Made by a program: the position numbers and the translations under genes | Shown here: positions 1 to 64,000 of the stretch, piece by piece | Numbering within the stretch: the first letter of the stretch is position 1 | Layout: each line of letters begins with the position of its first letter | The notes under the pieces: model-generated | Database searches by the model: none | What the model was told of the DNA's origin: nothing | The model's input: only the letters and a program-made list of their open reading frames with translations | Assembly (NCBI GenBank): GCA_965227305.1 | Contig: OZ245740.1 | Span: 1,747,371-1,811,370 of the forward strand | Length of the DNA: 64,000 nt | Origin: Limisphaerales bacterium | GTDB lineage: Bacteria; Verrucomicrobiota; Verrucomicrobiia; Limisphaerales; AAA164-E04 | Direction of reading: 5' to 3'

Positions 1-52
1 TTTTTGGGGGAGGGCTGGGCTGCAAGAGTTGGGGATCCCGGGAGAGAAAAAT

Positions 53-87
53 GGTGGGGCGAGCGTACTCGCGAGCCGCTGGGCAAG
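53..87 (+). repeat. REP-like intergenic repeat unit, forward copy
   Basis: ggtggggcgagcgtactcgcgagccgctgggcaag. It is near-identical to the units at 35736-35769 and (reverse complement) 17775-17808. It forms an inverted pair with 135-162. Confidence 0.8.
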
Positions 88-134
88 AACGGGGTCCTTA
101 CTCACCGTAGGCTCAGAGGGACGCTCTGGGTAGG

Positions 135-162
135 AACGGCTCGCGGGTACGCTCGCCCTACC
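135..162 (-). repeat. REP-like intergenic repeat unit, reverse copy
   Basis: aacggctcgcgggtacgctcgccctacc is identical over 28 nt to 13026-13053. Confidence 0.8.
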
Positions 163-270
163 GTCCGGAAGTGGAGCCTGTGGGAAAGTGCTTGGCTAGC
201 GTCGAGGGGGGCGACAAGATGACGGGGTTCCCCGTCAGGTCTCGAAACCAGTGGCGTGGGTTGAAGAGTT

Positions 271-1968
271 ATGCGAAATCGGTTGTCGATGAGACTGCAG
301 AGATGGGCGGGCGCCGTGGTTTTGGCGTTGGTGTTGAACGGAAACCCTGTGGCTGTGTCGGCCGCCGAGCTCCCGGGTGATGAACACTTCCAAGTCACCA
401 CGTTGGCTACGGGTTTTATCGACGCGATGGAGATGGCGGTAGCGCCGGATGGACGGGTCTTTGTGATCGAGCGAACCGGAGGCGTTCATCTATTTGAACC
501 CAAAACAGAGCAGACCCGAAAGGTTGCGCAGCTCGAAGTGGCGATTCGTCACGACGAAGGGAATGCCCGTGAGGCGGGATTGCTCGGAATCACTCTGGAT
601 CCGAGATTTGACAACAACCACTGGCTCTATTTGTTTTATTCCGTTCCCGGTCCGCGATCGGTCCAAAGGCTGTCCCGATTCACGTTCGCGGGATCTGCTT
701 TGGAGAACGAAAAGATCATGCTGGAGTTCCGTCATGATCGGGAAAATCACGTCTGTCATGAGGGTGGTTCGCTGACCTTTGGGCCGGATGGGAATCTGTT
801 TCTTTCGACCGGCGACAATACCTGCCCGTTTGAATCGGATGGCTATGCTCCGATTGACGAACGCTCCGGACGGCACTTCTATGATGCGCAACGGAGCGCC
901 GCCAATTCGAATGATCTGCGGGGGAAGGTGCTTCGGATTCGGCCCACGCCGGATGGTGGTTACGAGATTCCGACGGGCAATCTGTTTCCGCGGGGCATGC
1001 CGGATACCCGACCTGAAATTTATGCCATGGGGTGTCGGAACCCATTTCGGATTTCGGTGGATTCGCGGAATGGCTTCCTCTATTGGGGGGAAGTGGGGCC
1101 GGATGCCGGCGAAGATTCGGATCGAGGCCACAAAGGCTATGACGAACTGAACCAAGCCAAGCGACCGGGTTATTTCGGATGGCCGTATTTCCTGGCGGAT
1201 AACAAGGCGTATGCCGACTACGATTTTACGAACGGTGAGGTAGGGGCTCGATTCGACGCCCTGACCCCGATCAATCTCTCGCCCAACAACCACGGTTTGA
1301 AGCAGCTGCCTGCGGCGACCGAACCGCTTTGGTATTATCCCCGAGCCTCTGCTTGTGCTGGACCGGTGTATTATTATGACGATTACCCGAGTAGTGCCCA
1401 CAAACTGCCGCGGGCCTTGGATGGTTGTTTGATCGTTTACGATTGGACGAGTGCCTGGGTGCGTTTGCTGAAATTGGACCCGAGCGGGAATGTCGTCTTC
1501 AACGAACCTTGGTTGGCTCGGCACTTATTTGTTCATCCGGTTGATATGGAAATGGGACGGGATGGAGTGGTCTACCTGTTAGAGTATGGGACGCCGTGGT
1601 ACGACGGATCCGATGGCAAACTGAAACGGATCTCTTACACCGACGAGCCCATTTCCTTTGATGTCGCGGTGAGCGATCCGCGGATGAAGGGCCTCGATGC
1701 GAATCATCCCGGGACGAAAGCGATCTCTAAGAGTACGTGCTTGGCATGTCACACCACCGAAATCAAATCGATCGGACCTTCCTATGAATCCGTCGCCGAG
1801 AAATATGCGGAGGATCCAGAGGCGCTGGAACGCTTAGCTCAGAAGATCCTCAAAGGAGGCGCCGGTGTCTGGGGCGTTGTCCCGATGGCGCCACACCCGC
1901 AGCATTCCATTGAAGAGGCGCGTTCGATGGTGGAATCGATTTTATCCTTGGATCTCGAAGATCAATAA
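271..1968 (+). CDS. Secreted PQQ-dependent sugar (glucose/sorbosone-type) dehydrogenase beta-propeller fused to a C-terminal c-type cytochrome domain
   Basis: 565-aa ORF. Signal-like N-terminus (AVVLALVLNGNPVAVSAAE). Soluble aldose/sorbosone dehydrogenase-like motifs (GLLGITLDP, GGSLTFGPDGNLFLSTGDN, GCRNPFR). C-terminal CLACH (CxxCH haem site) followed by GVWGVVPMAPH. Confidence 0.75.
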   Translation: MRNRLSMRLQRWAGAVVLALVLNGNPVAVSAAELPGDEHFQVTTLATGFIDAMEMAVAPDGRVFVIERTGGVHLFEPKTEQTRKVAQLEVAIRHDEGNAREAGLLGITLDPRFDNNHWLYLFYSVPGPRSVQRLSRFTFAGSALENEKIMLEFRHDRENHVCHEGGSLTFGPDGNLFLSTGDNTCPFESDGYAPIDERSGRHFYDAQRSAANSNDLRGKVLRIRPTPDGGYEIPTGNLFPRGMPDTRPEIYAMGCRNPFRISVDSRNGFLYWGEVGPDAGEDSDRGHKGYDELNQAKRPGYFGWPYFLADNKAYADYDFTNGEVGARFDALTPINLSPNNHGLKQLPAATEPLWYYPRASACAGPVYYYDDYPSSAHKLPRALDGCLIVYDWTSAWVRLLKLDPSGNVVFNEPWLARHLFVHPVDMEMGRDGVVYLLEYGTPWYDGSDGKLKRISYTDEPISFDVAVSDPRMKGLDANHPGTKAISKSTCLACHTTEIKSIGPSYESVAEKYAEDPEALERLAQKILKGGAGVWGVVPMAPHPQHSIEEARSMVESILSLDLEDQ

Positions 1969-2868
1969 ATGCCCATGAAGCCGATAGAGGTTTCGACCAT
2001 ACGCGGTGCGGCGATGCCGTGCGGAATCCAACTTCCTGGCTGGTTGCTAGGATTTGTTTTGTTGGGAATTGGCTCGCTTTCGGTGTCTGCAGCCGAACGT
2101 CCGACTCCCGACCGGAGTCTGGTTTATAAGACCGTGGGCGATGTCGAACTTAGCCTGCACGTGTTTGAACCCGAAAAGAAGTCGGACCAACCGCGAGCCG
2201 CGATCGTGTTCTTTTTCGGGGGCGGATGGGTTGGGGGAAATCCGAACCAGTTTTACTGGCATTGTCGGCATCTCGCCGAACGCGGAGTTGTGGCCATGTC
2301 TGCCGAGTATCGGGTACGAAGCCGACACGAAACCACGCCGTTTGATTGTGTGCGCGATGGGAAATCTGCCGTGCGTTGGATTCGAGCGCACGCGGGTGAG
2401 TTGGGAGTCGATCCAAACCGAATTGCTGCGGGCGGTGGATCCGCCGGAGGGCATGTGGCGGCGGCGACCGCGACGGTGCCCGGGCTTGATGACGATCCGG
2501 ATTCCAGTGTGTCTTGCCGGCCAAATGCCCTCGTCCTGTTCAATCCTGTTTACGACAACGGTCCCAATGGCTACGGGTACGACCGAGTTGCGGATCGGTA
2601 TCGGGAGATCTCCCCGCTGCACAACATCAAGCCGGGCATGGTGCCGGCTATCGTGTTTCTAGGGACTCAGGACAAACTCATCCCCGTTGCGACCGGGGAA
2701 GCGTTTCGCGATGCCATGCGACGGGTCGGTTCGCGGAGCGAGTTGGTACTCTTCGAGGGAATGGCGCACGGTTTCTTCAATCAAGGCCGTCACGAAAATG
2801 TGCCGTACGAGCAGACGCTCGTACGGATGGATCGCTTTCTGGATTCGTTGGGCTATTTTGCCCCTTGA
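1969..2868 (+). CDS. Alpha/beta hydrolase (esterase/lipase-like), secreted
   Basis: 299-aa ORF. FFFGGGW oxyanion-hole region, GGSAGG nucleophile elbow (G-x-S-x-G), C-terminal MAHGF His. The ATG abuts the upstream stop (TAAATG at 1966-1971), suggesting co-transcription. Confidence 0.8.
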   Translation: MPMKPIEVSTIRGAAMPCGIQLPGWLLGFVLLGIGSLSVSAAERPTPDRSLVYKTVGDVELSLHVFEPEKKSDQPRAAIVFFFGGGWVGGNPNQFYWHCRHLAERGVVAMSAEYRVRSRHETTPFDCVRDGKSAVRWIRAHAGELGVDPNRIAAGGGSAGGHVAAATATVPGLDDDPDSSVSCRPNALVLFNPVYDNGPNGYGYDRVADRYREISPLHNIKPGMVPAIVFLGTQDKLIPVATGEAFRDAMRRVGSRSELVLFEGMAHGFFNQGRHENVPYEQTLVRMDRFLDSLGYFAP

Positions 2869-2888
2869 AGCGGAACCGTGCGGGACGC

Positions 2889-3761
2889 CTAGCTAACGAA
2901 TTCCAATTCTTGCCGGTGCGGGATGAGGCCGGCTTCGTGGGCTTGGCCGAGGAAGCGGCGGATGGTATCGCGGCCTTTGTCGCCGTAATCCAGTGTCCAG
3001 TGATTGACATACATCCCAACGAATTGATCGGCGAGCTCGGTGCCCATATCGCGCGCGAAATTGAGGGCGTATTCTACCGCCTCGGGCCGGTGGTCCAGGC
3101 TGTATTGGATGCTCTTGGTGAGCAGGTCGGAAATCAGGGAGCGTTCTTCCTCGGGGAAGCGTTTGTGGATGACATTGGCTCCGAGCGGTAGCGGAAGGCC
3201 GTCGTTTTCGCGGCCCCACCAAACACCGAGATCTTCGCAGAGCACTAGACCTTCATTCTTATAAGTGAGTTGCCCTTCGTGGATGATCAAGCCGACGTCG
3301 GCTTTGCCCGCTTTGACCGTTTGGAAAATCTGGTCGAAGGGAACCACGATGTAATTGAAGGTGTCGGCGGACTGTCCGAGCCAGAGCTGGAGGGCGAGGA
3401 AGGCACTCGTCATGGTGCCGGGCACCGCGATGGTTTTGGTGCGAATGTCGTCTTTGGTAAAGGCTTCTTGGGCTACGAGCATCGGTCCATAACCATCGCC
3501 CATACTCGCACCGCTGGGGAGGAGTGCGTATTTGTCGCTAACGTATGCATAGGCGTGGACGCTGATCGCCGTGATATCCAATTCGCCGCGGGTTGCCCGT
3601 TCGTTGAGCGTCTGGATGTCCTGCAAAATGTGTTCGAACTGGTAGCCGTGGGTGGGGATGAGGTCCTTCGCCAAGGCGTAGAACATGAAGGCATCGTCCG
3701 GATCCGGGGAATGTCCGAGAGTGAGGTCTGGTTTCGTCATTGTGAGGTCAGTCCGTCGCAA
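2889..3761 (-). CDS. MqnA/MqnD-family (futalosine-route menaquinone biosynthesis, periplasmic-binding-protein-like fold) protein
   Basis: 290-aa ORF with N-terminal LGHSPDPDDAFMFYAL motif typical of the COG2107/VitK2-biosynthesis family. I cannot separate MqnA from MqnD by eye. An alternative start is at 3740. Confidence 0.6.
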   Translation of the reverse strand: MRRTDLTMTKPDLTLGHSPDPDDAFMFYALAKDLIPTHGYQFEHILQDIQTLNERATRGELDITAISVHAYAYVSDKYALLPSGASMGDGYGPMLVAQEAFTKDDIRTKTIAVPGTMTSAFLALQLWLGQSADTFNYIVVPFDQIFQTVKAGKADVGLIIHEGQLTYKNEGLVLCEDLGVWWGRENDGLPLPLGANVIHKRFPEEERSLISDLLTKSIQYSLDHRPEAVEYALNFARDMGTELADQFVGMYVNHWTLDYGDKGRDTIRRFLGQAHEAGLIPHRQELEFVS

Positions 3762-3934
3762 GGATCTGCTGTTCGAGCGTGCGTCCGCAGTGACGCGTCG
3801 CTGATGTCAGCATGAAGCATGTCTCCGAGCGGGTCAACTGCTCGACGCTTTTGGAACTACGAATCCGAGTTCGGTTTTGGGACTGGAACTCGCGCGTCGG
3901 GGCTCATTTGAGGGCAGATCCGTGGGATTCTAGC

Positions 3935-4705
3935 CTATGGTGCTCGGTAGTAGGGGTCGAAATACTCCCATTCGAAGCGGCCCCGTTGGGCGCGGTGCAC
4001 TTTCTCATCCTTCCAAGATTCAATGTGCCCATCGATGAATCCCATGTTGATGCGGCCATTGTGCGTGACGAATTCACCTCGAGCCGCCGTTCCTCCGGGA
4101 GTGAAGCTGGCGTTTCGCATGGTTGCCGAATCCTCATTCACGAGGAGCACTTTCTGGCTCGGACTCGCGACGGCACTGGCTTTGACCCCCTTGGGCCCGG
4201 TGTTTTGCCGATTCGCCAAGGCAACGTTCCGGTCGATATGGGAGCTCATGCTGAAGTTAACGCGTTGGGCCTTGCCGATCCGGCCAGTGCTGGGACAGCG
4301 ATAGACTTTGTATTCGTTCGTATGCCGTGGGTTCAGTCGCACGCGCTCACCGCCCGTCACGTATGTGAATACCGATCCTGCCTCGGGGTGGAATCCATAG
4401 GTCAGCGATCGCCATGCCCGGGGACTGTTGGGTTGGGTGTCGGATTGTCCGCCCCAGACCCAGTCCGGTTGCAGATTGCGGTCGACGCCGCCACTCCAGG
4501 GGAGGTAATCGTTGTTGTCATCCAAATACATCAACATGCCCAGGGTGATCTGGCGCATGTTACTTTTGCACGCGGTCGAGCGGGCGCCTTCCTTGGCTTT
4601 CCCGAGTGCCGGTAGGAGCATGCCGGCCAGGATGGCGATGATGGCAATCACGACCAAGAGTTCGATGAGGGTAAAGGCGGCTCGGCGGCGGAAGAGTGGA
4701 TTCAT
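3935..4705 (-). CDS. DUF1559 (H-X9-DG) protein with prepilin-type N-terminal cleavage/methylation domain
   Basis: The ORF track gives 3935..4789. The internal Met at 4705 gives [34 protein letters not shown], the canonical type IV pilin-like leader and hydrophobic helix. The C-terminus has [13 protein letters not shown], matching the H-X9-DG signature. Confidence 0.85.
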
Positions 4706-4836
4706 AGGAATTGGTGTGGCGGTGGAATCGTTAATCCCGCCAATTTGGTGGAGAATTCGGGCAATGTCGATTCCTTTCGAGGGCGGCATCCGGTAGAAAA
4801 AGCTCTGAAAAAAACGTCCCTGGGGTCGCTCCCAAA

Positions 4837-4970
4837 GGTGGGGCGAGCGTGCCAGACCGGGTAAAAAATCCCGTTGGCAACTCCATCGCGGTGGTCAAAG
4901 CGACAGCTCTCTTACCTGCAGGTGGAAAAGGACTTTATACACGGTCTGATACCCGCGAGCCCTCGGCACG
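4837..4970. mobile_element. REP unit split by a 98-bp deletion derivative of the MITE (MITE body 4852-4949)
   Basis: ggtggggcgagcgt | g | CCAGACCGGGTAAAAAATCC...GGACTTTATACACGGTCTGA | ta | cccgcgagccctcggcacg. The two flanks reconstitute the REP unit around its central TA. The body matches the ends of the 177-bp copies but lacks the internal hairpin (~79 nt). Confidence 0.7.
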
Positions 4971-5126
4971 ATGGTGATCGTTAATCCGGAAAGGTCCGTG
5001 GCGTACAACGATAGGACCTCCAGCCTCGTTTCATGATTCCTACGCGTGTAGGTGAAGCGCTCGTTGAATTCTCTCTCAGCGGCCGCGGTGGCCAAGGCGA
5101 GAGCAAGCTCTCGCACTCCATGTTTT

Positions 5127-6950
5127 TCATTCCGCTTGTTGCTTGATCCAGTGGTCGATTTTGTTTTCTAGGATGGTCAAGGGCAGGCAACCGGATTCCA
5201 GGACTTTGGCGTGGAAGACTCGAATATCAAACCGATCTCCGAGGGTTTGTTCAGCACGATTTCGGAGTTCGCGGATCTTGAGTTGGCCGATCTTGTAGGA
5301 CAAGGCTTGGCCCGGCCAGGCCATGTAGCGTTCGATTTCTGAGATGATACTGGCTTCCGGTTCGGCTTCGTGGTCCAGGGAGTACTGGATGGCATCCTCG
5401 CGGGTCCACCCCTTCGCGTGGATCCCGACGTCCACGACCAAGCGAATGGCTCGGTGCATTTCGGCGCTCAACATGCCGAAGTATTGGTAGGGGTCTTCGT
5501 AGAGGCCAAGTTCCTTGCCGAGGGACTCGCAGTAGAGGGCCCAGCCTTCGCCATAGGAGCTGTACCAGTGCGGTCGGCGGAATTGCGGGAGTGTTGCGTT
5601 CTCTTGTTGGAGTGAGATCTGATAGTGATGGCCGGGAATGGCTTCGTGGAGGAATAGGTCTTCGTCGGAGAGCGTGTTGTATTGCATGACGTCGGGAATG
5701 GGCACGTAGAAAATGCCGGGGCGGGTGCCGTCGAGCGAGCCGGGATGGTATTCCGCGCTGGCGGAGGCTTCCCGAAAGGCTTCGGTTCGGCGCACTTCAA
5801 ACGCAGTCTTGGGTGTCAGACTGAAGAGACGTTCCACGGCCGGGAGCATACGCTGGTGAATGGCGTTGAAGTTGTCGATCACTTGCTGGGGTTGGGTGAA
5901 GGGGCGGAGTTTGGGAAGGCTGCGGAGATGAGAGAAGAATTCCTTGAGCGTCCCTTGAAAGCCGAGTGATCGTTTCACGGTTTCCATCTCACTCGACAGG
6001 CGAGCGACCTCGCTTTTCCCGAGTTGAAAGATCTCGTCGGGGCTCATGGTGGTGGTGGTGTAGATTCGAATCTGGTGCTGGTAATACGCGGCGCCGTTGG
6101 GGATCGCGCTGATGCCGGAGCTTTCGCGGCAACGGGGGAGGTACTCCGTGCGTAGGAACGTTTCGAGGGCTCCGAAAGCCGGGATCAATCGTTGCGCGAG
6201 CAAGGATTCAAAGCCTAGAGCGATTTCGCGTCGTTCGGTGGGAGAAAACTCTTCGGGAAAGTTTAGCACGGGCTGATAGAAGAGATGCTCACGGATCGGG
6301 CGTTTGGCGAGACCGGCGATCTGAGGAATCACTTTCACCGTCAGTGGCCGCGGTAGGGTGTAGCCGCGGCTGATTCCTTCCCGTAGTTCACGGACCGCGT
6401 CCCGGCACCACGTCGTGAAGACTTCCAAGCGCTGGAGCCAATTGTGGTAGTCTGTGAGCGTCTTAAACGGGTGCGCGCCGCTACCGGCGGCCATCTGCCC
6501 GATGGTGAGGTGGAGGGATTCGAACTGATTGATCGGGAGCCAGTGGGTCGGGAATTCGAGTTGCCGCAGCGTCGTATCACATTCCCAGAGAATTAGCTCT
6601 TGGCTGAGACGTTCCTCGGCATTGAGATTGTCCGTGGCAAACTCACTCACGCGATTTCCGTAGTATCGACAGAAGGCCTTGAGATCGGATCGGTGTTGCG
6701 GGTCGAGCGGGTTCGTCAGTTGGTCATCGTAGCGGTGGTCACCCGTGAAGGTTGCCTGAAGGGGGTGGAGGCGTAGGTAGTCTTCCCAGTAAGCATCTAG
6801 CACGTTAGCCAGCGACGCCGATGCCGGTTGGGTGGGGACGAAAGCCGCCTGAAGGGAGAGTTGGATGAGCGTCGCGCCGAGCGCAGCCGGAAACCACCAG
6901 TGTCTCATGGGGCGAGTCTTGCAGCCGCAAAGGGGAAAAGCAATCCCCAC
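5127..6950 (-). CDS. DUF885 family protein (putative secreted metallopeptidase-like)
   Basis: 607-aa ORF with HEAIPGHHYQ and GWALYCE motifs typical of DUF885. The more likely start is Met at 6908 (MRHWWFPAALGATLIQLSLQA signal). Confidence 0.8.
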   Translation of the reverse strand: MGIAFPLCGCKTRPMRHWWFPAALGATLIQLSLQAAFVPTQPASASLANVLDAYWEDYLRLHPLQATFTGDHRYDDQLTNPLDPQHRSDLKAFCRYYGNRVSEFATDNLNAEERLSQELILWECDTTLRQLEFPTHWLPINQFESLHLTIGQMAAGSGAHPFKTLTDYHNWLQRLEVFTTWCRDAVRELREGISRGYTLPRPLTVKVIPQIAGLAKRPIREHLFYQPVLNFPEEFSPTERREIALGFESLLAQRLIPAFGALETFLRTEYLPRCRESSGISAIPNGAAYYQHQIRIYTTTTMSPDEIFQLGKSEVARLSSEMETVKRSLGFQGTLKEFFSHLRSLPKLRPFTQPQQVIDNFNAIHQRMLPAVERLFSLTPKTAFEVRRTEAFREASASAEYHPGSLDGTRPGIFYVPIPDVMQYNTLSDEDLFLHEAIPGHHYQISLQQENATLPQFRRPHWYSSYGEGWALYCESLGKELGLYEDPYQYFGMLSAEMHRAIRLVVDVGIHAKGWTREDAIQYSLDHEAEPEASIISEIERYMAWPGQALSYKIGQLKIRELRNRAEQTLGDRFDIRVFHAKVLESGCLPLTILENKIDHWIKQQAE

Positions 6951-6978
6951 GGTCGCCAGGCTGCGGGAGCGTGGGGCG

Positions 6979-8160
6979 TTACGTCAACGGATGCAATTTC
7001 TCCTGGCCTTCGACGAACACGGCTTGAGGTTTTCCGGCTGCATCCAGGACTACTAGATCTGCTCGATATCCGGGTGCGATGCGCCCGAGATTCTTGAGTC
7101 CTAACGATTCGGCTTGGTTTAATGCCGTTGTCTGGATGAGATCTGAGAGGGGTAGGCCGGTAAGTTCGCGCACGTTCTGCAGGGCGCGATCCATGGTCAG
7201 TGTGCTCCCTGCGAGCGCGCCTGACGGCAATCGTGCCACGCCATCCTGGACGATTACTTCGAGCCCACCCAACTGGGTGCGTTGGTTGTCTGCGAGACCT
7301 GAGGCCGCCATGGAATCGGTGATTAACATCAGACGTTCCGGACCAATGATCTTGAAGGCAAGTTGGATCATCTCCGGGCAGAGGTGGATGCGGTCGCAGA
7401 TGATTTCAACCCGAACCGCATCGTCGAGCAAGCCAGCCCCGACGAGACCGATTTCGCGATGATGGAGCCGAGTCATCTGGTTGCAGAAATGAGTGAGGTG
7501 GGTGGCGCCAGCCGCGCGGGCGGCCTGAAACTGTTCGTAGGTCGCAGCTGTGTGGGCGAGAGAACTCGTGATTCCGGCCTGGGTTAGTGTTTGCACCAGT
7601 TCCAGCCCGCCGGGCATTTCGACCGCGAGGGATACGATTCGGATGGGCAGGATTTCATTGAGCGCTCGTAACTCGTTCCAATCGGGTGGCCGGACGTAGT
7701 CCGGGTTCTGTGCCCCGGTACAGTCGGGGTTGATAAACGGACCTTCGACATGAATACCCGCTACTTTAGCGCCGGTGGGATTCTTACAGTACGGTTCGCC
7801 CAACCGAAACGCTTGGGTCAGCTCGGCGGGTGGCAGCGTTAGTGTGGTCGGGAGGAACGTCGTGACGCCTTCGCGAATTTTGGCTTCGCCGATCGCTGCG
7901 AGCGATTCCGGATTGAGGTCGCAGAAATCGTGGCCGGCGGCACCATGGGTATGAATGTCGATGAAGCCCGGAACGACGGTGCTGCCCTGCGCGTCCCAAA
8001 CGACGGCAGAGGCGCCTCGTTCGGGAGTGGAGGCGTCAGCAACGGATTGGATCAATCCGTTTTCTAAGACGATCGTGGCTTGTTCCAGCTCCGTGCCGGG
8101 CGAGACCACACGGGCGTTTACGATATGGGTGGGGGCTGTCACAGGGTTGAGAGGAAGCAA
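6979..8160 (-). CDS. nagA: N-acetylglucosamine-6-phosphate deacetylase
   Basis: 393-aa ORF. Amidohydrolase metal motifs: GFIDIHTHGAAG, HVEGPFINP, LAHT..., ITDSMAA. The length and motif order are typical of NagA. Confidence 0.85.
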   Translation of the reverse strand: MLPLNPVTAPTHIVNARVVSPGTELEQATIVLENGLIQSVADASTPERGASAVVWDAQGSTVVPGFIDIHTHGAAGHDFCDLNPESLAAIGEAKIREGVTTFLPTTLTLPPAELTQAFRLGEPYCKNPTGAKVAGIHVEGPFINPDCTGAQNPDYVRPPDWNELRALNEILPIRIVSLAVEMPGGLELVQTLTQAGITSSLAHTAATYEQFQAARAAGATHLTHFCNQMTRLHHREIGLVGAGLLDDAVRVEIICDRIHLCPEMIQLAFKIIGPERLMLITDSMAASGLADNQRTQLGGLEVIVQDGVARLPSGALAGSTLTMDRALQNVRELTGLPLSDLIQTTALNQAESLGLKNLGRIAPGYRADLVVLDAAGKPQAVFVEGQEKLHPLT

Positions 8161-8306
8161 CGGCCCCTTTTCGTCGTCATCGACACGGCTGAGAACTGCG
8201 ATGCGAGAGGGCCGGCAGCGAACTGGAATTGAATTGGCAAAATGTTTTACAATGAGCTAGCACTGTCTTCGCGAAACGAGTAGTACGCTCTTTTGGAGCA
8301 TCGCTG

Positions 8307-9737
8307 ATGGACACCGTGAATGGCAAACAGATTTCGATTGACCCGCTACTAACCCCTCCTTTGGACGGCCAGTTTGAGCCGAGCGTTCTCTGGAACCGCA
8401 GTTTCCGCCAATCCGTGGCCGAGTCTGGAGGCGCGAGACCCCTTGCTTTGGGGGTGATGCACGGGGAACGCGTGCTGGGGCTTTTCGAGACCCAGCTGGG
8501 ACCGGATACCTTGGAGTGGCGGGCCGCCAATGATCACTATGCCGAGCGGTTGGTGAAGTGTCTCCTCTACAGTAAGGGCGGGCATCGGGTCGTGGTCGGA
8601 GGCGATAATGGATTCGCGGAGCGACTCCAAGCACGCTATCAGGCCGGGGGAACCCGCGCCTTTGATGCGGACCTTTTGGGGAAACAGATCTATCGGTCTT
8701 CGTTTGACGTCACTTCGTGTCCCGTCGAGGAGATGCCGAGTGACGTAGGTTCCGGAGATTCCAAGTTGGGTGGGCATCTGGACGGGTGTCGGATTGGGTT
8801 TGATCTCGGTGGGAGTGACCGGAAGGCAGCCGCCGTGATTGACGGGAAGGTCGTCTTCTCGGAGGAGATAACTTGGGATCCCTATTTTCAAGCTGATCCG
8901 CAATATCACTTTGACGGCATCTGCGATTCGCTGAAAAGGGCTGCGGCTCATTTGCCACGGGTGGATGCGGTGGGTGGAAGTGCGGCTGGGGTTTACGTGA
9001 ACAACGAAGTGCGTGCGGCGTCCTTGTTCCGTGGCATTCCCGAAGCCCGATTTGACGGGGCGGTGCGCCGAATCTTCTTTGATGTGATGTCGGCATTGGG
9101 CTGGGAAGACGTTCCTTGGGAGGTGATTAATGACGGGGAAGTCACCGCTTTGGCGGGGGCGATGGCGATTGATGATCACAGTCTCCTCGGTCTCTCCATG
9201 GGAACCAGTTTTGCCGCTGGCTATGTCACGCCCACCGGCAGTCTTTCCAGTGGCTTGAATGAATTGGCGTTCGTGCCGGTAGATCATCGCTTGGACGGAC
9301 CAAAGGACGAGTGGTCTGGCGACGTCGGTTGCGGAGTCCAATTCTTCTCGCAGCAGGGTATTGCCCGGCTCGCCCGGGGCGCGGGGGTGGATTTGCCCGA
9401 AGCGATGCCGCTGCCCGAACGCTTGATCCAGGTTCAGGAGTTAATGGAGCAAGGGGATTCTCGGGCAGAGGCTATTTATCGCACCATTGGTATCAATTTC
9501 GGTTATACCATTGCCCACTTTGCGGAGCTGTATGAACTCCGGCATCTCTTGATCCTGGGGCGGGTGACTTCGGGGGCGGGCGGCGAACGTATCTTGGAAC
9601 AGGCGCGCGCTGTGCTGGATCGGGAATTTGAATCGCTCTCCAGGCAGATCGCCTTCCATATTCCAGACGAAAAACAAAAACGACACGGCCAAGCCATCGC
9701 GGCAGCCAGCTTGGCAGCGCTCAAGGAATCGGCTTAG
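8307..9737 (+). CDS. ROK-like / ASKHA-fold sugar kinase or regulator homologue
   Basis: 476-aa ORF. It has IGFDLGGSDRKAAAV (phosphate-1-like), NDGEVTALAGA and LSMGTSFAAGYV motifs arranged as in ROK/glucokinase families. I saw no CxCGxxGC zinc motif, so the family assignment is tentative. It is divergent from nagA. Confidence 0.5.
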   Translation: MDTVNGKQISIDPLLTPPLDGQFEPSVLWNRSFRQSVAESGGARPLALGVMHGERVLGLFETQLGPDTLEWRAANDHYAERLVKCLLYSKGGHRVVVGGDNGFAERLQARYQAGGTRAFDADLLGKQIYRSSFDVTSCPVEEMPSDVGSGDSKLGGHLDGCRIGFDLGGSDRKAAAVIDGKVVFSEEITWDPYFQADPQYHFDGICDSLKRAAAHLPRVDAVGGSAAGVYVNNEVRAASLFRGIPEARFDGAVRRIFFDVMSALGWEDVPWEVINDGEVTALAGAMAIDDHSLLGLSMGTSFAAGYVTPTGSLSSGLNELAFVPVDHRLDGPKDEWSGDVGCGVQFFSQQGIARLARGAGVDLPEAMPLPERLIQVQELMEQGDSRAEAIYRTIGINFGYTIAHFAELYELRHLLILGRVTSGAGGERILEQARAVLDREFESLSRQIAFHIPDEKQKRHGQAIAAASLAALKESA

Positions 9738-9749
9738 GTCGAACCCAAG

Positions 9750-10817
9750 TCAGCGCTCGTTCTGTTGGAGTTGGGCAAGGTAGATCGCCGTCGTTTGGTT
9801 TCCGTTCTCGTCCGTCTCGTGGCTTGAATACCATGAGATCAGCGCTTTGGTGGGGCTCAAGGCAATGAACCCGGGATAGGAATTGTCGCCAGCAGAAGGG
9901 AGTTCGGCGAACTCGTGGATCTCACCTGCTTGGAACCAACCCAGAAACGTTTTGGGCCCTCGCGATTCGGTGAACTTGCGACCGCCGATCACCAAGCGTT
10001 TTCCCCACCGAATAAAGAGGGGGCCACCGATGTAGCGGTCGAGATCTTTCCGGACCCAATCCGTGTACGGGGGCGCTGCACGTAAGAATTGAGCCGTCCG
10101 GCTGCCTCGTCGGCCGATCGCGAGGATGGTGCCGTCGGGTTCGAAGAGGAAGGCCGTTTCGTCCCCGAATTCGGTCTGGAACAGACTGCGGAACCGCCAG
10201 TTCAATCCATCTTGGCTTTCCAAAAGAGCGGACTGGACGGCACGACCTTCGCCTTTTGGACCAACCGCAAAACCGGTTTTACGGCGACCGCACAGAAAAG
10301 CGCGTCCCTCATACGTGCTCGCTTTCCAGATGTAGTGCCCGAATGTGCCTTCGAGCGGTTTGGGATCCGACCACTGTCGCCCGTCGTGGCTCCAGACGGC
10401 GTAGCCCAGGTGTTGGTTCAAGTCGAATTGCCCGGAGGGATCGGCATACCAGGTCCCGGTGTAGACCAGGAGCCGGTCTTGAAACGCCAGAAAATGAGGA
10501 TCCCGCGGATCGCGCTGTGGAATCGAGAATTGGTGAACGAGATGCCATTCCTGCGTGTCTTCGCTCGATAGAATCAGAACGGAGGCACTGTCATTGACGC
10601 CGTGACCATCCGGACAGCTGCGAAAGGTCAGGTAGTAGCGATCGTGATAACGGATCAGATCCGTGAAGGCGTTGTGTTCCCCATTGTCGAAGACCTGACG
10701 GATCTGAGTGACGGATACGGTTGGGGACTCACCGGCCAAGAGCGAGAAGCAACTCGTGGCTGCGCTCAGGACGAGAGCGATAAAGGGGAGAGAGTAGCTT
10801 CGCATGGTTATATTCAA
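9750..10817 (-). CDS. Secreted BNR/Asp-box beta-propeller protein (sialidase-like glycoside hydrolase candidate)
   Basis: 355-aa ORF with a signal peptide (LPFIALVLSAATSCFSLLA). It has Asp-box-like S-x-D-x-x-x-W motifs (SSEDTQEW, SHDGRQWS, SQDGLNWR). Confidence 0.55.
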   Translation of the reverse strand: MNITMRSYSLPFIALVLSAATSCFSLLAGESPTVSVTQIRQVFDNGEHNAFTDLIRYHDRYYLTFRSCPDGHGVNDSASVLILSSEDTQEWHLVHQFSIPQRDPRDPHFLAFQDRLLVYTGTWYADPSGQFDLNQHLGYAVWSHDGRQWSDPKPLEGTFGHYIWKASTYEGRAFLCGRRKTGFAVGPKGEGRAVQSALLESQDGLNWRFRSLFQTEFGDETAFLFEPDGTILAIGRRGSRTAQFLRAAPPYTDWVRKDLDRYIGGPLFIRWGKRLVIGGRKFTESRGPKTFLGWFQAGEIHEFAELPSAGDNSYPGFIALSPTKALISWYSSHETDENGNQTTAIYLAQLQQNER

Positions 10818-10930
10818 GATAGGTGTGGGCCGTGGGCGTTAGGGTGGATCGGGAGAAGGCTTGCAGAATCCGCTCTGATCGTAAAGCCGAGACGCGAATC
10901 GCGGTCATCGCTCGACTCTCTCATGCGACT

Positions 10931-12526
10931 ATGCATAATCCGCGCATGCCGGATGGCAATCAGACTAAGACTACAATTTCGGAAACGACGGACGTCCCTC
11001 GAATCGAAGATGCCGACTTGGCGGCCCGGTTGACCGAGGCGACCCATCTCCTTGAGGCGGTCGTCGCGAATCGAGCGCTGCTCTTGGCGCTGCCGCACGA
11101 GTATCGCACGCGCATTCAGCAAGCCGCTGGTGATCTCTACTGCCCGGATGTCGCCCAGCGACGGCTCCTGAACAAAGCCACGCATAAGAAGCGTAAGCGC
11201 GAGAAAGTCGCTCGCGACCAAAAACGGCTCAACCAAAGCGGGATTCGATCGCTCCGGCGCAAACCTGTCTTCACCACGCCCAATGTGTATCCGCCCAAAG
11301 GGGTGATTGAGAGTGAGGTTAGCGAAGAACCGAAAACCGTTTCAGTTGAGGATCCGCAGAATTGTTACATCTGTAAGCAGGATTACGCGGAGGTGCACTC
11401 ATTCTATGACCAACTTTGCCCGACCTGTGCGGAACTGAACTTCCGGAAAAGGAGCGAGACAGCCGATCTGCGTGGGCGAGTCGCATTGCTCACGGGCGGG
11501 CGAGTCAAGATTGGTTACCAAGCTGGGATTAAGCTTCTTCGGGCAGGATCGCGTTTGTTGGTAACGACGCGTTTCCCGCGTGATGCCGCGGTTCGATTCA
11601 GCGAAGAAAGCGACTTCGAAGATTGGAAGGATCGCTTGCAAATCTTCGGGTTGGATCTCCGGCATACCCCAAGCGTGGAAGCCTTTGCCGAACACTTGAT
11701 AAAGAACGAATCGCGGCTCGACTTCATCGTTAACAACGCGTGTCAGACCGTGCGGCGGCCTCCCGAGTTCTACAGCCACATGATGGAGCGTGAACTTGGG
11801 CCGCTCGCGGAATTGCCGGAAGCGGCGAGCCCGCTGTTGCAGGAATATGAGGCCTTACGGGGATTGAGTTCCGGGTCTGCCGAAACGCAGAGTTTAAGCC
11901 AAGTATCCGGGCTTTCCGGGATTACTCAAGCGGCGGGGCTCTCTCAAGCGCCGCTCGTGGCGGAGGACTATGACGTCTCCGAAGCGCTGTTTCCTACCGG
12001 ACGTCTGGATCAGGACATGCAGCAAGTGGACCTTCGTGGGCGCAATTCGTGGCGCTTGTTGTTGGATGAAGTGTCATCAGTGGAGTTGTTGGAAGTGAAT
12101 CTGGTTAATGCCGTTGCCCCGTTTGTGCTAAATGCGCGTTTGAAGCCCTTGATGATGCGCGGGGACGAAAGGGATCGGCACATCGTGAACGTGTCGGCTG
12201 TGGAAGGGCAATTCTATCGGAAATTCAAGACGACACGACACCCACATACCAATATGGCCAAAGCCGCACTCAATATGATGACGCGAACCGCGGCGGCCGA
12301 TTATCACGGGGACGGGATTCATATGAACAGCGTGGATACCGGATGGGTCACGGATGAGGATCCGGCGGAGATCGCCGAGCGGAAAACCGATCAACATCGC
12401 TTTCACCCGCCGCTGGACATTGTGGATGGTGCGGCTCGGATCGTGGATCCGATCATCGATGGCTTTAACACCGGGACCCACATCTGGGGGAAGTTTTTAA
12501 AAGATTATCGGCCGACCGACTGGTAG
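10931..12526 (+). CDS. SDR-family oxidoreductase with a long basic N-terminal extension and a CxxC...CxxC motif
   Basis: The ORF track starts at 10823, which would abut the divergent gene. The first ATG is at 10931. Rossmann region [15 protein letters not shown]; NVSAVEG ... [15 protein letters not shown] (catalytic-region analogue); CYICKQ...CPTCAEL at 11363-11428. Confidence 0.7.
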
Positions 12527-12553
12527 ACGAATCGACGATTCTGAAAGTAGGCT

Positions 12554-12970
12554 ATGAGCAAAAAGAAACGGATTCCGACGGGTGGAGGAGCCCCCTTGAC
12601 GCACAATCCTTTTGGTGGGTTGGACTCACTGGAATTACCGGAGGGACCCGCAGGGGAACCGGCACCCGGCGCGCCGCCGCGCCCTGAACCGAAGAAACCC
12701 AAGAATCGGGGTCGGGTCGACATCATTCGGCAGACCGCGCACCGTGGGGGGAAGACGGTTACGGTGGTAACTAATTTTGTCGGGATTGCGCAGAGTGAGA
12801 AAGAGACCTTGGCCAAGAAAATGCAGAAGCGTTGTGGCACGGGGGGGACGGTGAAAGACGGGAATATCGAGATCCAAGGGGAGCAGCGCGAGAATGTCGC
12901 TGAGATTCTGCGGGAAGCCGGTTTTCGGCCGGTGTTTGCGGGGGGGGAGGGCGAATCTACTCGGGAGTAG
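12554..12970 (+). CDS. SUI1/eIF1-family translation initiation factor homologue (YciH-like)
   Basis: 138-aa ORF. C-terminal GRVDIIRQTAHRGGKTVTVVTNF...LAKKMQKRCGTGGTVKDGNIEIQGEQRE matches the SUI1 fold pattern. Confidence 0.85.
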   Translation: MSKKKRIPTGGGAPLTHNPFGGLDSLELPEGPAGEPAPGAPPRPEPKKPKNRGRVDIIRQTAHRGGKTVTVVTNFVGIAQSEKETLAKKMQKRCGTGGTVKDGNIEIQGEQRENVAEILREAGFRPVFAGGEGESTRE

Positions 12971-13025
12971 TTCCTGGCTGGCAGGTGCTTCGGGGCTGTG
13001 GTTTTTTGGGGCGTCTTTCTTGCCC

Positions 13026-13053
13026 AACGGCTCGCGGGTACGCTCGCCCTACC
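13026..13053 (-). repeat. REP-like intergenic repeat unit
   Basis: It is identical to 135-162. It lies between the SUI1 gene and the true start of the PSCyt/DUF1553 gene. Confidence 0.8.
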
Positions 13054-13100
13054 GGGTGGCTTGCCACGTTGCGGTTGGGGAGTTACGCTCTTCTCATCCT

Positions 13101-15557
13101 ATGAACCGGCTCTGTGCTATCGCTATCGCTTGTTTCTTGAGCGTGTTATGGCCTGGTGGGGTTGCTTTTGGGGCTGACTTCGCGACTGCGGTTGCGCCGC
13201 TGTTTAAAGAGCACTGTTTGGCGTGTCACAATGATTCCAAACGCCGTGGGGATCTGAGTCTTGAGGATCGAGAGGGGTTTCGGCTTGGGTTGCGTTTGCA
13301 TCCGAAACTCGTTGTTCCTGGGCAACCCAATGAGAGCCTGCTTATCCATGTGGTCACGGCGACGGATCCCTCTGAGCGCATGCCGTTGGACGAACCACCA
13401 CTCTCGCCGCTGGCCGTGGCAACGCTCCGAGAATGGATCGCGGAAGGCGCTGAATGGCCAGACGATGGCAGTCGGGAAGAGCTTCATTGGGCGTATCGGC
13501 CTCCCAGAAAAGCGGGCTTGCCGGAAGTTCGGAATCCGGATTGGTGTCAGACGCCGGTGGACGCGTTCGTTTTAGCGCGTCTGGAAGCTGCGGGACTCGA
13601 ACCCCGACCCGCGGCGGGGCGATCCGCGTTGCTCCGGCGCGTTTACTTCGATCTGATCGGACTGCCGCCGACGGTGGCAGAGGTGGATGCGTTTCTGGCG
13701 GATCAGTCACCGGGGGCGTTTCGTCGCGTGGTGGACGGATTGCTGAGTTCGGTTCATTTCGGGGAAAAGTGGGCGCGTCATTGGTTGGATCTCGCGCGGT
13801 ATGCGGATTCCGAGGGCTATCAACGGGATGAGTTGCGGAGTATTTGGGCCTATCGAGATTGGGTGATAGGGGCCTTCAATCGTGATTTGAGTTTCGATCA
13901 GTTCAGCATCGAACAATTGGCCGGCGACTTGTTGCCCAATAGCACGGCGGAACAACGGGTCGCCACGGGATTTCACCGCAACACTCCGTTAAACTTGGAG
14001 GCCGGCACGGATCCGGAGGCGGACTATCACAAGCAGGTTGTCGATCGCGTGGCCACGACGGGCACGGTTTGGTTGGGGACAACCCTGGCTTGTGCTCAAT
14101 GTCACGATCATAAGTACGATCCGTTTTCCCAAAAGGAGTATTATCAGTTCCTGGCCTTCCTCAATCAGGCCCCCGTTGAGACGCGGCAGAAGGGAGACAA
14201 AATGGGGAGCGCGGGGATGGTTTACATCGGTCCAGATTTGGTGGTGCCCGAGCGGCCGGAAGATTCGCGGCGACGCGAAACCTTGGAGCGCGAGTCGCGC
14301 GAGGCGGAAAATTACTTACGTGCCTACGTGGATCCGCACTGGGAAGCGGCGTTGGGGAATCAGCAAAAACTACAAGACCCGAAGATCCAAAAGCAGTTTG
14401 AGGTTCCTCCGGCCAAACGTAAACTAGCGGACTACCGAGCGGTTGGGAGTGCGCTGATAGGCAGCGATCCCGAGTTTCAGCGCTTGGTGGCACGTCTCGA
14501 TCTGCTCAGCAGTCTCCAGGTAGAGTATCAGCCGGCTCGTACCCGCGTCATGACGAATCGTTCTGAAGCGCGGGTGACCCACGTGATGAAACGGGGTGAT
14601 TTCACGAACCCGGGAATTGTGGTTCAACCCGCGACGCCCGAAGTGTTTCCGACGGCAACGACCGAGCGCCCGCCCAACCGCTTGGGGCTCGCCCAGTGGC
14701 TGGTGAGTCGTGAGAATCCCCTGGTTGCTCGTGTTGCTGTGAACCGTCTGTGGGCGGAAGTTTTTGGGCGCGGGATTGTCACCACTCCGGACGATTTTGG
14801 GCGACAGGGGGCGTTGCCTTCTCATCCCCAGCTACTGGACTGGCTGGCGGAGACTTTTGTCACTGAGGATCGGTGGTCGCAGAAGGCCTTTATTCGACGC
14901 TTGGTGTTGTCTTCGGTTTATCAGCAGGCAGCGATAGAAGAGGCGCGTGCGCGGGAACTCGATCCGAGCAACCAATGGTTGTGGCGGCATCCCGGGCATC
15001 GGCTTTCGGCGGAGTTGATTCGCGACACGCAACTGCACTTTAGTGGGTTACTCTCGCGTGCGGTTGGTGGGCCGCCGGCGTACCCCTGGCAACCGAAAGG
15101 CGTCTGGCGGGCTTCTGCCGGGGCGGGGCCGATGAGCTATGATGCCGCTCAAGGCGAGGCGGGCTATCGACGAGGGGTGTATACGGTTTGGCGTCGGAGC
15201 GCTCACTACCCGAGTTTTGCGAACTTTGACGCTCCGGATCGTTCGATTTGTACGGTTGAACGCAGTCGGAGCAATACGCCCCTACAAGCCCTGACCCTAC
15301 TCAACGATGCCGTATATGTTGAAGCGGCCCGAGCCTTTGCTCTTCGAATTCACGAATTGGGAGCGACGGCCTCTACTCAAGAGAAGCTGGCGTGGGCGTT
15401 CCGAGTGGTGCTCTCTCGTCGGCCGCAGGAGTCGGAGATCGCCGTTCTGCATAATGTCTACGAGACTGAACTTGGGGAAACTCAAGACCTCAACGCGGCT
15501 TGGTTCAACGTGGCTAGTGTGTTGCTCAATTTGCACGAAGCCATCTCACGAAGTTAG
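13101..15557 (+). CDS. Planctomycete cytochrome-c (PSCyt) / DUF1549 / DUF1553 (PSD1) protein
   Basis: The ORF track starts at 12894, but that extension reads through a REP repeat and overlaps the SUI1 gene. The ATG at 13101 gives a signal peptide (MNRLCAIAIACFLSVLWPGGVAFG). Motifs: FKEHCLACHN (CxxCH), VDAFVLARL (DUF1549), CAQCHDHKYDP, C-terminal DUF1553-like region. Confidence 0.85.
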   Translation: MNRLCAIAIACFLSVLWPGGVAFGADFATAVAPLFKEHCLACHNDSKRRGDLSLEDREGFRLGLRLHPKLVVPGQPNESLLIHVVTATDPSERMPLDEPPLSPLAVATLREWIAEGAEWPDDGSREELHWAYRPPRKAGLPEVRNPDWCQTPVDAFVLARLEAAGLEPRPAAGRSALLRRVYFDLIGLPPTVAEVDAFLADQSPGAFRRVVDGLLSSVHFGEKWARHWLDLARYADSEGYQRDELRSIWAYRDWVIGAFNRDLSFDQFSIEQLAGDLLPNSTAEQRVATGFHRNTPLNLEAGTDPEADYHKQVVDRVATTGTVWLGTTLACAQCHDHKYDPFSQKEYYQFLAFLNQAPVETRQKGDKMGSAGMVYIGPDLVVPERPEDSRRRETLERESREAENYLRAYVDPHWEAALGNQQKLQDPKIQKQFEVPPAKRKLADYRAVGSALIGSDPEFQRLVARLDLLSSLQVEYQPARTRVMTNRSEARVTHVMKRGDFTNPGIVVQPATPEVFPTATTERPPNRLGLAQWLVSRENPLVARVAVNRLWAEVFGRGIVTTPDDFGRQGALPSHPQLLDWLAETFVTEDRWSQKAFIRRLVLSSVYQQAAIEEARARELDPSNQWLWRHPGHRLSAELIRDTQLHFSGLLSRAVGGPPAYPWQPKGVWRASAGAGPMSYDAAQGEAGYRRGVYTVWRRSAHYPSFANFDAPDRSICTVERSRSNTPLQALTLLNDAVYVEAARAFALRIHELGATASTQEKLAWAFRVVLSRRPQESEIAVLHNVYETELGETQDLNAAWFNVASVLLNLHEAISRS

Positions 15558-15569
15558 GAACACTGGCTT

Positions 15570-16976
15570 ATGACCCCGATGATCGAAACTCCCAGCTTGG
15601 CCCGACGAGCCTTTCTAACGAATAGTGTTCTGGGGCTCGGTGGTCTGGCTCTGAGCCAGCTTCTCGGTGGCGTTGGTTTGAGCGGCTCGAGTGCAGGGCG
15701 CTTTGCGGTTGCGCGTCCTCCCAGGGTGAAATCGGTCATCTTACTTCATATGGTAGGGGCGCCATCCCAGTTGGACCTTTTTGAACCAAAGCCGGGCTTG
15801 CAGCGCTACGATCGAAAACTGGCTCCGAATGAGTTCATTGAAGGGAAACGCTTCGCGTTTCTTCGGGGGCATCCCAAGCTCTTAGGTTCACCCTACGAGT
15901 TTCGTCGATACGGCCAAAGCGGGGCGCCATTCTCAGAGTTGCTTCCGCGAATGGGAGCCGTGGCGGACGACCTGTGTTTCATCCGGAGTATGCAGACCCG
16001 TGAATTCAATCACGGTCCCGCACAGATGCTGCTGCATACCGGAGTCAATCGACGCGGGAATCCGAGCTTGGGTTCTTGGGTGGACTATGGTCTGGGATCG
16101 GCGGATGAGAATCTGCCGGGGTATGTGGTGTTCCTTTCCGGAGTCCTCCCCGGGGGTGGCAGTGCGTTATGGGGAAACGGTTTCTTGCCCAGCGTGCATC
16201 AAGGCATTGAGTTTCGAAGTGAGGGGGAACCGGTGCTGTTCCTCAACAATCCTTCTGATGTGGATGCCGGCCGACGGCGTCGTATCTTGGATGGGATTCG
16301 GGCGTTGAATGAAGATCGGTTTGCAGCGGTTGGGGATAGTGAGATCCAAACACGGATCCAGCAATATGAACTCGCTTTTCGGATGCAGACATCGGTTCCG
16401 GATCTGATGGATTTGCAACAGGAATCCGATTCGATCCGGGCGCTCTACGGCGAGACCGAATTTGCCCGACACTGCCTGTTTGCTCGGAGGTTGGTGGAAC
16501 GCGGCACGCGGTTTGTGGAACTCTACCATGCCGGATGGGACACTCACGGGAATCAAGACAAGAAACTCCGCCAACAATGCCGCACCGTCGATCAGCCCGT
16601 GGCGGCTCTGATCACGGATTTGAAACAACGCGGTTTGTTGGACGAGACACTGGTGCTGTGGGTGAGTGAGTTTGGGCGGACTCCGATGCTGCAGGGGGAC
16701 GAGTCTCCGAGTAAGTGTGGCCGGGACCACCACAAAGAGGCTTTCACGATCTGGCTCGCAGGCGGCGGTATGCGGGGCGGGATGAGTTTGGGTTCCAGTG
16801 ATGAATTGGGTTACTGGGCGGCGGAGAAGCCGACCGAGTTTCGAGATGTGCATGCCACTCTGCTCCATTTGCTCGGAGTAGATCATCGGAAAGCCACCTA
16901 CCGATATCAGGGGCTGGATCAGCGTCTGACGGGTGTGGAGGATGACGCTGAAGTGCTCCATTCCATTCTGACCTAG
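15570..16976 (+). CDS. DUF1501 (sulfatase-like) protein with twin-arginine-type leader
   Basis: 468-aa ORF that starts 12 nt after the DUF1553 gene. SLARRAFLTNS leader, GRDHH, and RDVHATLLHLLGVDH near the C-terminus are typical of DUF1501 partners of DUF1553 proteins. Confidence 0.85.
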   Translation: MTPMIETPSLARRAFLTNSVLGLGGLALSQLLGGVGLSGSSAGRFAVARPPRVKSVILLHMVGAPSQLDLFEPKPGLQRYDRKLAPNEFIEGKRFAFLRGHPKLLGSPYEFRRYGQSGAPFSELLPRMGAVADDLCFIRSMQTREFNHGPAQMLLHTGVNRRGNPSLGSWVDYGLGSADENLPGYVVFLSGVLPGGGSALWGNGFLPSVHQGIEFRSEGEPVLFLNNPSDVDAGRRRRILDGIRALNEDRFAAVGDSEIQTRIQQYELAFRMQTSVPDLMDLQQESDSIRALYGETEFARHCLFARRLVERGTRFVELYHAGWDTHGNQDKKLRQQCRTVDQPVAALITDLKQRGLLDETLVLWVSEFGRTPMLQGDESPSKCGRDHHKEAFTIWLAGGGMRGGMSLGSSDELGYWAAEKPTEFRDVHATLLHLLGVDHRKATYRYQGLDQRLTGVEDDAEVLHSILT

Positions 16977-17037
16977 ACTGACCTAGGGGGGCGGCAGCGC
17001 CACGCTTGGCGGAGTTGGCAGTCGGTCTAATTGAGAG

Positions 17038-17721
17038 TTGTCAGTGACGTCCGTTTTGCGTTGTAGTTCACGGGTGGAAGCATTCCTAGAAGCCAGTCCC
17101 TGGATCGATTTTCTAGAGCCGGGGGTTCAACGCGTTGCCGAGGTACTCCGGCAGGAGCACCCCAACGTTCTCGAATTGGCGGGGGCCTGCTTTCATTACG
17201 TTCGGGATGAGATCTCGCATTGCTGCGATGCAGGGAACGAGACCATGACCTGCCGTGCGTCGGAGGTACTCCAGCATCGAACCGGCTTCTGCTACGCCAA
17301 AAGTCACCTCTTAGCAGCGCTGTTACGCGCCAACGGAATACCGACCGCTCTGTGCTATCAGCGGCTGCGATACGACGAAGACGGAACGGCCTATTGTCTG
17401 CATGGGCTCAACGCGATTCACCTACCGAAGTATGGTTGGTATCGGGTGGATCCCCGAGGCGACAAGGAGGGAGTTGCTACCGCCTTTTCTCCTCCCGAAG
17501 AGCAGTTGGCCTTTCCTGTGAATGGTGATGACGAATTCGACATCCCCGAGCTGTGGGCGTCCCCGCGTCCCGAGGTGGTCGCGGTCTTGGAAACGATCCC
17601 GACGGTTTCGGAGACCGTGACTTGCCTGCCCGATGAAACGCGGCCCCGATCATCGATTCGGGGTGGGGCGTCGGCGAACGACTATCGGCTCCGAGTGACT
17701 CAGGGCGGAGTGTGTGATTGA
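17038..17721 (+). CDS. Transglutaminase-like cysteine protease-fold protein
   Basis: 227-aa ORF with a TTG start. GFCYAKSHLLAALLRANGIP (Cys nucleophile context), HGLNAIHL (His) and YRVDPRGD (Asp) are arranged like the transglutaminase core. Confidence 0.65.
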   Translation: MSVTSVLRCSSRVEAFLEASPWIDFLEPGVQRVAEVLRQEHPNVLELAGACFHYVRDEISHCCDAGNETMTCRASEVLQHRTGFCYAKSHLLAALLRANGIPTALCYQRLRYDEDGTAYCLHGLNAIHLPKYGWYRVDPRGDKEGVATAFSPPEEQLAFPVNGDDEFDIPELWASPRPEVVAVLETIPTVSETVTCLPDETRPRSSIRGGASANDYRLRVTQGGVCD

Positions 17722-17774
17722 AAAGGAGGGCTATCCTTGTGCGCCGGAATCCGTTCTGGGGTGGCGTCTACTCT

Positions 17775-17808
17775 CGTGCCGACGGCTCGCGGGTACGCTC
17801 GCCCCACC
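17775..17808 (-). repeat. REP-like intergenic repeat unit
   Basis: cgtgccgacggctcgcgggtacgctcgccccacc is the exact reverse complement (34/34) of 35736-35769. Confidence 0.8.
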
Positions 17809-17863
17809 ATCCGGAATCGGACTCAGAATGGTGTTCTCTTCTTCGAGCACTCTTCCTAGTGGA

Positions 17864-18021
17864 GGGTGTGATTCAAAGTGCGGGAAGAATGAAAAATTAG
17901 CTCTCTCATATGGAGTGCGGGAGCAGAGCTGGCGCTTTCCTTGTCAGCGACCTGTTCTTCCAGCCTCTCCAAAGGGAAGCCTACCGCTTCGATCCGATGC
18001 CCCGCACTTTTAATCACACCC
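17864..18021. repeat. Inverted-repeat-bounded element (21-bp termini, 116-nt interior) related to the hairpin module
   Basis: Left terminus gggtgtgattcaaagtgcggg (17864-17884) matches the reverse complement of the right terminus cccgcacttttaatcacaccc (18001-18021) at 20/21. The interior segment catatggagtgcgggagcagagctggcgctttcc (17908-17940) resembles one arm of the hairpin module. Confidence 0.6.
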
Positions 18022-18087
18022 CCCCCGGCGGAACGTCGGCCTGATTTGGCTTTGCTCTCATGGGGGGCTTGTTAGGCTCTATGGGCA

Positions 18088-18858
18088 ATGAATAGCGAAC
18101 GTAAGGGCGGGGCTGGCATTTCGGTTCGGATCTGGAGTTGCCTCATGGGAGTGTGGGCCTTGGGATCAGTGCAGGCGGCGGATCAACCCATGCATGGCTT
18201 GATGATTGCGGGCGGGTGTTGCCATGACTATCCGAATCAGAATGTTATTCTATCGGAGGGGATTTCGGAACGCGTGCCGATTCGGTGGACCCTGATCAAT
18301 CAAGGCGGGACGGCGCGCGACGTCAAGATCCCGTTCTACTCGGACCCCAACTGGGCTAAGGGATTCGACGTAGTTGTTCACAATGAGTGTTTTGGTGGTG
18401 TGGACGATGTAGACTGGTTGGAGGCCATCGTGGCGGTCCATCACGATGAAGGCGTGCCGGCGCTTTTCATCCACTGTTCTTTGCATAGCTATCGTCAGGC
18501 GAAGACGGATGCTTGGCGACACCTGATGGGGGCGCGTTCGATGAATCACGAGCGCCACCGTCCCTTGGAAGTGGTGAACTTGGTTCCAGAGCATCCGATC
18601 ATGCGCGAGTTTCCCAAAGTTTGGCAAACCCCGGCGGGTGAACTCTACAAGATCATGGAGATGTTTCCGACTGCGACGCCCTTGGCTAAGGCCTTCGGGG
18701 TGGACACCCAAATGGATCATGTGTGTGTCTGGATTAACCAAAATGGTAAAGCGCGCGTTTTTACGACCACGTTGGGGCACCACAACGAAACGATGCGGGA
18801 AAAGACGTATCTGGATCTTGTCAGTCGCGGCCTGCAGTGGGCCACCGGCAAGCTGTAA
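18088..18858 (+). CDS. ThuA-domain (trehalose-utilisation-like) secreted protein
   Basis: 256-aa ORF with a signal peptide. GGCCHDYP, HNECF, FIHCSLHSY and TTLGHHNETM motifs resemble the ThuA family. Confidence 0.7.
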   Translation: MNSERKGGAGISVRIWSCLMGVWALGSVQAADQPMHGLMIAGGCCHDYPNQNVILSEGISERVPIRWTLINQGGTARDVKIPFYSDPNWAKGFDVVVHNECFGGVDDVDWLEAIVAVHHDEGVPALFIHCSLHSYRQAKTDAWRHLMGARSMNHERHRPLEVVNLVPEHPIMREFPKVWQTPAGELYKIMEMFPTATPLAKAFGVDTQMDHVCVWINQNGKARVFTTTLGHHNETMREKTYLDLVSRGLQWATGKL

Positions 18859-18882
18859 CGCTGACCCGGGGAAGGCCTACTT

Positions 18883-18914
18883 GGAGTGCGAGAGCGAAGC
18901 GTTCGCATTGTCCC
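18883..18914. repeat. Solo half-arm of the hairpin module
   Basis: ggagtgcgagagcgaagcgttcgcattgtccc matches the right arm (ggagtgcgagagcgaagctgtcgctttccc) with a few substitutions. I found no partner arm nearby. Confidence 0.5.
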
Positions 18915-18989
18915 CCCTCGGATATCCGCAAGTACGCGGGTAGGTATTGAGATTGATCGGGTCCCGGTAAATTCATAGGCTCCTTTGGT

Positions 18990-19763
18990 ATGCGAAAACG
19001 CAGAATCGGTAACAGTGCGGGATGGTTCGCCGCTGCGGCCCTGGCGGTAGGGTTGGTCGGCTGCACAACGCCGCCGCCAGCTCGAACCGGTCAGTCGGAG
19101 ACCCTGGGGGCGCCTTTGTATGTGCAGCCTTTCAACGGGGTAGATTTGGGCGGATGGCGGAATCCGGTCGGCAATTGGGGCGTCGTTGGTCTTGCGGTAG
19201 CCAACCCTTTTGAACCGACTCAGATCTCGGTCAGCCCCGGCTCGGGGGTCTTGGTCAATGGTCTGGATGGGCGTACGAGCAATCTGCTCACCGTCATGGA
19301 GCACGGCGACGTGGAGGTGCATCTGGAGTTTATGGTGCCAAAGAACTCCAATTCCGGTGTCTATCTACAGGGGCGTTATGAAGTGCAGATTCTGGACAGC
19401 TGGGGGGATTATGAACCTTCGTTTGCGGCCTGCGGGGGAATCTACCAGCGGTGGGCCAATGGGGAGGGATTTGAGGGCTATGCCCCGAGGGTGAATGCGT
19501 CGCTACCGCCCGGAGATTGGCAGCGATTCGATATCTTGTTTCGAGCTCCTCGATTCAATGAACAGGGGGTAAAAGTCGAGAATGCTCGCTTTGTCGAAGT
19601 CATGCATAATGGGGTAAAGATTCACGAAAACGTGGAAGTCACCGGCCCCACACGTTCGGCGGCCTTCTTTGATGAAAGCCCCGCTGGTCCGTTGATGTTG
19701 CAGGGGGATCACGGTCCGATCGCCTATCGCAATTTGGTTTTGCGGCACGTTTTCGACCTCTAA
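18990..19763 (+). CDS. DUF1080 (3-keto-disaccharide hydrolase-like, concanavalin fold) lipoprotein
   Basis: 257-aa ORF. Lipobox-like AVGLVGC. NSGVYLQGRYEVQILDS and LQGDHGPIAYRNLVL are typical DUF1080 motifs. Confidence 0.75.
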   Translation: MRKRRIGNSAGWFAAAALAVGLVGCTTPPPARTGQSETLGAPLYVQPFNGVDLGGWRNPVGNWGVVGLAVANPFEPTQISVSPGSGVLVNGLDGRTSNLLTVMEHGDVEVHLEFMVPKNSNSGVYLQGRYEVQILDSWGDYEPSFAACGGIYQRWANGEGFEGYAPRVNASLPPGDWQRFDILFRAPRFNEQGVKVENARFVEVMHNGVKIHENVEVTGPTRSAAFFDESPAGPLMLQGDHGPIAYRNLVLRHVFDL

Positions 19764-19857
19764 AAGCGCCAATTTGCGGTCGCGGAGCCCAGAAATGACG
19801 GGTTGATGATGAAACGAAATCGCGGTAGCTTGGTCTAAGTGCAAGGAGAGAGATGCC

Positions 19858-21792
19858 ATGAGTGAACTCGATTCAATTCAGAATGCCTTGAACCAAACCG
19901 CCCAGCGCCGTCGCTGGCTGCGGATATGGAACGGATTTTTTACCGGATTGTTCTGGGCGGCCTGCGCCTGGCTGCTCTTTTCCGTGGCCTTCAAATTGTT
20001 GCCCATCCCTTTCGCCACGCTGGGTGTTGCGGCCTTGGTGGCGGCCGGCCTGGTGGTGTTTGGCGTTCTGCGGGGTGGTTGGCGACGGGAGTCCAAGTTG
20101 GAAACCGCTCGCTGGGTGGATCAGCAATTGGGTACTAAGGAACGACTGAGCGCAGCCTTAGAGTTTTCGGAGAAAGGCGGGGAATGGGGTGGAGTGATCG
20201 TTCGGAGTGCCGCGAAGTACGTGAACCGGATCGAACCCCACCGCATGTTGCGTTTTGAACTGCCACGCTTGGCTCGCTGGACGGTTCTGGTGCTATTTGC
20301 CGGAGCCACCCTCGGATTCGTTCCCGAGTATCGTTCCAAAGCGTTCTTGGACGCCGAGCGAGAAGCCGAAGTGATTAAGGAGACCGGGCAGCAATTGTCG
20401 AGTTTTGCCAAGCGAGCCTTGGTGCATCGTCCACCGAAAATGAAACCCACCGAAAAGGCGATGGTGGCTTTAGACGAGCTAGGTGAGAAGCTGACTAAAG
20501 CCCGGTTGACTCGCGACAACGCGTTGGCGGAGATTGCGAGTGTGACGGAAAAACTGCGGAAGGAGAATTCAGAGCTCGGGAAAAACCCGGCGATGAAACG
20601 ACTGCGCGAAGCGGCTCGGAACCCTTCCGGATCCGCGAACAGCTCCGCGAAGGCTTTGCAACAGAAGATGGACGCGCTGCGCAAGCAGATGGAGGGAGCG
20701 TTGGGCGATCCGGATACCTTGCAGAAGTTGAAGGACCAGATGAAAGCCCTGCAACGGGCGGCTTCCGGCTTAAATACACCGGACGGTGGACTCTCACCGG
20801 AGATGCAGCAACAGATGTCTGACAATATGGCAAGCCTGTCTCAGATGGCAGAAAACGCCGGGCTGTCGTTGCCGGAGCTGGAGAAAGCGATGGAGGCTCT
20901 GAAAGCGGGCCAAGTCGATCAGTTTCTCAAATCGCTCGATATGGCCCAAGTGAATCTCGACAAGATGATGGAGATGGCCAAGGCGCTGCAGAAGATGCAG
21001 AACCAAATGGATCAAGTCGGAAAGAGTTTGGCGGAGCAGTTGGAGAAGGGGCAAGCCCAGGCGGCCCATGATCGGCTGGTTGAAATGACCCAAAAGGTTC
21101 AGTCGGGTCAAACGGATCTCGCCGAGATGCAGAAACTCTTGCAGGAACTCGCTGATGCCCTGGATCCGGCAGGTGATTATGGAGAAGTGCAATCCTTGCT
21201 GAAAGCGGCGATGCAGAATGGGCAGAGCGGGGACAAGCAGGCGATGGCGAAGAATATGATGGCCGCGGCCGCTGAATTACAGAAATTGATGGACCAGTTC
21301 GGTGACATGCAGTCCTTGATGGCAAGCCTCGATGCCCTGCAGAAAGCGCAATTGTGCGTCGGGAATTGCATGGGTTGGGGACAGTGCAAAGGTACCGGTA
21401 ACAGAATCGGCGCAGGGAAGGGCGGCAAACCGGGTAAGGGTTATGGAACCTGGGCGGAAGAAAACAGCGGATGGTTCTACCCGGAGATGTCCGATCTCTG
21501 GGACAATGGCGAAGAAGCCCGCCCTGAGATGGAGGGGCGCGGTCATACGGATCGAGGCCAAGGCGAGTTGGGTGGCATGGTGCCCACCAAGGTCAAAGGG
21601 AACTTCAATCCCGGTGGACCGATGCCGAGCATTACCTTGAAAGGGCTGAGCATCAAAGGCGAGAGCCGCGTAGAGATTCAAGAAGCGGTCAGTTCCGCTC
21701 AGTCCGAGGCCCAGAGCGCGTTGGGACAGCAGAAGATTCCGCGGGCCTATCAGGATGCCGTTCGAAACTACTTCGACGACTTGTCTCAGTAG
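19858..21792 (+). CDS. Membrane-anchored coiled-coil protein of unknown function
   Basis: 644-aa ORF with AGGAG 11 nt upstream. Two N-terminal hydrophobic helices are followed by ~350 aa of low-complexity K/Q/M/L/A-rich sequence (repeated ...LQK.., ..MQ..M..). The C-terminus is Gly-rich. It lies immediately upstream of the MoxR ATPase gene. Confidence 0.6.
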   Translation: MSELDSIQNALNQTAQRRRWLRIWNGFFTGLFWAACAWLLFSVAFKLLPIPFATLGVAALVAAGLVVFGVLRGGWRRESKLETARWVDQQLGTKERLSAALEFSEKGGEWGGVIVRSAAKYVNRIEPHRMLRFELPRLARWTVLVLFAGATLGFVPEYRSKAFLDAEREAEVIKETGQQLSSFAKRALVHRPPKMKPTEKAMVALDELGEKLTKARLTRDNALAEIASVTEKLRKENSELGKNPAMKRLREAARNPSGSANSSAKALQQKMDALRKQMEGALGDPDTLQKLKDQMKALQRAASGLNTPDGGLSPEMQQQMSDNMASLSQMAENAGLSLPELEKAMEALKAGQVDQFLKSLDMAQVNLDKMMEMAKALQKMQNQMDQVGKSLAEQLEKGQAQAAHDRLVEMTQKVQSGQTDLAEMQKLLQELADALDPAGDYGEVQSLLKAAMQNGQSGDKQAMAKNMMAAAAELQKLMDQFGDMQSLMASLDALQKAQLCVGNCMGWGQCKGTGNRIGAGKGGKPGKGYGTWAEENSGWFYPEMSDLWDNGEEARPEMEGRGHTDRGQGELGGMVPTKVKGNFNPGGPMPSITLKGLSIKGESRVEIQEAVSSAQSEAQSALGQQKIPRAYQDAVRNYFDDLSQ

Positions 21793-21836
21793 CGCGAACG
21801 CAGTCTATCAATCCAAGGGGAAGGGAAGCAGACATT

Positions 21837-22838
21837 ATGGAGGACAAAGTAAGCGAGTTTCGGGATCATTTTAGCCGACTCAAGTCTGAGATTGGCAAAG
21901 TGGTGGTGGGCCAGGAAGAGGTTGTTAACGGAACCCTGACGGCCATTTTCGGCGGCGGCCACGTGCTGCTCGAAGGCGTGCCCGGGCTTGGGAAAACCCT
22001 GCTGGTGCGGACTCTCAGTGAAGCGCTCGATCTTTCCTTTAACCGTATTCAGTTCACTCCAGATCTCATGCCAGCCGATATTTTGGGAACGAATCTCGTG
22101 GTTGAGAATCCGGATGGCCGCCGCGCGTTTCAGTTTCAACAGGGTCCGATCTTTGCCCATATCGTTTTGGCCGATGAGATCAACCGCGCGACTCCTAAGA
22201 CCCAGTCTGCGATGCTAGAGGCGATGCAGGAGAAAAGTGTGACGGCTGGTGGCGCAATCCGTCGCTTGGCACCGCCGTTCTTTGTCTTGGCCACACAGAA
22301 CCCCATCGATCAAGAGGGCACCTATCCGCTACCGGAAGCTCAGTTGGATCGGTTCTTTTTCAAGTTGTTGGTGACGTATCCCAGTGCGGCGGAATTGACG
22401 GAGGTCATTGACCGCACTACCGAGGCGCGCCAAGTCGATGTCAACCGGGTGATCGACGGGGAGACATTGCTGGCTATGCAGGCGTTGGTTCGCGGCGTTC
22501 CCGTGCCGACCGCTGTGAAGGATTATGCCGTGCGCTTGGTGCTGGCGACCCACGCCGGTACAGATTCGGCCGTCGATGTCTCGAACCAGTATCTGCGTTT
22601 TGGGAGCAGTCCGCGAGGCGCTCAAACCATGATTCTCGCAGCCAAGGTTCGCGCGCTTACCGAAGGTCGGTTCAACGTCAGTTTGGAAGATATCAAAGCC
22701 ATTGCCCCAGCGGCACTCCGGCATCGTTTGATCCTGAATTTCGAAGCCCAGGCGGAGGCGGTCACGACGGACCACATCATTGCCAAGGTGCTAGAGGAAG
22801 TTCCGCTGAACGTGGAAGCGGCTGCGGCGGCGAGCTAA
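21837..22838 (+). CDS. MoxR-family AAA+ ATPase
   Basis: 333-aa ORF. Walker A is GVPGLGKT and Walker B is VLADEINRATPKTQSAMLEAMQE. The ATQNPIDQEGTYPLPEAQLDRF motif is characteristic of MoxR. Confidence 0.9.
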   Translation: MEDKVSEFRDHFSRLKSEIGKVVVGQEEVVNGTLTAIFGGGHVLLEGVPGLGKTLLVRTLSEALDLSFNRIQFTPDLMPADILGTNLVVENPDGRRAFQFQQGPIFAHIVLADEINRATPKTQSAMLEAMQEKSVTAGGAIRRLAPPFFVLATQNPIDQEGTYPLPEAQLDRFFFKLLVTYPSAAELTEVIDRTTEARQVDVNRVIDGETLLAMQALVRGVPVPTAVKDYAVRLVLATHAGTDSAVDVSNQYLRFGSSPRGAQTMILAAKVRALTEGRFNVSLEDIKAIAPAALRHRLILNFEAQAEAVTTDHIIAKVLEEVPLNVEAAAAAS

Positions 22839-23311
22839 GCCTGTTTGTTCTTCTGCTCGCGGAGGCGCATCTTTTCCAGCGTCTCGATCGCCATTTCATC
22901 GCCGTTTTCGGCTGCCTCAATCAGGTAGCGTTTCGCCGTCTTCAGATCTTTGGGGACACCGCGTCCCAGGAGGAACATCAGCCCCAAGTTTGATTGTGCT
23001 TTGGCGTGACCGCCTTCGGCTGCCTTGGCGAACCATTCGGCGGCCGCCCGATAGTCTCGCGCCAGTCCGCGGCCGTCGTAGTAACGCTCGCCCAAATCGT
23101 ACGTGGCCGCAAGGTCTCCGGCGAGCGCGCGCTCGTATGATTCCTGAGTGTGTTTTTGCTGAATGCCGGTTGCCAGGTTCGAAGCCTGCTCGGCTCCTGC
23201 CTTGGTCTGTTGCACCGTCGATTTGATGCGGGTCCAGGACGTGACGAGCGCAAAAATCCGTAAGATCCAGCCCATGGCAATGAGTATGTCCATGGGGGCG
23301 TCGTCAGGCAA
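22835..23311 (-). CDS. Sel1-repeat (TPR-like) protein with N-terminal membrane helix
   Basis: 158-aa ORF with two to three Sel1-like repeats (AAEWFAKAAEGGHAKAQSNLGLMFLLGRGVPKDLKTAKRYLIEAAENGD). It is convergent with the MoxR gene and overlaps its stop codon. Confidence 0.8.
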   Translation of the reverse strand: MPDDAPMDILIAMGWILRIFALVTSWTRIKSTVQQTKAGAEQASNLATGIQQKHTQESYERALAGDLAATYDLGERYYDGRGLARDYRAAAEWFAKAAEGGHAKAQSNLGLMFLLGRGVPKDLKTAKRYLIEAAENGDEMAIETLEKMRLREQKNKQA

Positions 23312-23362
23312 TGAGATCTCTCAGTTTTTGGTAGGGGTCGGGGGGGCGTTTCCGGAAGGAGT

Positions 23363-23451
23363 GGGAAAGCGACAGCTTCGCTCTCGCACTCCAAAAAACG
23401 CTCGCAATCCAGATGCCATATGGAGAGCGAGAGCGAAGCTGTCGCTTTCCC
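23363..23451. repeat. Stand-alone copy of the long hairpin module (30-nt arms, 29-nt loop)
   Basis: The left arm gggaaagcgacagcttcgctctcgcactcc (23363-23392) pairs with ggagagcgagagcgaagctgtcgctttccc (23422-23451) at 28/30. It is intergenic, between the Sel1 gene and the Gfo/Idh/MocA gene. Confidence 0.75.
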
Positions 23452-23644
23452 CTTCTCGTGACGACGGCTCGAGACTAGGCTCACCCCACCTCCCGGAGCA
23501 AATATTGCCGTCTTTAATCTCCTCCAGATTGGCGTGCTCGAAGTTGGTCTTTTCTTCCGGGCCACTTCTCGATAGGGTCGGTCCATCCGCTGCCGTGAAT
23601 AAGTGCTGGCAACGCGCATGATGAATCCTTAACGAGTCGGCCAC

Positions 23645-24979
23645 ATGAAGACAGAATCGAACAAAAAGACCCGTCGCGAATTCCTTAAAACCACTTCCAA
23701 AGCAACCGTTGCGGCAGCCGTGTCCGTGGCGACGCATGCCCATGCGGCTGGGAGCGACCGGATTAAGGTTGGAATTGTGGGGACGGGTGGTCGTGGTAGC
23801 GGGGCCATCGTCCAGAATATGCTGAATGATGGGTGTGAGTTGCACGCGGTCGGCGAGGCCTTTACGGATCGGTTAGAGCGCTCGCTGCCCAACATCAAGA
23901 ACCAACTCGAACCGAAAGGGAAGTTCGGCCTGAAACCGGATCGCACTTTTGTCGGGCTGGATGCCTACAAGCATGTCATCGATTCCTGTGATATGGTCAT
24001 TTTGACCACACCTCCCGGCTTCCGCCCGATGATGTTTGAGTATGCCATCGAGCAAGGCAAACACGTGTTCATGGAAAAACCGGTCTGCACGGATGCGGCG
24101 GGTTACCGCAAAGTTTTGGCTGCGGCTCGCAAGGCGGATGAAAAGGGATTGAAGGTGGTTGTCGGACTACAGCGTCGGTATGAGGATCTCTATCTCCGGG
24201 CTTACGAGGAAGTGCAGAATGGGGCGATCGGCGAAGTCATTGGTGCCCAGTGCTATTGGAATGGACGCGGTGTCTGGCAGCGTCCGCGCAAACAACTTGC
24301 GGAGACTTTGGGACGTGAACCCACCGAAATGGAATATCAGATCTACAACTGGTATTACTTCACCTGGGTCGGCGGCGACAATATTTGCGAGCAACACGTC
24401 CACAACTTGGATGTGGTAAATTGGTTTACCGGCGGCGTACCTGTAGAAGGTTACGGTTCCGGCGGACGGTCCGTGCGAACCGGTTTGGATACGGGCGAGA
24501 TCTTCGATCACCATTGTATCGAGTTTAAGATGGCCAACGGGGGTTACTACCATTCGGACAGCCGCCACTTCCCGAATAGCGAGAACCGTGTGGGTGAAGT
24601 GATCATTGGTAGCAAAGGACGGCTCGAAATCTCGTCGAACCGAGGCGGTATTTTCTACGATCACAAAGGGAAAGCGATTCGTAGGATTGACCGGAACCGC
24701 CGTCAGGTTTCTAAGGAAGTCGAGCATGCCGTGTTGCATCGACATGTCCGTGAAGACAAGCCCATCAATAACGCCTATTACGGAGCTACGAGTAGCATGA
24801 CGGCCGTGCTGGGGCGCATGTGCACGTATTCCGGGAAACGAATCACCTGGGATGATGCGGTGAACTCGGAGAAGAGCTTGTTCCCGGAACGGCTCGCCTG
24901 GGACGCGAACCCGCAGAATATGCCACGGCCCGACGGCAGCTACGCGCACGCCGTGCCAGGACGGACTGAAGTGCTTTAA
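23645..24979 (+). CDS. Gfo/Idh/MocA-family oxidoreductase with TAT signal
   Basis: 444-aa ORF. TRREFLKTTSKATVAAAV twin-arginine leader and IKVGIVGTGGRG Rossmann motif. It resembles the periplasmic glycoside 3-dehydrogenase-like family common in PVC bacteria. Confidence 0.8.
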   Translation: MKTESNKKTRREFLKTTSKATVAAAVSVATHAHAAGSDRIKVGIVGTGGRGSGAIVQNMLNDGCELHAVGEAFTDRLERSLPNIKNQLEPKGKFGLKPDRTFVGLDAYKHVIDSCDMVILTTPPGFRPMMFEYAIEQGKHVFMEKPVCTDAAGYRKVLAAARKADEKGLKVVVGLQRRYEDLYLRAYEEVQNGAIGEVIGAQCYWNGRGVWQRPRKQLAETLGREPTEMEYQIYNWYYFTWVGGDNICEQHVHNLDVVNWFTGGVPVEGYGSGGRSVRTGLDTGEIFDHHCIEFKMANGGYYHSDSRHFPNSENRVGEVIIGSKGRLEISSNRGGIFYDHKGKAIRRIDRNRRQVSKEVEHAVLHRHVREDKPINNAYYGATSSMTAVLGRMCTYSGKRITWDDAVNSEKSLFPERLAWDANPQNMPRPDGSYAHAVPGRTEVL

Positions 24980-25045
24980 GCAGGCAGGCAGCCGCCAGGC
25001 CTGCTAGAAATCGGGGTAAACCGGAAGCGTAGGGGCGGCCATCGG

Positions 25046-26413
25046 TCAGATGGCTGCCAGACGGCGCGTGGTGTCGCCGAATTGAGGCTGCGGGGCTCCG
25101 AGCTTGTCCATGATCGAAAGGTAGAGGCTACAGGCGCGACGGTTTTCATCGCCGCGATCCTGCACATCCACGATCCTTCCGGTATTCACCGTACCACCGG
25201 CGGTTCCGGCGAGCAACATAGGCATGTGATCAGCTTGGTGCCGGTCGCCGTCGAAGAGATTCGAACAGAAGAGCATCAGGGAGTTTTCCAAGAGACTGGA
25301 CCCCCCTTCGTCGATCCGTTTCATGCGCTCCACTAGGTAGGCAAACTGTTCCGTATGGAACTGGTTCGTCTTGAGATACATGGCCTCCATCTCGGGATCG
25401 CGACCGTTGTGGGTGAGATCGAGATGAAGGGAGCCCTTGACTCCTTCCAGAAAACCGAAGTTCATCTGAGAAAGATCGTTGTTGAGCATGCAGGTCACGA
25501 TCCGGGTCTTGTCCATTTGGAATGCGAGGACAATTAGATCGAGCATCAGGCGCATGTGCTCGGGCGTGTTCTGCGGAAGAGACTCTGGCGGACGAGCGAG
25601 ATCGGGTTTTTTGAGCGTGGGTTGCCAGCCCTCCAGCCGTTGCTCTTGGGAGGCGCGTTCGATGCGTTTCTCGACGTCGCGAATGGAGTCGAAGTACTCG
25701 TCCAGCTTCGCTTGGTCCGTCTGGCCGACTTGCTTCCGTAACGCATTTGCCGAGGTGAGGACCTCATCCAAAATACTCTGATCCACGCGTCTACCTTTCC
25801 CATCCCCAACCAGAAGGTCGTAGACGCGGGCAGGGTAGATTTCTTTCATGGCCGGCTGGGTGTCGGATCGCCATGAGATGTTGGATCCGTATAGCATCGA
25901 CAAACCGTCTTCGAGCCGGAGTTCGGTAGGCTCAATCCCGAGTGCCAGACTGGGGATGACGGTTTGTTCTCCCAATTGGTCCGCCAGGACTTGGTCCATG
26001 GTTTTGCCGACGCGAATGTCATTCTGATCCGTGCTCACCCAAGCTCCGGAGAGCAGATTTGGCATGCGGCCCAAATGGGCGCTTTCGTGCAGCACGGCTT
26101 GTTCGTTATAGAGACCTTTGAGGAAGATGAAATCGTCCCGATGGGGTTGCATGGGAGCCAGCCCGGGTCCGATCTCCATCCCATCAGTGTGCGGTTTGGC
26201 CCACCAATGTTCGGGTTCGACCCCATTTGAAAAATAGAGACAACCAAAACGAACGGGCGGCCGGTCTGGAACGGCGGCGACCTGTTTCTTTCCGCTCTCA
26301 GCCCGCAGGGGGAAGCTTTCCAACCAAGGTAGGGCCAAGACGGTGCTTGCCCCTTGGAGGAAGCGCCGACGGGAAACCGAATTGGCTGGCATGTTCTGGC
26401 CGGAGTTGATCAC
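25046..26413 (-). CDS. DUF1552 domain protein
   Basis: 455-aa ORF with an [21 protein letters not shown]-terminus typical of DUF1552. It starts 3 nt downstream of the stop of the DUF1592-family gene on the same strand. Confidence 0.8.
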
Positions 26414-26416
26414 GAT

Positions 26417-29400
26417 TCAAAGTTTACCCAATTTGACCTCGGTTTCAATATTCGGTTTTTGAGTCGCGGCGGGTCTACCGCGCCGGAATTGGAACTGGGG
26501 GCTTTGGATGAGCTCGACCACTAGGTCGGAGATCGAGGTTTTCTCGTTGACCGATTTGGCTAGCCGATCGATCAGGAGTTGGTCCGAGAGGCGTTCGCCT
26601 CGTCCGAGGGCGTACCCAACGAGTTTCCGAACAAGGTTCCGGTGAAAGAGGTCTGCATTGTCGCGGAGGTAGGTGTAGAGACCCGCCATGCCGTCAATCA
26701 CTTGCCCATTTGAGAGCGTGCCGGAGTCATCAATGGCTTGTCCGTCGCGATAGGATTCGCGCCAACGCCCAACCGGGTCGAAGTGTTCCAGCGCGAACCC
26801 GAGGGGATCGATTTTAGAGTGGCAGTTGGTACATTTCGGGTTTTGGCGGTGCGCCTCGAGTCGGGCTCGGACGGTGAGGCCGTCCGCCTGGACGTCATCG
26901 GCGGGAATCGAACCGGCGTCAGCGGGCGGCGGTGGCACGGGCGTGCCGAGGATACGGCGTAGAACCCAGTCCCCTCGTTTCACCGCGCTCGTTCGGAGTG
27001 GGGCCGAGGTTGAAGCTAAGATCGTTCCTAATTGGAGTAATCCGCCGCGGTGCTGGGCTTGTGTGCCTGAGATCCGTTCCGGCGTCGTGGGGGAGTTCTC
27101 AGGTAGATCGATTCCGTAGTGGGCTCCGAGTTCCGGATCTAGGAACGCGTAATCGGCATGCAGGATGTCGGCAAGAGGACGATCATGACGAACAATGTGT
27201 TCGAAGAACCGAATCGATTCCTCGTACAGCGCCGCTTTCAGCTGAGTCGTAAACTGTGGATAGCGCGAGGCATCGATTCCGCGAAACTCGTCGAAACGAT
27301 AGAACCCAAACCACTGGCCAAAGAACTCCGTGGCAAACCGTTCGGCTCGTTGATCCTTGAGTAGGCGGCGGGCTTGTGTCGCCAAGATCTTGGGATCGAG
27401 CAAGTCGCCCGAGGCCGCCGCGTTGCGAAGCTGGGTGTCGGGTGGCGAAGACCAGAGGAAAAACGATAACCGATTGGCGAGTTCGTAGGCCGTGAGTCGC
27501 TGGATCTCAGGAGAGGGGGCCGGGTTCTCTAATCGATAAAGGAATGCCGGCGCCATGAGGATCCGAGCCAACAGCGTGCGGATTGCCTGGTCATGATCCG
27601 CTTCAAATTCGGATCGCTGATGATGATAGAATGCCCGTAGGGTTGTTTGCTCGTCTGCAGTGAGCGGCCGTCGCCAGGCTCGATCCGCAAATTGGAGCGC
27701 GTCGTCCAAGTGCCGGTTGCTCGCTTGCGCGAGTTGCTCCTGCCGGGCTTGGTAGTCGCCCGTGAGTTGGGTCAGAAAGGGACGAGCCTTCTCCGAGATA
27801 CCTTCCATCCATGTGTCCGTGACGGAGTCGATTTCCGGTGGGGAATCGATGCCGTCCAGCTTTTGAGTGACGAACTGAAAGTACTGCTGATGGTAATCGA
27901 ATGCGGTCAGGAGATTGGTCCAGGCTTGGTCCAGTTCTTTGCGGGTTTCTGGGGAGAGTATGTGATGGGTTAAGAACTGATCATCTCGGTGATACTTAAT
28001 CACGTAGTGGAACTGGTTTCGTTCCGGGTTGTTGTAGGTGTTGTCGTAGGGCGCAGGTATTGGATCGCGGTCAGATGGGGCTGGCTCCCGATGCGAGACC
28101 TGGGGCAGGAGTTGGGCAAAGTCGGCGATCCCTTGCTGCCACTCGGGCAGCTGCGGGGACAGTGGGTCGCCGAGCAGGGCGGAGGCGCCTCCGGTTGAGG
28201 CGATCGTTTCGCCGGGGATCAGACCGTCGGTGATCGTGCACCGAACCAGGCCGTCACGATTTGGATCCGAATCAAGCCGTGCCTCGACTCGGAGTTCAGC
28301 ACTGGTGGCGCCGGACGGAACACGAAATTCAATATTCCATTGCTGGGCGCCCGTCATGACAAAACTGTCGTCGTGAATTGCATCGCCTCTTGGGTTTTTG
28401 CCAAAGCTTATCTGATCCGCTGATGCCGCCGTCACGTAACGCCGCAAAGGCCGGAATGAGCCACGTCGGGAGCGACCGCTGCGAAGCCGGATCGTGGGTT
28501 CCACCCAAAGTACCCGAGCGGCTGCTTCGGAACTAGAGGCGGGAGTGGTGGAGATTTCGAACCGAGCGATTTCCGCTCCTTCGGGCCAGTTGAGTCGAAC
28601 TCGAAACCCATGCGTGGGTTCCGGCTCGAAGAACTGGCCACTCAAAACGGCGGCCTCTTCGTCGTCACGGGTTGTTGCTGCCAAAGCTTTCTGCCAGGCC
28701 AAGGTGCGTTGGTAGAGGTTTCGGCAAGCCGCTTGGATTTCATTCACGACCGGATCATGGGCGTGGGTGGGCGTCGGAAGTTCGCGCCAGCGATCAATGA
28801 TATCGGCTGTTGGAAACGTGGGGGCGTCTTTCTGCAGGAGATCCCAGATATGGTTGAGAAAGATGGGCGAGAGATCGCGTTCATTTGCCAAGTCGTCCAG
28901 CTTCACCTGCGGTTGACCGAGACGCTCCCGGTGGCGGAACTGCCAGGCGGCAGCAAAGGCTCGTGGATACATGTCGAGTCCGAAGGCATCGGCGCCTTCA
29001 CCGGCTCCGGTTCGAAAACCGTGTTGCCGATAGAGCGCTTTGATGCGCTCGATGGATGCCAGTTCCTGTCCTGTCTTTCCGGGGTTCGTGACGAATTCGA
29101 GCGGGCCGGCCCCGATCAGGGCATGCGAGGCGACTTTTTTGGCGGCCTCCAAGTAGCGTTCGACGGTGGCATCTTGGACGAACTGGGCGTCCCCGACATT
29201 GGAAAAGCCTTCACCGCCGACGCCATCACTCCGTATCAGACGGTCAAGGTCCAAACTCAATCCCGTCAGATCCTGGATGGTGTAGTCATATTCCGCGCTG
29301 GTCAGGCGACGCAGTGTCACGGGACCGGGATCATTCGCCAGGGCGTCTCGGGATGCGGTGAGCCACGCTTGGAGATGGGTGACAATGGCCTGGCGTTCTT

Positions 29401-29692
29401 CGCTCGTCGGCTGAGGCTCGTCCTCCGGCGGCATCTCGCCTTCCTGCAAGAGTTCGATCGCTAGCTCCCAATCTTTAAAGTCATTGACCGCGTCTTGACG
29501 CTCAAGCAGGCCTTCGAAATTGATTTTGCCTTTGGCCTTCTTGTGATTGTGGCACTGGACGCAGTACTCGCTGACGAGCGCCTGGGCTGGCGGTGGAGAT
29601 GCGGCAGAAGTCGCAGCCGCGAGGATCATATAGATCCAAACGGCTGCAAAAAGCCCAGCCTGACGAAGGCCGGTCTGGTTGATCCGGAGCAT
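26417..29692 (-). CDS. DUF1592/DUF1595/DUF1587/DUF1588/DUF1585-type multi-domain protein with N-terminal cytochrome-c motif
   Basis: 1091-aa ORF with a signal peptide. CVQCHNHKKAKG (CxxCH) near the N-terminus and CTNCHSKIDPLGFALEHFD near the C-terminus. This is the canonical partner of DUF1552. Confidence 0.8.
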   Translation of the reverse strand: MLRINQTGLRQAGLFAAVWIYMILAAATSAASPPPAQALVSEYCVQCHNHKKAKGKINFEGLLERQDAVNDFKDWELAIELLQEGEMPPEDEPQPTSEERQAIVTHLQAWLTASRDALANDPGPVTLRRLTSAEYDYTIQDLTGLSLDLDRLIRSDGVGGEGFSNVGDAQFVQDATVERYLEAAKKVASHALIGAGPLEFVTNPGKTGQELASIERIKALYRQHGFRTGAGEGADAFGLDMYPRAFAAAWQFRHRERLGQPQVKLDDLANERDLSPIFLNHIWDLLQKDAPTFPTADIIDRWRELPTPTHAHDPVVNEIQAACRNLYQRTLAWQKALAATTRDDEEAAVLSGQFFEPEPTHGFRVRLNWPEGAEIARFEISTTPASSSEAAARVLWVEPTIRLRSGRSRRGSFRPLRRYVTAASADQISFGKNPRGDAIHDDSFVMTGAQQWNIEFRVPSGATSAELRVEARLDSDPNRDGLVRCTITDGLIPGETIASTGGASALLGDPLSPQLPEWQQGIADFAQLLPQVSHREPAPSDRDPIPAPYDNTYNNPERNQFHYVIKYHRDDQFLTHHILSPETRKELDQAWTNLLTAFDYHQQYFQFVTQKLDGIDSPPEIDSVTDTWMEGISEKARPFLTQLTGDYQARQEQLAQASNRHLDDALQFADRAWRRPLTADEQTTLRAFYHHQRSEFEADHDQAIRTLLARILMAPAFLYRLENPAPSPEIQRLTAYELANRLSFFLWSSPPDTQLRNAAASGDLLDPKILATQARRLLKDQRAERFATEFFGQWFGFYRFDEFRGIDASRYPQFTTQLKAALYEESIRFFEHIVRHDRPLADILHADYAFLDPELGAHYGIDLPENSPTTPERISGTQAQHRGGLLQLGTILASTSAPLRTSAVKRGDWVLRRILGTPVPPPPADAGSIPADDVQADGLTVRARLEAHRQNPKCTNCHSKIDPLGFALEHFDPVGRWRESYRDGQAIDDSGTLSNGQVIDGMAGLYTYLRDNADLFHRNLVRKLVGYALGRGERLSDQLLIDRLAKSVNEKTSISDLVVELIQSPQFQFRRGRPAATQKPNIETEVKLGKL

Positions 29693-29753
29693 AGGGAATT
29701 ATGCGAACCTCAGCGCGCTGGCTCAATGCTATAATTTGGTGCGAATCTCAGAT

Positions 29754-29788
29754 GGTAGGGCGAGCGGACCCGCGAGCCGTTGGGCACG
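29754..29788 (+). repeat. REP-like intergenic repeat unit
   Basis: ggtagggcgagcggacccgcgagccgttgggcacg is a slightly diverged copy. It is paired with a second, MITE-split unit about 60 nt downstream. Confidence 0.7.
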
Positions 29789-29848
29789 GCAAGAGAGCAA
29801 ACACTGTTGGTGCGAGAGGCTGCGTTGGGTGGGAATGGCCCGTGGGTA

Positions 29849-30025
29849 ACAGACGGTGTAAAAAGTCCTTTTCCACCCGCAGGTAAGAGAGTGTGTGAAA
29901 GCGACAGCTTCGCTCTCGCACTCCAAAAAACGCTCGATTTGCGGACGAAATATGGAGTGCGAGAGCGGAGCTGTCGTTTTGACCACCGCGATGGAGTTGC
30001 CAACGGGATTTTTTACACGGTCTGG
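29849..30025. mobile_element. 177-bp MITE with ~19-bp terminal inverted repeats, flanked by TA, carrying the hairpin module (29897-29980)
   Basis: Flanks are cgtgggTA | ACAGACGGTGTAAAAAGTCC ... GGATTTTTTACACGGTCTGG | TAtgctcgccgtacc. The flanks are a degenerate REP unit in reverse orientation. It is near-identical to 35907-36083. Confidence 0.75.
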
Positions 30026-30042
30026 TATGCTCGCCGTACCAA

Positions 30043-31212
30043 TTATTGCTCGAAGATGGCCTCGTTGACCTGCACACCGAGTCCGGGTGTTTCCGGGGCG
30101 GTGACGCTCCCACCTTGGGGTTGCGGTTCCCCGTGAAAGATATCGACCGTTTCCAGATCCGGCATGGAATCCCAACAGGGAAGCGGGAAATACTCCACCA
30201 TCGGCACGTTGGCGAGCCCGAGTGCGAAGTGGATGTGCGTGATCCCGTAGGCATGGGGGATGAGCGTCACTCCGGCGGCGGCGGCCAGAGCCGCGATCTT
30301 GCGTCCCTCCGTGAAACCGCCGCATCGGCGCAAATCCGGCTGGATGATGTCCATGGCCTGTTTCTCAAGGATGTGTTCGAAACCGAAACGAGTGTACTCG
30401 TGCTCGCCACCCGAGATCGGGATGTTGGTCTCCTGGCGCAGCTTGGCGTAGCTGTTGAGGTCGTCTGGCAGGAAGGCTTCTTCCAGCCAAGCGAGGCGGT
30501 AAGGTTCGAGGCGCCGGCACATTTTCTTGGCGTAAACAAAATCCCAGCCCATATAGGCGTCGGCCATGATTTCAATGTCGGGTCCGACGCTCTCGCGAAC
30601 CAGCGCGACGTGGGCCTCATTCGCGGCCATCCCTTTTACGCCATCCCCGGGACCATAGGGGAAACGCATTTTCATCGCTTCGAAGCCTTGGTCGACGTAG
30701 GCCTTTGCTTCAGCCGCGACGCGATCCGCTCCCACGGGGTGGAGGGCCGAGGCATAGACCGGAACCGGATTCCGGGCGGGGCCACCCAAGAGTCGATAGA
30801 CGGGTTGTTCGGCGGCCTTGCCGGCCAGGTCCCACAGGGCGATGTCGATGGCGCTGATGGCTTGGAGTGCCAAGCCTTTGCGGCCGTATGGGAGACTGGC
30901 CCGGAACAGGCGATCCCACAGCCCTTCAATCTCGCGTGCATCTTGCCCGATGAGCAAGCGGCTTAAGTGGCGATCGACCAAACCTTGGGTGGTGGCACAA
31001 CCATCCTCACACCAACCGTAGCCGGTGAGGCCTGCGTCCGTCTCGATCGCGACAACCGCCATACCGGAATCCCAGAACCAAGAGCCGCGGGTTTCCTGAA
31101 ACTGCGGATAGATATCAAGCGGGGTGACGAGCGGAAGCGTCTTTTCTCTTTCGGCTAGGTGGCCCCAGATGGAACGATTGGCGTGGCGGACAGAGACGGC
31201 CGTGATTTTCAT
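30043..31212 (-). CDS. Enolase-superfamily enzyme (mandelate racemase/muconate lactonising family; acid-sugar dehydratase candidate)
   Basis: 389-aa ORF. KMRFPYGP, DAYMGWD, LEEAFLPDD, ISGGEHEY, IIQPDLRRCGG and IPHAYG follow the order of the metal-ligand and catalytic residues in this superfamily. Confidence 0.8.
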   Translation of the reverse strand: MKITAVSVRHANRSIWGHLAEREKTLPLVTPLDIYPQFQETRGSWFWDSGMAVVAIETDAGLTGYGWCEDGCATTQGLVDRHLSRLLIGQDAREIEGLWDRLFRASLPYGRKGLALQAISAIDIALWDLAGKAAEQPVYRLLGGPARNPVPVYASALHPVGADRVAAEAKAYVDQGFEAMKMRFPYGPGDGVKGMAANEAHVALVRESVGPDIEIMADAYMGWDFVYAKKMCRRLEPYRLAWLEEAFLPDDLNSYAKLRQETNIPISGGEHEYTRFGFEHILEKQAMDIIQPDLRRCGGFTEGRKIAALAAAAGVTLIPHAYGITHIHFALGLANVPMVEYFPLPCWDSMPDLETVDIFHGEPQPQGGSVTAPETPGLGVQVNEAIFEQ

Positions 31213-31244
31213 ATTTGGGAAGTGATGAGACGGGGGCGGGCGGG

Positions 31245-32693
31245 CTAGGCAATTAAACTGTGGAGGACATGGCCACCAATGTCGGTGAGTTTGCGAACCC
31301 GGCCCGCGTGCACGAAGGTCAAACGCTCGTCTTCTAGACCTAGAAGGTCGAGGATGGTGGCATGGACATCACGGATGTGAATCGGGCTTCCCACGGATCG
31401 AAGACTGAACTCATCCGTCGAACCCGCCGTGGCGCCGCCCTTCACATTGCCACCGGCCATCCACATGCAGAGCGCGTAGGAATTGTGTTCCCGACCGGGG
31501 GTTTTGCCTACGGTGGTGCTATTCCGGAACGGGGTGCGCCCCATCTCTGAGGCCCACACAACCAAGGTTTCATCAAGTAGCCCGTTGGTCTTGAGGTCCT
31601 GCAGAAGTCCGGCGATCGGTCGATCGACCTCAGCACAGTGTTTGATCATGCCGCCACCGACGTCTGAATGATCGTCCCAACTGTGTTTGCCAATTTGGAC
31701 CCCATGCACGAGCAGACTGTAGCGTACGCCGCGTTCGACTAGGCGCCGAGCTAAGAGACATTGCCTGCCAAAGCCGGCCGTTTTTTCGTCGTCCAAACCG
31801 TAGAGCTTACGAACTGATTCGGGTTCCCGGCTGATATCAACGATCTCGGGCGCGGCTGTTTGCATACGAAAAGCCAATTCGTAGGCGGCGATCCGAGCTT
31901 CGAGTTCAGATTGGTGGGCCCGAGATTGGAGGTGGGACTGGTTGAGTCGCCGTAAGACATCGAGTTCGGTTTGTTGATCGGCTGCGGAGACATTGGCGGG
32001 TCGATCCAGATTCAGAATCGGCACGCCTTCCGGTCGCAAGAGCGTACCTTGGTGGGCCGCGGGGAGATAACCATTCGCCCAAACAGCGGCGCCGTTGACG
32101 GGAGCACCTCGGGGATCCTGAATGACCACGTAGCCCGGCATGTTTTGATTCAGACTTCCCAGACCGTATTGGATCCACGAACCGATCGAGGGGCTTCCAG
32201 GGAACTGGCTGCCCGTATTGACGTGGTAGGTTGAAGGACCGTGGTTTTGGTTGTCCGTTTTGATCCCGTGGACAAAGGCGAGGTCATCGACATGATGGGC
32301 CAGGTGGGGGAAGAGTTCGGATAGATAACGGCCGGTCTGGCCGTGGCGTTGGAATTCAAATTGGCTGCCGATGCACACGTGGGGAAAAGAGAGACGGCCC
32401 TGTAACTCACCGGAGATCGTGGGCGTGCCGGGAATGGGTTTGCCGTGCAGTTCCCGAAGGCGCGGGCGGTATTCGAATGCGTCCATCTGGCTGACACCGC
32501 CTTGCATGAAGAGGAAGATGCAATGTTTCGCCTTGCGAGGGAAATGGGGCTGTTTCGGCGTCAGCGGATTGCTGGTTTGAGTCGACGCTTGGAGTTCGTC
32601 TCCGAGCAATCCGGCAAGTCCCATTGCACCGATTCCGTTCCACGTACGATTTAGGAATTGGCGGCGAGAAAGGCTGGCTTGGGATGGGTCCAT
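31245..32693 (-). CDS. DUF1501 (sulfatase-like) protein with twin-arginine-type leader
   Basis: 482-aa ORF. SRRQFLNRT leader, GREHN, RDVHATILDLLGLED. It lies immediately downstream of the DUF1553 gene on the same strand. Confidence 0.85.
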   Translation of the reverse strand: MDPSQASLSRRQFLNRTWNGIGAMGLAGLLGDELQASTQTSNPLTPKQPHFPRKAKHCIFLFMQGGVSQMDAFEYRPRLRELHGKPIPGTPTISGELQGRLSFPHVCIGSQFEFQRHGQTGRYLSELFPHLAHHVDDLAFVHGIKTDNQNHGPSTYHVNTGSQFPGSPSIGSWIQYGLGSLNQNMPGYVVIQDPRGAPVNGAAVWANGYLPAAHQGTLLRPEGVPILNLDRPANVSAADQQTELDVLRRLNQSHLQSRAHQSELEARIAAYELAFRMQTAAPEIVDISREPESVRKLYGLDDEKTAGFGRQCLLARRLVERGVRYSLLVHGVQIGKHSWDDHSDVGGGMIKHCAEVDRPIAGLLQDLKTNGLLDETLVVWASEMGRTPFRNSTTVGKTPGREHNSYALCMWMAGGNVKGGATAGSTDEFSLRSVGSPIHIRDVHATILDLLGLEDERLTFVHAGRVRKLTDIGGHVLHSLIA

Positions 32694-32704
32694 AAACGCT
32701 TCCT

Positions 32705-35641
32705 TCAGTCGAGGTAAACGAATTCGTTGGTGTTAAAGAGAATTCGGGCCAGCCGCGGGAGTTGTTCCGTCGTGGCAAAAGGTTGCAGCGTTGCGAGTTC
32801 TTCCGGCGTTGGGGGCCTGCCGAGCGCACATTGAAACGCCCAGTGGATGCGGGTGTCGGTAGTTTCGCCGCCTTCATTCGCAATTCGTTTGGCGAAGTAT
32901 TGAGCTTCCTCGTTGACGAGTTCGCCGTTGAAGAGGGTGAGTGCTTGTAGTGGTGTGGTTGAGGTGCGTCTTACCGGACGGGTGTCTTCGCAGACGAGGG
33001 CGTCAAAGTTCTGCATGAAGGGCATGCTGAGAGTGCGTTGTTGGTAAACGTAGATGCTGCGTTTGCGAGCGCGCTTGGAGCGATCCGTGGCCCACTTGTT
33101 GCGATCGTATTTGACTTGGTCTTCGATGCCGCCTGGTAAGGCTGGGAAGATCGGAGGGCCGAAGCGTTCAAGATTGAGTCGGCCGCTGATCGCTAGCACC
33201 GCGTCCCGGATGGCTTCGGCTTCCAGTCGGCGAGGCGGGAAATGCCACCAGAGACGATTCTCCGGATCTCGTTCTGCGGCTCCTGGAGCGTCGGATTGTG
33301 AGGCTTGGCGGTAGGTCGCTGAGGTCACGATCAATCGATGTAGGTGCTTCAATCGCCATTCATTGGCGACGAGTTCGTTGGCCAGCCAATCGAGCAACTC
33401 CGGATGGGAAGCACCGCCACTCAATTGGCCGAAGTCGCTGGGGGTCTTGACGATGCCCTGTCCAAAGTGCCAATGCCAAAGGCGGTTGGCGATTACGCGG
33501 GCGGTCAAGGGGTTCTCCGGGCTTGCGATCCAGTTGGCCAAGGCCATGCGACGACTGCGAGTAGGCCAGCGTTTGAACGGATCGAGGCGGATCGGTGCTG
33601 GGCTATCCGAGCCGGTGATGCAGGTTGGAAATCCGGCCTCAACCACCTCGCCGGGATTGTCGTATTCCCCACGGATCATCACCCGAGAAACCGGCGTCCC
33701 GGGTTCGAAGGGTGGGCCGTAGGAATGTCTTAGAGACATTGCCATGGGTTCGAGCCGTTTGAGTTGTTGCCGGTGAAAGCGCTCGGCTTGGGCCAGATAC
33801 TGGTAACGACGTCGCTCGTCGTCGGTAATGATGGAGGCTCCCTCGTCCGCCAACACGTCCTGCAGGTTGGAACCCTCGGCTTTGCTCGGGTTGGTAACCG
33901 TGCTTACGAATGCGCCGTTGCCGCCTACTGTGAAACCGTATCCCTCAGCGCGACCTGCGACTGAATAGGCAACGACAATAGCACCTTGTTGGTGCCTAAG
34001 GAATGCCGCATCGTCGGCCTGTGCTGTTAGGAAATCGTCTTGGAACCGCACCGTTGGAAGAGATCCTCCATCAAGGACCCCGATAATCGGTTGGAGAGCC
34101 GGATCAGCTTGCTGGAGTAGAATTCCGGCGACCTTGTCCCGCCAATGAAAGAGTTTGCTGACGCCGGTGGGCGAGGGTGTCGCCGGATCGTTATCCGGAT
34201 CTGAGGCATCGAGCCAGAAACTGAGTCCAATGAGCGGGGGCGATTGCCCTTCCGAACCTGGCGGCTTTTCTTTGCTTTTGAAGTAGGTGGCAACTTGGAC
34301 TCGTTCCGATCGCGTCAAAGGGTGGTCATAGATTAGCACCTCTGCGATATCTCCGTGGAAGGCGTTGCCTTTGGGGTCCGGGGTTCCGTCCGTGTTTTGA
34401 CCGATGCTGATGTGGGTCGGGTTCGGTAAATCGCCAAACCAGTGGCCAGCGTTCGAGCCGCTTACGGTAATCTGTGGGGCTTCCGGTTCTGCGCTGTCGA
34501 AGATGGACCAAGACTCACCGTCCGCATTAATGATTGAGAAATGCGACTTACCGTCACTCTTGTTCGCTTTCTCTAAGACGTAGTTGTTGCCGAGCTTGGC
34601 GCCTAGGGATTGGATGCCAAGGCCGGTTTGCGGCTGCGGGACGCGGGATTCAAGTTCGGCCTTGAGAGATTCAAACGCAGATTTGTCCGAGGCTATGGCA
34701 GCCCGAACCGCGTTTCGTTGTTGCTCGGCCCACTCTTCTTCGCCTTCGCGATAAAACTTGGCCGGGAGCGGCCCACCAATCTGGTAAATGTCACCGGGCT
34801 CGGGGCGCTTCAGCCAGACGGTCGAAAAGAACGCTTTCAGGCGGTAGAAATCTTTCGTGGGGATGGGATCATACTTGTGGTCGTGACACTGAGCACACCC
34901 GACGGTTAGGCCAAGGAAGACGGAACTTACAGTGGAGGTCATCTCGCTCAGCATTTCGTGGCGGGTTTGGTCTCCTCTGGGTTCCGTGAAGGGTGCCAGT
35001 CGCAGGAAGGTAAGGGCTACGGTGCGTTCGGCGTCGGGAGTGGGGAGATCGCCGGCGCCCATGATCTCCTTAAATTCGTCTCCGGCGATCTGTTCGCGTA
35101 TGAAAAGATCGAACGGTTTGTCTTGATTGAAGGAATCAATGACGTAGTCGCGATACCGCCAGGCATGGGGGAGATCGGGGTCGCCTTCATAGCCGGCTGT
35201 GTCCGCATACCGTGCGAGGTCGAGCCATTTTCGGGCCCAATGCTCGCCATATCGCTCGTCCGCGAGCAACGAATCGACCAAAGTTTCGTAAGCCTTGGGA
35301 CTGTTGTCTTGGAGGAAGGAGTCCATTTCCTCAGGGCTTGGAGGGAGACCGATGAGGTCGAAATACAAACGCCGGGCAAGGATCCGGCGATCGGCGGGAG
35401 GCGCTGGTTGGAGTGCTTCCTGGTGGAGGCGCTCAAGTATGAAGGCATCGATATCGTTGTGCGGACGATTCTCGCCAAGCCAAGCCGGTGGTGTTACGGC
35501 GGCACGGGGGTTAAATGGCCAGGGAGCGGGCTCGCCGTTCTGTGCGGCAAGGAGGGGGAACGCGCCTAGAAGGTAGGCGCTAGCCAATCCAATTCGGGTA
35601 CGGAGTCCGCCTAAAGCGAATCTTGGAAGTTTCCAGGCCAT
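32705..35641 (-). CDS. DUF1549/DUF1553 (PSD1) protein with a central LamG/concanavalin-like insertion and no N-terminal cytochrome-c motif
   Basis: 978-aa ORF. IDAFILERL (DUF1549), CAQCHDHKYDP and a C-terminal DUF1553-like region. The central ~250 aa contain FHGDIAEVLIYDHPLT, which is LamG-like. Confidence 0.8.
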   Translation of the reverse strand: MAWKLPRFALGGLRTRIGLASAYLLGAFPLLAAQNGEPAPWPFNPRAAVTPPAWLGENRPHNDIDAFILERLHQEALQPAPPADRRILARRLYFDLIGLPPSPEEMDSFLQDNSPKAYETLVDSLLADERYGEHWARKWLDLARYADTAGYEGDPDLPHAWRYRDYVIDSFNQDKPFDLFIREQIAGDEFKEIMGAGDLPTPDAERTVALTFLRLAPFTEPRGDQTRHEMLSEMTSTVSSVFLGLTVGCAQCHDHKYDPIPTKDFYRLKAFFSTVWLKRPEPGDIYQIGGPLPAKFYREGEEEWAEQQRNAVRAAIASDKSAFESLKAELESRVPQPQTGLGIQSLGAKLGNNYVLEKANKSDGKSHFSIINADGESWSIFDSAEPEAPQITVSGSNAGHWFGDLPNPTHISIGQNTDGTPDPKGNAFHGDIAEVLIYDHPLTRSERVQVATYFKSKEKPPGSEGQSPPLIGLSFWLDASDPDNDPATPSPTGVSKLFHWRDKVAGILLQQADPALQPIIGVLDGGSLPTVRFQDDFLTAQADDAAFLRHQQGAIVVAYSVAGRAEGYGFTVGGNGAFVSTVTNPSKAEGSNLQDVLADEGASIITDDERRRYQYLAQAERFHRQQLKRLEPMAMSLRHSYGPPFEPGTPVSRVMIRGEYDNPGEVVEAGFPTCITGSDSPAPIRLDPFKRWPTRSRRMALANWIASPENPLTARVIANRLWHWHFGQGIVKTPSDFGQLSGGASHPELLDWLANELVANEWRLKHLHRLIVTSATYRQASQSDAPGAAERDPENRLWWHFPPRRLEAEAIRDAVLAISGRLNLERFGPPIFPALPGGIEDQVKYDRNKWATDRSKRARKRSIYVYQQRTLSMPFMQNFDALVCEDTRPVRRTSTTPLQALTLFNGELVNEEAQYFAKRIANEGGETTDTRIHWAFQCALGRPPTPEELATLQPFATTEQLPRLARILFNTNEFVYLD

Positions 35642-35735
35642 GGATCAGTGAAGTTTGCCTGGGCTAGGGCCCTTTGTCGAACGTGAATTACGGGCATCGG
35701 ACAACCGAGAGCCGTTCTGAGTTTTAGGTCCGGAA

Positions 35736-35769
35736 GGTGGGGCGAGCGTACCCGCGAGCCGTCGGCACG
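35736..35769 (+). repeat. REP-like intergenic repeat unit
   Basis: ggtggggcgagcgtacccgcgagccgtcggcacg. The upstream tccggaagg extension is shared with other copies (tccggaNggt). Confidence 0.8.
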
Positions 35770-35906
35770 AACGTAGTCGCTATCCGGGAAAGCGTCATGG
35801 CGCACTAGGATAGAACCCCCATAGTCCCAAGGATTGGTGATTGCTGAAGGTGCGCAATGAAGAGCTTGCCTCAGTCGTTCACCGCGGTGACGTCGGCTCG
35901 CGGGTA

Positions 35907-36083
35907 TTAGACCGTTTAAAAGGTCCTTTTCCACCTGCATGTAAGAGAGTGTGAAAGCGACAGCTTCGCTCTCGCACTCCAAAAAACGCTCGATATGCGG
36001 ACGAAATATGGAGTGCGAGAGCGGAGCTGTCGCTTTGCACACACCGCGATGGAGTTGCCAACCAGACTTTTTAAACGGTCTGG
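35907..36083. mobile_element. 177-bp MITE with terminal inverted repeats, flanked by TA inside a REP unit, carrying the hairpin module (35951-36040)
   Basis: cgtcggctcgcgggTA | TTAGACCGTTTAAAAGGTCC ... AGACTTTTTAAACGGTCTGG | TAcgctctccccacc. Joining the flanks with a single TA regenerates the REP unit (reverse complement). It has the same length as the 29849-30025 copy. Confidence 0.8.
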
Positions 36084-36322
36084 TACGCTCTCCCCACCTT
36101 CCCAAAGTGTGCCCTTGAGTCTTGCCGGGCTTAGGGATTGTTACGGGTTGGCGGGGACGTCGCTGGACAAGAGGGAAATGTACATGGTATTCGTTGGCTC
36201 TCGAAGGGGGCTGGACCATCCTGTTTTTAGTTTTGGGTCCGCTCGTTCCTCGGCATGAAGTCTTTGTATTGTCAGAAGCAACTGAGTGGCTTTGATGGAG
36301 CGCCGTCACTTGATGGCGTTGG

Positions 36323-39300
36323 GTGCTGGGGCAACTTCACGTCATGACGGAGGGCGGTTTGGATTCTCAACGGGACTCAGACGCGTCCTGGCGTCGACAG
36401 GTGTTGGATTTTGGTCGCGGACGAACTAGATCGGTCGATGGCGATTTGCCGTCTTTGTTCGAAGCGCAGGTGGAAAAAACACCCGATTCGGTAGCCCTCG
36501 TTACGGAGTCTGGCCCGGTTTCTTGGCGCACCTTGAACGAGCGCGCCAATCAGATCGCCCATGCCTTAGTCGCACGAGGGGTCGGTTCGGGGATGCTCGT
36601 TACGGTGGTATTAGAGCGTTCGGTCGATTGGGTGGCTGCTTTACTGGGCGTTATCAAAACTGGGGCGCCTTACCTGCCGATCGATCCCGCGAACCCGGTG
36701 GCAGATTTTGCGGCCATTGTGACGGAATCGGCGTCGGCTTTGGTTCTGACGCGGGCAGCCTACGAGCAGGAGTTCCCCGGAAGCGTAGACTGCCTGGTCT
36801 TGGATTCGCCCACAGTCCTGGCTGGGTTCGAGAGATTGCCACCCACCAACCTAACGGATCGGGAACGCCTTTCTGCGCTGGACCCGGATCATCCCGTGTC
36901 TGTGATCTTCACCTCCGGCTCCACTGGCGTGCCAAAAGGGGTTGAGGGGACGGTACGCAGTCTACTGAATCGCTTGGAATGGGGCTGGCGGGAGTTTGCC
37001 TTCACTAAAGGTGAGTATGGCTGCCTGAAGACGTCGCCGGGTTTCGTAGATCACTTGGCTGAACTGTGGGGTCCTTTGTTGCGGGGAGTCCCGCTGGTGA
37101 TTGTGCCGGATCAGGCCGTGAATGACTTGCGAGCGTTCGTCGAGCTGATCGCGCGCTATCCGATCCGTCGTATCCTTTTGGTCCCCTCGCAACTCCGTGG
37201 AATCCTTCGTTTGGAGGCGTCGGTGTTGAAAAAACTCGCTGAGGTGAAACACGTGTTCTGTAGTGGGGAAACGTTGTCGGTGGGGTTGACGCGCGCTTTC
37301 TTCGAGCTATTGCCTCATGCCACTCTATACAATGTCTATGGGGCGACAGAAGTGACTGCGGACTGCACTTGGCATCCCGTTTCGCAGCACGATGTCTTAA
37401 CGTATTTTCAGCCCCCGGCCGAAACCTCACCGGCCGGACATGAACTAGTTTCTTGGTACGAGGTTCCGCCCAGGGCAGAGATCACCGCGTCCCACACGGC
37501 TCTCACGGATTTGAATGAGCATTTTGGCAAGTCGGAAGTCCCCTTGGAGCCACTGTCGTTAAAGGCCTACAAACAACATTTGGCAAAGGATGTGATTCCT
37601 TACTCGGTGGATACCAACTCCGCCAAGTTTATGGGGCACATGACGTCTGCCTTGCCGAGCTTTATGCACGATTTCAACCAACTGATCACTCGGTTGAATC
37701 AGAATCTGGTCAAGGTGGAGACCTCAAAGTCACTCACCTTGCTGGAACGGGAAACTTTGGCCATGCTGCATGGAACCTTTTATCAGCGAGGGGACGCCTT
37801 CTATGACCAAGCCAGGAAGGATCCCGATACGGCACTCGGATTGTTTGTGTCCGGCGGCTCCTTGGCGAACTTGACCGCGTTGTGGTGTGCTCGAAATCGG
37901 GCGCTTCCGGCCAAGGAAGGCTTTGCCGGTGTGGCAGAGGAGGGCATGTTGGCGGCGCTCAAGCATCACGGGGCTGACAGTGCCGTCATCCTGGGCACGC
38001 GGTTGCTGCATTATTCCGTGCAAAAGTCGGCGAGCCTTCTGGGGCTCGGGAAGCAACAGGTCATAGCAGTCGGTCAAACACCAAACGGGGCGATGGATAT
38101 CGAAGACCTGAAGCGGCGTTTGCAGTACTGTGAAGACCACAATCTCTGCGTCTTGGCCGTGATCGGGATCGCTGGTGCGACCGAGACCGGGGCCATTGAT
38201 CCGTTGCCGGAGATTGCCGCGATAGCGAAAGCGAAGGGGATCCACTTTCATGTGGATGCTGCTTGGGGGGCGCCACTGTTTTTCTCGCAACGTTACCGAC
38301 ACCTGCTGAAAGGGATCGAACAGGCGGATTCGATTACTATGTGCGGTCACAAGCAGTTTTATCTGCCAATCGGCGTGAGTCTTTGCCTCTTTCGTGATGC
38401 TACCGTGCTCCACGCGATAGCGACTTCGGCTCGATACCAGGCTCGGGAAACCACATTTGACTCCGGGCGTTGGAGCCCCGAGGGAACCCGGCCCGCCACC
38501 TCGTTGTATTTCAATGCGGCGCTGAATCTCTTTGGGCGTCGGGGCTATGGCCAGCTCGTGGAACACGGGATGCGCAATGCCGAATACTTGGAGAAGCGCA
38601 TTCAGGAAGCGGAGGAGTTCGAACTGCTGGGAACTCGCCGTATCAATATACTGAACTTTCGCTACGTTCCGGTCGAGTTTCGAGGCCGGTCGAAGGCTGG
38701 AGACTTGACGGTTGAGGAAAATGCTCGGATTGACGAATTCAATATTCAGTTGCAAGAGCAGCAGTTTTTGGAAGGGCGCGGGTTTATTTCCCGGACCCGC
38801 GTCGGTTACCCAGACGCGTCGAGCGCCGTGGAAGTGGAATCCTTGCGGGCCGTCATGGCGAATCCGTTGACCAACCCGACAACGATCGATCAGGTGCTGA
38901 GGGATCAGTTGCGAATCGCTCAGCGTGAGTTTGAGAGCGAACGTGGGGAGGCCTGCGATTTGATGGCCGTTGAGACCGTTGTCTCTGCTGGTGACGAGGA
39001 GAATGAAGGGACAGGGCTCGATGAAGGAATCCCGATCGGAACGCCGCTCCCAAATTGCCAGATCTATGTCCTAGATGCTGAACAGGACCTGGTGCCGCCG
39101 GGAGAAATCGGCGAACTCTACGTAGCAGGTTTGGGATTGGCGCGGGGATATTGGAAGCAAGCGAATCGAACGGTTGAGAGTTTTGTTCCCGACCCATTTG
39201 TGACTGAGCCTGGGGCTCGGATGTATCGAACGGGAGATATGGGGCGATGGCGTCGTGATGGCGTGCTTGAGTTTCTGGGACGCGCGGATGACGAGGTGAA

Positions 39301-39589
39301 GATTGCTGGGTTTCGAGTGGAATTGGGTGAGGTGGAAACGGCCGTTGCCAAGCTTCCGGGTGTAGCACAAGCAGTCGTCATTGCGAAAAAAAGGACGGAT
39401 GGGGATGTCGCAATCCTTGCCTACGTAATCGCGACGCAGGAGCAGGATGGGATGGTTGAAGCCTGTCGGGCGCAGCTTGAGGCTACCCTCCCGTATTACA
39501 TGGTGCCGGAGCGTATTCGTGTGGTGGATCACTTTCCCGTAACGCTCAGCGGTAAGGTAGACCGGCGTGCGCTGTTGACGATGGTCTGA
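36323..39589 (+). CDS. Stand-alone adenylation (AMP-binding, NRPS A-type) domain interrupted by a PLP-dependent group II decarboxylase domain
   Basis: 1088-aa ORF with a GTG start (the first in-frame ATG is at 36344). A-domain motifs A1-A5 occupy the first ~350 aa (LGVIKTGAPYLPIDP, VIFTSGSTGVPKGV, GFVDHLAEL, NVYGATE). Decarboxylase hallmarks lie in the middle (GGSLANLTALW, HVDAAWGAP, MCGHKQF). A6-A10 are at the end (GELYVAGLGLARGYW, YRTGD, GRADDEVKIAGFRVELGEVE, LPYYMVP, LSGKVDRRAL). Confidence 0.8.
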   Translation: MLGQLHVMTEGGLDSQRDSDASWRRQVLDFGRGRTRSVDGDLPSLFEAQVEKTPDSVALVTESGPVSWRTLNERANQIAHALVARGVGSGMLVTVVLERSVDWVAALLGVIKTGAPYLPIDPANPVADFAAIVTESASALVLTRAAYEQEFPGSVDCLVLDSPTVLAGFERLPPTNLTDRERLSALDPDHPVSVIFTSGSTGVPKGVEGTVRSLLNRLEWGWREFAFTKGEYGCLKTSPGFVDHLAELWGPLLRGVPLVIVPDQAVNDLRAFVELIARYPIRRILLVPSQLRGILRLEASVLKKLAEVKHVFCSGETLSVGLTRAFFELLPHATLYNVYGATEVTADCTWHPVSQHDVLTYFQPPAETSPAGHELVSWYEVPPRAEITASHTALTDLNEHFGKSEVPLEPLSLKAYKQHLAKDVIPYSVDTNSAKFMGHMTSALPSFMHDFNQLITRLNQNLVKVETSKSLTLLERETLAMLHGTFYQRGDAFYDQARKDPDTALGLFVSGGSLANLTALWCARNRALPAKEGFAGVAEEGMLAALKHHGADSAVILGTRLLHYSVQKSASLLGLGKQQVIAVGQTPNGAMDIEDLKRRLQYCEDHNLCVLAVIGIAGATETGAIDPLPEIAAIAKAKGIHFHVDAAWGAPLFFSQRYRHLLKGIEQADSITMCGHKQFYLPIGVSLCLFRDATVLHAIATSARYQARETTFDSGRWSPEGTRPATSLYFNAALNLFGRRGYGQLVEHGMRNAEYLEKRIQEAEEFELLGTRRINILNFRYVPVEFRGRSKAGDLTVEENARIDEFNIQLQEQQFLEGRGFISRTRVGYPDASSAVEVESLRAVMANPLTNPTTIDQVLRDQLRIAQREFESERGEACDLMAVETVVSAGDEENEGTGLDEGIPIGTPLPNCQIYVLDAEQDLVPPGEIGELYVAGLGLARGYWKQANRTVESFVPDPFVTEPGARMYRTGDMGRWRRDGVLEFLGRADDEVKIAGFRVELGEVETAVAKLPGVAQAVVIAKKRTDGDVAILAYVIATQEQDGMVEACRAQLEATLPYYMVPERIRVVDHFPVTLSGKVDRRALLTMV

Positions 39590-39620
39590 GGTTCGTCGCA
39601 TTCCAAACCGGTCTAAGGTT

Positions 39621-39666
39621 GCGCTCCTTGGATGCAAGGTTCGCGAAACTTTTTGTCGTGTTTTTA
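39621..39666 (+). terminator. Candidate intrinsic terminator downstream of the A-domain/decarboxylase gene
   Basis: Imperfect hairpin gcgctCCTTG-gatg-CAAGGttcgcg (5 bp plus 3 bp with a 2-nt mismatch), followed by aaacTTTTTgtcgtgTTTTTa. It lies 32 nt after the stop codon. Confidence 0.35.
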
Positions 39667-39879
39667 TTGAGAACCGGGGCATGAATGCCGCGAGGGGTGG
39701 CAGCCTAAATAATTCTCGGAGTCGCATGGTTTGGATCTCGACAATCCTGGAATGATTCGCCTTTAATTTGCTCCGGTTCGAAGACGCAGAATTGTGAGGG
39801 GTCAATGGCGGTGATCGATGTGAAGCGGTAGCTTTCGACACGCTCAGGGGACGCCGCGAGTGGCACTAGGGTCTAATAG

Positions 39880-42800
39880 GTGAAGCACCGGATATTGGCA
39901 TCAATGGATTTTGGCTGGGGACGTCATCTTCCCTTTGCGGCCCCGTTGCTCGTGAAACGATGCTTGGCATCATGGAGTTCCCTTGCGTTACTGGCCTTTC
40001 TTCTGAGTCCCAGCATCATTCTTGCACAGCCGGTTAATGTTCCTGCCTTTCTGAGTGACCTGGATGGAGACGCGCGGACTACCGTTCGCGACTTCGTGAT
40101 TCTTCAGAACCACCTCAGCGGAGACACTATTTTGCAGGAAGATCGGGTGTTCGCAGCCGATCTCAACCAAGATGGTGTGATTGATGGCCTTGATGCCGAT
40201 ATCTTACTCGATATTGTTATGGGTCGCCTACGCCCGCCGGCGACTCCGTTGGCCCGAGTGTTGACGACCTCACCGAAGGGCGGCGAGGACGGGGTCGCTT
40301 TAAGCAGGGAGACCATCGTAAGGCTGAGTTTGCCGCTGGCGGAAGATCTAGTCCTGCCGGACAATGCGATTCGTGCGGAGTTCGCCGGACAGGTGGTGCC
40401 AGGGCAACCCCATCTTAGTGCGGATCGACAAACGGTTACCCTGTTTTATCCAAGCGGTTTGCCGGCGTCGGCCCGTGTCCGGGTGACAATCGATGGCGGC
40501 TTGATGCGGGATTTACGAGGCTCACTCGTGGATGCTGATGGAGATGGCGTTCCCGGTGGAGAGCTGAGTGTCGATTTCGACACACTTACCGTCACCAGTC
40601 TTCCGGATACTTCGGTTTGCGGGCGCATTTTTGCTTCGGACCTGGCTGTTAGCGAGAACGGGAGCCGGTTCGTGAATCGTCCCTTAGCCGGTGTCACGAT
40701 TCGAGTCGATGGGACGGACCGGCTCGTGGTGACGGACGAAAATGGCAATTTCCGGTTGGAAGAGGCCCCGGCTGGAGAATTTTTCGTGCATATCGATGGC
40801 CGGACCGTCCCGGACGTCGTCCCTGCGGGCGCCTATTACCCCAATGTTGGCAAAGCTTGGGTATCTGTGCCCGGCATCGAAACCAACATCGGCGAGATTT
40901 ATCTGCCCCTGATTCCTGCGGATGCTTTGCGGGAGGCTTCGACGGAGTCGGACACGGTATTGGAATTCACGCCCGAGTTTGTGGTTCAGAATCCGAAATT
41001 CAACGGGGTCCAAGTCGTTGTGCCGCCGAATTCCTTGTTTCGTGATGATGGGACTCGCGGCGGGCGAGTGGGGATCGCACCCGTTCAGCCCGATCGGCTT
41101 CCCGGGGAGGTCGCAAGTGATCTTCCCATCCAAGATGTCGTGACCATTCAGACCGACGGGGCTACGAATTTTGATATTCCCGCACCGGTTTGCCTGCCCA
41201 ATCTGGAAGATCCGCTCACAGGCCGACGCTTGGGACCGGGAGAGCCAGCCGCGCTTTGGAGCTTTAACCATGACTTGGGACGTTTTGAGATCGTGGGATC
41301 CATGACCGTCAACGAAGACGGGAGCCTGATTTGCACGGATCCGGGGGTTGGCGTATTGGCGCCGGGCTGGCATGGCAGTAGCACGGGAACTCAGGGAGAG
41401 GGGGGAACCTTGCGTCATGTCATTCTCGATCGGAGCAAACAAGAGAAACCCGGGAAAAATGACCCTTCCGCTGATCCGGACAATAAGGTGACGATTCCCT
41501 GCCCGGACAATCCAAACCGGTATGTGAACCTTTACAAAAATCGCCGCCGTCCCCAGTCCAATCCCGAGGCTAAAGGCGGGGATCCGGTGTACCTGCACTC
41601 CGGAGAGTTTTATGAGAATATGGTGGATTTGCGGATTGCAGGGCGCGGTATGGACTTCATCTGGAGTCGCAAATATCGATCGGTAACGGGACGGCCAACC
41701 GTTCAGGGCAACAATTGGGACTATTCTTACAACATTTTCATTCGTGCCGAGGGGAATGATTTTCTCTTGTGTGACGGGAACTCCAGAGCGGATATCTACA
41801 CGTTGCAGGATTCCGGCGTTTGGACAGCTCCGGGCTTTTTCCGAACTCTCGAAGCGAATCGGGACGGGACTTATACCTTGCGATTTGAACACGGCGGGCG
41901 GTGGGTGTTTCACCCCGTGGACGGGCGCCCGGAGTCCGGCCGGATTCTCATCAGCGAGGAGCGGAACGGGAATCAATTGCGGTTCCGATATGACTCCCAA
42001 GGACGGCTCTCCGGAATCGTGGACTCGCTGGATCGTTTGATTGAAGTGTTCTACAACGGGGACGGATTCATTCGCGAGGTGCGTGACTTTGCGGGACGAT
42101 CGATTCGTTATGAGTATTTCGGTCGAAACGATCCAGACGGCAATTTTGGCGATCTTCGATCCGTGACCTTGCCGAGCGTCACGGGAACGCCCAACGGGAA
42201 CGATTTCCCAGACGGTAAAACAACGACCTTCACCTACTCAACCGGACACTCAGATGCCCGATTGAATGGGAACCTCCTCACGATCACCGACGGGAGGCGC
42301 AACGATCCGAATGACCCCGCCTTTGAGCAAGGTCCGTATCTGCGCAATGAATACGCGCCGACAATCGACCCGGAAGATGTCAACTTCGATCGGATCATTC
42401 GACAGGTTTGGGGCGATCCGGATGATATTCTCGACTATCACTACACGGCGCTATTGCCGTCGAACGCCAATCGCAGGGCGGTTAACAAGACCATCGTGAA
42501 CGATCGTCGCGGATTGGTGATGGAATACCTCTATGATGAGGCGAATCGGCTCGTTAGTTATCGAGAATTCACCGGGTTTGCCGTTCCGGATCAAGTCACA
42601 ACGGAAACCGACAATCGGCCTACTGGAAAACTCAGAGCCACCGATCCCGACTTTTTTGAAACCGTACACGAGTGGAACGCGGATCACTTACTAGTGCGAA
42701 CGATTCAGCCGAACGGTACGATCATCGAAAAAGTCTATGAAGGGGATATCAACCCCAATGCTGGCCCGCGAACCCGGTCCAATCTGGTTGCAACGCGCTT

Positions 42801-45800
42801 GCTTCCCGGGAGCCATCGACCGGCAGGGGATCAAGTGGTCATCGAGGAATTCTACGAATATGACACCGCGTTCGCGGGCTGCTGTGGTTTCAATTTCGTC
42901 ACGAAGTATACCGATGCTCGGGGGAATACTACCACGCACGACTACGATGAACGAGGTAACCGGATCCAGACTATCCATCGGGTGCCTTCCATCATTCATC
43001 GGTATGAGTATAACGAGTTTGGTCAGCTCTCCGCCGAGGTCTATCCGGACAACGACGGCGTTCGCCGGCGAGACGAGTGGGCCTACTATGAGGAAGGTCC
43101 TCAACGCGGATACCTGCGTCAGATAACTCGGGACGTGGATGGTTTCGCGCTGACCACGGTCATGGACTACGATCGCGTGGGCAATCCCGTCGCGACAACG
43201 GACGCCAAAGGCAATACCCAAGAGTTCGTGTTTAACCAACTGGATCAAATGGTGCGTGAGATCTCACGGCCGGTATCAGCGACCCTAAACGTCCGCTATG
43301 TTCAGGATTACTTTTACGATGCGAACAACAACTTGATTCGAGTGGATGCGCCCAATGTCGACCACCTTGGGGATGTCGGTAGCAATGCTTCATACACCAC
43401 GACCTATGAATACGAGATCTTGAACAATCTCATTCGAACGGCGCAGGAGATACGCGAGGGTGAGTTCCGAGTAACCGAGACTGTATACGACGCGAATCGG
43501 AATCGAATCTTGATGCGGTACGGCGAGGCGACCAACGGCAACCAAACCGACAATACGACGAGCTGGGATTTCGATGAGCGTGACTTGGTGATCCGTCTGA
43601 TTCAAGGGAAGGGAGGAGCGGATCAATCGAGCTTTGAGTTCGACTACGATCCGAACGAAAACCTGATTGTGGAGCGGTATGGAATCGAGGACGCCAAGCC
43701 TCAAATCACGTCTCGAATTTTTGATGGCTACGATCGGCCCGTGGATGTCACGGATCCGATGGGGAATCGAACCACCTACGAATACGACGCGAATCACAAT
43801 CTCGTGCGACACGTGAAGTATGGGGAACTGAATGATCAGCCGGGTAGTGCCGGCAATGTGAAACTGTTTGCGGAAAATGCGAGCTATGATCCGTTAAACC
43901 GTCTGACCCGGACGGATACCGAATTCTTTGAAGTTGGGACCGGACGGCCATTGGGCGACGGACTTTCGACCATGCAGTATCGGTATAACAACAGTAGTCT
44001 GTTGGTGGCGACGATCGACGATAATGGGAACCGCACGGTACGAGACTATGATTCGTACTACCGACCTCGCCGGGTCGTCGACGCACTTGGTAACGAGGTG
44101 ATCTATGACTATGATCAACTGTCAAATGTTGTCCGGGTGACAGAGAGAGACCTGCCCGACTCCGGAGGTGAGGCAGAGGTTTATGTGGAACGATTCGATT
44201 TCGATCATCTGAACCGTGTGATTCGGTCCATCGATTCAATTGGTAATACTTCGGAGCTCGGCTACGACTCCCGGAATAACTTGACCTACAGGAGCGATGC
44301 GAACCGCGTTACCCCGAACCAACCAGGGAATATCGTTCGCAATGAGTTTGATGGTCTCCGGCGCCATATAGCCACGGTGTATGAACTAACAGCCGATGGC
44401 CAAGGCGGCACGCCCACTGGGACCATCCGGACCGAAACCGTATTTGATCACTCAGATAGAGCCGTCGGCCGCATTGACGGAAATGGCAATCAAACGACCT
44501 ATACCTTTGATGGGCTTAATCGAATGACGGGAACGAGGTTTGCGGATGGGACGACAGAAGAGCGGACCTACAACGCGCATTCGAATCCGATCATGTGGGT
44601 CGATGCGAATGGCACTACGATCGCGACTGAGTATGACGAGCTGAATCGCAAACGACGATGCGAAATCACACCCGGTGCTGGGGTGTCGAGCGATACGACG
44701 TTTGAAGTTTTCGATTTTGACGGATTTAGCCGACTGCGTCGGTTTGCGGATGATGATTCTTTGGTTGAGAGAGAATACACGTCTATGTCAGAGATTCTTC
44801 GAGAATCGTTAAATGATGTCGTTACCTCGGCCGAATATGACGGTATGGGGAATATGCTACGGTGTGTGTACCCGTCGGGCTTTGAAACGCTCATGTCCTA
44901 TGACGGGATCAATCGCCTGACTCGTATAGATGACCGTCTTGGATTGATCGCCGATCCGAGCTACGTGGGGCGCCATCGTACGAAGCAGTGCGTGCTGGGG
45001 AACGACACCGTCACCTCTCATGAGTATGATAGGGATCGGCGTCGAATCGGTATCGAGCACCGAATGCCGGGAAGCGGGGTGTTTGACCAACGACGCTTCG
45101 CTTGGGATAGCATGGACAATAAAATCCTGCACCGTGACGAATTGTCGGGAGAGAGCCTCGAGTTTGCCTACGATTCTGTCTACCGATTGACGTCAAGTGG
45201 GCTTAGTGATACGCGGCAGGCCTATCACTATGATTCTGTTGGGAATCGCACGCGAGTTGATGGCGGGGCGTTTTCCGGAAGGTATGAACTGGATGCGGCA
45301 GTTGACGGTCCGGCAGATCGGCAAGTAAATCAGTACACCGTCACTCCGTCTGGGATTCGCCGCTACGATGCCAAGGGCAATTTACTGACAGTGGGCGATG
45401 CGCAAGAATCTTTCACTTACGACTATCGCAATCAGTTGGTTGCCTTTGCGAATCCAAGCCTGGGGCAAAAGAGCACCTATCGATACGATGCTTTAGGGCG
45501 CCGGATTGAGCGCAGTTTTGGCTCAGGACAGACGGTTAAGTACTACTATCAAGGGTCCCGAGTCCTTGAGGAGCGTGATGCGGCCGGTCGCATGAATCGT
45601 CAGTATGTGTATGGCCGTTACATTGACGAGGTGGTTAACATGCGGACGGATCAGGAGAGTTTCTACTATCATAGCGACGACACCTTCAACGTTCGTAAAA
45701 TAACGGATAGTAGTGGGGCCGTGGTTGAAAGCTATGACTATGATGATTTCGGCATGCCTGTTGTTGCCAATGGTGAGGGACTATCGGTAGGTGAATCTCA

Positions 45801-46551
45801 AATTGGGAATACCTTGTTGTTTAATGGGCGGCGATTTGATGTTGAGACGGGGTTCTATTTTTACCGATCTCGCTACCTTGACCCACGGGTCGGCCGGTTC
45901 ACAAGTCGAGACTATATCGGCACATGGGGAGATCTTGGTAACATGGGGAACGCGTTTTCCTTCGTAGCGAATAATCCGAGGACCTTGCTGGATCCAACCG
46001 GAATGGAGCCACTCGACGGCGAACGGCGGCCGTGGGATAAAGATACGCCTACGGGAACGCAGGGGCACTTTCATTGGCGGCCGTTGCATGGTGAGGTAGA
46101 GAATGGGTGGGTAGAGTGGACCACGCGGAGTGCAGGTTGGTGGTTCAGCGGCTTACCTGAGGAGGTTAAGATGAATTGGATTTACGCCCATGAACACTAC
46201 TTTGAGGGCACCTACGATGAATCGAAGCCGAGGGATGGCCACATTGGTTTTGGCGGGGAAGACCCCGAGTATCTATCGGAATACAACGAGCAGAGTCCGG
46301 GCTCATATTCGGATGATGTCATGCGGGCGGCGCGGGACATGATTGATAAGGACTTTACCGACGGGAGCTATGGGATTCCCTTCCATAATTGCCAGCTTTA
46401 TGCTGACGAATTGCGAAGGTGGTATGACTTGTTCTTGAAGGCTGTTTGTGAAGAATCGTCCACGAGCTTATCGAAGAAAGACAGGTGGTTTATCCGAGAG
46501 CTTTGGGTGAGTCGGTTTGGTGACGTCGACATCGTTAGTGAAAAGGAGTAG
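39880..46551 (+). CDS. RHS/YD-repeat polymorphic toxin with Sec signal, N-terminal dockerin-like module, Ig/carboxypeptidase-regulatory-like domains, RHS core and a divergent 181-aa C-terminal domain
   Basis: 2223-aa ORF with a GTG start. Hydrophobic leader [18 protein letters not shown]. Dockerin-like paired Ca loops ([20 protein letters not shown] / [20 protein letters not shown]). VCGRIF...[10 protein letters not shown]...TDENGNFRL (CarboxypepD_reg-like). Dozens of YD repeats (..YDANGN.., ..Y.YD..). RHS-associated core [33 protein letters not shown]...[31 protein letters not shown], ending in LLDPTGM. Confidence 0.9.
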
Positions 46552-49198
46552 GACAATTAAGAGGCGGAGTGGCTACTGTTGGTTTGCCCTGTTGGCATGC
46601 CTTGCTCCGCTGTGTTTGTTGGCTCAGGACGGTAGTGTGGTTCAATCCGGTCTTCACTACTTCGGCGTTCAAAACCGAGCTACAGGAGAATTTGTCCAAC
46701 GGGGTGAGGCTGGCGCCAACGGCGTAGCTTTCGATCGATTGATTCTACCGGCGGAGCAGAGTTTTCGCATTTGGGTGCTCCAAGGTGAGACCTTCTTCTT
46801 GGGCTATGTGGATGTGACAACCCCTCCCAACGGCCAACGGTGGCAGGTGCCACCGATTGATCTGGGACAGTCGATAGCCGGTGATCGGGATGGGGATGGC
46901 TTGCCGGACGATGCCGAGCTGGTGCTTGGAACGTCGCCGAACGATTCGGATTCGGATGGCGATGGCGTCTCCGATAGCGCTGAAGTAAGGCAGGGATCAG
47001 ATCCGCTGGATGGCACGCCGACGCGGACGGGAATCCTCGGGACCGCCGACACTCCGGGCACCGCAGTGGATGTGTGCGCATTTAATGATCTCGTCGTGAT
47101 TGCAGACTCCGCTCGTGGGGTGGCTGTTTTCAACGTTTTTAACGGGATGAGCCCACTCATCGTCGCGCAAGTGGAGACGCCGGGCACGGCCCGTTCTGTG
47201 GCACTGGCGGATCAACTGATTGCGGTGGCCGATGGTGAAAGCGGTCTCGCCGTGATCGATATTACAGATCCGCCAGCGGCGAGGATTGTCCAGCAAGTGC
47301 CGTTTTCATCCAATGCCTTTTCGGTTGCGTCCGATGGAGAGATCGGGTTAGTCGGCCTGGAATCCGGGTTATTGGTAGCGGTCGATCTCCGAAGTGGGGG
47401 GGTATTGAGTCAACTCCAACTGGGAACCCGGCTCGTGGAGGATGTCGTTTTGTCTGGGGACCACGTGTTCGCCTTGTACCAGGGGAACCTCGGCGTTCTG
47501 CGGATGGTTGATGGGGCGCTGGAGGTGGTGTCATCGGTGGTGTTGCCGGACTACGCGATTATTGGACATGATCGCGGACGACTTTTTGTAGGGGGCGGTG
47601 TGGCTTATCCCGTGAATTCCCGAGGGTATCAGACGGTCGATATCTCCAGCCCGGCAGAGCCAACGCTGATCGCAACGGGGCGGACGTCTCAGGTGGGATG
47701 GAAGCAGATTGTGTTGAATGGTTCCGGTTTGGGACTGGCGGCTGTGGGAGTGAATCCCAGGCTGGATGCCACGGCCCATGTCTCTCTATACGACGTGTCG
47801 AATCCAAGCGACAATGATGTTTTTCTGACACAGTTTGAGACGCCGGGGTTTGCTCGCGCCGTGTCGATTTACAATGGCATTGGCTATGTCGCTGATCATG
47901 CTTCGGGATTGCAGGTTGTGAACTATCGGGCTTTTGATTCCCAAGGAGTAGCGCCAGAGATTGCGATCACCACGAGCCTTGAGGGCAGTCAAGCGGAGGA
48001 AGGGAAACGGTTTCGGATCACCGCTGACGTGAGTGATGATGTGCAGGTAAGGAACGTCGAGTTTTACGTCGATAGCGTGCGGGTTGCGACGGATGGTAAT
48101 TTTCCTTTTGAAGTGCGTGTTCCGGCGCCGTTGATTGTCAACCAGAACCGCTTTACCGTTCGGGCCCGTGCGAGTGATACGGGTGGTAATGCGACATTCT
48201 CGGAGAGCCTGACCTTTGATTTGATCGAGGACGCAACACAGCCGCGCTTGGTCCGAACTTTTCCGGAACGTGGGTCGGCACTTGGATCTGTGAATCGGGT
48301 CAGTGCGACGTTTTCGGAACCGATGGCTGTGAGTTCCTTTACTGCTTCTACGTTCGAACTGGTAAATGCGGGGCCGGACGGTGTCCTCAATTCCGGAGAT
48401 GAGCTTTTGATCCAGGGCGGGATGATTCGCTATTCGGATGTCTCCAATACGGCCATACTTCAATTCGAACAGGTATTGGAAGCCGGTCTCTATCAGGCAA
48501 GATTGGCTCAAACGATTACGGACCGATCAGGACTTCCTTTGCGCAATCCGGAACAATTCTCCTTCCGAGTGTTTGGGATGGCGGATGGGGATAACGATGG
48601 CGTTCCCGATGAGCTTGAAGTGACTTTGGGATTGGACCCCTTGAATCGGGACACCGATGGGGACGGGGTTCTGGATGGTGATGAAGACTTTGATGAAGAC
48701 AATTTGCCGAACGTGGGCGAAGTGCTCTTGGAAACGAATCCGGCCTTAGCGGATACGGACCGTGACGGGATTCTTGACGGCGATGAAGACTCGGACGGGG
48801 ATCTGCTGACGGACGGTCGGGAGATATTGCTTCGCACGAATCCCCGCATGGTGGACACAGACATGGATTCCTGGCCGGACAACGACGAGGTTGAATCCGG
48901 CGGCGACCCCTTGGATCCTCGTGTGATTCCGCCAATTCTGATTGTCGCCGCCCCTCCAACGACAACGGTGTTACCCGGAATCGGGAATACTGAGTTTGCT
49001 GTGGGGCTTGTGGTGGCCGCGCCTCCGATTTCTGCCGTAATTCCCGGTGTTGATATCGAAGCGAGTATTGGCGTTGGGGTGACGGTGGCCCGGCCGCCCG
49101 TGTCGGCCGTGTTACCTGCCGTAGGGCCGGTAGCGGGTATCGACTTTGGTATTACGGTCGCGGATCCGCCCGTGCGGGTCCAATTGAATTCTCAGTAG
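46517..49198 (+). CDS. Secreted LVIVD-repeat beta-propeller protein with thrombospondin type-3-like Ca-binding repeats, Ig-like domains and a C-terminal ~24-aa tandem repeat
   Basis: 893-aa ORF that overlaps the RHS 3' end. The likely start is GTG at 46538, giving [37 protein letters not shown]-type motifs: [48 protein letters not shown]-x-D-x-DG-x-x-D runs occur at ~46.87-47.0 kb and ~48.58-48.9 kb. Confidence 0.7.
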
Positions 49199-49200
49199 CG

Positions 49201-50460
49201 TTGACGAGTATGATGACAAACTTACCTGACTCTTTAAAATGGATGCAATGTCTCGGGCGGCATCGATTGAACCGGGGTGCGATTACGCACGTTGGGCTCG
49301 TGGCGGTGTTGTTCCTAGCAACCCCTCTCTATGCGCAATTCAGCTCAGGGAGCGATGGCTCCGACGGTGCCTTGGCGGTCACGGGGAACCGGGTTCTGGA
49401 TCTCCCGGATGACGGCCGATTCAACTTTACCACCGTAACGATTGAGGAGGGAGCCACACTCAGTTTCAATCCGAATCCGAAGAACACTCCCGTATACGTG
49501 TTGGCGAGTGGTTCGATCATCGTTAACGGAACGGTACATGTAAACGGAGGGACGGGGGATTCGGTCAATGGGGGTGTCGGTGGTCCCGGAGGTTATGGTG
49601 GCGGACAACCCGGGTTCAACGAACTCCCGCCTGGGGCGGGATTAGGGCCGGGTGGCGGGCTGGGAGGGGCCCCAAATCGAGATGGCGCTGGGCCTGGGGC
49701 TTACTTGAACGCCGGAAATAATACGCGCGACGAGAATCTCCAGCAGGGAGTCCCCTACGGTACGCCTCTGTTGGTTCCAATGGTTGGCGGCTCCGGCGGT
49801 GGAGGGACGGCTGGATCCCCTGGTGTTGGTGGTGGGGGCGGGGGCGGCGCTCTGTTGATGGCTTCGGATGAATCAATCACGGTTGGCCAGATGGGACGGA
49901 TTGAAGCGCGTGGCGGTTCAGATGGGGATAGTAATGACTTCTTTGCACCAAAACACGGTGGGAGCGGCGGGGCCGTCCGGTTGGTTGCGCCCTTGATCCA
50001 GGGAACGGGACAGGTCAATGTGGAAGCTTTCATAAGGGGTTTTGCCGGGGATGGGCGGATCCGGATTGATGCGGTGGATCGCCGCCAGTTCAACTTGGAA
50101 TTGGTCCCGGCGCGCTCCGTGTCCGTGGGCGTATTGATGGCGGTTGATCCCGGTGTGTTGCCGCGGTTGGACATTCTCCAGGTAGCGGATCAAGTGATTC
50201 CCGAAGGTTCGGTGCCTCCCGAGACATTTATTTTACCGATCGGTTCGCCTGCTGAGCAGATCGTTCGGGTGCAGGCTCGCGATTTTCGGGGATTGATACC
50301 GATCCTGGTTCGGTTGATTCCAGAGAATGGGGTTCCCGTCGACTTTGAAGGAACGATCGATATGGCGACGGGCAATCCGGCCACGACGGACGTGGCTGTC
50401 ACGCTTCCTTTGAATACGGGAGTTCGTGTGCAGGTGTGGACTCGGGATGCCGAGGAGTAG
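49201..50460 (+). CDS. Secreted glycine-rich protein of unknown function (beta-helix-like N-terminal part)
   Basis: 419-aa ORF that starts 2 nt after the upstream stop (TTG at 49201, or ATG at 49210). Signal helix VGLVAVLFLATPLYAQ. Gly runs: GGVGGPGGYGGGQPG, GGSGGGGTAGSPGVGGGGGGGA, HGGSGGAVRL. Confidence 0.6.
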   Translation: MTSMMTNLPDSLKWMQCLGRHRLNRGAITHVGLVAVLFLATPLYAQFSSGSDGSDGALAVTGNRVLDLPDDGRFNFTTVTIEEGATLSFNPNPKNTPVYVLASGSIIVNGTVHVNGGTGDSVNGGVGGPGGYGGGQPGFNELPPGAGLGPGGGLGGAPNRDGAGPGAYLNAGNNTRDENLQQGVPYGTPLLVPMVGGSGGGGTAGSPGVGGGGGGGALLMASDESITVGQMGRIEARGGSDGDSNDFFAPKHGGSGGAVRLVAPLIQGTGQVNVEAFIRGFAGDGRIRIDAVDRRQFNLELVPARSVSVGVLMAVDPGVLPRLDILQVADQVIPEGSVPPETFILPIGSPAEQIVRVQARDFRGLIPILVRLIPENGVPVDFEGTIDMATGNPATTDVAVTLPLNTGVRVQVWTRDAEE

Positions 50461-50463
50461 GGG

Positions 50464-52302
50464 GTGGCGTATGGACGGGATTCCGACTCAATGAACCGCG
50501 CACGGGAAAGTAATCTTCTCGCCGCAGCCTGCCATCTGGGAGCGGTTGTGTTAACCCTATTGGGTGTTGGTGTCCCGTCGGTAAGGGCTGCCACGATCTT
50601 GGACGTGGGGGAAGCGGTTGCGCCCAAGGGGGCGACGGTCGTGGTGGATATGGTGCTGACTTCAGACCAAAATGTCGCAGCCCTGCAGTTTGACTTGTTG
50701 TACGACAATCGTCGACTGACTACCGAGTCTACCCGTTTGAGTCAGGCCCAAACACGGCACACGGTTGATTCTCGGGATGTGGCTCCGGGGCGCCTTCGGG
50801 TCGCGGTTTATCCGTCAGCGAATGCAGTTCTGGCGGATGGTCCTTTGGTTTCGTTGCCCTTCGTTATCGCACCGAATGTTGGTTCTGGGGAACTCCCGTT
50901 GACCCTGGATGTCGCTCAAGTTGTTTTCTCGACAGTCGCGGGGCAATCGATCTCGGCAGATGAGCTTTTGAATGGGGCGATAACCGTTGATGAAACTGTT
51001 GGTGTTTTTCGAATTGCCGGTCGGGTTCATTATTTTGGCGGTGGGAACGAACCGTTGCCGGAGATCCGCCTGCGTCTACTCGGAGCGGACACCATTGGGA
51101 CCGATACGGATGCCGAAGGCCGATTCGAGCTATTGGCCAACGGAGGCAATGACTATCGGTTGGAGGCGGTGGCGCCCGGGATCCGTCTCGCGCCCGAATC
51201 CGGCGTAGACGTGGGAGATCTCGTGGCATTGCGTAAACATCTACTCGGTTTCGGCGATATCGATTCCCCCTTTGGCGCATTGGCGGGGGATGTCGATGGG
51301 GATCGAGCCCTCACCGAATTGGACGTGGAGCGAGTTCGGGGAATGCTTCTAGGCGAAGCGACAACGCTGCAGGGTTCGGTGGGCGTGGCCGGTGAGTCCC
51401 TCTTCTTCTTGCCGTCGGACCTAAGTTTTGTAGACCGTCGGGATCCGTGGGGTGCTCTTGGGGCAGCCAACGCGAACGCGGTCCGGCGAATCTCCGGACT
51501 GGGGAACGCACGATTCGGTGAAGATTTCGCCGGAATCAAATTGGGAGATGTCAACGGAGACTGGCGGTCCGTGGGCACAGAGTTGCCTCTGGAAACCCCA
51601 AGCTCTGGCTTTGGATCCGTTGAACTGCGTCTGAGATCGGGCTACGGGGTGCCGGGCGGAGAGATCCGTCTGCCGCTGTTTGCGGAAAGTTCGGATCCCT
51701 TGCTTGGTCTCCAATTTGATCTTGGCTGGGACCCATCCGTGTTGCAGTTCGATCGGTTTGAAAATGTGCGTCTACCTGGGTTTGACCCCGCGATTCACAC
51801 TGCCGAGGGGGCGGAACGAGACCAAGTGCGTGTGGTGTGGGCGGACCCAATTGCTTTAGGTCTTCAAATCGGGAGTGCGGAGCCGGTGTTGGAACTGGTG
51901 TTCCAGGCGGTAGCGGATGCGGAACTCGGGGCGGCCTCGCGCGTTGATTTCTTGGGTGGATCAACTCAAGTGTTGGGTTACGGTTTTGACGGCCGACAGG
52001 ATATGCAGGCCCAGGACGCGATTGTGGTTTTGGCGGCTGCGCCTGACTTCGACAATATCGTGTCGGTTGGTGATGCGGTTCTAACTCGCTTCGTCCCGGG
52101 TGAGACACTGGAGCTCTGGGCATTCGCGGAAGATGGCCGCACCTACATTCTTGAGACGACCCTGTCCTTTAGTGATCCCAATTGGGAAGAAATCGCTCAA
52201 GCCGTAGCTGCCGATGGTCTCGTCGAGTTTTCCGTAGCGGCAGATGCCGCTTTCCAGCGTTACTTTCGACTGCTCGAATTAGCGGCGGAAAACAATCCAT
52301 GA
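50464..52302 (+). CDS. Secreted protein with two cohesin-like domains, a carboxypeptidase-regulatory-like domain and a dockerin-like segment (scaffoldin-like)
   Basis: 612-aa ORF (GTG at 50464, or ATG at 50491) with a signal peptide. Cohesin-like blocks: GATVVVDMVLTSDQNVAALQFDLLYDNRRL... and GGEIRLPLFAESSDPLLGLQFDLGWDPSVLQF... Dockerin-like segment: DLVALRKHLLG...GDVDGDRALTELDVERVRGMLLG. Confidence 0.7.
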   Translation: MAYGRDSDSMNRARESNLLAAACHLGAVVLTLLGVGVPSVRAATILDVGEAVAPKGATVVVDMVLTSDQNVAALQFDLLYDNRRLTTESTRLSQAQTRHTVDSRDVAPGRLRVAVYPSANAVLADGPLVSLPFVIAPNVGSGELPLTLDVAQVVFSTVAGQSISADELLNGAITVDETVGVFRIAGRVHYFGGGNEPLPEIRLRLLGADTIGTDTDAEGRFELLANGGNDYRLEAVAPGIRLAPESGVDVGDLVALRKHLLGFGDIDSPFGALAGDVDGDRALTELDVERVRGMLLGEATTLQGSVGVAGESLFFLPSDLSFVDRRDPWGALGAANANAVRRISGLGNARFGEDFAGIKLGDVNGDWRSVGTELPLETPSSGFGSVELRLRSGYGVPGGEIRLPLFAESSDPLLGLQFDLGWDPSVLQFDRFENVRLPGFDPAIHTAEGAERDQVRVVWADPIALGLQIGSAEPVLELVFQAVADAELGAASRVDFLGGSTQVLGYGFDGRQDMQAQDAIVVLAAAPDFDNIVSVGDAVLTRFVPGETLELWAFAEDGRTYILETTLSFSDPNWEEIAQAVAADGLVEFSVAADAAFQRYFRLLELAAENNP

Positions 52303-52362
52303 GAATTCCGAGTGTGTCGGCAAGAACTTTCCTCTGAGCGGAAAATGCAACAGCATCCTTGG

Positions 52363-52397
52363 TTTCCCCTTACGGGAAATGTTTGTGTGACGTTTTT
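52363..52397 (+). terminator. Weak candidate terminator after the cohesin gene
   Basis: TTTCCC-cttac-GGGAAA hairpin (6 bp) followed by the T-rich tract tgtttgtgtgacgttttt. Confidence 0.25.
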
Positions 52398-52410
52398 CCT
52401 GGTTTGAATA

Positions 52411-52932
52411 TTGTTTTTGATGAATCGCAAGACGAGGGACATTCTTAGCGAGCTTGAGAGTTATCTCTGGTTTTCGAATGTGGGAAACCGTTCGGAAGTG
52501 GGAGACGTTACTTTTGTTGATTCGTGGGGAGCGGCAGTCGCGAGTTGTGCGAGCCGTAAGTGGGAAGACTTTCAACAAGATATCCACAATTACTACATCA
52601 GAAAAGTAGGGGCCCATATCCACGAGGGCGCGGAACGTTGGAACGCCGTCTTGAGTGAGGTGGAGAGTCGGCTGGCGGTGCATGCATTTCCCGTTGTGGA
52701 AAAGATGGCGTCAAATCTCGAATTGCCTCAGGTCTTCGTTGATTCGGTCAGGTGGGACGTGCTTGGTATTTGTATGGAAGTGGAATTCTCGGATATCACA
52801 CCGCCATTTTTTTTCGCGGCAATTGTGAGGGAGTGCTACCGGTCTGGGCATTTTCCCTGCGGTTGGGATGGCCCCGATTTGCCTGACGGATGGTGCGGGA
52901 ACCTCAGCTTGGGCAAGCTGATTGTCTATTGA
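52411..52932 (+). CDS. Hypothetical cytoplasmic protein (candidate immunity-type protein by context only)
   Basis: 173-aa ORF; the likely ATG is at 52420 (MNRKTRDIL). No signal peptide. C-terminal GHFPCGWDGPDLPDGW motif. It sits in a visibly AT-richer stretch downstream of the RHS operon. I recognise no family. Confidence 0.5.
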   Translation: MFLMNRKTRDILSELESYLWFSNVGNRSEVGDVTFVDSWGAAVASCASRKWEDFQQDIHNYYIRKVGAHIHEGAERWNAVLSEVESRLAVHAFPVVEKMASNLELPQVFVDSVRWDVLGICMEVEFSDITPPFFFAAIVRECYRSGHFPCGWDGPDLPDGWCGNLSLGKLIVY

Positions 52933-53059
52933 TAGGCTGAATTGTAGGGGCCACAGGCTCGTTCCTGGCGCGTCGTTCCTGCCTCTATCCGGAGGATGGC
53001 GCACTGTTAGGAAGTGACGCGGTCCCCGCGATTAATTCGACCGATGGAGGCGTTGTTCC

Positions 53060-53317
53060 ATGGATGAGAGCCATTGGGAGTACTTCTGGAAAAGGGAGCA
53101 GGCTCGGATTCGATTATTGCAGCTTGGTGAATTGGTAGGTTTTCTTATGACTGAGGTGCCTACATTTGACCGAGAACAGCTATTCGGGGATGCTATCTGG
53201 AGTCTTATCCGAGAGTTGGCCCTAGAACTGGTTGACGGGTTCCGAACTAGCTATGTATCGCGGGAGTCTATAGAAAGACTCTTGGTCGTATGGGGAGTTG
53301 CCGGGAGGCGCTGTTGA
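53060..53317 (+). CDS. Hypothetical small protein
   Basis: 85-aa ORF in the same AT-richer islet. No recognisable motif. The coding status is uncertain. Confidence 0.3.
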   Translation: MDESHWEYFWKREQARIRLLQLGELVGFLMTEVPTFDREQLFGDAIWSLIRELALELVDGFRTSYVSRESIERLLVVWGVAGRRC

Positions 53318-53451
53318 CGAGTTCACTTGTGGTATCAGTCCGGCCTTCAACTCAATTGACACCGTTTCATTGAGCGAGTAGTTTCAATCAGCTCCGAAGA
53401 GTGGCTGGTTGGTAAACTGTTGATGTGAAAGGAGTTTAGGTAGTCTGGTTT

Positions 53452-54435
53452 ATGGTTTTTCGCACGGTGGTGTCCGTATTTTTCTTTTGTTTCGCGTCAG
53501 ACCTGTTGGCGGACCGAATCTTTGCTATTAATGTCGGTGAACGGGAACTACGAGAGTTCGACGTAAGTGGTAACCTTGTCCGTTCGTTGAATGATGGTGC
53601 GCCGGCCCCTGTGGGCAAGCCACTTTACGCTCCCTTCGACGTCCTGGTAACCAACAGTGGTGACATCCTAGTCTCCCAGCGAAGCAGGAGCATCGGGTAC
53701 TTCGAGATCCGACGTTTTAATAGCGACGGGAGCGAGATTCTTCCGTTTACCTCAAGTCCCATAAACCGAATGGGAGGGACACGCGGGATGGCGCTTAGCC
53801 CCAGCGGGAACATCTACGTGGCGAGTGGTGGTGGAGGGAGTTTTGATTTCATTATGGAGTTTAGCCCGGATGGACCGGATCTTGGGAATATTATTGGGGA
53901 CACCGAGTCGGGACTAAATTTCCATTCACCAGCCATCATTGCCGTCGATTCGCAGGGTAACATTTATTTGGCTCAAAATTTTAATGGGGGAAGAGTTCTC
54001 AAATTTGATTCGAACGGAACGTTTGTTAGCACGGTGGCTGAAGACATCAATACCTATGGAATGGATGTTGACAGCAATGACAACCTGTTTGTGGCCGCCG
54101 CCGTCGGAGGGAGTTCGTCCATTCTTAAATATGGTTCCGATGGCACATCGCAAGGGACGTTTGTAGACGGTTTGGGGCTTACGGTGAGCATTGAATTTGG
54201 TCCCGGTGGCAATCTCTATGCAGCCGATGCGACGAATGACAAAGTACTTTCTTACCGGCCAGATGGAACTTTGGATTTCAGCTTCGGAGTCGATGGGGAA
54301 CTTGGTGCGATCGGAATTGGCGCCTCTCCCGTTCCTGAAGTGAATGCACAATTCGTGGTAATGGGCCTTTTCTTGGGCGGTTTTGTGGTGTACCTGCGGC
54401 GGTCCAAGAATTGTGTTGCTTCGAATAAGCTTTAG
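53452..54435 (+). CDS. NHL-repeat six-bladed beta-propeller protein with PEP-CTERM-like C-terminal sorting signal
   Basis: 327-aa ORF with AAAGGAG ~17 nt upstream and a signal peptide. Repeated ..P.G(I/V)A(V/L)D..GN(I/L)YVA.. blades: SPSGNIYVASGG, VDSQGNIYLAQ, VDSNDNLFVAA, GPGGNLYAADA. C-terminal PVPE + FVVMGLFLGGFVVYL + RRSK. Confidence 0.65.
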   Translation: MVFRTVVSVFFFCFASDLLADRIFAINVGERELREFDVSGNLVRSLNDGAPAPVGKPLYAPFDVLVTNSGDILVSQRSRSIGYFEIRRFNSDGSEILPFTSSPINRMGGTRGMALSPSGNIYVASGGGGSFDFIMEFSPDGPDLGNIIGDTESGLNFHSPAIIAVDSQGNIYLAQNFNGGRVLKFDSNGTFVSTVAEDINTYGMDVDSNDNLFVAAAVGGSSSILKYGSDGTSQGTFVDGLGLTVSIEFGPGGNLYAADATNDKVLSYRPDGTLDFSFGVDGELGAIGIGASPVPEVNAQFVVMGLFLGGFVVYLRRSKNCVASNKL

Positions 54436-54522
54436 TCCGGTCTTTTTGTCGGTCGGCCGGACAATCCTATCCCGGGCTTTTTGGGGGTAACGGAGCGAAT
54501 CCATGCTGGAAAAAGGTAGAAT

Positions 54523-56358
54523 TTGATTCCATTCCCAAGGAGAAGAACGAGTCGTCAGAGTCGGGGCAGGCGTCGGCTTGGATGTCAAGCTCGTCGGTGG
54601 AGGCGCGTCGGTGTGCTACTGATCGTAGGCATCGCCGTGTTGGCATTGGTACCGTTGCTCTTCGCAAAGCTGTTGTTGTCAACACCGGAAGGTTTCGAAC
54701 CTCGGATTCATGTCAGTGTCTTCGATCGATTGCAGGCGGTGTCTTTTCGACGGACCGCGATGAAGTATGCTTCCCGTGGGGACTACGAGAATGCGAGGGT
54801 GCGGTGGCGGCAGGCAAGCGGCAATCATCCCGGAGACCTAGGGCTCTTGCGGGCTTACCTGCGTACGCTGCTGAAGTTGTCGCCAACCCCATCCGGCCTG
54901 GCCGAGGGTAAGCAGCTCAGCGCATGGTTGCTATCTGTCTCCAATGAGGCGCCTCAAGATCGCCAGCTCATGCTTCAGTTTTTGGAGCACTCGGGCGATT
55001 ACTATGAGATACTTCGCGTTCTCGCCGGGCAGAAAGACCTGTTCGACCAAGAGGAGCTGGCTTTCTTCCTGCGTGCCCTCTTCCACACAGGGCAGTTCCG
55101 GAGTTTTCAAGAAGTCTGGGAAAAAAGGGGGCTTAATACAGAGGATGACCCTTTGTTCGTGTTCTTTCGATTGGCGAACTCAGTCTGTTTGGATGCGAAG
55201 CGGGCAGACTTGGGTGCCTTCCGGTCTTCACTGGATACGCTGATTGCGGAGTCCGGCTACAAGGTCGTGGGGCTAAAAGCGGCGATCCGGGTTTTCGCTG
55301 AGTCTCATACTCTCGTAGACGGACTGGAAATCCTTTCGGAACTGGAGAAGATCGGGCAGCTAACCTTGAGAGATGTCCTCCCGGTGTGGAGGACGGCGGT
55401 CTACCTCGGCCAACCCGAAATTGTTCAGGCGCAATTCACGAGCGATCAAAAGCCGGTTACGGAACAAGAGTTGCTAGCGTGTTCGCGGCTTTTACGGCTA
55501 GCCGGGATGAATTCGAAGGGAGTGGGCTTGTTGGAGTCCGGGCTGGAGGTGGCAACGCTGTTTTCGTCGACGCTCGTGCTTGAGTTGGGGAATGTCTTGA
55601 GTGCGGCTCACGATTGGCACGCGTTGAACCAGTTGGTGGCGCGAGTTGAGCCCGTCGGTGGACCGGTGCAAGGTTTGCAACCGGTTTTTCGGTATTGGCG
55701 TGGTCTGATTGCTGAAGCTCAAGGTAAGGACGAACGGGTGAAGGAGGTTTACCGTGCTTTTTCTGAGGTAGATGCGCTGTCCATGGAAACCGTGATCCCC
55801 ATAGCGTCGCGGTTGCATCTGCAGGGACGTGAAGAAGAAGCCTTAGAGCTCTTTGCTCGTGTGGGTTATTCCGTCGACGCGGATGCGCTACGGCATCTCT
55901 CGTTGATTAGTCAAGCGAAGCGAGACGGTGATGTCACGGGTTGGATCGCGGCGGCAGACGCTGCTCATGAGGCTGATCCAGACAATGCGATCTTTTTGCA
56001 TAGTTTGGCTGAGGCCCTCTTGTGTGGTGGAGAGCAACCGAACCGGGCACTTGGACTCGCCGGTACGGCGTTCGTGCTTAATCCAAAAATCATCCAGTTT
56101 CGTTTCGGTCTCATTTGGGCTTTGATGCGAAACGAACGCTGGGCTGAGGCCGATGCGTTGCTCAGGCCCGTGGGCGTGGATGACTTGAACGAACCGTATA
56201 TATTGAGTCGTTTCAAAGTGCTGCTTCTGGAAAAGGCTCTCGCGGCGAATCGGAGTCACGAGACCAAGCGTATTGCGGAGACGATTGCAGCAAGCGAGTT
56301 CGAGAAGCCGTATCAAAGCGATGTGGAACGTGTCTTGGAGCGAGCGCTGAGTCTCTAA
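54523..56358 (+). CDS. Membrane-anchored TPR-like repeat protein
   Basis: 611-aa ORF with a TTG start. Arg-rich N-terminus followed by a TM helix (VGVLLIVGIAVLALVPLLFA). The remainder is helical-repeat-like (e.g. ASRGDYENARVRWRQASGNHPGDLGLLRAYL, DPDNAIFLHSLAEALL). Confidence 0.6.
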   Translation: MIPFPRRRTSRQSRGRRRLGCQARRWRRVGVLLIVGIAVLALVPLLFAKLLLSTPEGFEPRIHVSVFDRLQAVSFRRTAMKYASRGDYENARVRWRQASGNHPGDLGLLRAYLRTLLKLSPTPSGLAEGKQLSAWLLSVSNEAPQDRQLMLQFLEHSGDYYEILRVLAGQKDLFDQEELAFFLRALFHTGQFRSFQEVWEKRGLNTEDDPLFVFFRLANSVCLDAKRADLGAFRSSLDTLIAESGYKVVGLKAAIRVFAESHTLVDGLEILSELEKIGQLTLRDVLPVWRTAVYLGQPEIVQAQFTSDQKPVTEQELLACSRLLRLAGMNSKGVGLLESGLEVATLFSSTLVLELGNVLSAAHDWHALNQLVARVEPVGGPVQGLQPVFRYWRGLIAEAQGKDERVKEVYRAFSEVDALSMETVIPIASRLHLQGREEEALELFARVGYSVDADALRHLSLISQAKRDGDVTGWIAAADAAHEADPDNAIFLHSLAEALLCGGEQPNRALGLAGTAFVLNPKIIQFRFGLIWALMRNERWAEADALLRPVGVDDLNEPYILSRFKVLLLEKALAANRSHETKRIAETIAASEFEKPYQSDVERVLERALSL

Positions 56359-56482
56359 CCAGTGGTTTCATACACAGAGGGGTCACCACAAGGGGTGAGA
56401 TTCCGCAGATGCTGTTTGTGGGCACTCGCCAATAGTGGGGATTACGGGAAGGGGGCGTTCTTGGCATTCTTTTGGCTAAGGG

Positions 56483-59400
56483 ATGAGAGAGAACGGCAGA
56501 TCTTCTTTGTTGCTATCCGCTTGGCGACCCTGGTTGCTCGGATGGCTTTTACTTCATGTGTGTCGGGTCGATTGTGAGGCTCAGGGATTCCACATTAGCT
56601 TCGTCGACAACGATCGAATCGTGCTGAACCATACCTTGGGGAACGATGCCAGACTGAAAATCGTGAGGGTGTCGGGATCCGAGGGCGAACGGGATTTCGC
56701 GGGACTGCCAAGCCCCATAACGGATCTCGAAGTGACTCAAGGGGAAACCTATGAGTATCAACTCTTCGTCTTTGACCCAATCTTGGAGGAGTTTGTGGGG
56801 TCGGGAGGTCCGCAGTCGGCAACGGTGGGTGAGGTGCGAGGGCTTCTGCCTCACGATTTGACCTGGGCTGCTGATCGCGTTCTGTTTGATGACGTGGTCG
56901 TGCCGGAAACGGCTACGTTGACAATTCGAGGCGCGGCGCCAGATCAGCGCGTGTCGATTCAGAATGCTCCCAATACGCGGCTGGTTCAGTTGAACTTCAT
57001 GGGTAAGCTGGAAGCCGAGAATGTGACCTTTCGGAGTCTGGATCGGGTGAATTCGGCTGTCAGTCTTTTGGGACGGTCTGGAGTGCCCTTCACTCCCGAG
57101 GCGATCAAATCGACACTCGTATTTCGGAACGTTAACTTGGAAGACGTCGATTTGGACGCAGCCAACAACCCAACTCTGGAGAACGTCAATGACGGAGGTT
57201 CCACGGCGAGTCGAATGCGGTTGTTCAATCTAGAGAATTTCCTCTTCAAAAACTCGGGAGAGCTTTCCCATACCACCGTTGAGTTTCATCTCCTGTCGGG
57301 AAGTTTGGAGATCAAAGATTCACGGTTCTCGAATGTGGTGGTCATGCCAGCGGAGTTCAATAGCCAGACCGAAGATCCCAAGATCGACGGACGCGTCATC
57401 TTTAGTGGGAATACACTGACGTCCACGCGGAATCCCGTGAGTGACTTTTTGAATTTCGGGACCACGGGGATTATTGAAATTCTGAATAACCGCAAAGACC
57501 CAAACGGCGTTCCCTACGAACTGGAACTGGAGTTTTTTGCTTCGCCTCCGGGTTTGACGGATTTGTTTCGAGAGATTTCGGGCAATACCGGTGTTTCGAA
57601 TCTGTTTTTGAATCAAGTCAGCAACACGGAGGTTCGGATGAATACGATCAACACGCCCCAGAACCAAGGAACGGCTGGAATTACCGTGAACGGGAACCAC
57701 AACCGAGTTGTAAACAATACGGTTGCCAAAGATTTCGACCTGTTCGCTTCTGAGTTTTCTGCCGGTATTCACGTTAACGGGAATCCGGCAACCGGGAACC
57801 GGATTGAAGGGAACACCGTGACAGAATACGGGACGGGGATTCTCTTGGCCCGGGCGGTGGATAACGTCATTCGGGACAACGATCTCGACGGTAATAATAA
57901 CGGTATCTTCCTCAATGGCACGGGCGTCAATATCCCCGAGGGGAACCAGATCTTCAACAACCGGATCGTCAATACCCTCTTCAGTAGCGTGCGATTGGGC
58001 GAGGATTGCTTCACGGGATGTCCGAACTCCTGGAATGCCGAACGTATGGCGGGTAGTAATATTCTGGGGGGACCGTTTATCGGAGGGAATTTCTACGGCG
58101 ATTTCTTTGGAGCAGTGGATACGGATTCCCCGCCGGATGGCCTGAGCAATGTGTCCCGAATGCACAATGCCGTGAACGTGGATAATCTGCCCTTGATGCC
58201 ACCGCAGGCGGATCTCCAAGTCAATGTGTTGAATCCGCCCACTCAGGTTGCGCCGGGAGGTTTGCTCTCGTTCTCATTTGAGGTGGTGAATCTGGGACCG
58301 AGTGTTTTGGGGGATCCAATCTCGCTGGATATCTTCGGGTTGAATCTGGCGACGGATCAGTTTGCAACCCCCGTGGACCCCAGTGCGGGTGCCGACTTCT
58401 GTAGTCTCAATCTGTCGGCGATCAACTGCAACCTCGCCAGCGGCCTGGGTGTGGGGGAGATGCGGACGGGTACGGTGTCTTTTCGGATCAGTCCGGATGT
58501 GTTGACGAATCTCGGTCCGGATGGATTGCAGTTTGGTTTCTTCCTCTCCACTCAGGCCCCGGTGAGCGACCCCGACAACTCAGATAATTCTCGGACGGTG
58601 CGAGTGGATGTGTTGGAGGATATCGATGGTGACGGTTTATCGACATCGATCGAGGAGATGGCGGCGGCGGCCTTGGGGGATAGCGACGTCAATTCGAACG
58701 GCATCGCGGATCATGAGGATCCTTCCGCGGCTCTATTCCTTGACCGGGATGGCAACGCCATTGCGATGCACTTCGGGAGTAACCCGGGGAGGTTTAACAA
58801 TGTAGTGCCCAAAAGTACCAGCACCTTTCTGCCTCCGATACAGTTCGATCCGATCGCAGACGGTGCCTTGGGATTTGCGGATGTTCAGATCGATTTGGGA
58901 CCGGGGGCTCCGATGGCAGGTACGACTTTGGAATACCGATTTTCTGAGACCCTCATGCCGAATGTGGCAGATGCCGTCGTTGTGGAATCCCTCCCGGCTG
59001 GCACACCCGTCGTGATTCCAGTGCGCAGATCCCTTCCGGGCCTCGTTGAACTTGAAGTCCAGGATGGTGGCCCGGGGGACAATAGTGGGCCGGGAGATGG
59101 CATCATTGATCTTTCGAACCTAGCGGTTTATCGCGAGCGGAAGGCCAATCTCGTGCTCAGTGGTCCCGCCGTCGTTGCCAACTCCGTTCCCGGACCCGAT
59201 GGAACGCCGCATATTGGTTCTTTTGATCACAAAAACGCCTTTGAGTTGGAATTGGTCTTGGAGAACACAGGAGAGTTACCGGCCGAAAATGTCGAAGTGA
59301 CTGTTGCGATTGAGGATACCGTGAACGGTCTGGTGAAGCCGTTGGTTCCTTCCCAAGTTGACGGGGCGGTGTCCGGAAGCGGCGTGGACGGACTGACCTG

Positions 59401-62400
59401 GACGGTTCCTAAGGTCACCAAAGGAACCCCGGCTAAGATCAAGATTCCTATAGCGGCTAGTTTTCCCTGTGCGTGCCAAGGGATCAAGATCTCTGCGAAT
59501 GCAACCACCACAACAATGGAGACGCGTATCGACGACAACGCCTACCAAGGGCGACTCAGTCAGGGTTCCGTGCCGCTGCACGATCAACTCCAAGTCGCGC
59601 TGGCTGAATCTCACCAGTCTTTGGAAGATGCGATTTCCGAAAGCATTTTCCGGACAAAAAGGTCCCTTAGCCTAGCGATGTATCAGGTCGATAGGATTCC
59701 CATGGATCCGGAGCCGTTGCCAATGTTGCGGGACGTCATGAGTTCTATCTCCATTGATCCCGACAACAATGATCTGGCAATCGTGAAGGTCACTGCGGTG
59801 CCCGAGGCCAATCAGTTCGGGGAGCGCGACCTCGATCTTCTATTGAGAAGTCCTTTACCGAACGGATCCTTTCATATGCAGGTGGTCAAAATCCCCTTAA
59901 AGATTGTCCCGCTTAATGACTCGCCCGAGTTTGACGCCCCAGCGACAGCCGGCACGGACGAGGACAAGAAAACGACCGTCCCATTTTCGATTTCGGATGT
60001 GGACACGAGTGAGTTCGAAGTCAAGATTACGGTCAATTCCAAGGATCCCGACAAAGTGAAGAGCGGAGGACTTAGCATCACGGGAGACGGACCGCAGCGA
60101 ACTCTGTCGGTAACGCCCGAGCCTAATGCCCACGGGCCGGTGGAACTCGAACTAGAGGCGGATGACGGCGCCGGCGGGCTGACGCTTCACGACATCTTGC
60201 TGACCATTCGCCCGGTCAATGATCCGCCTACCATCGTCGGTCCGGCCGAGGCGACGAGCCGGGAAGACCAACCCAACGTCTTGGAATTCACGGTGGATGA
60301 CATCGAAGACGTTGAGCCGCCAGAGGTGCAGGTCTCGGTAAGTTCGGGGGAGGGCATCGTGATCAATCAGGAGGGCATCACGAAACAAGTGGAAGGGAAC
60401 AATGTTTCATTGGGTTACACCCCCAATCCGAACGCGAGCGGTGAAGCCACATTGCTGCTTCAGGCGATTGACCGAAACATCACGGTGACGAAGCGAGAGC
60501 TGAAGATCACGATTCAAGAGGTCAATGATCCGCCGATGGCGGTAGACGATAACGTTGTGGTGCCGGCCGGCTCCCGAGACAATCTGCTGGACGTCTTGGA
60601 GAATGACTCGATCGAACCGGACAAGGACGAGACGCTCTCGATTCGTGACATCGTGGTGCCTCCGAGTAACGGACAAGCGAAGCTCACACCGGAAGGTCAA
60701 CTGGTCTACACTCCGAACCAAGACTTCGCCGGTCAGGATGACTTGAAATACACGCTGGAGGATTCGAGAGGCCTGACGGCGACTGGAAACGTCCGCGTGC
60801 TGGTGAGCAGTTCGGTTGAAGTGCCCGACGATGCTTTGGAAGCACGGCTTCGATTTGTCCTCAACATTCCTCCCGGCGTGAAGTTCGACGTGGCTGATTT
60901 TCTGCGCCTGGAGTTGGACCTCGACCTGAGCAACGGAGACATCGAGAGCTTGGAAGGCCTCCAGCACGCCACGAACCTGAAGGGCCTCAACGTGAGTGGG
61001 AATAACGTGAGGGATTTGACTCCGTTGGAATTCCTCAGACAGCTGGAGACGCTGGATGTCTCGGATAACTTGGCCAATATCAACGAGGGGACGGAGAACG
61101 ATCGGATACTGAACACGATTGAGTCTAGAGGTGCCAGCGTCGTGCGTACCAAGCAGCGGCAGGACATTATCTTCGAACCCATTCCTGAAATCCCGGTCTG
61201 CATCGGGCAGACCATGCTGAACGTGACCGGCGGGGCGTCGGGCAATCCCGTTGAGCTTTCTTCAGCCGCAGGGGTCGCTTTTTTGCCGGGAGATTTCGTC
61301 GTGTTTCCGAACGGTGAAGCCGACTATCAGATCACCGCGACACAGGAAGGAAACGATAAGTATTTTGCGGCGCAGCCCGTCTTGCGGTTTGCGTTCTTGA
61401 GGAAGGAACGCCAGGTCGTTCGGTTTGATCCACTGCCGCAAGGGCGCGTGTTTGGTGATAACAAGGGCTCGATCTTGTTGGCAGCGCAGGGGGCCACGGA
61501 TCAGATTACCTTCGAGAGCAGCAATCCCAGCGTAGCGAGCGTCGTTGCAGGGCGTCTCTTCATCAATGGCGCTGGTACAGCCACCATTACTGCCAGGGAT
61601 CCGGGCGACGATTGCATCCGTCCTGGCGAAGCGTCACAGGGGATTCGGGTCGCCCGAGCGCCGCAAGAATTGAGTCTTGAACCCTTCCTCGATCAGATCT
61701 TTGCCTTTGGGCGCCAGATATCGATTCGGGGCCAAGGTCAGGATTCCGGAATACCGATTCAGTTTCTGGTGAATCCAACGGACGCGTTGACGCTCGAGCA
61801 GACTGAGTTTGTAGGGCGAGAGTTCAACATTCTTGCCACCCTGAACGGGGTGTTCCCGGACGTGCAGGTGACGGTGTCGCAGGCTCCGAACAACAACTTC
61901 CTTGAGGCGCCGAGTGTCACGAGGAATTTCTCGATTCGAAAAGGGGTGCAACAGTTCAGCTTTCCGGCGATTGGAACCAAACATGTCGGGGACTTACCGT
62001 TTGATGCGTTCGTCACGAGTGATGACCGGAACGAGCCAGTGATACTGACATCGCTTACCCCGGAAATCGTTTCTGTAGAGGGTCACAGGGTCACCATCCT
62101 GAAAGGGGGCACGGCCCGAATACAGGCCACGCAGGCGGGGAATGCTCTATTCAATCCGGCCGAACCGATCGTTCAGGAATTTCTGGTGAACTGTCTTCCG
62201 GTTGTGTCTGGACTTACCACACTCACCGGCGAAGAGGACGGAACCATTGGTCCGATCTCGGTAACGATTGAAGACAAGGAAACTCCCTTCGATCAACTGA
62301 CGCTCGAAACGGTGATCTTCGGAACTGAGCTTGACGGCACGGAAGCTCGACTCGAGCGTGGCAGCGGCGCGGGAGAGATGTTGCTAACGATCGTGCCGCC

Positions 62401-64000
62401 GAAAGATTTATCTGGAAGCGGGAGTGTCACCATTACGGCCACCGACGAGCATGGCGGCGTAGGGCTGGGTGCGGCCCCGTTGACGATCGCTTCCGTGAAC
62501 GATCCTCCCACAATCGTTCACGATCCCAACTTCGCCACGGAGTCTGTTTTCCGGTTCAGCGACAAGGAAACGCCGAACTCAAAGTTAGAACTTGAGTTCG
62601 TTTTGAGTGGTCCCGATAACGTGGATCCGTTTGGGTTTGATGTTCTAGACGTAGGCTTTCTCGGTCCGGAATTGGCCTTGGTTGACATCATTCCAATGGA
62701 ATCGATTCTGGGGGACAGAACACTGACCGGGACCGTTCGTGACGAGGAAGGGGCCGAGGCATCGGTGAGTGTTGATGTTCGAATCGAAGGAACCCGTGTG
62801 GTCGACGGTTATGTGGCCGGGAGTTCGGTGTTTGCCGATCTCAATGGCAACGGCATTTTAGACCCCGAAGAACCGACCGGAACGACCGACGCCCTGGGCG
62901 GGGTCATTCTAGTTTTGCCACCCGATTTTTCCGGTGCGATTCTTGCAAGCGGTGGAACTGATATTGCAACCGGCGTCCCGTTGACCGGTATCCTGAAGGC
63001 ACCGGCGGGATCGGGAGTGGTTAGTGCCATCAGTACGGTCGTGACCGAACTTGTGAACCGGGGTCGCTCGCTTACCGAGGCGCAAGCGGTGGTAAAGACC
63101 GCCTTTAAGCTGCCGGATTCACTGGATCTTCTGAATACGGATCCGATTGCCGGAACGCAAGTGGGCGATTCCGGTGCTGGAGCCCTGTTGGGCGCCGTGG
63201 TGCAGGTTCAGAATCTGATTGTGCAAGCCAACTCGATTACGACGGGAGCCATGGGCTCGGGTGCGAGTGGTGGGGTAAGCGATCAGGTGATCTCAGCTGT
63301 CGCGGGACAGGTCGAGCAGAATCGGAGCGTGAACCTGACCGATCCTAATGTCGTGGAGTCGATTCTCCAAGAGACCGTAACGAATACCGGTGTGCCCGTT
63401 TCGGATCAGATTGTTGGTGGGGCTGCAGGGGTAATTGCGGCGGCCAACGAAGTCGTCTCGGAAGCCGTCGAGACCATGACCGGTCCTGGCTTTGATACGC
63501 TGGTGGAAGTAGCTCAGGTTCAGAAGGTCGCTTTCACTGGAACCGCGGAGGGCTTGATGGAGGCAAGTGCGGGGCGCGAGGCGATTGAAACCGTGGTCTC
63601 AAGTTTTACCGGTTCGAACCTACAGAGCCAAGTGGTTGGAGTGACGGTGAATTCGCCACTCGGGAATGAGCGACCGACGATCTCCGGGATTTCGGATCAG
63701 CGGATCGACGAAGACGGGATTCTTTCGGGGATTGAAGTTGTGGTTGGTGACTCTGATTCGGCTGTTGAGACTCTGGCAGTTAGGGTCGTGACTTCGAATA
63801 CGCATCTGATTCCTGAACAGAATGTGATCGTAACCGGGGCGGGAACCACTCGCCAAATTGAGCTAAGACCACTTCCGGATTCGTTTGGAAGTAGTGATAT
63901 ATCGGTTTCCGTGAGTGATGGAAGGCTTTCAGCGACTACGGAATTTCGGCTTGAGGTCTTGCCGGTTAACGACAAGCCAAGCATTGGCGCGATTGAGGAC
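56483..64000 (+). CDS. Giant secreted adhesin-like protein, 5' part only (more than 2506 codons, open to the window edge): beta-helix (PbH1) repeats, CARDB-like domain, cadherin/VCBS-like tandem domains, LRR, Ig-like domains
   Basis: This ORF is not in the supplied track because it has no stop in the window. I translated the frame manually: a stop TAA lies at 56477-56479 and the ATG at 56483 (MRENGRSSLLLSAWRPWLLGWLLLHV...). I spot-checked the frame as open at ~57.2, 59.1, 59.6, 60.0, 61.1, 62.0, 62.6, 62.9, 63.6 and 63.9 kb, and it ends in phase at 64000 (..PVNDKPSIGAIED). Motifs: GNRIEGNTVTEYGTGILLARAVDNVIRDNDLDGNNNGIFL (PbH1), recurring VNDPPT(I/M)V, LRR LEGLQHATNLKGLNVSGNNVRDLTPLEFLRQLETLDVSDN, and VDGYVAGSSVFADLNGNGILDPEEPTGTTD. 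Confidence 0.8.
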   Translation, partial: MRENGRSSLLLSAWRPWLLGWLLLHVCRVDCEAQGFHISFVDNDRIVLNHTLGNDARLKIVRVSGSEGERDFAGLPSPITDLEVTQGETYEYQLFVFDPILEEFVGSGGPQSATVGEVRGLLPHDLTWAADRVLFDDVVVPETATLTIRGAAPDQRVSIQNAPNTRLVQLNFMGKLEAENVTFRSLDRVNSAVSLLGRSGVPFTPEAIKSTLVFRNVNLEDVDLDAANNPTLENVNDGGSTASRMRLFNLENFLFKNSGELSHTTVEFHLLSGSLEIKDSRFSNVVVMPAEFNSQTEDPKIDGRVIFSGNTLTSTRNPVSDFLNFGTTGIIEILNNRKDPNGVPYELELEFFASPPGLTDLFREISGNTGVSNLFLNQVSNTEVRMNTINTPQNQGTAGITVNGNHNRVVNNTVAKDFDLFASEFSAGIHVNGNPATGNRIEGNTVTEYGTGILLARAVDNVIRDNDLDGNNNGIFLNGTGVNIPEGNQIFNNRIVNTLFSSVRLGEDCFTGCPNSWNAERMAGSNILGGPFIGGNFYGDFFGAVDTDSPPDGLSNVSRMHNAVNVDNLPLMPPQADLQVNVLNPPTQVAPGGLLSFSFEVVNLGPSVLGDPISLDIFGLNLATDQFATPVDPSAGADFCSLNLSAINCNLASGLGVGEMRTGTVSFRISPDVLTNLGPDGLQFGFFLSTQAPVSDPDNSDNSRTVRVDVLEDIDGDGLSTSIEEMAAAALGDSDVNSNGIADHEDPSAALFLDRDGNAIAMHFGSNPGRFNNVVPKSTSTFLPPIQFDPIADGALGFADVQIDLGPGAPMAGTTLEYRFSETLMPNVADAVVVESLPAGTPVVIPVRRSLPGLVELEVQDGGPGDNSGPGDGIIDLSNLAVYRERKANLVLSGPAVVANSVPGPDGTPHIGSFDHKNAFELELVLENTGELPAENVEVTVAIEDTVNGLVKPLVPSQVDGAVSGSGVDGLTWTVPKVTKGTPAKIKIPIAASFPCACQGIKISANATTTTMETRIDDNAYQGRLSQGSVPLHDQLQVALAESHQSLEDAISESIFRTKRSLSLAMYQVDRIPMDPEPLPMLRDVMSSISIDPDNNDLAIVKVTAVPEANQFGERDLDLLLRSPLPNGSFHMQVVKIPLKIVPLNDSPEFDAPATAGTDEDKKTTVPFSISDVDTSEFEVKITVNSKDPDKVKSGGLSITGDGPQRTLSVTPEPNAHGPVELELEADDGAGGLTLHDILLTIRPVNDPPTIVGPAEATSREDQPNVLEFTVDDIEDVEPPEVQVSVSSGEGIVINQEGITKQVEGNNVSLGYTPNPNASGEATLLLQAIDRNITVTKRELKITIQEVNDPPMAVDDNVVVPAGSRDNLLDVLENDSIEPDKDETLSIRDIVVPPSNGQAKLTPEGQLVYTPNQDFAGQDDLKYTLEDSRGLTATGNVRVLVSSSVEVPDDALEARLRFVLNIPPGVKFDVADFLRLELDLDLSNGDIESLEGLQHATNLKGLNVSGNNVRDLTPLEFLRQLETLDVSDNLANINEGTENDRILNTIESRGASVVRTKQRQDIIFEPIPEIPVCIGQTMLNVTGGASGNPVELSSAAGVAFLPGDFVVFPNGEADYQITATQEGNDKYFAAQPVLRFAFLRKERQVVRFDPLPQGRVFGDNKGSILLAAQGATDQITFESSNPSVASVVAGRLFINGAGTATITARDPGDDCIRPGEASQGIRVARAPQELSLEPFLDQIFAFGRQISIRGQGQDSGIPIQFLVNPTDALTLEQTEFVGREFNILATLNGVFPDVQVTVSQAPNNNFLEAPSVTRNFSIRKGVQQFSFPAIGTKHVGDLPFDAFVTSDDRNEPVILTSLTPEIVSVEGHRVTILKGGTARIQATQAGNALFNPAEPIVQEFLVNCLPVVSGLTTLTGEEDGTIGPISVTIEDKETPFDQLTLETVIFGTELDGTEARLERGSGAGEMLLTIVPPKDLSGSGSVTITATDEHGGVGLGAAPLTIASVNDPPTIVHDPNFATESVFRFSDKETPNSKLELEFVLSGPDNVDPFGFDVLDVGFLGPELALVDIIPMESILGDRTLTGTVRDEEGAEASVSVDVRIEGTRVVDGYVAGSSVFADLNGNGILDPEEPTGTTDALGGVILVLPPDFSGAILASGGTDIATGVPLTGILKAPAGSGVVSAISTVVTELVNRGRSLTEAQAVVKTAFKLPDSLDLLNTDPIAGTQVGDSGAGALLGAVVQVQNLIVQANSITTGAMGSGASGGVSDQVISAVAGQVEQNRSVNLTDPNVVESILQETVTNTGVPVSDQIVGGAAGVIAAANEVVSEAVETMTGPGFDTLVEVAQVQKVAFTGTAEGLMEASAGREAIETVVSSFTGSNLQSQVVGVTVNSPLGNERPTISGISDQRIDEDGILSGIEVVVGDSDSAVETLAVRVVTSNTHLIPEQNVIVTGAGTTRQIELRPLPDSFGSSDISVSVSDGRLSATTEFRLEVLPVNDKPSIGAIED

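Follow-up and report, generated by a model that had tools for sequence, protein, structure and literature searches.

Several NRPS adenylation (A) domains, among them those of TioS, ColG, CesA/B and IndC/BpsA, are interrupted by a methyltransferase, ketoreductase or oxidase, and to our knowledge all of these known inserts work on a substrate tethered to a carrier. A different kind of insert is found in JamL (UniProt Q6E7J8; Edwards et al. 2004), reportedly a PKS/NRPS subunit of the jamaicamide pathway of Lyngbya majuscula; the JamL module is responsible for incorporating the beta-alanine unit of the product. In Drosophila, beta-alanine is made by Black, a group II aspartate decarboxylase, and activated by Ebony, an NRPS-like A-T enzyme. 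The published JamL layout, ...C-HxxPF-A-PLP4-A-CP, places a Pyridoxal_deC domain within the A domain, and according to the 2013 analysis the function of this insert had not been clarified (PMC3870968). JamL is the published prototype of the A(deC) architecture. Elsewhere, beta-alanine and GABA units are supplied by carrier-dependent routes composed of separate proteins (VinN-VinL-VinO, FlvN-FlvL-FlvO, AfcQ-AfcK-AfcP, CtaD-CtaE-CtaF and BtrJ-BtrI-BtrK), and several pathways obtain beta-alanine by decarboxylation of carrier-bound aspartate (PMC11350588, PMC12186527).

The protein described here is likewise an NRPS A domain with a decarboxylase nested inside it. It is encoded in the window, the whole 64,000-nucleotide stretch of DNA that was analysed, with the following features:

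36323-39589, + strand: whole ORF, an A domain interrupted by a PanP-like decarboxylase (ORF reading, translation, annotation)
36446-37396, + strand: N-terminal A-domain core, aa 42-358, containing A1-A5 and all but one of the ten residues of the specificity code (Pfam, TIGR01733, custom HMM)
37046-37054, + strand: A4 pocket V242-D243-H244 (Stachelhaus 235 = V, 236 = D), with D243 and H244 invariant in the family (family alignment, code extraction)
37331-37363, + strand: motif A5, NVYGATE, then pocket residues A346 and D347 (Stachelhaus 330 and 331), directly before the insert (sequence, family alignment)
37385-38962, + strand: predicted PanP-like group II PLP-dependent aspartate 1-decarboxylase insert, aa ~355-880, ~525 residues (TIGR03799, PF00282, PanP identity, Foldseek)
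38351-38353, + strand: codon of the PLP Schiff-base Lys K677, motif SITMCGHKQ, invariant in inserts and free PanPs (sequence, alignment)
38963-39022, + strand: poorly conserved, low-confidence linker, aa 881-900, leading the chain back to the A domain (AlphaFold2 pLDDT <50); its N-side counterpart, also with pLDDT <50, is aa 368-377
39029-39574, + strand: C-terminal A part, aa 903-1084, with the PIG strand, A6-A8, and Asub with A9 and A10 (K1078, codon 39554-39556) (custom HMM, AMP-binding_C, NCBIfam second stretches)

The reading frame is single and uninterrupted, with 1088 codons plus a stop, beginning at a GTG; in the public annotation, protein P0001 starts at the ATG at 36344 and has 1081 aa. 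The stop lies four codons past LSGKVDRRAL, and all the motifs on which the sequence-only reading was based are present where it had placed them, including NVYGATE from 37331, HVDAAWG from 38249 and the candidate Schiff-base lysine codon, which encodes K677. Could such a fusion result from a misassembly or a frameshift? About 50 homologues are colinear with the protein over aa 42-1084, each as a single HSP, and GC content is uniform across both junctions (0.55-0.58). An artefact that joins separate genes is therefore excluded. The neighbouring genes are unrelated and encode PSD1/PSCyt2, DUF1501, RHS and dockerin/cohesin proteins.

Two AMP-binding fragments flanking Pyridoxal_deC had been expected, and three sets of profiles recover them. 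Pfam AMP-binding (PF00501, 233.8 bits against a cut-off of 29.9) matches in two stretches, the best at aa 46-353 (profile positions 1-332 of 384), and AMP-binding_C (PF13193, 44 bits, cut-off 24.5) follows at aa 1003-1078. TIGR01733 matches aa 67-358 with 353.9 bits (cut-off 317.4), and the second NCBIfam stretches cover aa ~900-1086. A custom HMM built from 40 uninterrupted A domains also matches twice: aa 42-358 correspond to its positions 2-310 and aa 884-1084 to positions 295-494. The two segments are complementary halves of one A domain. Core motifs A1-A10 can be read in order in the translation, including the catalytic A10 lysine K1078. The AlphaFold2 model (pLDDT 87.8) contains one A domain and one decarboxylase with the two low-confidence linkers between them, and in Foldseek whole A-domain structures align to it across the gap (4D4I, TMt 0.88; 1AMU, 0.77). 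The insertion site is a surface hairpin loop just past A5, flanked on one side by the strand with pocket residues 330/331 and on the other by the “PIG” strand. The arrangement resembles TioS, ColG, CesA/B and IndC/BpsA in that a loop of the A domain accommodates a second catalytic domain and the two halves fold together. In those proteins, however, the inserts lie at A8-A9 or A2-A3 rather than after A5, and the present insert, a PLP enzyme, would most likely work on a free precursor before adenylation, in a protein with no T domain.

The insert itself is predicted to be a near-full-length, group II PLP-dependent aspartate 1-decarboxylase of the PanP type. Pyridoxal_deC (PF00282) covers aa 422-781 with 146.5 bits (cut-off 27), and the PanP model TIGR03799 gives 488-491 bits over profile positions 42-522 of 522, making it the best NCBIfam model by more than 300 bits (488 versus 159 for DABA decarboxylase). 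The closest structures in Foldseek are the group II decarboxylase entries 4RIT/4RLG (TMt 0.83-0.85, rmsd 2.7-2.9 Å). When the insert alone is searched, the top matches are free-standing proteins of 520-590 aa, many of them named PanP by NCBI. They match 95-100% of its length at 44-53% identity, and the insert is as close to them as to its counterparts in the rest of the family. In an alignment of 79 sequences, about 50 columns are invariant in inserts and free PanPs alike, including H439, H563, D645, H676-K677-Q678 (with the PLP lysine), Y705 and R842. Only two columns separate the groups, 810 (I/L) and 841 (F/L), both conservative, and this protein has the PanP residue at each; no systematic substitution and no active-site column distinguishes inserts from free PanPs in this alignment. 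The differences from PanP are that the insert sits within another domain, that the first ~40 profile positions are unmatched and that the score falls below the curated equivalog cut-off of TIGR03799 (606.1 bits).

This last difference would suit a pair of substrates other than aspartate and beta-alanine, with the same logic: glutamate to GABA, cysteine sulfinate or cysteate to hypotaurine or taurine, or 3-methyl-aspartate, the A domain activating the product in each case. JGI labels many close free-standing relatives “glutamate decarboxylase,” and B6db placed the JamL insert in the diaminobutyrate decarboxylase group. We consider such a pair very unlikely. TIGR03799 leads all other decarboxylase models by the margin given above, the closest free-standing relatives carry the PanP name at NCBI, taurine and hypotaurine have no carboxylate to adenylate, and the specificity code of the A domain fits the reference beta-alanine code and no code for Glu, GABA or Dab.

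That code is VDALFSVADK, and the pattern [VI]DA[LVM][FI]S[ILV]ADK is found in 40 of 41 family members, free-standing and modular alike. It resembles the reference beta-alanine code VDWVISLADK, with which some members agree at 8-9 of 10 positions. The Asp in GFVDHLAEL had been regarded as the anchor of an alpha-amino group, but it lies one residue further on, at 236; Stachelhaus 235 is Val here (Val or Ile across the family), and the other Asp of the code is at 331. With Asp235 missing and an Asp at 236, the pocket would be of the beta-amino-acid rather than the alpha-amino-acid type. It also appears to lack a basic residue that could hold an extra carboxylate: there is no Arg or Lys in the 10-residue code or in the segment after A5, and D331 is invariant in the family. 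In the A domains that activate the aspartate side chain, Arg331 (VinN) or Arg311 (AfcQ) binds the alpha-carboxylate, and AfcQ does not activate beta-alanine (PMC12186527).

It is possible, if unlikely, that the enzyme instead follows those systems, as a fused equivalent of VinN/VinO, FlvN/FlvO, AfcQ/AfcP or CtaD/CtaF. The A domain would then activate the beta-carboxylate of L-aspartate and load a carrier in trans, and the insert would decarboxylate the tethered aspartyl thioester to beta-alanyl-S-carrier. Identical chemistry has precedents in separate enzymes (PMC11350588, PMC12186527), with ATP-dependent activation and PLP-dependent alpha-decarboxylation of Asp or Glu yielding an activated beta-alanyl or GABA unit. 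Milano et al. speculated that an embedded Pyridoxal_deC domain decarboxylates a Ppant-bound substrate, the inserts of other interrupted A domains do work on tethered substrates, and the shifted Asp236 would fit an aspartate bound via its beta-carboxylate equally well. Against this, the known on-carrier decarboxylases belong to fold-type III, whereas the insert is of the fold-type I, group II kind and cannot be told from free PanPs at conserved positions. In addition, the VinN-type A domains use their Arg for the alpha-carboxylate and reject beta-alanine, whereas the corresponding pocket here, as far as the code and the post-A5 segment go, offers the acidic D331.

Uninterrupted A domains provide a further comparison. 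Close uninterrupted relatives share the code (for example P0424, VDAVISLADK), and P0424 aligns to the interrupted P0003 up to the exact left junction and keeps a segment resembling the right linker. In four clusters (L027, L031, L047 and L055), uninterrupted modules with this code occur alongside an A(deC) module. On these alignments the A code does not depend on the insert, a finding that fits a diffusible, free beta-alanine as the substrate of the A domain and counts against decarboxylation on the carrier.

A decarboxylase within an A domain had been put forward as a new architecture. It was already described for JamL (PMC3870968), and the A/deC junction of the present protein occurs in 137 GTDB species genomes and in ~85 representatives of 50%-identity protein clusters, spanning Cyanobacteria, Gamma- and Betaproteobacteria, Bacteroidota, Fibrobacterota and others. 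The A(deC) family is large and colinearly inherited; modules from Moorena and other cyanobacteria that have this junction are homologous to the present protein, at 39-42% identity. No characterisation or biochemistry of any member was found in the literature searched. Across the family, the A3 lysine K205, the A7 TGD, the A8 R987, the A10 K1078, the PLP lysine K677, D645 and Y705 (likely the catalytic-loop Tyr of the decarboxylase) are invariant. The catalytic centres of both domains are apparently intact in the present protein, and the view of it as one polypeptide with two catalytic domains holds.

Most family members are C-A(deC)-T modules within NRPS or PKS-NRPS assembly lines, and the T domain that most of them have in cis would suit decarboxylation on a carrier. 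However, among 88 loci, 14 are free-standing and ~9 are C-A(deC), so that about a quarter have no T domain in cis. Since T-less forms are this common, the decarboxylase cannot need a carrier in cis. The present gene is one of the free-standing kind. Over the full 64 kb of the window, no T, C, TE or PPTase domain is found (the best T-domain match has E = 0.32), bearing out the earlier impression that the ORF and its neighbours lack carrier, C and TE domains, and a Pfam search of ORFs of at least 200 aa, up to ~58 kb of the window, detects nothing biosynthetic. By published layout, JamL shares the Pyridoxal_deC domain inside an NRPS A domain (A-PLP4-A), but there the unit sits in a KS-AT-...-C-A(deC)-CP megasynthase; the present protein has no C, CP or assembly-line partner within 64 kb. 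With the A(deC) architecture itself already known, it is mainly the orphan, free-standing form, without a carrier or condensation partner, that is distinctive and unusual.

Is such an orphan a decaying remnant or fragment of what was once an NRPS cluster, and now functionless? Its isolation among unrelated genes would agree with this, as would the lack of a neighbourhood in common with P0002, its closest relative, and the existence of a degenerate family member, P0054, in which A3 is lost and the code altered. Decay is nevertheless extremely improbable for a gene whose frame is open over all 1088 codons, whose catalytic motifs in both domains match the family invariants and whose free-standing form recurs at no fewer than 14 loci in several lineages.

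On balance, we think it probable that the nested PanP converts free L-aspartate to beta-alanine and that the A domain of the same protein adenylates the product, with the acceptor located elsewhere. The insert would decarboxylate free L-aspartate first, probably as a homodimer by analogy with group II decarboxylases. The A domain, with its beta-amino-acid-type pocket, would then convert beta-alanine to beta-alanyl-AMP. Finally, the beta-alanyl group would be transferred to a thiol or amine acceptor whose gene does not lie close by; the likeliest candidate is a phosphopantetheinyl carrier protein encoded in another part of the ~10.5-Mb genome. This predicted order puts decarboxylation ahead of activation rather than after it. 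It resembles the pairing of Black and Ebony, in which aspartate is converted to beta-alanine and beta-alanine is then adenylated by an NRPS-type A domain; those are, however, two separate eukaryotic proteins, and Ebony has a carrier and an amine-selecting domain.

Alternatively, the free-standing form could be a self-contained, carrier-independent aspartate-to-beta-alanyl ligase, which we regard as quite unlikely; the sequence-only reading had also raised a ligase of the carrier-independent kind. The insert is attached to the hairpin at the base of the pocket, so beta-alanine might be handed directly to the A domain, and beta-alanyl-AMP would be caught by a soluble amine or thiol. The products would be beta-alanyl amides (carnosine-like or Ebony-like) or beta-alanyl-CoA, formed without a phosphopantetheinyl carrier. 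If this were true, the recurrent C-A(deC) and A(deC) proteins without a T domain would constitute a distinct enzyme class and not broken NRPS modules.

The A(deC) family is far larger than the single example of JamL implies. Within it, the 1081-aa free-standing protein is a minimal, soluble-sized form that consists of two domains and lacks both C and T, suited to asking whether decarboxylation precedes activation or takes place on the carrier. The answer would sharpen substrate prediction for the VDALFSVADK-type code in genome mining, and the protein may offer a compact part for introducing beta-alanine into engineered peptides independently of the pantothenate pool of the host.

The gene is read from a GTG in one frame, with residues numbered from that codon.

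36323-39589, + strand: A(deC) gene, 1088 codons from GTG, reading frame unbroken

A(deC) denotes here a nonribosomal peptide synthetase (NRPS) adenylation (A) domain with a Pyridoxal_deC insert after motif A5. The public annotation holds the identical protein (P0001), started at the ATG at 36344. All motifs quoted in the sequence-only reading are found in place in the translated ORF, and its claim of a split A domain is borne out. In Pfam, AMP-binding falls into two stretches, the first at aa 46-353 (profile positions 1-332 of 384), with Pyridoxal_deC at aa 422-781 and AMP-binding_C at aa 1003-1078. A custom HMM trained on 40 uninterrupted NRPS A domains of the ordinary type matches the protein twice, HMM positions 2-310 at aa 42-358 and 295-494 at aa 884-1084; the two flanking parts are therefore complementary halves of one A domain.

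The AlphaFold2 model, computed from an alignment of 79 sequences, reaches a mean pLDDT of 87.8 and a pTM of 0.75, and its only long low-confidence stretches within the chain are aa 368-377 and 881-900, the linkers bracketing the insert. The surface-loop position envisaged for the insert agrees with the model, which puts it in a hairpin loop between a strand at aa 347-353 (DSSP; pocket residues 330/331) and the 'IPIGTP' strand at aa 906-908. In Foldseek searches, whole A-domain crystal structures align across the gap (4D4I, TMt 0.88; 1AMU, TMt 0.77), and the insert aligns to a group II PLP decarboxylase (4RIT/4RLG) with TMt 0.83-0.85 and an rmsd of 2.7-2.9 A; the combined architecture is seen in no PDB entry. 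Fusion by mis-assembly or frameshift is ruled out by about 50 database proteins colinear with aa 42-1084 in a single HSP, and the flat GC content over both junctions also speaks against it.

The architecture has a precedent, contrary to the lack of one suggested in the sequence-only reading. Milano et al. (PMC3870968) give the jamaicamide PKS/NRPS subunit JamL as KS-AT-ADH-KR-CP-C-HxxPF-A-PLP4-A-CP, where PLP4 is Pyridoxal_deC, and speculate that a Ppant-tethered substrate is decarboxylated. JamL is not among the matches listed for a protein search seeded with a Moorena module. A survey covering each GTDB species by one genome finds relatives in 137 genomes. The 80 loci retrieved from it belong to Cyanobacteria (Moorena, Calothrix, Scytonema, Hyella and others), Gammaproteobacteria (Thiohalocapsa, Thiomargarita, Parabeggiatoa, Legionella, Alteromonas, Microbulbifer), Betaproteobacteria (Massilia, Undibacterium, Jeongeupia), Bacteroidota (Pedobacter, Chitinophaga, Aquimarina, Fulvivirga), Fibrobacterota, SAR324 and Cloacimonadota. 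Searched exhaustively with HMMER against 1.84 billion cluster representatives, a 181-aa query over the A5-to-PanP junction gave 30 matches at E <= 1e-30, and about 85 of the best 150 matches span the whole junction.

When 88 loci were sorted by architecture with ad hoc HMMs for condensation (C) and carrier (T) domains, about 41 proved to be C-A(deC)-T modules, mostly within multimodular NRPS or PKS-NRPS genes, and about 9 encode C-A(deC) proteins ending no more than 30 residues past A10. Truly free-standing A(deC) proteins account for 14 of the 88, comprising the window protein, its nearest relative P0002 (only 50% identity), and proteins from Thiohalocapsa, Thiothrix, Thiotrichaceae, a Roseivirgaceae MAG and several gammaproteobacterial MAGs. 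Two members are unusual: P0054 (858 aa) is degenerate, with A3 lost, the code VEIVFSLVP- and the C-terminal A half missing, and P0292 (1760 aa) joins formyltransferase domains (PF00551/PF02911) to A(deC) and T in an initiation-type module.

Among NCBIfam models the insert scores highest against TIGR03799 (pyridoxal-dependent aspartate 1-decarboxylase, PanP), with 488-491 bits over profile positions 42-522 of 522, short of the 606.1 set as the curated equivalog cut-off; the second-best decarboxylase model, diaminobutyrate decarboxylase, reaches 159-163 bits. Searched alone against a 5.8-billion-protein collection, the insert finds as top matches free-standing proteins, 520-590 aa long and 44-53% identical to it over 95-100% of its length, many of them named PanP by NCBI (Nostoc, Oscillatoria, Pyrinomonadaceae, Blastocatellia, Myxococcales). 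Other family inserts are no nearer than these free PanPs, at 44-46% identity (60% for P0002). Some 50 columns, including H439, H563, D645, H676-K677-Q678, Y705 (probably the catalytic-loop tyrosine) and R842, are invariant across an alignment of the decarboxylase regions of the window protein, 40 family members and 38 free PanPs. Only columns 810 (I/L) and 841 (F/L) discriminate inserts from free PanPs, both conservatively, and at each of them the residue of the window protein is that of PanP. We read the active site as unchanged relative to free PanPs, and the insert is thus most likely still an L-aspartate alpha-decarboxylase acting on free aspartate. Since a group II decarboxylase is an obligate dimer whose active sites are shared, the window protein is probably a homodimer joined through the insert.

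When the decarboxylase region is placed in a neighbour-joining tree, the window protein and P0002 fall among free PanPs, apart from the other inserts. We do not regard an independent fusion as proven by this, because the method is crude, the free PanPs were picked as best matches to the window insert itself, and the insertion point is consistent to within about 3 residues throughout the family.

The A domain passes TIGR01733, the model for NRPS amino acid adenylation (353.9 bits against a cut-off of 317.4), and the solved structures nearest to it are those of canonical NRPS A domains rather than of VinN-type enzymes. The ten specificity (Stachelhaus) positions, assigned by anchoring on motifs A4, A5 and A10, give the code V-D-A-L-F-S-V-A-D-K, and 40 of 41 family members follow the pattern [VI]-D-A-[LVM]-[FI]-S-[ILV]-A-D-K irrespective of phylum or architecture. 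The Asp of GFVDHLAEL had been taken as the anchor for an alpha-amino group, but position 235 is Val and the Asp lies at 236. This shift by one residue marks A domains that activate beta-amino acids, as known from work on VinN and the beta-amino-acid literature. The reference beta-alanine code is VDWVISLADK, which we did not find stated in the searchable literature; family codes such as VDAVISVADK and VDALISLADK agree with it at 8-9 of 10 positions. The next residue of F-V-D-H, position 237, is H244 in the window protein (37052-37054), invariant in a 20-sequence alignment, at a position where a small residue is usual in other A domains (FDxS).

The same code occurs where the decarboxylase is missing. 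P0424 (3272 aa) has uninterrupted A domains near aa 1497 and 2585 with the FVDHVAEIF...AD signature, and its code, VDAVISLADK, likewise matches the beta-alanine code at 8-9 of 10 positions. P0424 is 50% identical to the interrupted cyanobacterial P0003 across the C domain and the N-terminal half of the A domain, and the alignment stops exactly at the left junction ('...AADITCFEVNL'). A segment resembling the right linker is kept ('DAVKTDLEE.IEK.LRSGTIPIGKP' versus 'DDLKTDMGEALEEYLKKNTIPIGKP'), as if the decarboxylase had been cleanly excised and the right-hand linker left behind. Uninterrupted modules with this signature and the family code also share a cluster with an A(deC) module in Pedobacter, Chryseosolibacter and one further locus:

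L027 (Pedobacter), 2724-8504, strand not given: same-code uninterrupted module
L031 (Pedobacter), 2667-8441, strand not given: same-code uninterrupted module
L047 (Chryseosolibacter), 5162-10936, strand not given: same-code uninterrupted module
L055, 16824-23096, strand not given: same-code uninterrupted module

Judged from these relatives, the decarboxylase behaves as a cassette, present or absent without altering what the A domain recognizes, as expected if the A-domain substrate were a diffusible decarboxylation product. The beta-Ala module of kasumigamide, MakasB-A1, which is beta-Ala-selective in vitro, differs from A(deC) in being an uninterrupted C-A-T module of ordinary size (118.6 kDa).

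In which order would the two activities operate? On balance we favour, as reasonably probable, a sequence in which the insert would convert L-aspartate to free beta-alanine, which the A domain would then adenylate. In the competing order, which we consider unlikely, the A domain would activate the side-chain carboxylate of aspartate and load it onto a carrier, and the insert would decarboxylate the tethered aspartyl thioester. To our knowledge, every other insert in an A domain acts on a tethered substrate. Decarboxylation on a carrier is also the chemistry of the vicenistatin, fluvirucin, closthioamide, butirosin and AFC-BC11 pathways (PMC11350588, PMC12186527), performed there by separate enzymes, whereas both activities of the window protein are predicted in one chain. 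The known on-carrier decarboxylases, however, belong to another fold type (III), and at conserved positions nothing sets the insert apart from free-acting PanPs. Where an A domain activates the side chain of Asp, the alpha-carboxylate is held by an Arg (Arg331 in VinN, Arg311 in AfcQ), and AfcQ rejects beta-alanine (PMC12186527); the A(deC) family appears to lack such a basic residue, both in the code and in the segment following A5, and has an invariant acidic D331 instead. Roughly a quarter of the loci lack a carrier domain in cis, and close uninterrupted relatives, including modules clustered with A(deC), retain the code. These four points argue for decarboxylation before activation. For the window protein, the acceptor of beta-alanyl-AMP would, on a conservative guess, be a carrier protein encoded elsewhere, and a soluble amine or thiol is the more novel possibility.

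Apart from the A(deC) gene, Pfam searches of the ORFs of at least 200 aa, up to about 58 kb, reveal no biosynthetic genes in the 64-kb window, and our own HMMs detect no T or C domain in any of its frames (best T-domain match, E = 0.32). Divergent planctomycete-type genes lie upstream (PSCyt2/PSD1, DUF1501, an enolase-superfamily enzyme, PSD2-5/PSCyt3, DUF1552), and several large genes for proteins of surface or secreted type follow downstream, assigned by Pfam as listed:

12894-16976, + strand: PSCyt2/PSD1 and DUF1501 pair, copy 1
25046-29692, - strand: PSD2-5/PSCyt3 and DUF1552 pair
31245-35641, - strand: PSCyt2/PSD1 and DUF1501 pair, copy 2 (PSD1/PSCyt2 gene, 32705-35641)
39880-46551, + strand: 2223-aa protein with dockerin, Big_5, DUF6531 and RHS repeats
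46517-49198, + strand: 893-aa protein with TSP3, Big_7, Big_5 and LVIVD repeats
50464-52302, + strand: 612-aa cohesin-domain protein

We read the PSCyt2/PSD1 and PSD2-5/PSCyt3 gene pairs as confirming that the window is of planctomycete origin. The dockerin/cohesin pair beside an RHS toxin-like protein in a planctomycete may merit a separate look. A GTG ORF at 35611-36309 (- strand, 232 aa) is probably not a gene, since it has no Pfam match and overlaps the start of the PSD1/PSCyt2 gene; discounting it leaves a divergent intergenic region of about 680 bp upstream of the A(deC) gene. Scans around the A(deC) gene returned no promoter-like (sigma-70-like) sites and no more terminator-like sites than shuffled sequence.

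The neighbourhood of P0002 is unrelated to that of the window and NRPS genes are absent there too; in the neighbourhood comparison, free-standing A(deC) genes have only lineage-specific neighbours, none common to the window or P0002. In Chromatiales/Thiotrichales, A(deC) genes adjoin a P-type ATPase (E1-E2_ATPase and Hydrolase; L003, L004, L005, L023, L024, L026), and at five loci a PALP (PF00291) enzyme adjoins the free-standing gene. Within about 5 kb in L004, a JGI metagenome contig, are a CN_hydrolase gene and an AMP-binding-PP-binding-KS-AT PKS gene; the Thiohalocapsa loci L023, L024 and L026 have a homologous A-T-containing gene in the same position, and a FAAL-ACP-PKS lies near the free-standing gene in Thiohalocapsa. 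These surroundings may represent a conserved small biosynthetic locus. Fibrobacter-type C-A(deC) genes lack a T domain and end 13-22 aa past A10. A conserved gene of about 240 aa directly follows each, carrying the PPTase Pfam domains ACPS and AASDHPPT_N in L007:

L007, 14569-15297, strand not given: conserved ~240-aa gene
L034, 8084-8848, strand not given: conserved ~240-aa gene
L036, 5596-6351, strand not given: conserved ~240-aa gene
L038, 13123-13860, strand not given: conserved ~240-aa gene
L071, 8692-9420, strand not given: conserved ~240-aa gene

No carrier domain was detected in the C-A(deC) proteins or within 10 kb on either side, which leaves a PPTase in close linkage with a module that has no T domain.

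The sequence-only proposal of a bifunctional enzyme coupling amino acid activation and decarboxylation holds in part, in that the protein is a genuine A(deC) without a carrier, although the likely order is decarboxylation and then activation. With the A(deC) architecture already known and the activities of the window protein predicted, what is new is the free-standing orphan form. The main value of the window protein is as a minimal system for resolving the role of JamL-type embedded decarboxylases.

Follow-up and report, generated by a model that had tools for sequence, protein, structure and literature searches.

Positions 39880-52302 of the stretch of DNA analysed here (64,000 nucleotides; hereafter, the window) are occupied by an operon-like cassette of four genes, g1 to g4, which lie on one strand and abut or overlap (Table 1). 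With moderate confidence, we propose that this cassette encodes an extracellular toxin-presenting complex, the parts of which would be joined by cohesin-dockerin binding. Across evaluable related loci of many phyla, the strict co-occurrence of a dockerin tag with a cohesin gene points to an undescribed route of toxin assembly or display, and a literature search returned no paper describing this cohesin-dockerin RHS toxin system.

Table 1. Features of the cassette, in coordinates of the window
Feature	Position	Strand	Details
g1	39880..46551	+	2223 aa, stop TAG 46549-46551; Sec-signal, dockerin-tagged RHS polymorphic toxin; ORF, Pfam, NCBIfam and PDB matches
g1 dockerin	40054..40206	+	aa 59-109, directly after predicted signal peptide (aa ~1-49)
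g1 core module	40225..41394	+	aa ~116-505; Big_5, CarboxypepD_reg-like and further beta-sandwiches
g1 DUF6531 plug, YD-repeat shell and RHS-associated core	41578..46005	+	plug aa 567-637, core aa 1966-2042
g1 C-terminal payload	45991..46548	+	aa 2038-2223, ~185 aa
g2	46517..49198	+	start TTG 46517 or GTG 46538, stop 49196-49198
g2 C-terminal repeats	48899-49195	+	A.PPV..VLPG.G, ~4 copies
g3	49201..50460	+	start TTG 49201 or ATG 49210, stop 50458-50460; 419 aa
g4	50464..52302	+	start GTG 50464 or ATG 50491; scaffoldin-like, 612 aa
g4 cohesin 1	50602..50988	+	aa 47-175; Pfam Cohesin 33.8 bits (threshold 24.1)
g4 dockerin-like segment	51205..51351	+	aa 248-296; Dockerin_1 19 bits (threshold 22.9), E 0.0017
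g4 cohesin 2	51625..51945	+	aa ~388-494; reciprocal jackhmmer and hhalign
g4 C-terminal tail	52096..52299	+	~65 aa; Y.[IL]E......W.......F.......RY[FY]R

The ORF coordinates agree with an earlier note on this DNA, which had reported four same-strand ORFs and their junctions. Given its two candidate starts, g2 therefore overlaps g1 by either 35 nt (TTG 46517) or 14 nt (GTG 46538). The database version of g4 is 584 aa long and starts later than GTG 50464, and ATG 50491 is the likely start. Sec signal peptides were recognised by eye at all four N-termini. Candidate terminators had also been placed at 39621-39666 and 52363-52397, and these did not rise above chance level: a terminator scan found none at the former and a weak site alone at 52362-52380, and 14 terminator-like sites were observed in the region against 15.5 expected by chance. 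In keeping with the reported absence of delivery genes, no PAAR, VgrG, T6SS, or CdiB family was detected in any window ORF scanned with profiles. Additionally, no known anchor type (SLH, sortase, lipobox, or PEP-CTERM), outer-membrane translocator, or secretion ATPase was found within the cassette.

Profile searches bore out both the cohesin and the dockerin modules. The earlier note had described g1 as a Sec-signal RHS protein with an N-terminal dockerin, and Dockerin_1 indeed passes the Pfam threshold at aa 59-109 (31.6 bits vs 22.9); the duplicated Ca-binding loop-helix expected of a dockerin is present, with both Ca loops readable in the translation (DLDGD... and DLNQDG...). The core module that follows spans ~385 aa and ends in a near-invariant CTDPGVG..APGWHG; its protein homologues number more than 160, with identities of 41-64%. 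It is all-beta in an AF2 model (pLDDT 91.4), and Foldseek returned generic Ig-like strings only. The other Pfam and NCBIfam domains of g1 are Big_5, CarboxypepD_reg, DUF6531, RHS_repeat (162.5 bits; TIGR01643, 114 bits), and the TIGR03696 RHS core (54 bits at aa 1966-2042 vs a threshold of 32.5). An autocleavage motif at aa 2038, LLDPTGM (context ...GRFTSRD...LLDPTGM), conforms to DPxG[LM], and PDB sequence matches of g1 are to the Rhs shells 8h8a, 7q97, Tse15, and Tse5. For g4, two cohesins and an internal dockerin had been claimed; the cohesins stand, and the dockerin is marginal and below threshold. Cohesin 1 matches PDB cohesins 6kg8 and 6kgc, and hhalign of cohesin 2 against the cohesin family gave a probability of 90.4% (E 1.4e-6). 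Of the two Ca loops in the dockerin-like segment, only the second (DVDGDRALTELD) is intact, the first being degenerate; PDB dockerin matches are weak (4uyq_B and 5nrk_B, E ~0.01), and the orthologous segment of locus L001 matches the dockerin profile at 1.7e-5. This internal dockerin is present only in the closest relatives of the window, most relatives being simple single-cohesin proteins.

Short of experiments, no line of evidence speaks more strongly for a real pairing than co-occurrence. Every evaluable dockerin-bearing cassette (12 of 12) has a cohesin gene, and none of the seven dockerin-less cassettes has one. A first count gave 11 cassettes with both, five with neither, and none with only one of the two (Fisher p = 2.3e-4), to which L154 (both) and L156 and L157 (neither) were added (p ~2e-5); because the loci share phylogeny and are not independent, these p-values overstate the evidence. 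No dockerin was found by Pfam in 10 dockerin-less N-termini, and the cohesins of L012, L081, L007, and L073 lie above the Pfam threshold. The dockerin state is scattered: an NJ tree built from core modules requires it to change at least eight times. Moreover, the cohesin gene has two positions, one following g3 and the other directly upstream of the toxin gene, and thus the dockerin-cohesin link is not one inherited arrangement; the co-occurrence also spans cassettes of differing payload and gene order. From its strictness, we infer that the N-terminal dockerin of g1 would dock onto the g4 cohesin or cohesins in a Ca-dependent manner. Within the core-module family, the pair is an optional add-on.

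The earlier descriptions of g2, as a secreted LVIVD propeller with TSP3 repeats, and of g3, as a secreted Gly-rich protein, both hold. Pfam identifies TSP3_bac, LVIVD, Big_7, and Big_5 in g2, all above threshold and in the order TSP3 - LVIVD beta-propeller - Big_7 - Big_5 - TSP3, and the C-terminal repeats are kept among separate-gene-type relatives. In 69 of 88 core-module loci, a g2-type propeller is encoded by the following gene or as part of the core protein itself. g3 has no match in Pfam or NCBIfam and is, by sequence similarity, a member of a large uncharacterised family (2412, 1577, and 297 cluster representatives at E<=1e-3, 1e-10, and 1e-30, respectively). AF2 (pLDDT 88) predicts a beta-solenoid-like body (aa ~58-300), a C-terminal beta-sandwich (aa ~320-415), and a helix in the signal-peptide region (aa 26-39), and no PDB fold match was found at E<1e-3. 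In many loci g3 adjoins g2 or core genes. Gene fusion and neighbourhood suggest that g2, with its propeller and Ig domains, acts physically with the core module and that the beta-helix-like g3 adds a further structural subunit.

In g1, the dockerin is followed by the core module, a ~385-aa beta-sandwich stalk, and then by an RHS cocoon that has the standard autoproteolytic core and encloses the payload. The C-terminal tail of g4 has no Pfam match, and no Pfam domain of the SLH or sortase anchor type is present on g4. This tail recurs in single-cohesin proteins and in secreted PAP2 and LRR proteins that are unrelated, which makes it a candidate domain for sorting or anchoring; it might conceivably hold the complex on the surface of the producer. 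The two cohesins and the degenerate dockerin of g4 might, speculatively, let each scaffold bear two toxins, or let scaffolds link into chains; self-polymerisation of the scaffold is a tentative suggestion that rests on the sub-threshold dockerin.

Alternatively, the cassette could encode a soluble, multi-subunit holotoxin that is released and loosely Tc (ABC)-like, with cohesin-dockerin binding used for subunit assembly only and not for tethering. The combination of a beta-propeller with an RHS protein matches TcB/TcC, a recognised anchor module is absent from both g4 and its single-cohesin homologues, and the co-occurrence supports pairing and is silent on location. However, no TcA-like pore former and no helical or membrane-inserting component was found, and the g4 tail resembles a sorting or retention signal and not a toxin part; a free holotoxin is considered unlikely.

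For the favoured toxin-presenting complex, the nature of the cargo is suggested by the g1 C-terminus. A variable C-terminal tip on otherwise orthologous proteins is a hallmark of polymorphic toxins. Among complete cassettes, the RHS C-terminal tips comprise at least seven unrelated sequences, and the C-terminal domain of the window's g1 is common to only four other loci. An alignment of five payload orthologues has an invariant HEHYF ... NNCQ.Y.D.LR, and four of the five match PF05903 Peptidase_C97 (best E 0.0014); the window copy has no match. The payload may tentatively be assigned as a toxin that is a PPPDE-like permuted papain-fold Cys peptidase or hydrolase. No PDB relatives of the payload were found, nor were homologues recovered in a protein search that is apparently blind to proteins longer than ~1050 aa. 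No cognate immunity gene lies directly 3' of the toxin gene: in the window g2 overlaps the g1 stop, and in 14 of 15 complete cassettes the RHS gene and g2 overlap or are no more than 44 nt apart. Bacterial RHS toxins without an immunity gene are atypical. Because none follows this toxin, kin bacteria are probably not the target; more likely candidates are unrelated bacteria or eukaryotes, either grazers or hosts.

Conserved synteny, which the earlier note had proposed as a check, was found: the four-gene order is kept in independent metagenome and MAG contigs at 38-78% identity. For instance, identity of L001 and L002 to the window is 63-78% for g1, 62% for g2, 62% for g3, and 28-45% for g4, and the order recurs in L004, L020, L069, and L073. 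More broadly, the core module is present at no fewer than 535 loci in species-representative genomes (45-73% identity), with hosts in Verrucomicrobiota, Planctomycetota, Acidobacteriota, Chloroflexota, Poribacteria, Omnitrophota, and others, and with varied payloads, among them RHS, phospholipase A2 (PLA2), LAS peptidases (including Peptidase_M15_3), and hedgehog-like domains (HH_signal). L006 encodes dockerin-core-Peptidase_M15_3, followed by g2, two copies of g3, and a cohesin, and L081, L088, L090, and L154 have the same accessory genes with other payloads. The cassette thus belongs to a very large family that has not been described before, composed of the core module and g2 with or without g3. 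The earlier note had overlooked this family, the place of RHS as one payload among many, and the add-on character of cohesin-dockerin. Other dockerin proteins are encoded near some cassettes (L004, 10654-11586; L005, 16534-18591). In fused (type B) relatives, RHS is absent and a variable 'payload' region lies mid-protein, which is unlike the usual polymorphic-toxin layout. It is possible, if doubtful, that cohesin-dockerin is a plug-in to a hitherto unrecognised apparatus, built from the core module, g2, and g3 and spanning phyla, that presents or delivers polymorphic toxins and lytic enzymes independently of T5SS, T6SS, T7SS, and Tc. Verrucomicrobiota, Planctomycetota, Acidobacteriota, Chloroflexota, and others would use it against foreign bacteria or grazing eukaryotes, and the window would carry its RHS-armed, cohesin-anchored version.

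A quite improbable reading is that the complex is not a toxin, but displays surface enzymes or adhesins ('planctosome'- or teneurin-like) for nutrient acquisition, attachment, or cell-cell recognition, the RHS shell being structural or adhesive. A peptidase cohesin-dockerin complex has been hypothesised in freshwater Planctomycetes (PMC6461901), the TTR-like domain, plug, propeller, and YD shell parallel the teneurin superfold, and TSP3 and Ig domains are typical of adhesins; the absence of immunity genes and the RHS-less type B relatives, variable in mid-protein, fit as well. Against this, g1 retains the RHS-associated core and the DPxG cleavage motif, its tip varies between otherwise orthologous cassettes, and other payloads are lytic (PLA2 and LAS peptidases). 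That the cohesin and dockerin pair with partners encoded elsewhere, and co-occur as a co-inherited mobile block, is very improbable: dockerins are common in PVC genomes and further dockerin proteins lie near the L004 and L005 cassettes, but a passive hitch-hiker is expected to decouple at least once, contrary to the 12/0/0/7 co-occurrence, the repeated dockerin-state changes, the two cohesin-gene positions, and the differing payloads.

The favoured toxin-presenting complex has partial counterparts among known systems. WapA of Bacillus subtilis is a Sec-exported, wall-associated RHS toxin in contact-dependent inhibition. Like g1, it has a Sec signal in place of T6SS/PAAR/VgrG, an N-terminal retention module, a YD/RHS shell, and a polymorphic C-terminal toxin. 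However, WapA is retained by cell-wall-binding repeats, whereas g1 retention would depend on dockerin-cohesin pairing, and the cassette has a diderm host, no WapI-like immunity gene, and three dedicated accessory genes. The T6SS Rhs effectors (8h8a, 7q97, Tse15, and Tse5) are the best PDB sequence matches and share the YD shell, RHS-associated core, DPxG motif, and DUF6531 plug, but g1 has a signal peptide and dockerin in place of T6SS parts, and no PAAR, VgrG, Eag chaperone, or T6SS genes were found in the window or related loci. A beta-propeller and an RHS protein (TcB/TcC) are also combined in the Tc BC subcomplex. With this subcomplex and the teneurin YD-shell superfold, the cassette shares a beta-propeller, a plug, a TTR/CarboxypepD_reg-like domain, and a YD cocoon enclosing the C-terminal domain. 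In contrast, its propeller is LVIVD-type and encoded apart, as g2 (relatives have it fused C-terminally, without a shell), and no TcA-like translocation pore was found, g2, g3, and g4 being all-beta Ig, propeller, or solenoid proteins.

Non-cellulosomal cohesin-dockerin assemblies have been proposed for the 'planctosome', a peptidase complex of freshwater Planctomycetes (PMC6461901), and for the Cag_2037/2038 pair of Chlorochromatium (bioRxiv 10.64898/2026.03.19.712371). As in these and in the cellulosome-type assemblies built on clostridial scaffoldins, the cassette has a Pfam cohesin, a type-I-like dockerin with two Ca loops, and a multi-cohesin scaffold with its own dockerin-like module, and the partners are encoded by adjacent genes. 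Unlike them, it has an N-terminal dockerin and no SLH or sortase anchor, its pair is embedded with g2 and g3, and its cargo is an RHS/polymorphic toxin rather than CAZymes, peptidases, or an RTX protein.

The four ORFs of the cassette and the junctions between them were exactly as the earlier note had claimed, and its domain calls were confirmed by Pfam and NCBIfam. In g1, the RHS gene, the signal peptide is immediately followed by a Dockerin_1 domain (Pfam; aa 59-109, 31.6 bits against a threshold of 22.9), and beyond it lie Big_5, a CarboxypepD_reg-like domain, DUF6531, YD repeats, and the RHS-associated core (TIGR03696, aa 1966-2042). The g2 protein carries TSP3_bac, LVIVD, Big_7, and Big_5 domains, and the Gly-rich g3 protein matches no Pfam or NCBIfam family. 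The first cohesin of g4 (aa 47-175) scores 33.8 bits in Pfam against a threshold of 24.1, and reciprocal jackhmmer and hhalign (probability 90%, E 1.4e-6) both lend support to a second (aa ~388-494). The dockerin-like segment of this protein (Dockerin_1, aa 248-296) is sub-threshold at 19 bits, with weak independent support from matches to two solved dockerins. As previously read, no T6SS, PAAR, VgrG, or CdiB family was found among the window ORFs scanned. The terminators proposed to flank the unit did not hold up: the scan found no site at 39621-39666 and one weak site on the 3' side, and as site counts were no different from chance, terminators were dropped as operon evidence.

Several neighbours of the cassette were also noted. 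Just 3' of g4 is an ORF of 173 aa that matches no Pfam family and is an unlikely immunity candidate, because it is not kept downstream of the cassette in the related locus L001. A giant ORF (>2506 aa) 4 kb downstream of the cassette has a signal-like N-terminus and NosD-type beta-helix, Big_9, cadherin-like, and LRR domains, is without dockerin or cohesin, and probably encodes a giant adhesin. The upstream neighbour (1088 aa) is an unusual fusion of an AMP-binding (adenylation) enzyme and a PLP-dependent decarboxylase/aminotransferase-like domain, and is probably unrelated to the cassette. The window also holds three PSCyt/PSD sets (DUF1549/DUF1553, DUF1592, and others) with DUF1501 or DUF1552 partners. 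Such sets are typical of Planctomycetota and Verrucomicrobiota genomes, and the context genes PSD1, PSCyt, and DUF1501 indicate a PVC-type genome.

Positions of features in the window and in related loci (L numbers, genome or metagenome loci carrying core-module or cassette genes; P0023, a protein)
Feature	Locus	Position	Strand	Remark
g1, RHS	window	39880-46551	+	ORF; stop TAG 46549-46551
g2, LVIVD/TSP3	window	start TTG 46517 or GTG 46538	+	ORF; start within g1 end
g3, Gly-rich	window	start 3 nt past g2 stop (junction 49198-49201)	+	ORF
g4, cohesin	window	start 4 nt past g3 stop (junction 50460-50464)	+	ORF; 31 nt if ATG 50491
g2 C-terminal repeats	window	48899-49195		
Weak terminator site	window	52362-52380		
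ORF 3' of g4	window	52411-52932	+	
Giant ORF	window	56480-64000	+	continues past window end
Upstream fusion gene	window	36323-39589	+	
PSCyt/PSD sets	window	12894-16976, 25046-29692, 31245-35641		
PAP2/VCPO_2nd-like gene	L006	8649-10004		
PAP2/VCPO_2nd-like gene	L155	8754-10004		
PAP2/VCPO_2nd-like gene	L090	571-1821		
PAP2/VCPO_2nd-like gene	L154	19193-20488		
PAP2/VCPO_2nd-like gene	L069	1834-3678	-	
PAP2/VCPO_2nd-like gene	L081	17653-19179	-	
PAP2/VCPO_2nd-like gene	P0023 locus			
Gene upstream of core gene	L011	8206-9630		Dockerin_1, 38 bits
Gene upstream of core gene	L018	631-2103		Dockerin_1, 26.7 bits
Double-loop N-terminus	L062	9536-9997		
Double-loop N-terminus	L080	9533-9994		
Double-loop N-terminus	L085	9473-9991		

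The cassette is a real, conserved feature. A word-indexed protein search returned few homologues of g4, and their contigs have the identical four-gene order. In L001 and L002, genes for an RHS protein of 2250 aa, an LVIVD protein of 903 aa, a protein of 405 aa, and a cohesin protein of 590 aa follow one another, and L004 has the last three cassette genes at its contig start. Identities by tblastn are 63-78% for g1, 62% for g2, 62% for g3, and 28-49% for parts of g4.

The cassette is also one member of a much larger family, and this family, rather than the cassette alone, is the bigger result. In a protein search, the first 600 aa of g1 matched >160 proteins at 41-64% identity from Planctomycetota, Verrucomicrobiota, Kiritimatiellae, Poribacteria, Omnitrophota, and Anaerolineae. 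The part common to the homologues is a core module of about 385 aa (g1 aa ~116-505) that ends in a near-invariant ...CTDPGVG..APGWHG, and in about half of the matches a dockerin is directly N-terminal to it. Past the module the proteins diverge, with payloads including RHS/DUF6531, phospholipase A2 (PF06951/PF09056), Peptidase_M15_3, HH_signal, TSP3, PKD, and others. The search seems blind to long proteins (nothing above about 1050 aa was returned, neither g1 nor its 78%-identical orthologue), and its negatives for RHS-sized proteins are therefore untrustworthy. In a scan with one genome for each GTDB species, at least 535 loci encode the module, often several per genome, in Verrucomicrobiota, Planctomycetota, Acidobacteriota, Chloroflexota (Caldilineaceae), Poribacteria, Omnitrophota, Sumerlaeia, and others; the cultured Acanthopleuribacter pedis (Acidobacteriota) is among the carriers, and its strain KCTC 12899 has an RHS and g2 cassette that lacks a dockerin (L063). 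The confident AF2 model of the module (pLDDT 91.4) is a string of beta-sandwich domains. Its Foldseek matches are only generic Ig-like arrays (S-layer proteins, scaffoldin, pilins) at TM about 0.2 and give no clue to function, so that the modelled module looks like a stalk rather than an enzyme.

Accessory genes were counted by jackhmmer, with parts of the window searched against every ORF in 88 fetched loci. Propellers of the g2 type were found in 69/88, g3 in 23/88, and cohesin in 14/88, which are lower bounds because contig ends cut many loci. Two layouts were seen: type A is [dockerin]-core-RHS-CT, where CT is the C-terminal payload domain, followed by g2, g3, and [cohesin]; in type B, [dockerin]-core-variable region is fused to a complete g2-like TSP3/LVIVD/Big_7/Big_5 region in a single chain of 1500-3600 aa, often then followed by g3. 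The type B fusion argues that g2 would be a physical partner of the core-module protein. The g2 C-terminus has about four tandem repeats of ~24 aa, 'G.T[IV]A.PPV..VLPG.G', ending PPV.V.[IL]..Q; these match no known family and are kept in g2 proteins encoded by separate genes and missing from the fused type. The g3 family has 2412, 1577, and 297 cluster representatives at E<=1e-3, 1e-10, and 1e-30, respectively, nearly all of 360-430 aa. Its model (pLDDT 88) has a Gly-rich beta-solenoid-like body and a C-terminal beta-sandwich, and nothing in the PDB matches it at E<1e-3. Further full cassettes (L090, L092, L099) came from a g3-seeded metagenome scan, as did a second arrangement with a longer g3-like gene ahead of genes for giant core/RHS proteins. 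In eight metagenome contigs (L100, L110, L118, L119, L123, L128, L132, L139) a YD-repeat fragment precedes a g3-like gene of 450-550 aa and the giant core/RHS gene; in L101, L103, L116, L122, and L137 the g3-like gene is instead ahead of giant Ig-rich proteins.

Comparative evidence supports the central idea of the earlier note, a cohesin-dockerin pair that serves an RHS toxin. Co-occurrence was scored only at loci with a complete core-protein N-terminus and sufficiently long flanks. A cohesin gene is present at 11/11 dockerin-positive loci (the window, L006, L007, L012, L020, L040, L069, L073, L081, L088, L090) and absent from 5/5 dockerin-less loci (L044, L062, L067, L080, L085; Fisher p = 2.3e-4). 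Three loci chosen independently from protein matches were added: in dockerin-positive L154, the gene immediately upstream (391 aa, unannotated) is homologous to cohesin (3.3e-30), and L156 and L157 have neither dockerin nor cohesin. The total is 12 loci with both, none in either mixed class, and seven with neither (p about 2e-5 by hand arithmetic); both p-values are optimistic because the loci are related. In Pfam, all 10 dockerin-less N-termini checked fall short of a dockerin score. The cohesins of L012, L081, L007, and L073 are above the Pfam threshold, and those of L040, L088, and L154 were picked up by the family profile only. On a neighbour-joining tree of core modules the dockerin state is scattered, with at least 8 changes for 15 positives; payloads of dockerin/cohesin cassettes differ (RHS, M15, fused g2), and the cohesin gene occupies two positions, following g3 or directly preceding the toxin gene. 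Together, these features speak for a functional pair and against a single block passed on by descent. A simple protein of 230-400 aa with one cohesin is the usual form among relatives, and only the nearest relatives of the window have the two cohesins plus dockerin of g4.

Other arrangements of related modules were observed. In Poribacteria L011 and L018, the core protein is itself without dockerin, and the gene upstream has Dockerin_1, a weak cohesin, and, where other cohesin proteins have their conserved tail, a C-terminus of FlgD_ig/Por_Secre_tail-like type: the same modules in a different wiring. Additionally, N-termini of dockerin-less core proteins, such as those of L062, L080, and L085, have two D.D.DG-type Ca loops 27-29 residues apart where a dockerin would otherwise stand. 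Pfam sees no dockerin in such segments (L015 scores as TSP3), and they may be an alternative N-terminal tag.

The payload of g1 follows a standard RHS core with a DPTGM junction at aa 2038, and CT domains vary among orthologous cassettes. The window CT (aa 2038-2223) is also found in L001, L009, L017, and L020, and its HEHYF and NNCQ.Y.D.LR motifs do not vary among the copies. A weak match to PF05903 (PPPDE, permuted papain-fold peptidases) is seen in 4/5 copies (best E 0.0014); the window copy matches neither this nor any other Pfam family. No sequence relative was found in the PDB, and a protein search with the CT alignment returned no homologue, which says little because that search is seemingly blind above about 1050 aa. 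A PPPDE-like peptidase is a lead and falls short of an assignment. In 14/15 complete type A cassettes g2 overlaps the RHS stop or is within 44 nt of it, which leaves no adjacent immunity gene and hints that the targets lie beyond the producer's kin. PPPDE enzymes act on ubiquitin-like modifiers, and such a CT, together with payloads such as PLA2, suggests that targets may be non-kin, possibly eukaryotic.

Alongside the domains, gene order, co-occurrence, and polymorphic payloads established here, one mechanism is favoured. All four proteins would leave via Sec, and the g1 dockerin would bind the g4 cohesin(s). The beta-sandwich stalk, g2, and g3 would then hold the RHS cocoon outside the cell, and target contact would cause the cocoon to free its cleaved C-terminal enzyme. 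Chaining of the scaffold through the degenerate g4 dockerin is conceivable. The cassette encodes neither a known anchor nor a known outer-membrane translocator. At the C-terminus of the cohesin proteins is a conserved tail of ~65 aa (...Y.I.AS..L..W.......F.D......RFYR) that matches no Pfam family, also ends PAP2 and LRR proteins of these loci, which are secreted but unrelated, and resembles a sorting or retention tag, through which surface anchoring might conceivably occur. A PAP2/VCPO_2nd-like gene, absent from the window, recurs beside cassettes, mostly dockerin-bearing ones, often overlapping the toxin start by 4 nt, and some copies share the RFYR tail. Among the rival readings, a released holotoxin is the strongest, if an unlikely one. 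Less likely again is a non-toxic display or adhesion complex. That the cohesin and dockerin of a cassette are non-cognate is very improbable alongside their co-occurrence. Tc-toxin and T6SS readings were rejected, as their defining parts are absent.

RHS and other polymorphic toxins are known almost only via T6SS, CDI, T7SS, and Tc delivery in Proteobacteria and Firmicutes. To our knowledge, it is not known how the PVC superphylum (Planctomycetota, Verrucomicrobiota, and relatives), Acidobacteriota, and Chloroflexota, all abundant in the environment, deploy such toxins. The roles of non-cellulosomal cohesin-dockerin pairs are likewise mostly not known. The cassette offers a concrete, testable hypothesis, a toxin docked through cohesin-dockerin binding, which if true would give such pairs a defined function. 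It also points to three uncharacterised families associated with hundreds of proteins that swap payloads: the core module of ~385 aa, the propeller protein g2, and the Gly-rich g3 (>1500 cluster representatives at E<=1e-10).

The literature searched contained no description of this cassette, the core module, or g3, and no paper tying dockerin or cohesin to RHS, DUF6531, or LVIVD cassettes. A 2026 survey lists cohesin and dockerin in one sentence among PT-TG toxin-associated domains, and cohesin-dockerin complexes outside cellulosomes have been suggested for peptidases of planctomycetes (PMC6461901) and for a Chlorochromatium RTX-like protein (bioRxiv 10.64898/2026.03.19.712371). The cassette is rated as a combination of known kinds, polymorphic toxins and cohesin-dockerin assemblies, and there is a real chance that it represents a new system for delivery or presentation. 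With cellulosomes it has modules in common, though neither cargo nor anchor. With T6SS Rhs effectors g1 has the shell in common, but it fails the T6SS linkage test. WapA, a Sec-exported, surface-retained RHS toxin, is closest to the way g1 would work; unlike WapA, which binds the wall, g1 is proposed to use a protein-protein dock.

Follow-up and report, generated by a model that had tools for sequence, protein, structure and literature searches.

What does the 181-residue tip of an RHS protein from a Limisphaerales bacterium do, and why does no immunity gene stand behind it? The RHS gene lies in the 64,000-nucleotide stretch of DNA that was analysed here (the window). An initial annotation of this DNA had seen in the tip a His...Cys signature resembling permuted papain-fold enzymes (PPPDE, LRAT and NlpC/P60-like), had remarked on the missing immunity gene, and had proposed a fold search. 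The first part of the answer is that the tip is a divergent member of a previously unannotated polymorphic-toxin domain family of ~135 aa, named here the 'HE...NCQ' family. The RHS gene and its tip comprise the following features.

39880..46551, + strand: RHS protein, 2223 aa (open reading frame with Pfam and NCBIfam domains)
45970..46005, + strand: RHS core-end motif, the DPxG(L/M) boundary; the tip starts right behind it
46006..46548, + strand: C-terminal tip, 181 aa, residues 2043-2223
46060..46476, + strand: conserved toxin domain, profile positions 1-134, from GHFHWRPL (the AYFA.RPL strand of the family); profile match E 9.7e-31 (G000:C1:1793430-1793846)
46189..46197, + strand: HEH motif; His2104 and Glu2105 are family-invariant, and His2104, on a β-strand, is predicted to be catalytic
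46309..46332, + strand: SDDVMRAA helix, the (N/D)DC(V/I)MR.A of the family, with Asp in the window where most members have Cys
46384..46401, + strand: HNCQLY motif; Asn-Cys-Gln is invariant, with Cys2171, the predicted nucleophile, heading a long helix
46477..46548, + strand: lineage-specific C-terminal tail, in place of the C.C tail of most members

The protein has the makings of an RHS polymorphic toxin: RHS/YD repeats, a C-terminal Rhs_assc_core and a DPxG(L/M) boundary. Its domains follow one another in the order signal peptide, dockerin, Big_5, CarboxypepD_reg-like, DUF6531, many RHS repeats (PF05593, E 1.8e-48; PF20148 is also matched), Rhs_assc_core (TIGR03696) and tip. The core, whose end matches TccC/YenC2/Tse5 chains, stops at residue 2042; a 181-aa tip behind the core and its demarcation motif had been correctly recognized. 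By analogy with other RHS proteins, self-cleavage would occur at the DPxG(L/M) boundary. The N-terminus is made up of a Sec signal and a dockerin, and no PAAR, VgrG or SpvB domain is detected on the protein. The RHS shell, Rhs_assc_core, boundary and variable tip are those of the classical RHS toxins (Tse5, RhsA, the Tc toxin TccC), and in other genomes the tip of this family is likewise found in orphan-cassette arrays (L002, L003, L046). Unlike the classical toxins, the window lineage has no adjacent immunity gene, and its tip is not polymorphic there.

Current annotation misses the tip family entirely. The window tip finds no model or match in Pfam, NCBIfam or PDB sequences, and family members carry on their tips no Pfam domain above cut-off and no NCBIfam model. 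Queried with the whole RHS protein, a word-indexed search retrieves only the protein itself. HMMER against 1.84 billion representatives returns five matches, P0002-P0006. The two at the top (P0002 and P0003) are spurious, being repeat proteins that match low-complexity stretches; P0004, a 2278-aa RHS protein of the same architecture as the window protein, is a true relative, as are P0005 and P0006, which are short RHS C-terminal fragments. Profile searches extend the family to 36 and then 122 clusters (at least 120), nearly all of them the extreme C-terminal ends of RHS proteins. The family is found mostly in gut Kiritimatiellia: the named genome matches are Kiritimatiellia MAGs (sheep, horse and human gut), a Bacteroidales MAG and a Desulfocapsaceae MAG, and the domain is present in 10 of 401 genomes of the window's phylum. 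Genomes in this phylum sample bear typical tips of the Kiritimatiellia type, and one such genome matches a named Kiritimatiellaeota MAG at 83% DNA identity over a short stretch.

The motifs of the family run in the order AYFA.RPL; N.E..HE(H/Q)LFF.DG..P.N.GYF; (N/D)DC(V/I)MR.A; Y.LL; and (Y/H)NCQ(D)Y...LR..Y. The His precedes the Cys, at a spacing of 67-72 residues, and HE(H/Q) ends in Gln in most members. The window tip belongs to this family (E 3.3e-77 and 9.7e-31 against family profiles) and keeps every near-invariant column (R, H-E, D, G, D..M..A, N-C-Q, R, Y), so its His...Cys signature is not a chance resemblance. H-E and N-C-Q are invariant or near-invariant in alignments of 18 to 119 members, and the His of HEH and the Cys of NCQ, the very residues picked by the initial annotation, occupy the invariant positions: His2104 (codon 46189-46191) and Cys2171 (codon 46390-46392) are 67 residues apart. 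Since all conserved residues are retained, the enzyme is predicted to be active. Three further cysteines are conserved in most members (C76 and a C-terminal C.C) and would suit an extracytoplasmic place of action. The window tip falls into a minority subgroup that has DD for DC and HNCQ for YNCQ and is without the C-terminal C.C pair that goes with the DC cysteine in most members. In its tail, an SRFGDVD(I/V) motif (46510-46530) is common only to the window tip and its ortholog P0004. A sizeable toxin-tip family is now defined, and its candidate catalytic residues are clear.

The genes that lie behind the tips of relatives speak to the site of action. In about 23 of the 27 homologous loci with readable downstream DNA, a small membrane protein is encoded directly downstream of the tip, its gene usually overlapping the tip gene or lying a few bases away (transmembrane (TM) segments being called by a simple 19-residue hydropathy window, not by a dedicated predictor). 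These candidate immunity proteins of the family form at least 7 unrelated sequence groups and are built as follows.

L001, L002, L004, L009: ~338 aa, signal peptide and 4 C-terminal TM segments
L006, L008, L010, L029: 131-149 aa, 4 TM segments
L012, L025, L026, L028, L031, L033, L034, L036, L037, L045, L046: 81-237 aa, 2-4 TM segments
L007 and L011 (two copies): ~190 aa, N-terminal anchor

A small cytoplasmic immunity protein had been expected, but the immunity proteins of this family are membrane proteins. Because the immunity partners of relatives are membrane proteins, the family toxin is probably a Cys/His enzyme that acts on the envelope or membrane and resembles Tox-Act1 in function. Tox-Act1 is a Salmonella T6SS effector, a permuted NlpC/P60 phospholipase that is toxic only in the periplasm; its immunity protein, Imm-Act1, has two TM helices (PLoS Biol 2026, PMC12994826). 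With this pair and with the permuted NlpC/P60 relatives TseH, DUF4105, LRAT and YiiX, the family shares polymorphic-toxin contexts (T6SS, T5SS), a His that precedes the Cys (His2104, then Cys2171, their catalytic role being predicted) and a small membrane immunity protein, the last a property of the family but not of the window locus. By the parallel of membrane immunity, the family would be expected to attack the membrane from its periplasmic face. The differences are also plain. The His-Cys spacing is 67-72 residues in the family and 108 in Tox-Act1 (H43, C151); the family has no TseH or DUF4105 match among the 25 most-hit Pfam families listed, and no PDB match by Foldseek at E < 2; and the window protein is Sec-exported and has no PAAR. 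The consistency with which the partners are membrane proteins yields a testable prediction of an envelope or lipid target.

These considerations lead to a composite picture, which we hold with belief and doubt in equal measure: the tip would be an envelope-directed Cys/His enzyme of an unannotated family, with a function like that of Tox-Act1 and possibly a very distant permuted papain-like fold. The RHS protein would be exported by its signal peptide and perhaps held, through its dockerin, on the cohesin protein of the same operon. The RHS shell would encase the tip, which would be released by cleavage behind DPTGM. Within a target cell, the tip would act at the cytoplasmic membrane, on its outer face, as a Cys/His hydrolase or acyltransferase, with membrane lipids or another lipid-linked envelope molecule as its substrate, and membrane-embedded immunity proteins would block it at the membrane, as Tox-Act1 is blocked by its two-helix immunity protein. 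In the window lineage, which is without an immunity gene, the producer would be intrinsically insensitive or the targets would not be kin.

That last proviso is imposed by the genes that follow the RHS gene in the window.

46538..49198, + strand: next gene, encoding a secreted LVIVD/TSP3/Big_7/Big_5 protein with a signal peptide, not of immunity type
49201..50460, + strand: secreted glycine-rich protein, 419 aa, syntenic in the ortholog locus (45% identity)
50464..52302, + strand: cohesin/dockerin protein, 612 aa, a possible docking partner of the RHS dockerin
52411..52932, + strand: 173-aa open reading frame, the earlier candidate for a displaced immunity gene

The absence of an adjacent immunity gene, first noted by the initial annotation, holds up. 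The next gene, which starts at TTG 46517 (893 aa) or at GTG 46538, encodes a secreted protein and overlaps the RHS stop; neither a small cytoplasmic ORF nor a small ORF with at least two hydrophobic segments lies directly downstream of the window RHS gene, where a cognate immunity gene would belong. Between 38 and 57 kb, no ORF has two or more TM-like segments except that of a 327-aa NHL protein at 53452. (This NHL/β-propeller protein, window 53452-54435, ends ...PVPEVNAQFVVMGLFLGGFVVYLRRSKN, which looks like a PEP-CTERM-type sorting signal.) Nor do any of 17 family immunity candidates have a homologue in the 10.6-Mb window genome (E above 0.29). The 173-aa ORF at 52411-52932, which had been offered as a displaced immunity gene, is an unlikely candidate: TM-like segments and family matches are both lacking, the genome contains no paralog of it, and nothing corresponds to it in the ortholog locus.

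Comparison with that ortholog locus (L013, from another MAG) tells how the tip is inherited. The ortholog P0004 is colinear with the window RHS protein (P0001) over its whole length at 35-58% identity; the two tips are 37-40% identical, similar to the shells. The 893-aa and 419-aa genes both have orthologs behind P0004 (at 46% and 45% identity), where a small membrane ORF is not found. Tip exchange between related shells is not what is seen, the ortholog carrying the same tip; in other genomes, L003 and L046 have it as an orphan cassette. Since P0001 and P0004 are colinear, have tips that are as similar as their shells, and share synteny, the tip in the window lineage is inherited vertically with its RHS shell and the downstream LVIVD and glycine-rich genes, and is not an exchangeable cassette.

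The window genome holds a second, paralogous operon (C1:9765553-9775013; locus L044, 554-10014). Its RHS protein (C1:9765553-9772437, 2294 aa) is 61% identical to that of the window at the core end and bears a different tip of 196 aa, GPHAYITV...IYNCWWAT, with a His and an IYNC motif and no Pfam match. This tip was considered as a member of the family and set aside (no significant similarity, P 0.02). An 859-aa LVIVD paralog follows the RHS gene directly, with an ATGA start/stop overlap, and then a 693-aa ORF; no small immunity ORF is seen. Four further RHS core ends with unrelated tips are encoded in the same genome (G000:C1:7390181, 132706, 7586610 and 685138); one of these tips is glycine-rich and hydrophobic, one has a HEAVH zincin motif, one is Cys-rich and one is 275 aa long. 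A small ORF comes soon after the tip at 7390181, 7586610 and 685138; at the zincin-motif locus there is none within about 340 bp.

The lack of an immunity gene is genuine and a conserved trait of the window lineage, and it suggests non-kin targets, intrinsic insensitivity or domestication; the window copy could even not be used as an antibacterial toxin at all. Animals offer a precedent in the teneurins, RHS proteins domesticated for a surface function. The RHS protein of this lineage would then be no weapon against kin, but a domesticated surface enzyme comparable to these, or a toxin against eukaryotes or unrelated bacteria, for which immunity is unneeded. We regard this reading as rather unlikely, for all that it has in its favor: no immunity-type ORF in the window, the ortholog locus or the paralogous operon; no homologue in the genome for any of the 17 candidates, in a genome where other RHS genes do have small downstream ORFs; and a tip that diverges at the rate of its shell within a conserved RHS-LVIVD-glycine-rich gene order. 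Immunity-less toxins have, moreover, been read as aimed at distant targets (Zhang et al. 2012, PMC3482391). It is opposed by the retention of all conserved residues, which predicts a probably active enzyme, and by the diversity of the family's immunity proteins: with at least 7 groups, a distant gene would escape a homology search. The question that it addresses is one of role, not of chemistry, and it can be reconciled with the envelope-directed Cys/His enzyme proposed above. Immunity-less, vertically conserved copies of this kind provide a natural case for the use of an RHS toxin without self-protection.

What kind of enzyme the tip might be is a matter of fold. AlphaFold generates a confident model (pLDDT 87.4, pTM 0.82, from 119 sequences) of the L001 homologue, which is only 26% identical to the window tip. 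In this model a strand at 2-8 (AYFA.R) and a short helical hairpin are followed by strands at 32-38 (with His33), 46-49 and 67-73, a helix at 75-84 (DCVMRKAV) and a helix at 105-119 whose first residue is Cys105. The model of the window tip itself, from 27 sequences, has its elements in the same order and is poor (pLDDT 52); its Foldseek result is discarded as meaningless. Papain-type enzymes have their residues placed in this way, a Cys nucleophile at the N-terminus of a helix and a His on a strand. The proposed fold search, done with Foldseek on the confident homologue model, nevertheless finds no PPPDE, LRAT, NlpC/P60 or other fold in PDB or BFVD: among 350,542 PDB chains nothing is similar (best E 2.0, TM ~0.2) and no papain-like chain is listed, in a comparison that does not allow for circular permutation and yields no superposition on the DeSI fold.

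Profile comparisons are more forthcoming, but only at one end of the domain. When 119 members are scanned singly against Pfam, PF05903 (PPPDE) gives sub-threshold matches in 4 (best E 0.0049) and PF04970 (LRAT) in 3 (best E 0.0021). The one PF05903 match that was inspected, in P0136, is confined to the Cys motif (positions 93-117), and no match to PF05903 is obtained for the window tip at E up to 10. HHalign of the family against an LRAT profile, built from 10 genomic sequences of the window's phylum, scores 21.9 (P 0.005, with an HHalign probability of only 7%), above all 120 column-shuffled controls (10.9 +/- 2.0, maximum 17.6). The alignment is confined to a helix-Y.LL-NC motif of about 25 residues around the Cys; the His-bearing half yields no signal against LRAT (8.7 vs 8.3 +/- 1.9 for controls), and the combination of H-box and NCEHF is not found. 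PF05903 is itself near-absent from the phylum sample, with 1 match, also sub-threshold, in 401 genomes. Three near-identical tip cassettes within 16 kb (L041, L042 and L043; G006:C1:3855211-3871400) represent a second RHS tip family of the phylum in which a His is followed by NC; their tip, GWHKRICV...YSILGQNCRDFS, has a sub-threshold PPPDE match of E 1.5e-4. This PPPDE-like RHS tip aligns with the 'HE...NCQ' family in the same way as LRAT does (P 0.002).

The likeness to permuted papain-fold enzymes in the initial annotation survives, then, in part. What stands is a His before the Cys, the spacing of 67-72, a Cys that caps a helix and a His on a strand in the models, the sub-threshold PPPDE and LRAT matches and an LRAT score above its shuffles; what does not is similarity beyond helix-Y.LL-NC, the His half being silent. 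Measured against PPPDE/DeSI proteins (PF05903, Peptidase_C97), which are mostly eukaryotic cytosolic isopeptidases and of which DeSI-1 has its His and Cys ~70 residues apart, the family has the N-terminal His, the C-terminal Y.LL..NC motif and the spacing; its matches differ in lying below the curated cut-off and in the Cys motif only, with no match of fold. With LRAT/PLAAT enzymes (H-box/NC; PF04970) it shares a helix-initial NC motif with a helix and Y.L ahead of it, and differs in reading NCQ(D/L)Y, not NCEHF, in having no C-terminal membrane anchor, and in giving no match of fold. LRAT enzymes use lipid substrates, which fits with membrane immunity. Altogether, recurrent short-motif similarity with a compatible order and spacing of elements is suggestive of homology with permuted papain-like enzymes, and the domain may have a very distant fold of this (PPPDE/LRAT) type, although the link is weak. 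If the link is true, the newly recognized lipid-directed NlpC/P60 toxin class extends to PVC bacteria and to Sec-exported RHS proteins.

Other assignments were considered and rejected. Tox-HDC, which has conserved H, D and C and occurs on RHS proteins, is described as a caspase-like α/β fold, and the 25 most-hit Pfam families listed do not include its model. Deaminase-like (HAE...PCxxC) and HxH metal-site readings do not suit a His that lies on a strand and a motif whose third position is mostly Gln.

The silence of the His half and the empty-handed fold search of a confident model speak for a new fold unrelated to papain-like enzymes, its NC motif convergent and its conserved His, Glu, Asp and Cys making up an active site or metal site of another kind. 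Such a domain would act on the membrane in another manner, for example on lipid-linked cell-wall precursors or by membrane binding or disruption. The invariant Glu beside the His is in keeping with this notion, as are C76 and C.C, as potential disulfide or metal-site residues; pore-formers and lipid II-directed toxins, too, typically come with membrane immunity. We nonetheless judge a new fold unlikely: the helix-Y.LL-NC match recurs independently with LRAT, with PPPDE and with the PPPDE-like RHS tip and exceeds 120 of 120 shuffles, the placement of the Cys and the His is of the papain type, and HE(H/Q) mostly ends in Gln, which binds metals poorly. The notions of a new fold and of a non-kin role can also be merged. 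A Cys/His envelope enzyme of new fold, without a solved relative, would be carried on an immunity-less, vertically inherited RHS protein that is displayed by cohesin and dockerin in a conserved secreted-protein operon (in two paralogous copies), and would be either a weapon against non-kin (grazers, unrelated bacteria) or a domesticated surface RHS protein. This combination, too, we consider doubtful.

A true PPPDE/DeSI-type or NlpC/P60-type peptidase or deamidase, acting on a protein or peptidoglycan peptide bond and not directed at lipids, along the lines of the initial annotation, is very improbable, despite the His-Cys order and DeSI-like spacing, the PF05903 matches of four members (at positions 93-117 in P0136) and the frequency of periplasmic peptidoglycan amidases among toxins: nothing reaches the Pfam cut-off, Foldseek brings up no DeSI or NlpC/P60 structures, a cytoplasmic protein target fits membrane immunity poorly, and the immunity candidates include many polytopic membrane proteins, in contrast to the soluble periplasmic immunity proteins of peptidoglycan-amidase toxins (Tae/Tai pairs).

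Some minor observations on the wider family and on the window genome complete the description. In gut metagenomes the tip is often found on 'mini-RHS' proteins of ~375 aa with their own signal peptide (L001, 6001-7131; L004, 4325-5443). As to P0118 and P0131, one member carries an extra C-terminal Tox-WTIP segment and another follows a DUF637 (CdiA-type) region; by the latter example, the domain is also used outside RHS proteins. An RHS array at L046 (1-10088) has a main gene with a TseH-type tip (PF25218) and Imm58, followed by orphan RHS cassettes, one of which, P0083, is a member of the 'HE...NCQ' family and has a 209-aa two-TM protein behind it. In keeping with a host from Verrucomicrobiota (GTDB) and not from the planctomycetes, the window genome, finally, encodes FtsZ, which classical Planctomycetia lack (an FtsZ_C match above cut-off at G000:C1:405213-405473, locus L040).

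Follow-up and report, generated by a model that had tools for sequence, protein, structure and literature searches.

A 2656-residue mosaic protein of a Limisphaerales bacterium: a probable fibrillar adhesin-like surface protein ending in a widespread Fn3-like module

We analysed a window of 64,000 nucleotides from a Limisphaerales bacterium (positions 1747371-1811370 of the contig), at the end of which lies a gene for a giant multi-domain protein of 2656 amino acids. By its RpoB, the genome belongs to Verrucomicrobiota rather than Planctomycetes. We consider it fairly likely that this protein is a Sec-exported, Ca-binding, fibrillar adhesin-like surface protein with a carbohydrate-binding head. 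In this reading, that the protein is exported, how it is oriented, that it binds Ca, what its ligand is and what the C-terminus does are all inferred. The segments on which this reading is built are listed in Table 1. They include a parallel beta-helix near the N-terminus, seven tandem-95 and four Ig-like modules, an internalin-type leucine-rich repeat (LRR), a conserved mid-module of ~300 residues, and a small C-terminal domain that recurs on many other proteins of the same genome and lineage.

Table 1. Segments of the giant protein, with residues, window positions, strand and basis of the assignment.
Feature	Residues (aa)	Window position	Strand	Basis or remark
Signal-peptide-like leader	1-33	56483..56581	+	Basic start, hydrophobic core, ...CEA/QG; translation judged by eye
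Small beta-rich N-terminal domain, no family	34-124	56582..56854	+	No Pfam/NCBIfam match
Right-handed parallel beta-helix head	~125-560	56855..58162	+	Profiles; outer limits by eye
Beta-sandwich-like stretch, no family	570-706	58190..58600	+	Likeness by eye
Acidic Ca-binding-type loops	707-745	58601..58717	+	DIDGDG at aa 713, DVNSNGIAD at aa 735 (regex)
Domain with DGGPGD...GDGIID motif, no family	746-904	58718..59194	+	Weak hint alone
DUF11/CARDB-like beta-sandwich, sub-threshold	905-1035	59195..59587	+	PF01345, PF07705
Linker or domain, no family match	1036-1142	59588..59908	+	Profile searches
Three tandem-95 (Big_9/Cadherin_5/Cadherin_4) modules	1143-1447	59909..60823	+	Each starts (V)NDxP
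Internalin-type leucine-rich repeats	1450-1550	60830..61132	+	Supported core aa 1478-1534
Four ~88-aa Ig-like (Big_2-like) modules	1553-1906	61139..62200	+	BLASTP, PF26918, internal alignment
Two more-diverged tandem-95 modules	1905-2092	62195..62758	+	Big_9 E=0.011 on the piece; alignment
Conserved unannotated mid-module	2085-2395	62735..63667	+	Homology to giant proteins
Two tandem-95 modules	2393-2592	from 63659	+	Big_9 1e-8, two stretches; alignment
C-terminal Fn3-like module	2590-2656	window-equivalent 64250-64453 (contig 1811620-1811823)	+	Ends ...QFFRVIE and stop

The open reading frame is a complete gene

The region 56483-64453, in window-equivalent numbering, is a single intact, real and complete gene. 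As the preliminary description had read it, an in-frame TAA at 56477-56479 precedes the ATG at 56483, from which the + frame stays open for 2506 codons to position 64000; a translation check for an overlooked in-frame stop between 56483 and 64000 found none. The ORFs listed as overlapping this frame are, as had also been said, all antisense (100-299 aa), and the gene itself is missing from the ORF list because its frame runs off the window. When the contig was extended past the window, the stop codon was reached 453 bases beyond position 64000, giving a frame of 2656 aa without any N in the genome sequence. Thus, the protein is giant, multi-domain and cut by the window edge, as proposed, yet just its last 150 residues fall outside. 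By simple arithmetic, with stops making up ~3.7% of random codons at 56.6% GC, 2656 open codons would arise by chance with a probability of ~1e-43.

Mis-assembly is frequent in giant repeat-rich genes, and a collapsed or mis-assembled repeat had been raised as the case that would overturn the gene call. We consider this unlikely because there are no DNA or protein repeats and the assembly consists of 2 contigs. Searches within the gene detected neither direct nor tandem DNA repeats (none of at least 20 nt above chance level), a self-BLASTP of the 2656-aa protein has no match at E<=1e-3, and the frame runs unbroken and without N in a 10.5-Mb contig of this 10.6-Mb verrucomicrobial genome. Moreover, for every segment there are matches, all in this one frame, to independent protein families or to homologues, and the GC content of the gene (0.53-0.57) is near that of the genome (0.566). 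That the frame is non-functional or was produced by the assembly is therefore extremely improbable. Since gene and genome GC are so close, there is also no compositional signal of horizontal transfer, which was rejected on this test. Scans for a sigma-70 promoter and an intrinsic terminator around start and stop found nothing; such scans are uninformative for this phylum.

The N-terminal half contains a beta-helix and is nearly orphan

Leaders similar to that of the giant protein are found on other proteins of the genome that carry the same C-terminal module. The small domain that follows (aa 34-124) has no Pfam/NCBIfam match at E<=10 or E<=1 and no paralogue in the genome. Parallel beta-helix repeats had been recognised at ~57.5-58.0 kb, and profile searches agree on a beta-helix at ~57.6-58.1 kb: the core of the beta-helix (aa 369-541, 57587-58105) matches PF05048 NosD at 4.2e-15 (56.2 bits, Pfam gathering score 23.6) and the parallel beta-helix repeat model TIGR03804 with 27.4 bits (cut-off 19.45). 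The fold class is shared with NosD, but an orthologue of the NosD copper-maturation protein was rejected (TIGR04247, 17.3 bits vs a cut-off of 300). PDB sequence searches with aa 30-760 and 120-570 returned nothing significant, and a single-sequence AlphaFold2 prediction of aa 30-720 gave an unusable model. The head is therefore poorly characterised, as the first 1,150 residues have hardly any homologues and the pLDDT of this model is 32.

For the stretch behind the beta-helix a CARDB-like domain had been suggested at 58.2-58.6 kb. This assignment was not recovered, as aa 570-706 have no Pfam family even at E<=10; a search with aa 565-1040 likewise gave no significant PDB sequence match. The acidic loops at aa 707-745 match no TSP3 or EF-hand profile. 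Further on, aa 746-904 give a weak choice-of-anchor U hint (E=0.041, 14.7 bits vs a cut-off of 32), and aa 905-1035 come closer to known families while staying below threshold (PF01345 DUF11, E=3.6e-4, 21.3 bits vs 24.6; PF07705 CARDB, E=0.1).

The putative stalk consists of tandem-95 and Ig-like modules broken by an LRR and a mid-module

The ~100-aa VNDPP modules that the preliminary description had placed in three stretches of the gene are tandem-95 (Big_9/Cadherin_5) modules at all three places. On the whole protein the tandem-95 model NF012211 reaches 126.9 bits in five stretches (curated cut-off 90). The first three modules match PF17963 (1.2e-29) and PF17892 (5e-16), backed by internal alignment, and of the last two the window holds aa 2393-2506 (63659..64000), that is one module and the start of the other. 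The leucine-rich repeat seen at ~60.9-61.1 kb turned out to be of the internalin type: among PDB sequences it matches an LRR protein and InlA/InlC/InlB (E 3.7e-9 to 1e-7), and LRR_4 gives 27.1 bits vs 27 on the isolated piece. The protein shares just this repeat type with the class 1 internalins, and membership of that family was rejected (NF033189 and relatives, 17-23 bits vs cut-offs of 1050-1600). Ig-like modules had been expected at 61.15-62.2 kb, where internal alignment and BLASTP against giant proteins locate them as well, with repeated alignments of the block to P0018 and P0019 (E 1e-20 to 4e-19); a precomputed PF26918 annotation is present on the query protein. They are of the type seen in YDG/MBG-domain giant proteins. 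The protein is acidic in composition (362 D+E vs 170 K+R) and contains Ca-type motifs. No internal transmembrane helix was found; a lone Kyte-Doolittle window exceeds 1.6, at aa 2137.

Between the second and third groups of tandem-95 modules lies the mid-module, for which neither Pfam, NCBIfam nor PDB sequences gave a match (aa 2085-2395). It starts with an SdrD-B-like sequence of the Ca-binding type, VDGYVAG..F.D.NGNG.LD..E...GGTD, and the following ~230 residues are, read by eye, probably helical. The module is 34-39% identical, over 94-96% of its length, to the mid-regions of five giant proteins, one of them from Microcystis. To the giant cyanobacterial SdrD-B-like/cadherin proteins (Microcystis aeruginosa P0064) the likeness consists of this module, with 38-39% identity over 94%, and of its placement in the middle of the protein, whereas the remaining architecture differs and is unrelated. 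The preliminary description had called the VDGYVAG segment typical of RTX/VCBS-type giants. It does recur in giants annotated with cadherin, SdrD-B, 'VCBS' or HemolysinCabind domains, but the protein described here is not of the RTX type. We found no published or curated description of the module.

The C-terminal module is widespread and nearly always terminal

The last ~55 residues are confidently predicted to be an Fn3-like domain (AlphaFold2 pLDDT 88.5) for which Pfam and NCBIfam hold no curated model. Its pattern is G-T-L...G-P-[WYF]...S-P...F-[YF]-[RI]-[VLA], followed by 1-3 residues and the stop. The module is present in 47 ORFs of the genome, no more than 5 aa from the end of the ORF in 39 of them, and 37 of these 39 terminal copies end 1-3 residues past the aromatic motif. 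Signal-peptide-like leaders are found on 42 of 46 carriers, compared to 47% of background ORFs judged by the same crude rule. All 21 same-family genomes have the module, with 11-73 matches each, while some other families of the order have no copy, and it occurs in 8,346 representative clusters; in 132 of the 147 top representatives it lies within 5 aa of the C-terminus. A minority of copies is internal or duplicated (8/47 in the genome; at least 2 copies in 34/147 representatives). The carriers with a name come from Verrucomicrobia and have lectin or glycosidase domains, among them GH16, GH18, CBM9 and PA14 proteins. The literature searched contained no description of the module. A link of carriers to pilin genes was dropped as too weak, since a prepilin-like ORF lies within 3 kb of 10/47 carriers vs 10% of all ORFs of at least 400 aa; none lies within 6 kb of the giant gene.

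Among known anchors, profile and motif searches found no LPXTG, no PEP-CTERM-type terminal transmembrane helix, no T9SS C-terminal domain (CTD) and no autotransporter barrel. The genome contains three exosortase genes. The giant protein itself was ruled out as a PEP-CTERM/exosortase substrate, its C-terminus having no hydrophobic window and ending in ...QFFRVIE. In outline the module resembles the CTDs of T9SS cargo (PF18962/TIGR04183; RgpB CTD, PDB 5hfs, 5ag8): both are small Ig/Fn3-like beta-sandwiches that form the very end of many unrelated proteins with signal peptides, dozens per genome, and both are restricted to a lineage. They differ in length (70-100 residues in the CTDs vs ~55), in host (Bacteroidota/FCB vs Verrucomicrobiota) and in sequence, with PF18962 (Por_Secre_tail) absent from the Pfam matches of 81 module members at E<=0.1. 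The fold is generic: Fn3 matches score Z ~5, and the T9SS CTD 5hfs_A, at rank 11 (E=0.25, TM ~0.43), is inseparable from them. Genome-wide searches that had no positive control found neither PF18962 nor SprA/Sov (PF14349), the latter being equally absent from 14 control genomes. Tentatively, we raise the possibility that the module serves this verrucomicrobial order as an undescribed, lineage-wide signal for sorting proteins or anchoring them at the surface. It would be a counterpart of the Bacteroidota T9SS CTD and act through a dedicated outer-membrane export or attachment machinery. It may also be just a common terminal domain.

A paralogue shares the stalk and carries a different head

No full-length orthologue of the giant protein was found anywhere. 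A search of 21 same-family genomes did not recover its N-terminal half, and among 40 relatives searched one weak partial beta-helix match was the only trace of it. The paralogue P0351 has the same stalk, a diverged copy of the mid-module and the same C-terminal module, with a cohesin head instead, which fits a design in which an exchangeable N-terminal head sits on a C-terminally tagged stalk. The gene may form one surface-protein island together with the TPR and NHL genes, as it lies next to them on the same strand and has genes for secreted proteins as neighbours.

Discussion

Fibrillar adhesins have been defined by Monzon, Lafita and Bateman (BMC Genomics 2021; PMC8286594), and nearly half of that set has no known anchor. 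The protein described here resembles the fibrillar adhesin-like proteins of that study in being a very long single polypeptide (2656 aa) with a stalk of tandem Ig/cadherin-like domains (Big_9, Cadherin_5; seven and four modules, respectively, of the tandem-95/Big_9 and Ig-like types), in having its candidate binding domains towards the N-terminus and a distinct module at the usual anchor site, and in being without a known anchor. It differs in that no recognised adhesive domain scores above its family-specific threshold, save the generic LRR and beta-helix, and in that Verrucomicrobiota lie outside the four main phyla analysed. Tandem-95 repeat proteins (NF012211), which include proteins of Priestia, Actinoplanes and Verrucomicrobiaceae (P0007, P0012, P0014), share with it the signature (V)NDxP...D.D...P.P..G...D..G. 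However, just 7 of its ~20 domains are tandem-95 modules, the best database matches cover 10-17% of the protein, and head, LRR, Ig block, mid-module and tail all lie outside that family.

In the model that we favour, the protein would be exported by the Sec pathway through its N-terminal signal peptide and would form a long, acidic fibre stiffened by Ca2+. The putative head would be a NosD/CASH-type parallel beta-helix. Several poorly assigned beta-sandwich domains and acidic Ca loops would come next, and the tandem-95 and Ig-like modules, broken by the LRR and the mid-module, would serve as the stalk. The C-terminal Fn3-like module may keep the protein at the cell envelope or sort it there. 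Held away from the cell by the stalk, the beta-helix head and the LRR might bind polysaccharide or other cells or particles. The internalin-type LRR and the NosD-type beta-helix, both recognised by sequence matches, are the candidate binding domains.

NosD/CASH is a family of carbohydrate-binding proteins and sugar hydrolases, within a superfamily that includes hydrolases and lyases. The PF05048 match would therefore also suit a released polysaccharide-active enzyme, in which the beta-helix is a lyase, hydrolase or epimerase and the Ig-like, cadherin-like and LRR segments are spacers or carbohydrate-binding accessories. The glycosidase-type carriers of the C-terminal module and a convergent sulfatase/3-keto-disaccharide hydrolase gene downstream of the giant gene point the same way. 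We nevertheless regard this enzyme as unlikely, since Pfam and NCBIfam show no match to a catalytic beta-helix family (pectate lyase, GH28), aa 120-570 have no PDB sequence match above noise, and a stalk of ~2,100 residues far exceeds the usual length of enzyme accessories.

Still less probable is that the protein is a structural part, scaffold or cargo, of the neighbouring RHS-dockerin/cohesin display system. The giant gene does lie on the same strand, 4-17 kb from a dockerin-tagged RHS gene (39880-46551) and a cohesin gene (50464-52302), and a second giant of the genome, built on the same chassis, has a cohesin head. Against this, neither cohesin nor dockerin profiles match the giant protein itself, its gene is set apart from the four-gene unit by three unrelated genes and a gap of 520 bases, and, given the near absence of the N-terminal half from the 40 relatives, no conserved linkage is demonstrable. 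A type I-secreted RTX/VCBS-type adhesin of the LapA/MpIBP kind, which the preliminary description had in mind, is very improbable. Like LapA of Pseudomonas and MpIBP of Marinomonas, the protein is giant and combines Ig-like or cadherin-like repeats and Ca-binding motifs with potential ligand-binding inserts, and the VDGYVAG module also occurs in the HemolysinCabind-repeat proteins P0068 and P0069. But a regular-expression search (GG.G.D) found no GGxGxD nonapeptide in its 2656 aa, there is no HemolysinCabind (PF00353) match, a Sec-type leader replaces the N-terminal retention module, and in place of a type I C-terminus stands the Fn3-like module common to ordinary signal-peptide proteins.

The fibrillar adhesin-like protein that we favour would be one more mosaic surface protein in a well-populated class, ordinary in kind and no surprise to specialists. 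More useful than the gene itself are two by-products. The mid-module is common to verrucomicrobial and cyanobacterial giants, is unannotated and could be curated. The C-terminal domain is a large family without a model, almost always terminal and found on signal-peptide proteins. To our knowledge, how Verrucomicrobiota move large proteins to the surface and hold them there is poorly understood, and a defined tag would offer a testable handle on surface sorting. If the module is indeed such a signal, each genome would have dozens of Sec-exported proteins (lectins, glycosidases, giant adhesin-like proteins) marked by it, with the protein described here among the largest cargoes.

The giant gene is complete in the genome

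We followed the long open reading frame at the end of the window into the remainder of the genome (G000), an assembly of 10.57 Mb in two contigs in which the window is G000:C1:1747371-1811370. RpoB places this genome in the Verrucomicrobiota and contradicts an assignment to the Planctomycetes: its close matches all belong to the former phylum, and MAGs of Limisphaerales and Verrucomicrobiae share 76-85% identity with it in the best segment. The assembly exceeds in size each of the 10 genomes of the same genus that were searched (3.3-8.5 Mb). The frame begins at ATG 56483, directly after TAA (56477-56479) and GGG, and stays open on the plus strand for 2,506 codons until the window ends; the ORFs that overlap it are all antisense and 100-299 aa long. 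Its stop lies at window-equivalent 64453. The frame which the preliminary description had reported as truncated by the window edge is real and is now complete. It encodes a protein of 2,656 aa (P0002, here termed the giant), and all but its last 150 residues are encoded within the window. The same description had cautioned that the region might be a collapsed or mis-assembled repeat. Apart from 20-mers expected by chance, neither direct nor tandem DNA repeats occur in the gene, and self-BLASTP of the giant gave no match at E ≤ 1e-3, which makes a collapsed repeat unlikely and points to modules that are old and diverged. The GC content (0.53-0.57) is near the genome mean of 0.566.

Domain architecture of the giant

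Most of the domains originally read from the sequence (beta-helix, LRR, Ig-like and the repeated ~100-aa modules, here assigned to tandem-95) are borne out by profile, PDB sequence or BLASTP matches. The LRRs match an LRR protein and InlA, InlB and InlC among PDB sequences, with E-values of 3.7e-9 to ~1e-7, and PF26918 is in the precomputed family list for the giant (Ig-like block). The CARDB domain assigned to 58.2-58.6 kb could not be recovered, and neither could the RTX character, since a motif search of all 2,656 aa found no RTX nonapeptide. Profile searches led us to reject a NosD orthologue for the beta-helix head.

Features of the giant (aa) and genes around it (window positions)
Feature	Position	Strand	Basis or remark
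Signal-peptide-like leader	aa 1-33	+	judged by eye
N-terminal stretch, no family assignment	aa 34-124	+	
Parallel beta-helix	aa ~125-560	+	PF05048 NosD, 56 bits (cut-off 23.6), aa 369-541; TIGR03804 repeats
Stretch earlier called CARDB-like	aa 570-706	+	unmatched by any profile at E ≤ 10
Acidic loops DIDGDG, DVNSNGIAD	aa 707-745	+	motifs
Stretch, no family assignment	aa 746-904	+	weak choice-of-anchor-U hint
DUF11/CARDB	aa 905-1035	+	sub-threshold
Stretch, no family assignment	aa 1036-1142	+	
Three tandem-95/Big_9/Cadherin_5 modules	aa 1143-1447	+	profile matches
Internalin-type LRRs	aa 1450-1550	+	PDB sequence matches
Four ~88-aa Ig-like modules	aa 1553-1906	+	homologues in YDG/MBG-type giants
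Two diverged tandem-95 modules	aa 1905-2092	+	
Conserved mid-module	aa 2085-2395	+	
Two tandem-95 modules	aa 2393-2592	+	profile matches
C-terminal module	aa 2590-2656	+	
RHS with dockerin, TSP3/Big protein, unassigned protein, cohesin protein, small ORF, NHL protein, TPR protein	39880 up to the giant	+	
Sulfatase/3-keto-disaccharide hydrolase fusion, aldo-keto reductase, aminotransferase, Lnt, alkaline phosphatase	downstream of the giant		convergent with the giant

With 362 D+E versus 170 K+R the giant is strongly acidic, and no internal transmembrane helix was found in it. We favour the reading of a fibrillar adhesin-like protein of a known kind, exported by Sec and binding calcium, whose beta-helix head would bind carbohydrate. 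That it is instead a secreted polysaccharide enzyme, the main rival reading, seems rather improbable to us.

The VDGYVAG segment, singled out in the preliminary description, proved to be the start of a ~300-aa module. Over 94-96% of its length, this mid-module aligns at 34-39% identity with central parts of five further giant proteins, among them one with the annotation Microcystis SdrD-B-like/cadherin protein; proteins annotated as VCBS or with HemolysinCabind give shorter matches. Searches of Pfam, NCBIfam and PDB sequences gave no match. Its start resembles an SdrD-B-type calcium site (D-x-N-x-N-G-x-x-D), and the remaining ~230 residues have, by eye, a helical look.

Relatives and surroundings

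Among 5.8 billion clustered proteins (target lengths 1,460-4,648 residues), the best matches cover 10-17% of the giant, through its tandem-95 or Ig-like blocks, and none of the homologues found covers aa 1-1150 in BLASTP. The first 1,160 residues were not found in the 10 same-genus and 11 same-family genomes searched, and the 19 other families of the order gave a single weak and partial match, to the beta-helix; residues 30-720 have two weak partial matches among 400 genomes of the phylum. This partial coverage, together with an N-terminal half not found in near genomes, indicates that the gene is a lineage-specific mosaic.

Every gene from 39880 up to the giant is on the plus strand, and the term "surface-protein island" appears fair as a description of the gene layout. 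The convergent gene directly downstream (L003:513-2669, minus strand) encodes 717 aa, in which a sulfatase with an SGSH_C domain is fused to a 3-keto-disaccharide hydrolase domain.

A widespread C-terminal module

Searching all ORFs of the genome by phmmer with the last 72 residues of the giant, iterated to convergence, recovered the C-terminal module (the tag) in 47 ORFs of 88 to 2,677 aa. In 39 of them, no more than 5 residues separate it from the ORF end, and in 37 of these 39 terminal copies an aromatic-aromatic-[R/I]-hydrophobic motif is followed by just the last 1-3 residues of the protein. Signal-peptide-like leaders are present in 42/46 carriers versus 47% of background ORFs (same crude rule). 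Two flavours occur (e.g. loci L004-L023): ...F[YF]R[VL] plus 1-3 residues, and ...QFYIAQ / FFIAE / FYIAR, the latter often behind a Pro-rich linker (PPVPPLPP...). The closest copy to that of the giant (E=2e-14) makes up almost all of an 88-aa ORF (G000:C1:5233927-5234190, minus strand), which could represent either a tag encoded on its own or the remains of a gene. About 147 ORFs of the genome have a prepilin-type N-terminal motif ([GAS]F[TS]L.E..); such ORFs lie within 3 kb of 10/47 tagged ORFs versus 10% of other large ORFs (~2x).

An exhaustive search of 1.84 billion representatives, with a profile of 21 copies, matched 8,346 clusters at E ≤ 1e-3; a cut-off of E ≤ 1e-10 leaves 1,518. Of the 147 top representatives matched over nearly the full length, 132 have the tag no more than 5 residues from the C-terminus, and two or more copies are present in 34. 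Named carriers are all from Verrucomicrobia-type MAGs, with Laminin_G_3, PA14, GLEYA, Ig, CBM9, F5/8-C, GH16, GH18 and Calx-beta as companion domains. The tag is found in 21/21 same-family genomes (11-73 matches each), in 15/19 other families of the order (1-25 matches) and in only 11/200 genomes from the rest of the phylum. Scattered noise aside, no curated model of Pfam-A or NCBIfam is matched by any of 81 members, and the literature searched yielded no description of it.

AlphaFold2 (81-row alignment) confidently predicts a small all-beta domain (pLDDT 88.5). Fold searches returned generic Fn3/Ig matches only (Foldseek E ≥ 0.045; VIA Z ~5, below the caution line of Z < 8), beside which a T9SS cargo CTD ranked 11 (E=0.25). 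Searches of the genome for SprA_N and Por_Secre_tail found neither; they gave no match in any control genome either and so had no positive control. Three exosortase (PF09721) genes (G000:C1:5532299-5533015, 7292071-7292817 and 445960-446700) indicate that a PEP-CTERM system is present; the tail of the giant has no PEP-CTERM-type helix. We tentatively raise the possibility, which we hold to be doubtful, that in this verrucomicrobial order the tag acts as a sorting or anchoring signal not described before.

A second giant with a different head

The genome encodes a second giant, P0351 (locus L117, G000:C1:4325116-4333146, minus strand; 2,662 aa). It consists of a cohesin head (PF00963), at least 11 tandem-95 repeats, a diverged mid-module, Calx-beta, more tandem-95 and the same tail as the giant. 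Judged by these shared features, the two proteins are one chassis with different N-terminal heads, which is consistent with a design whose C-terminal end is cell-proximal or used for sorting and whose N-terminal head is the working end. The cohesin head of P0351 could serve as a dock for dockerin-tagged proteins, such as the RHS toxin encoded at 39880-46551 of the window.
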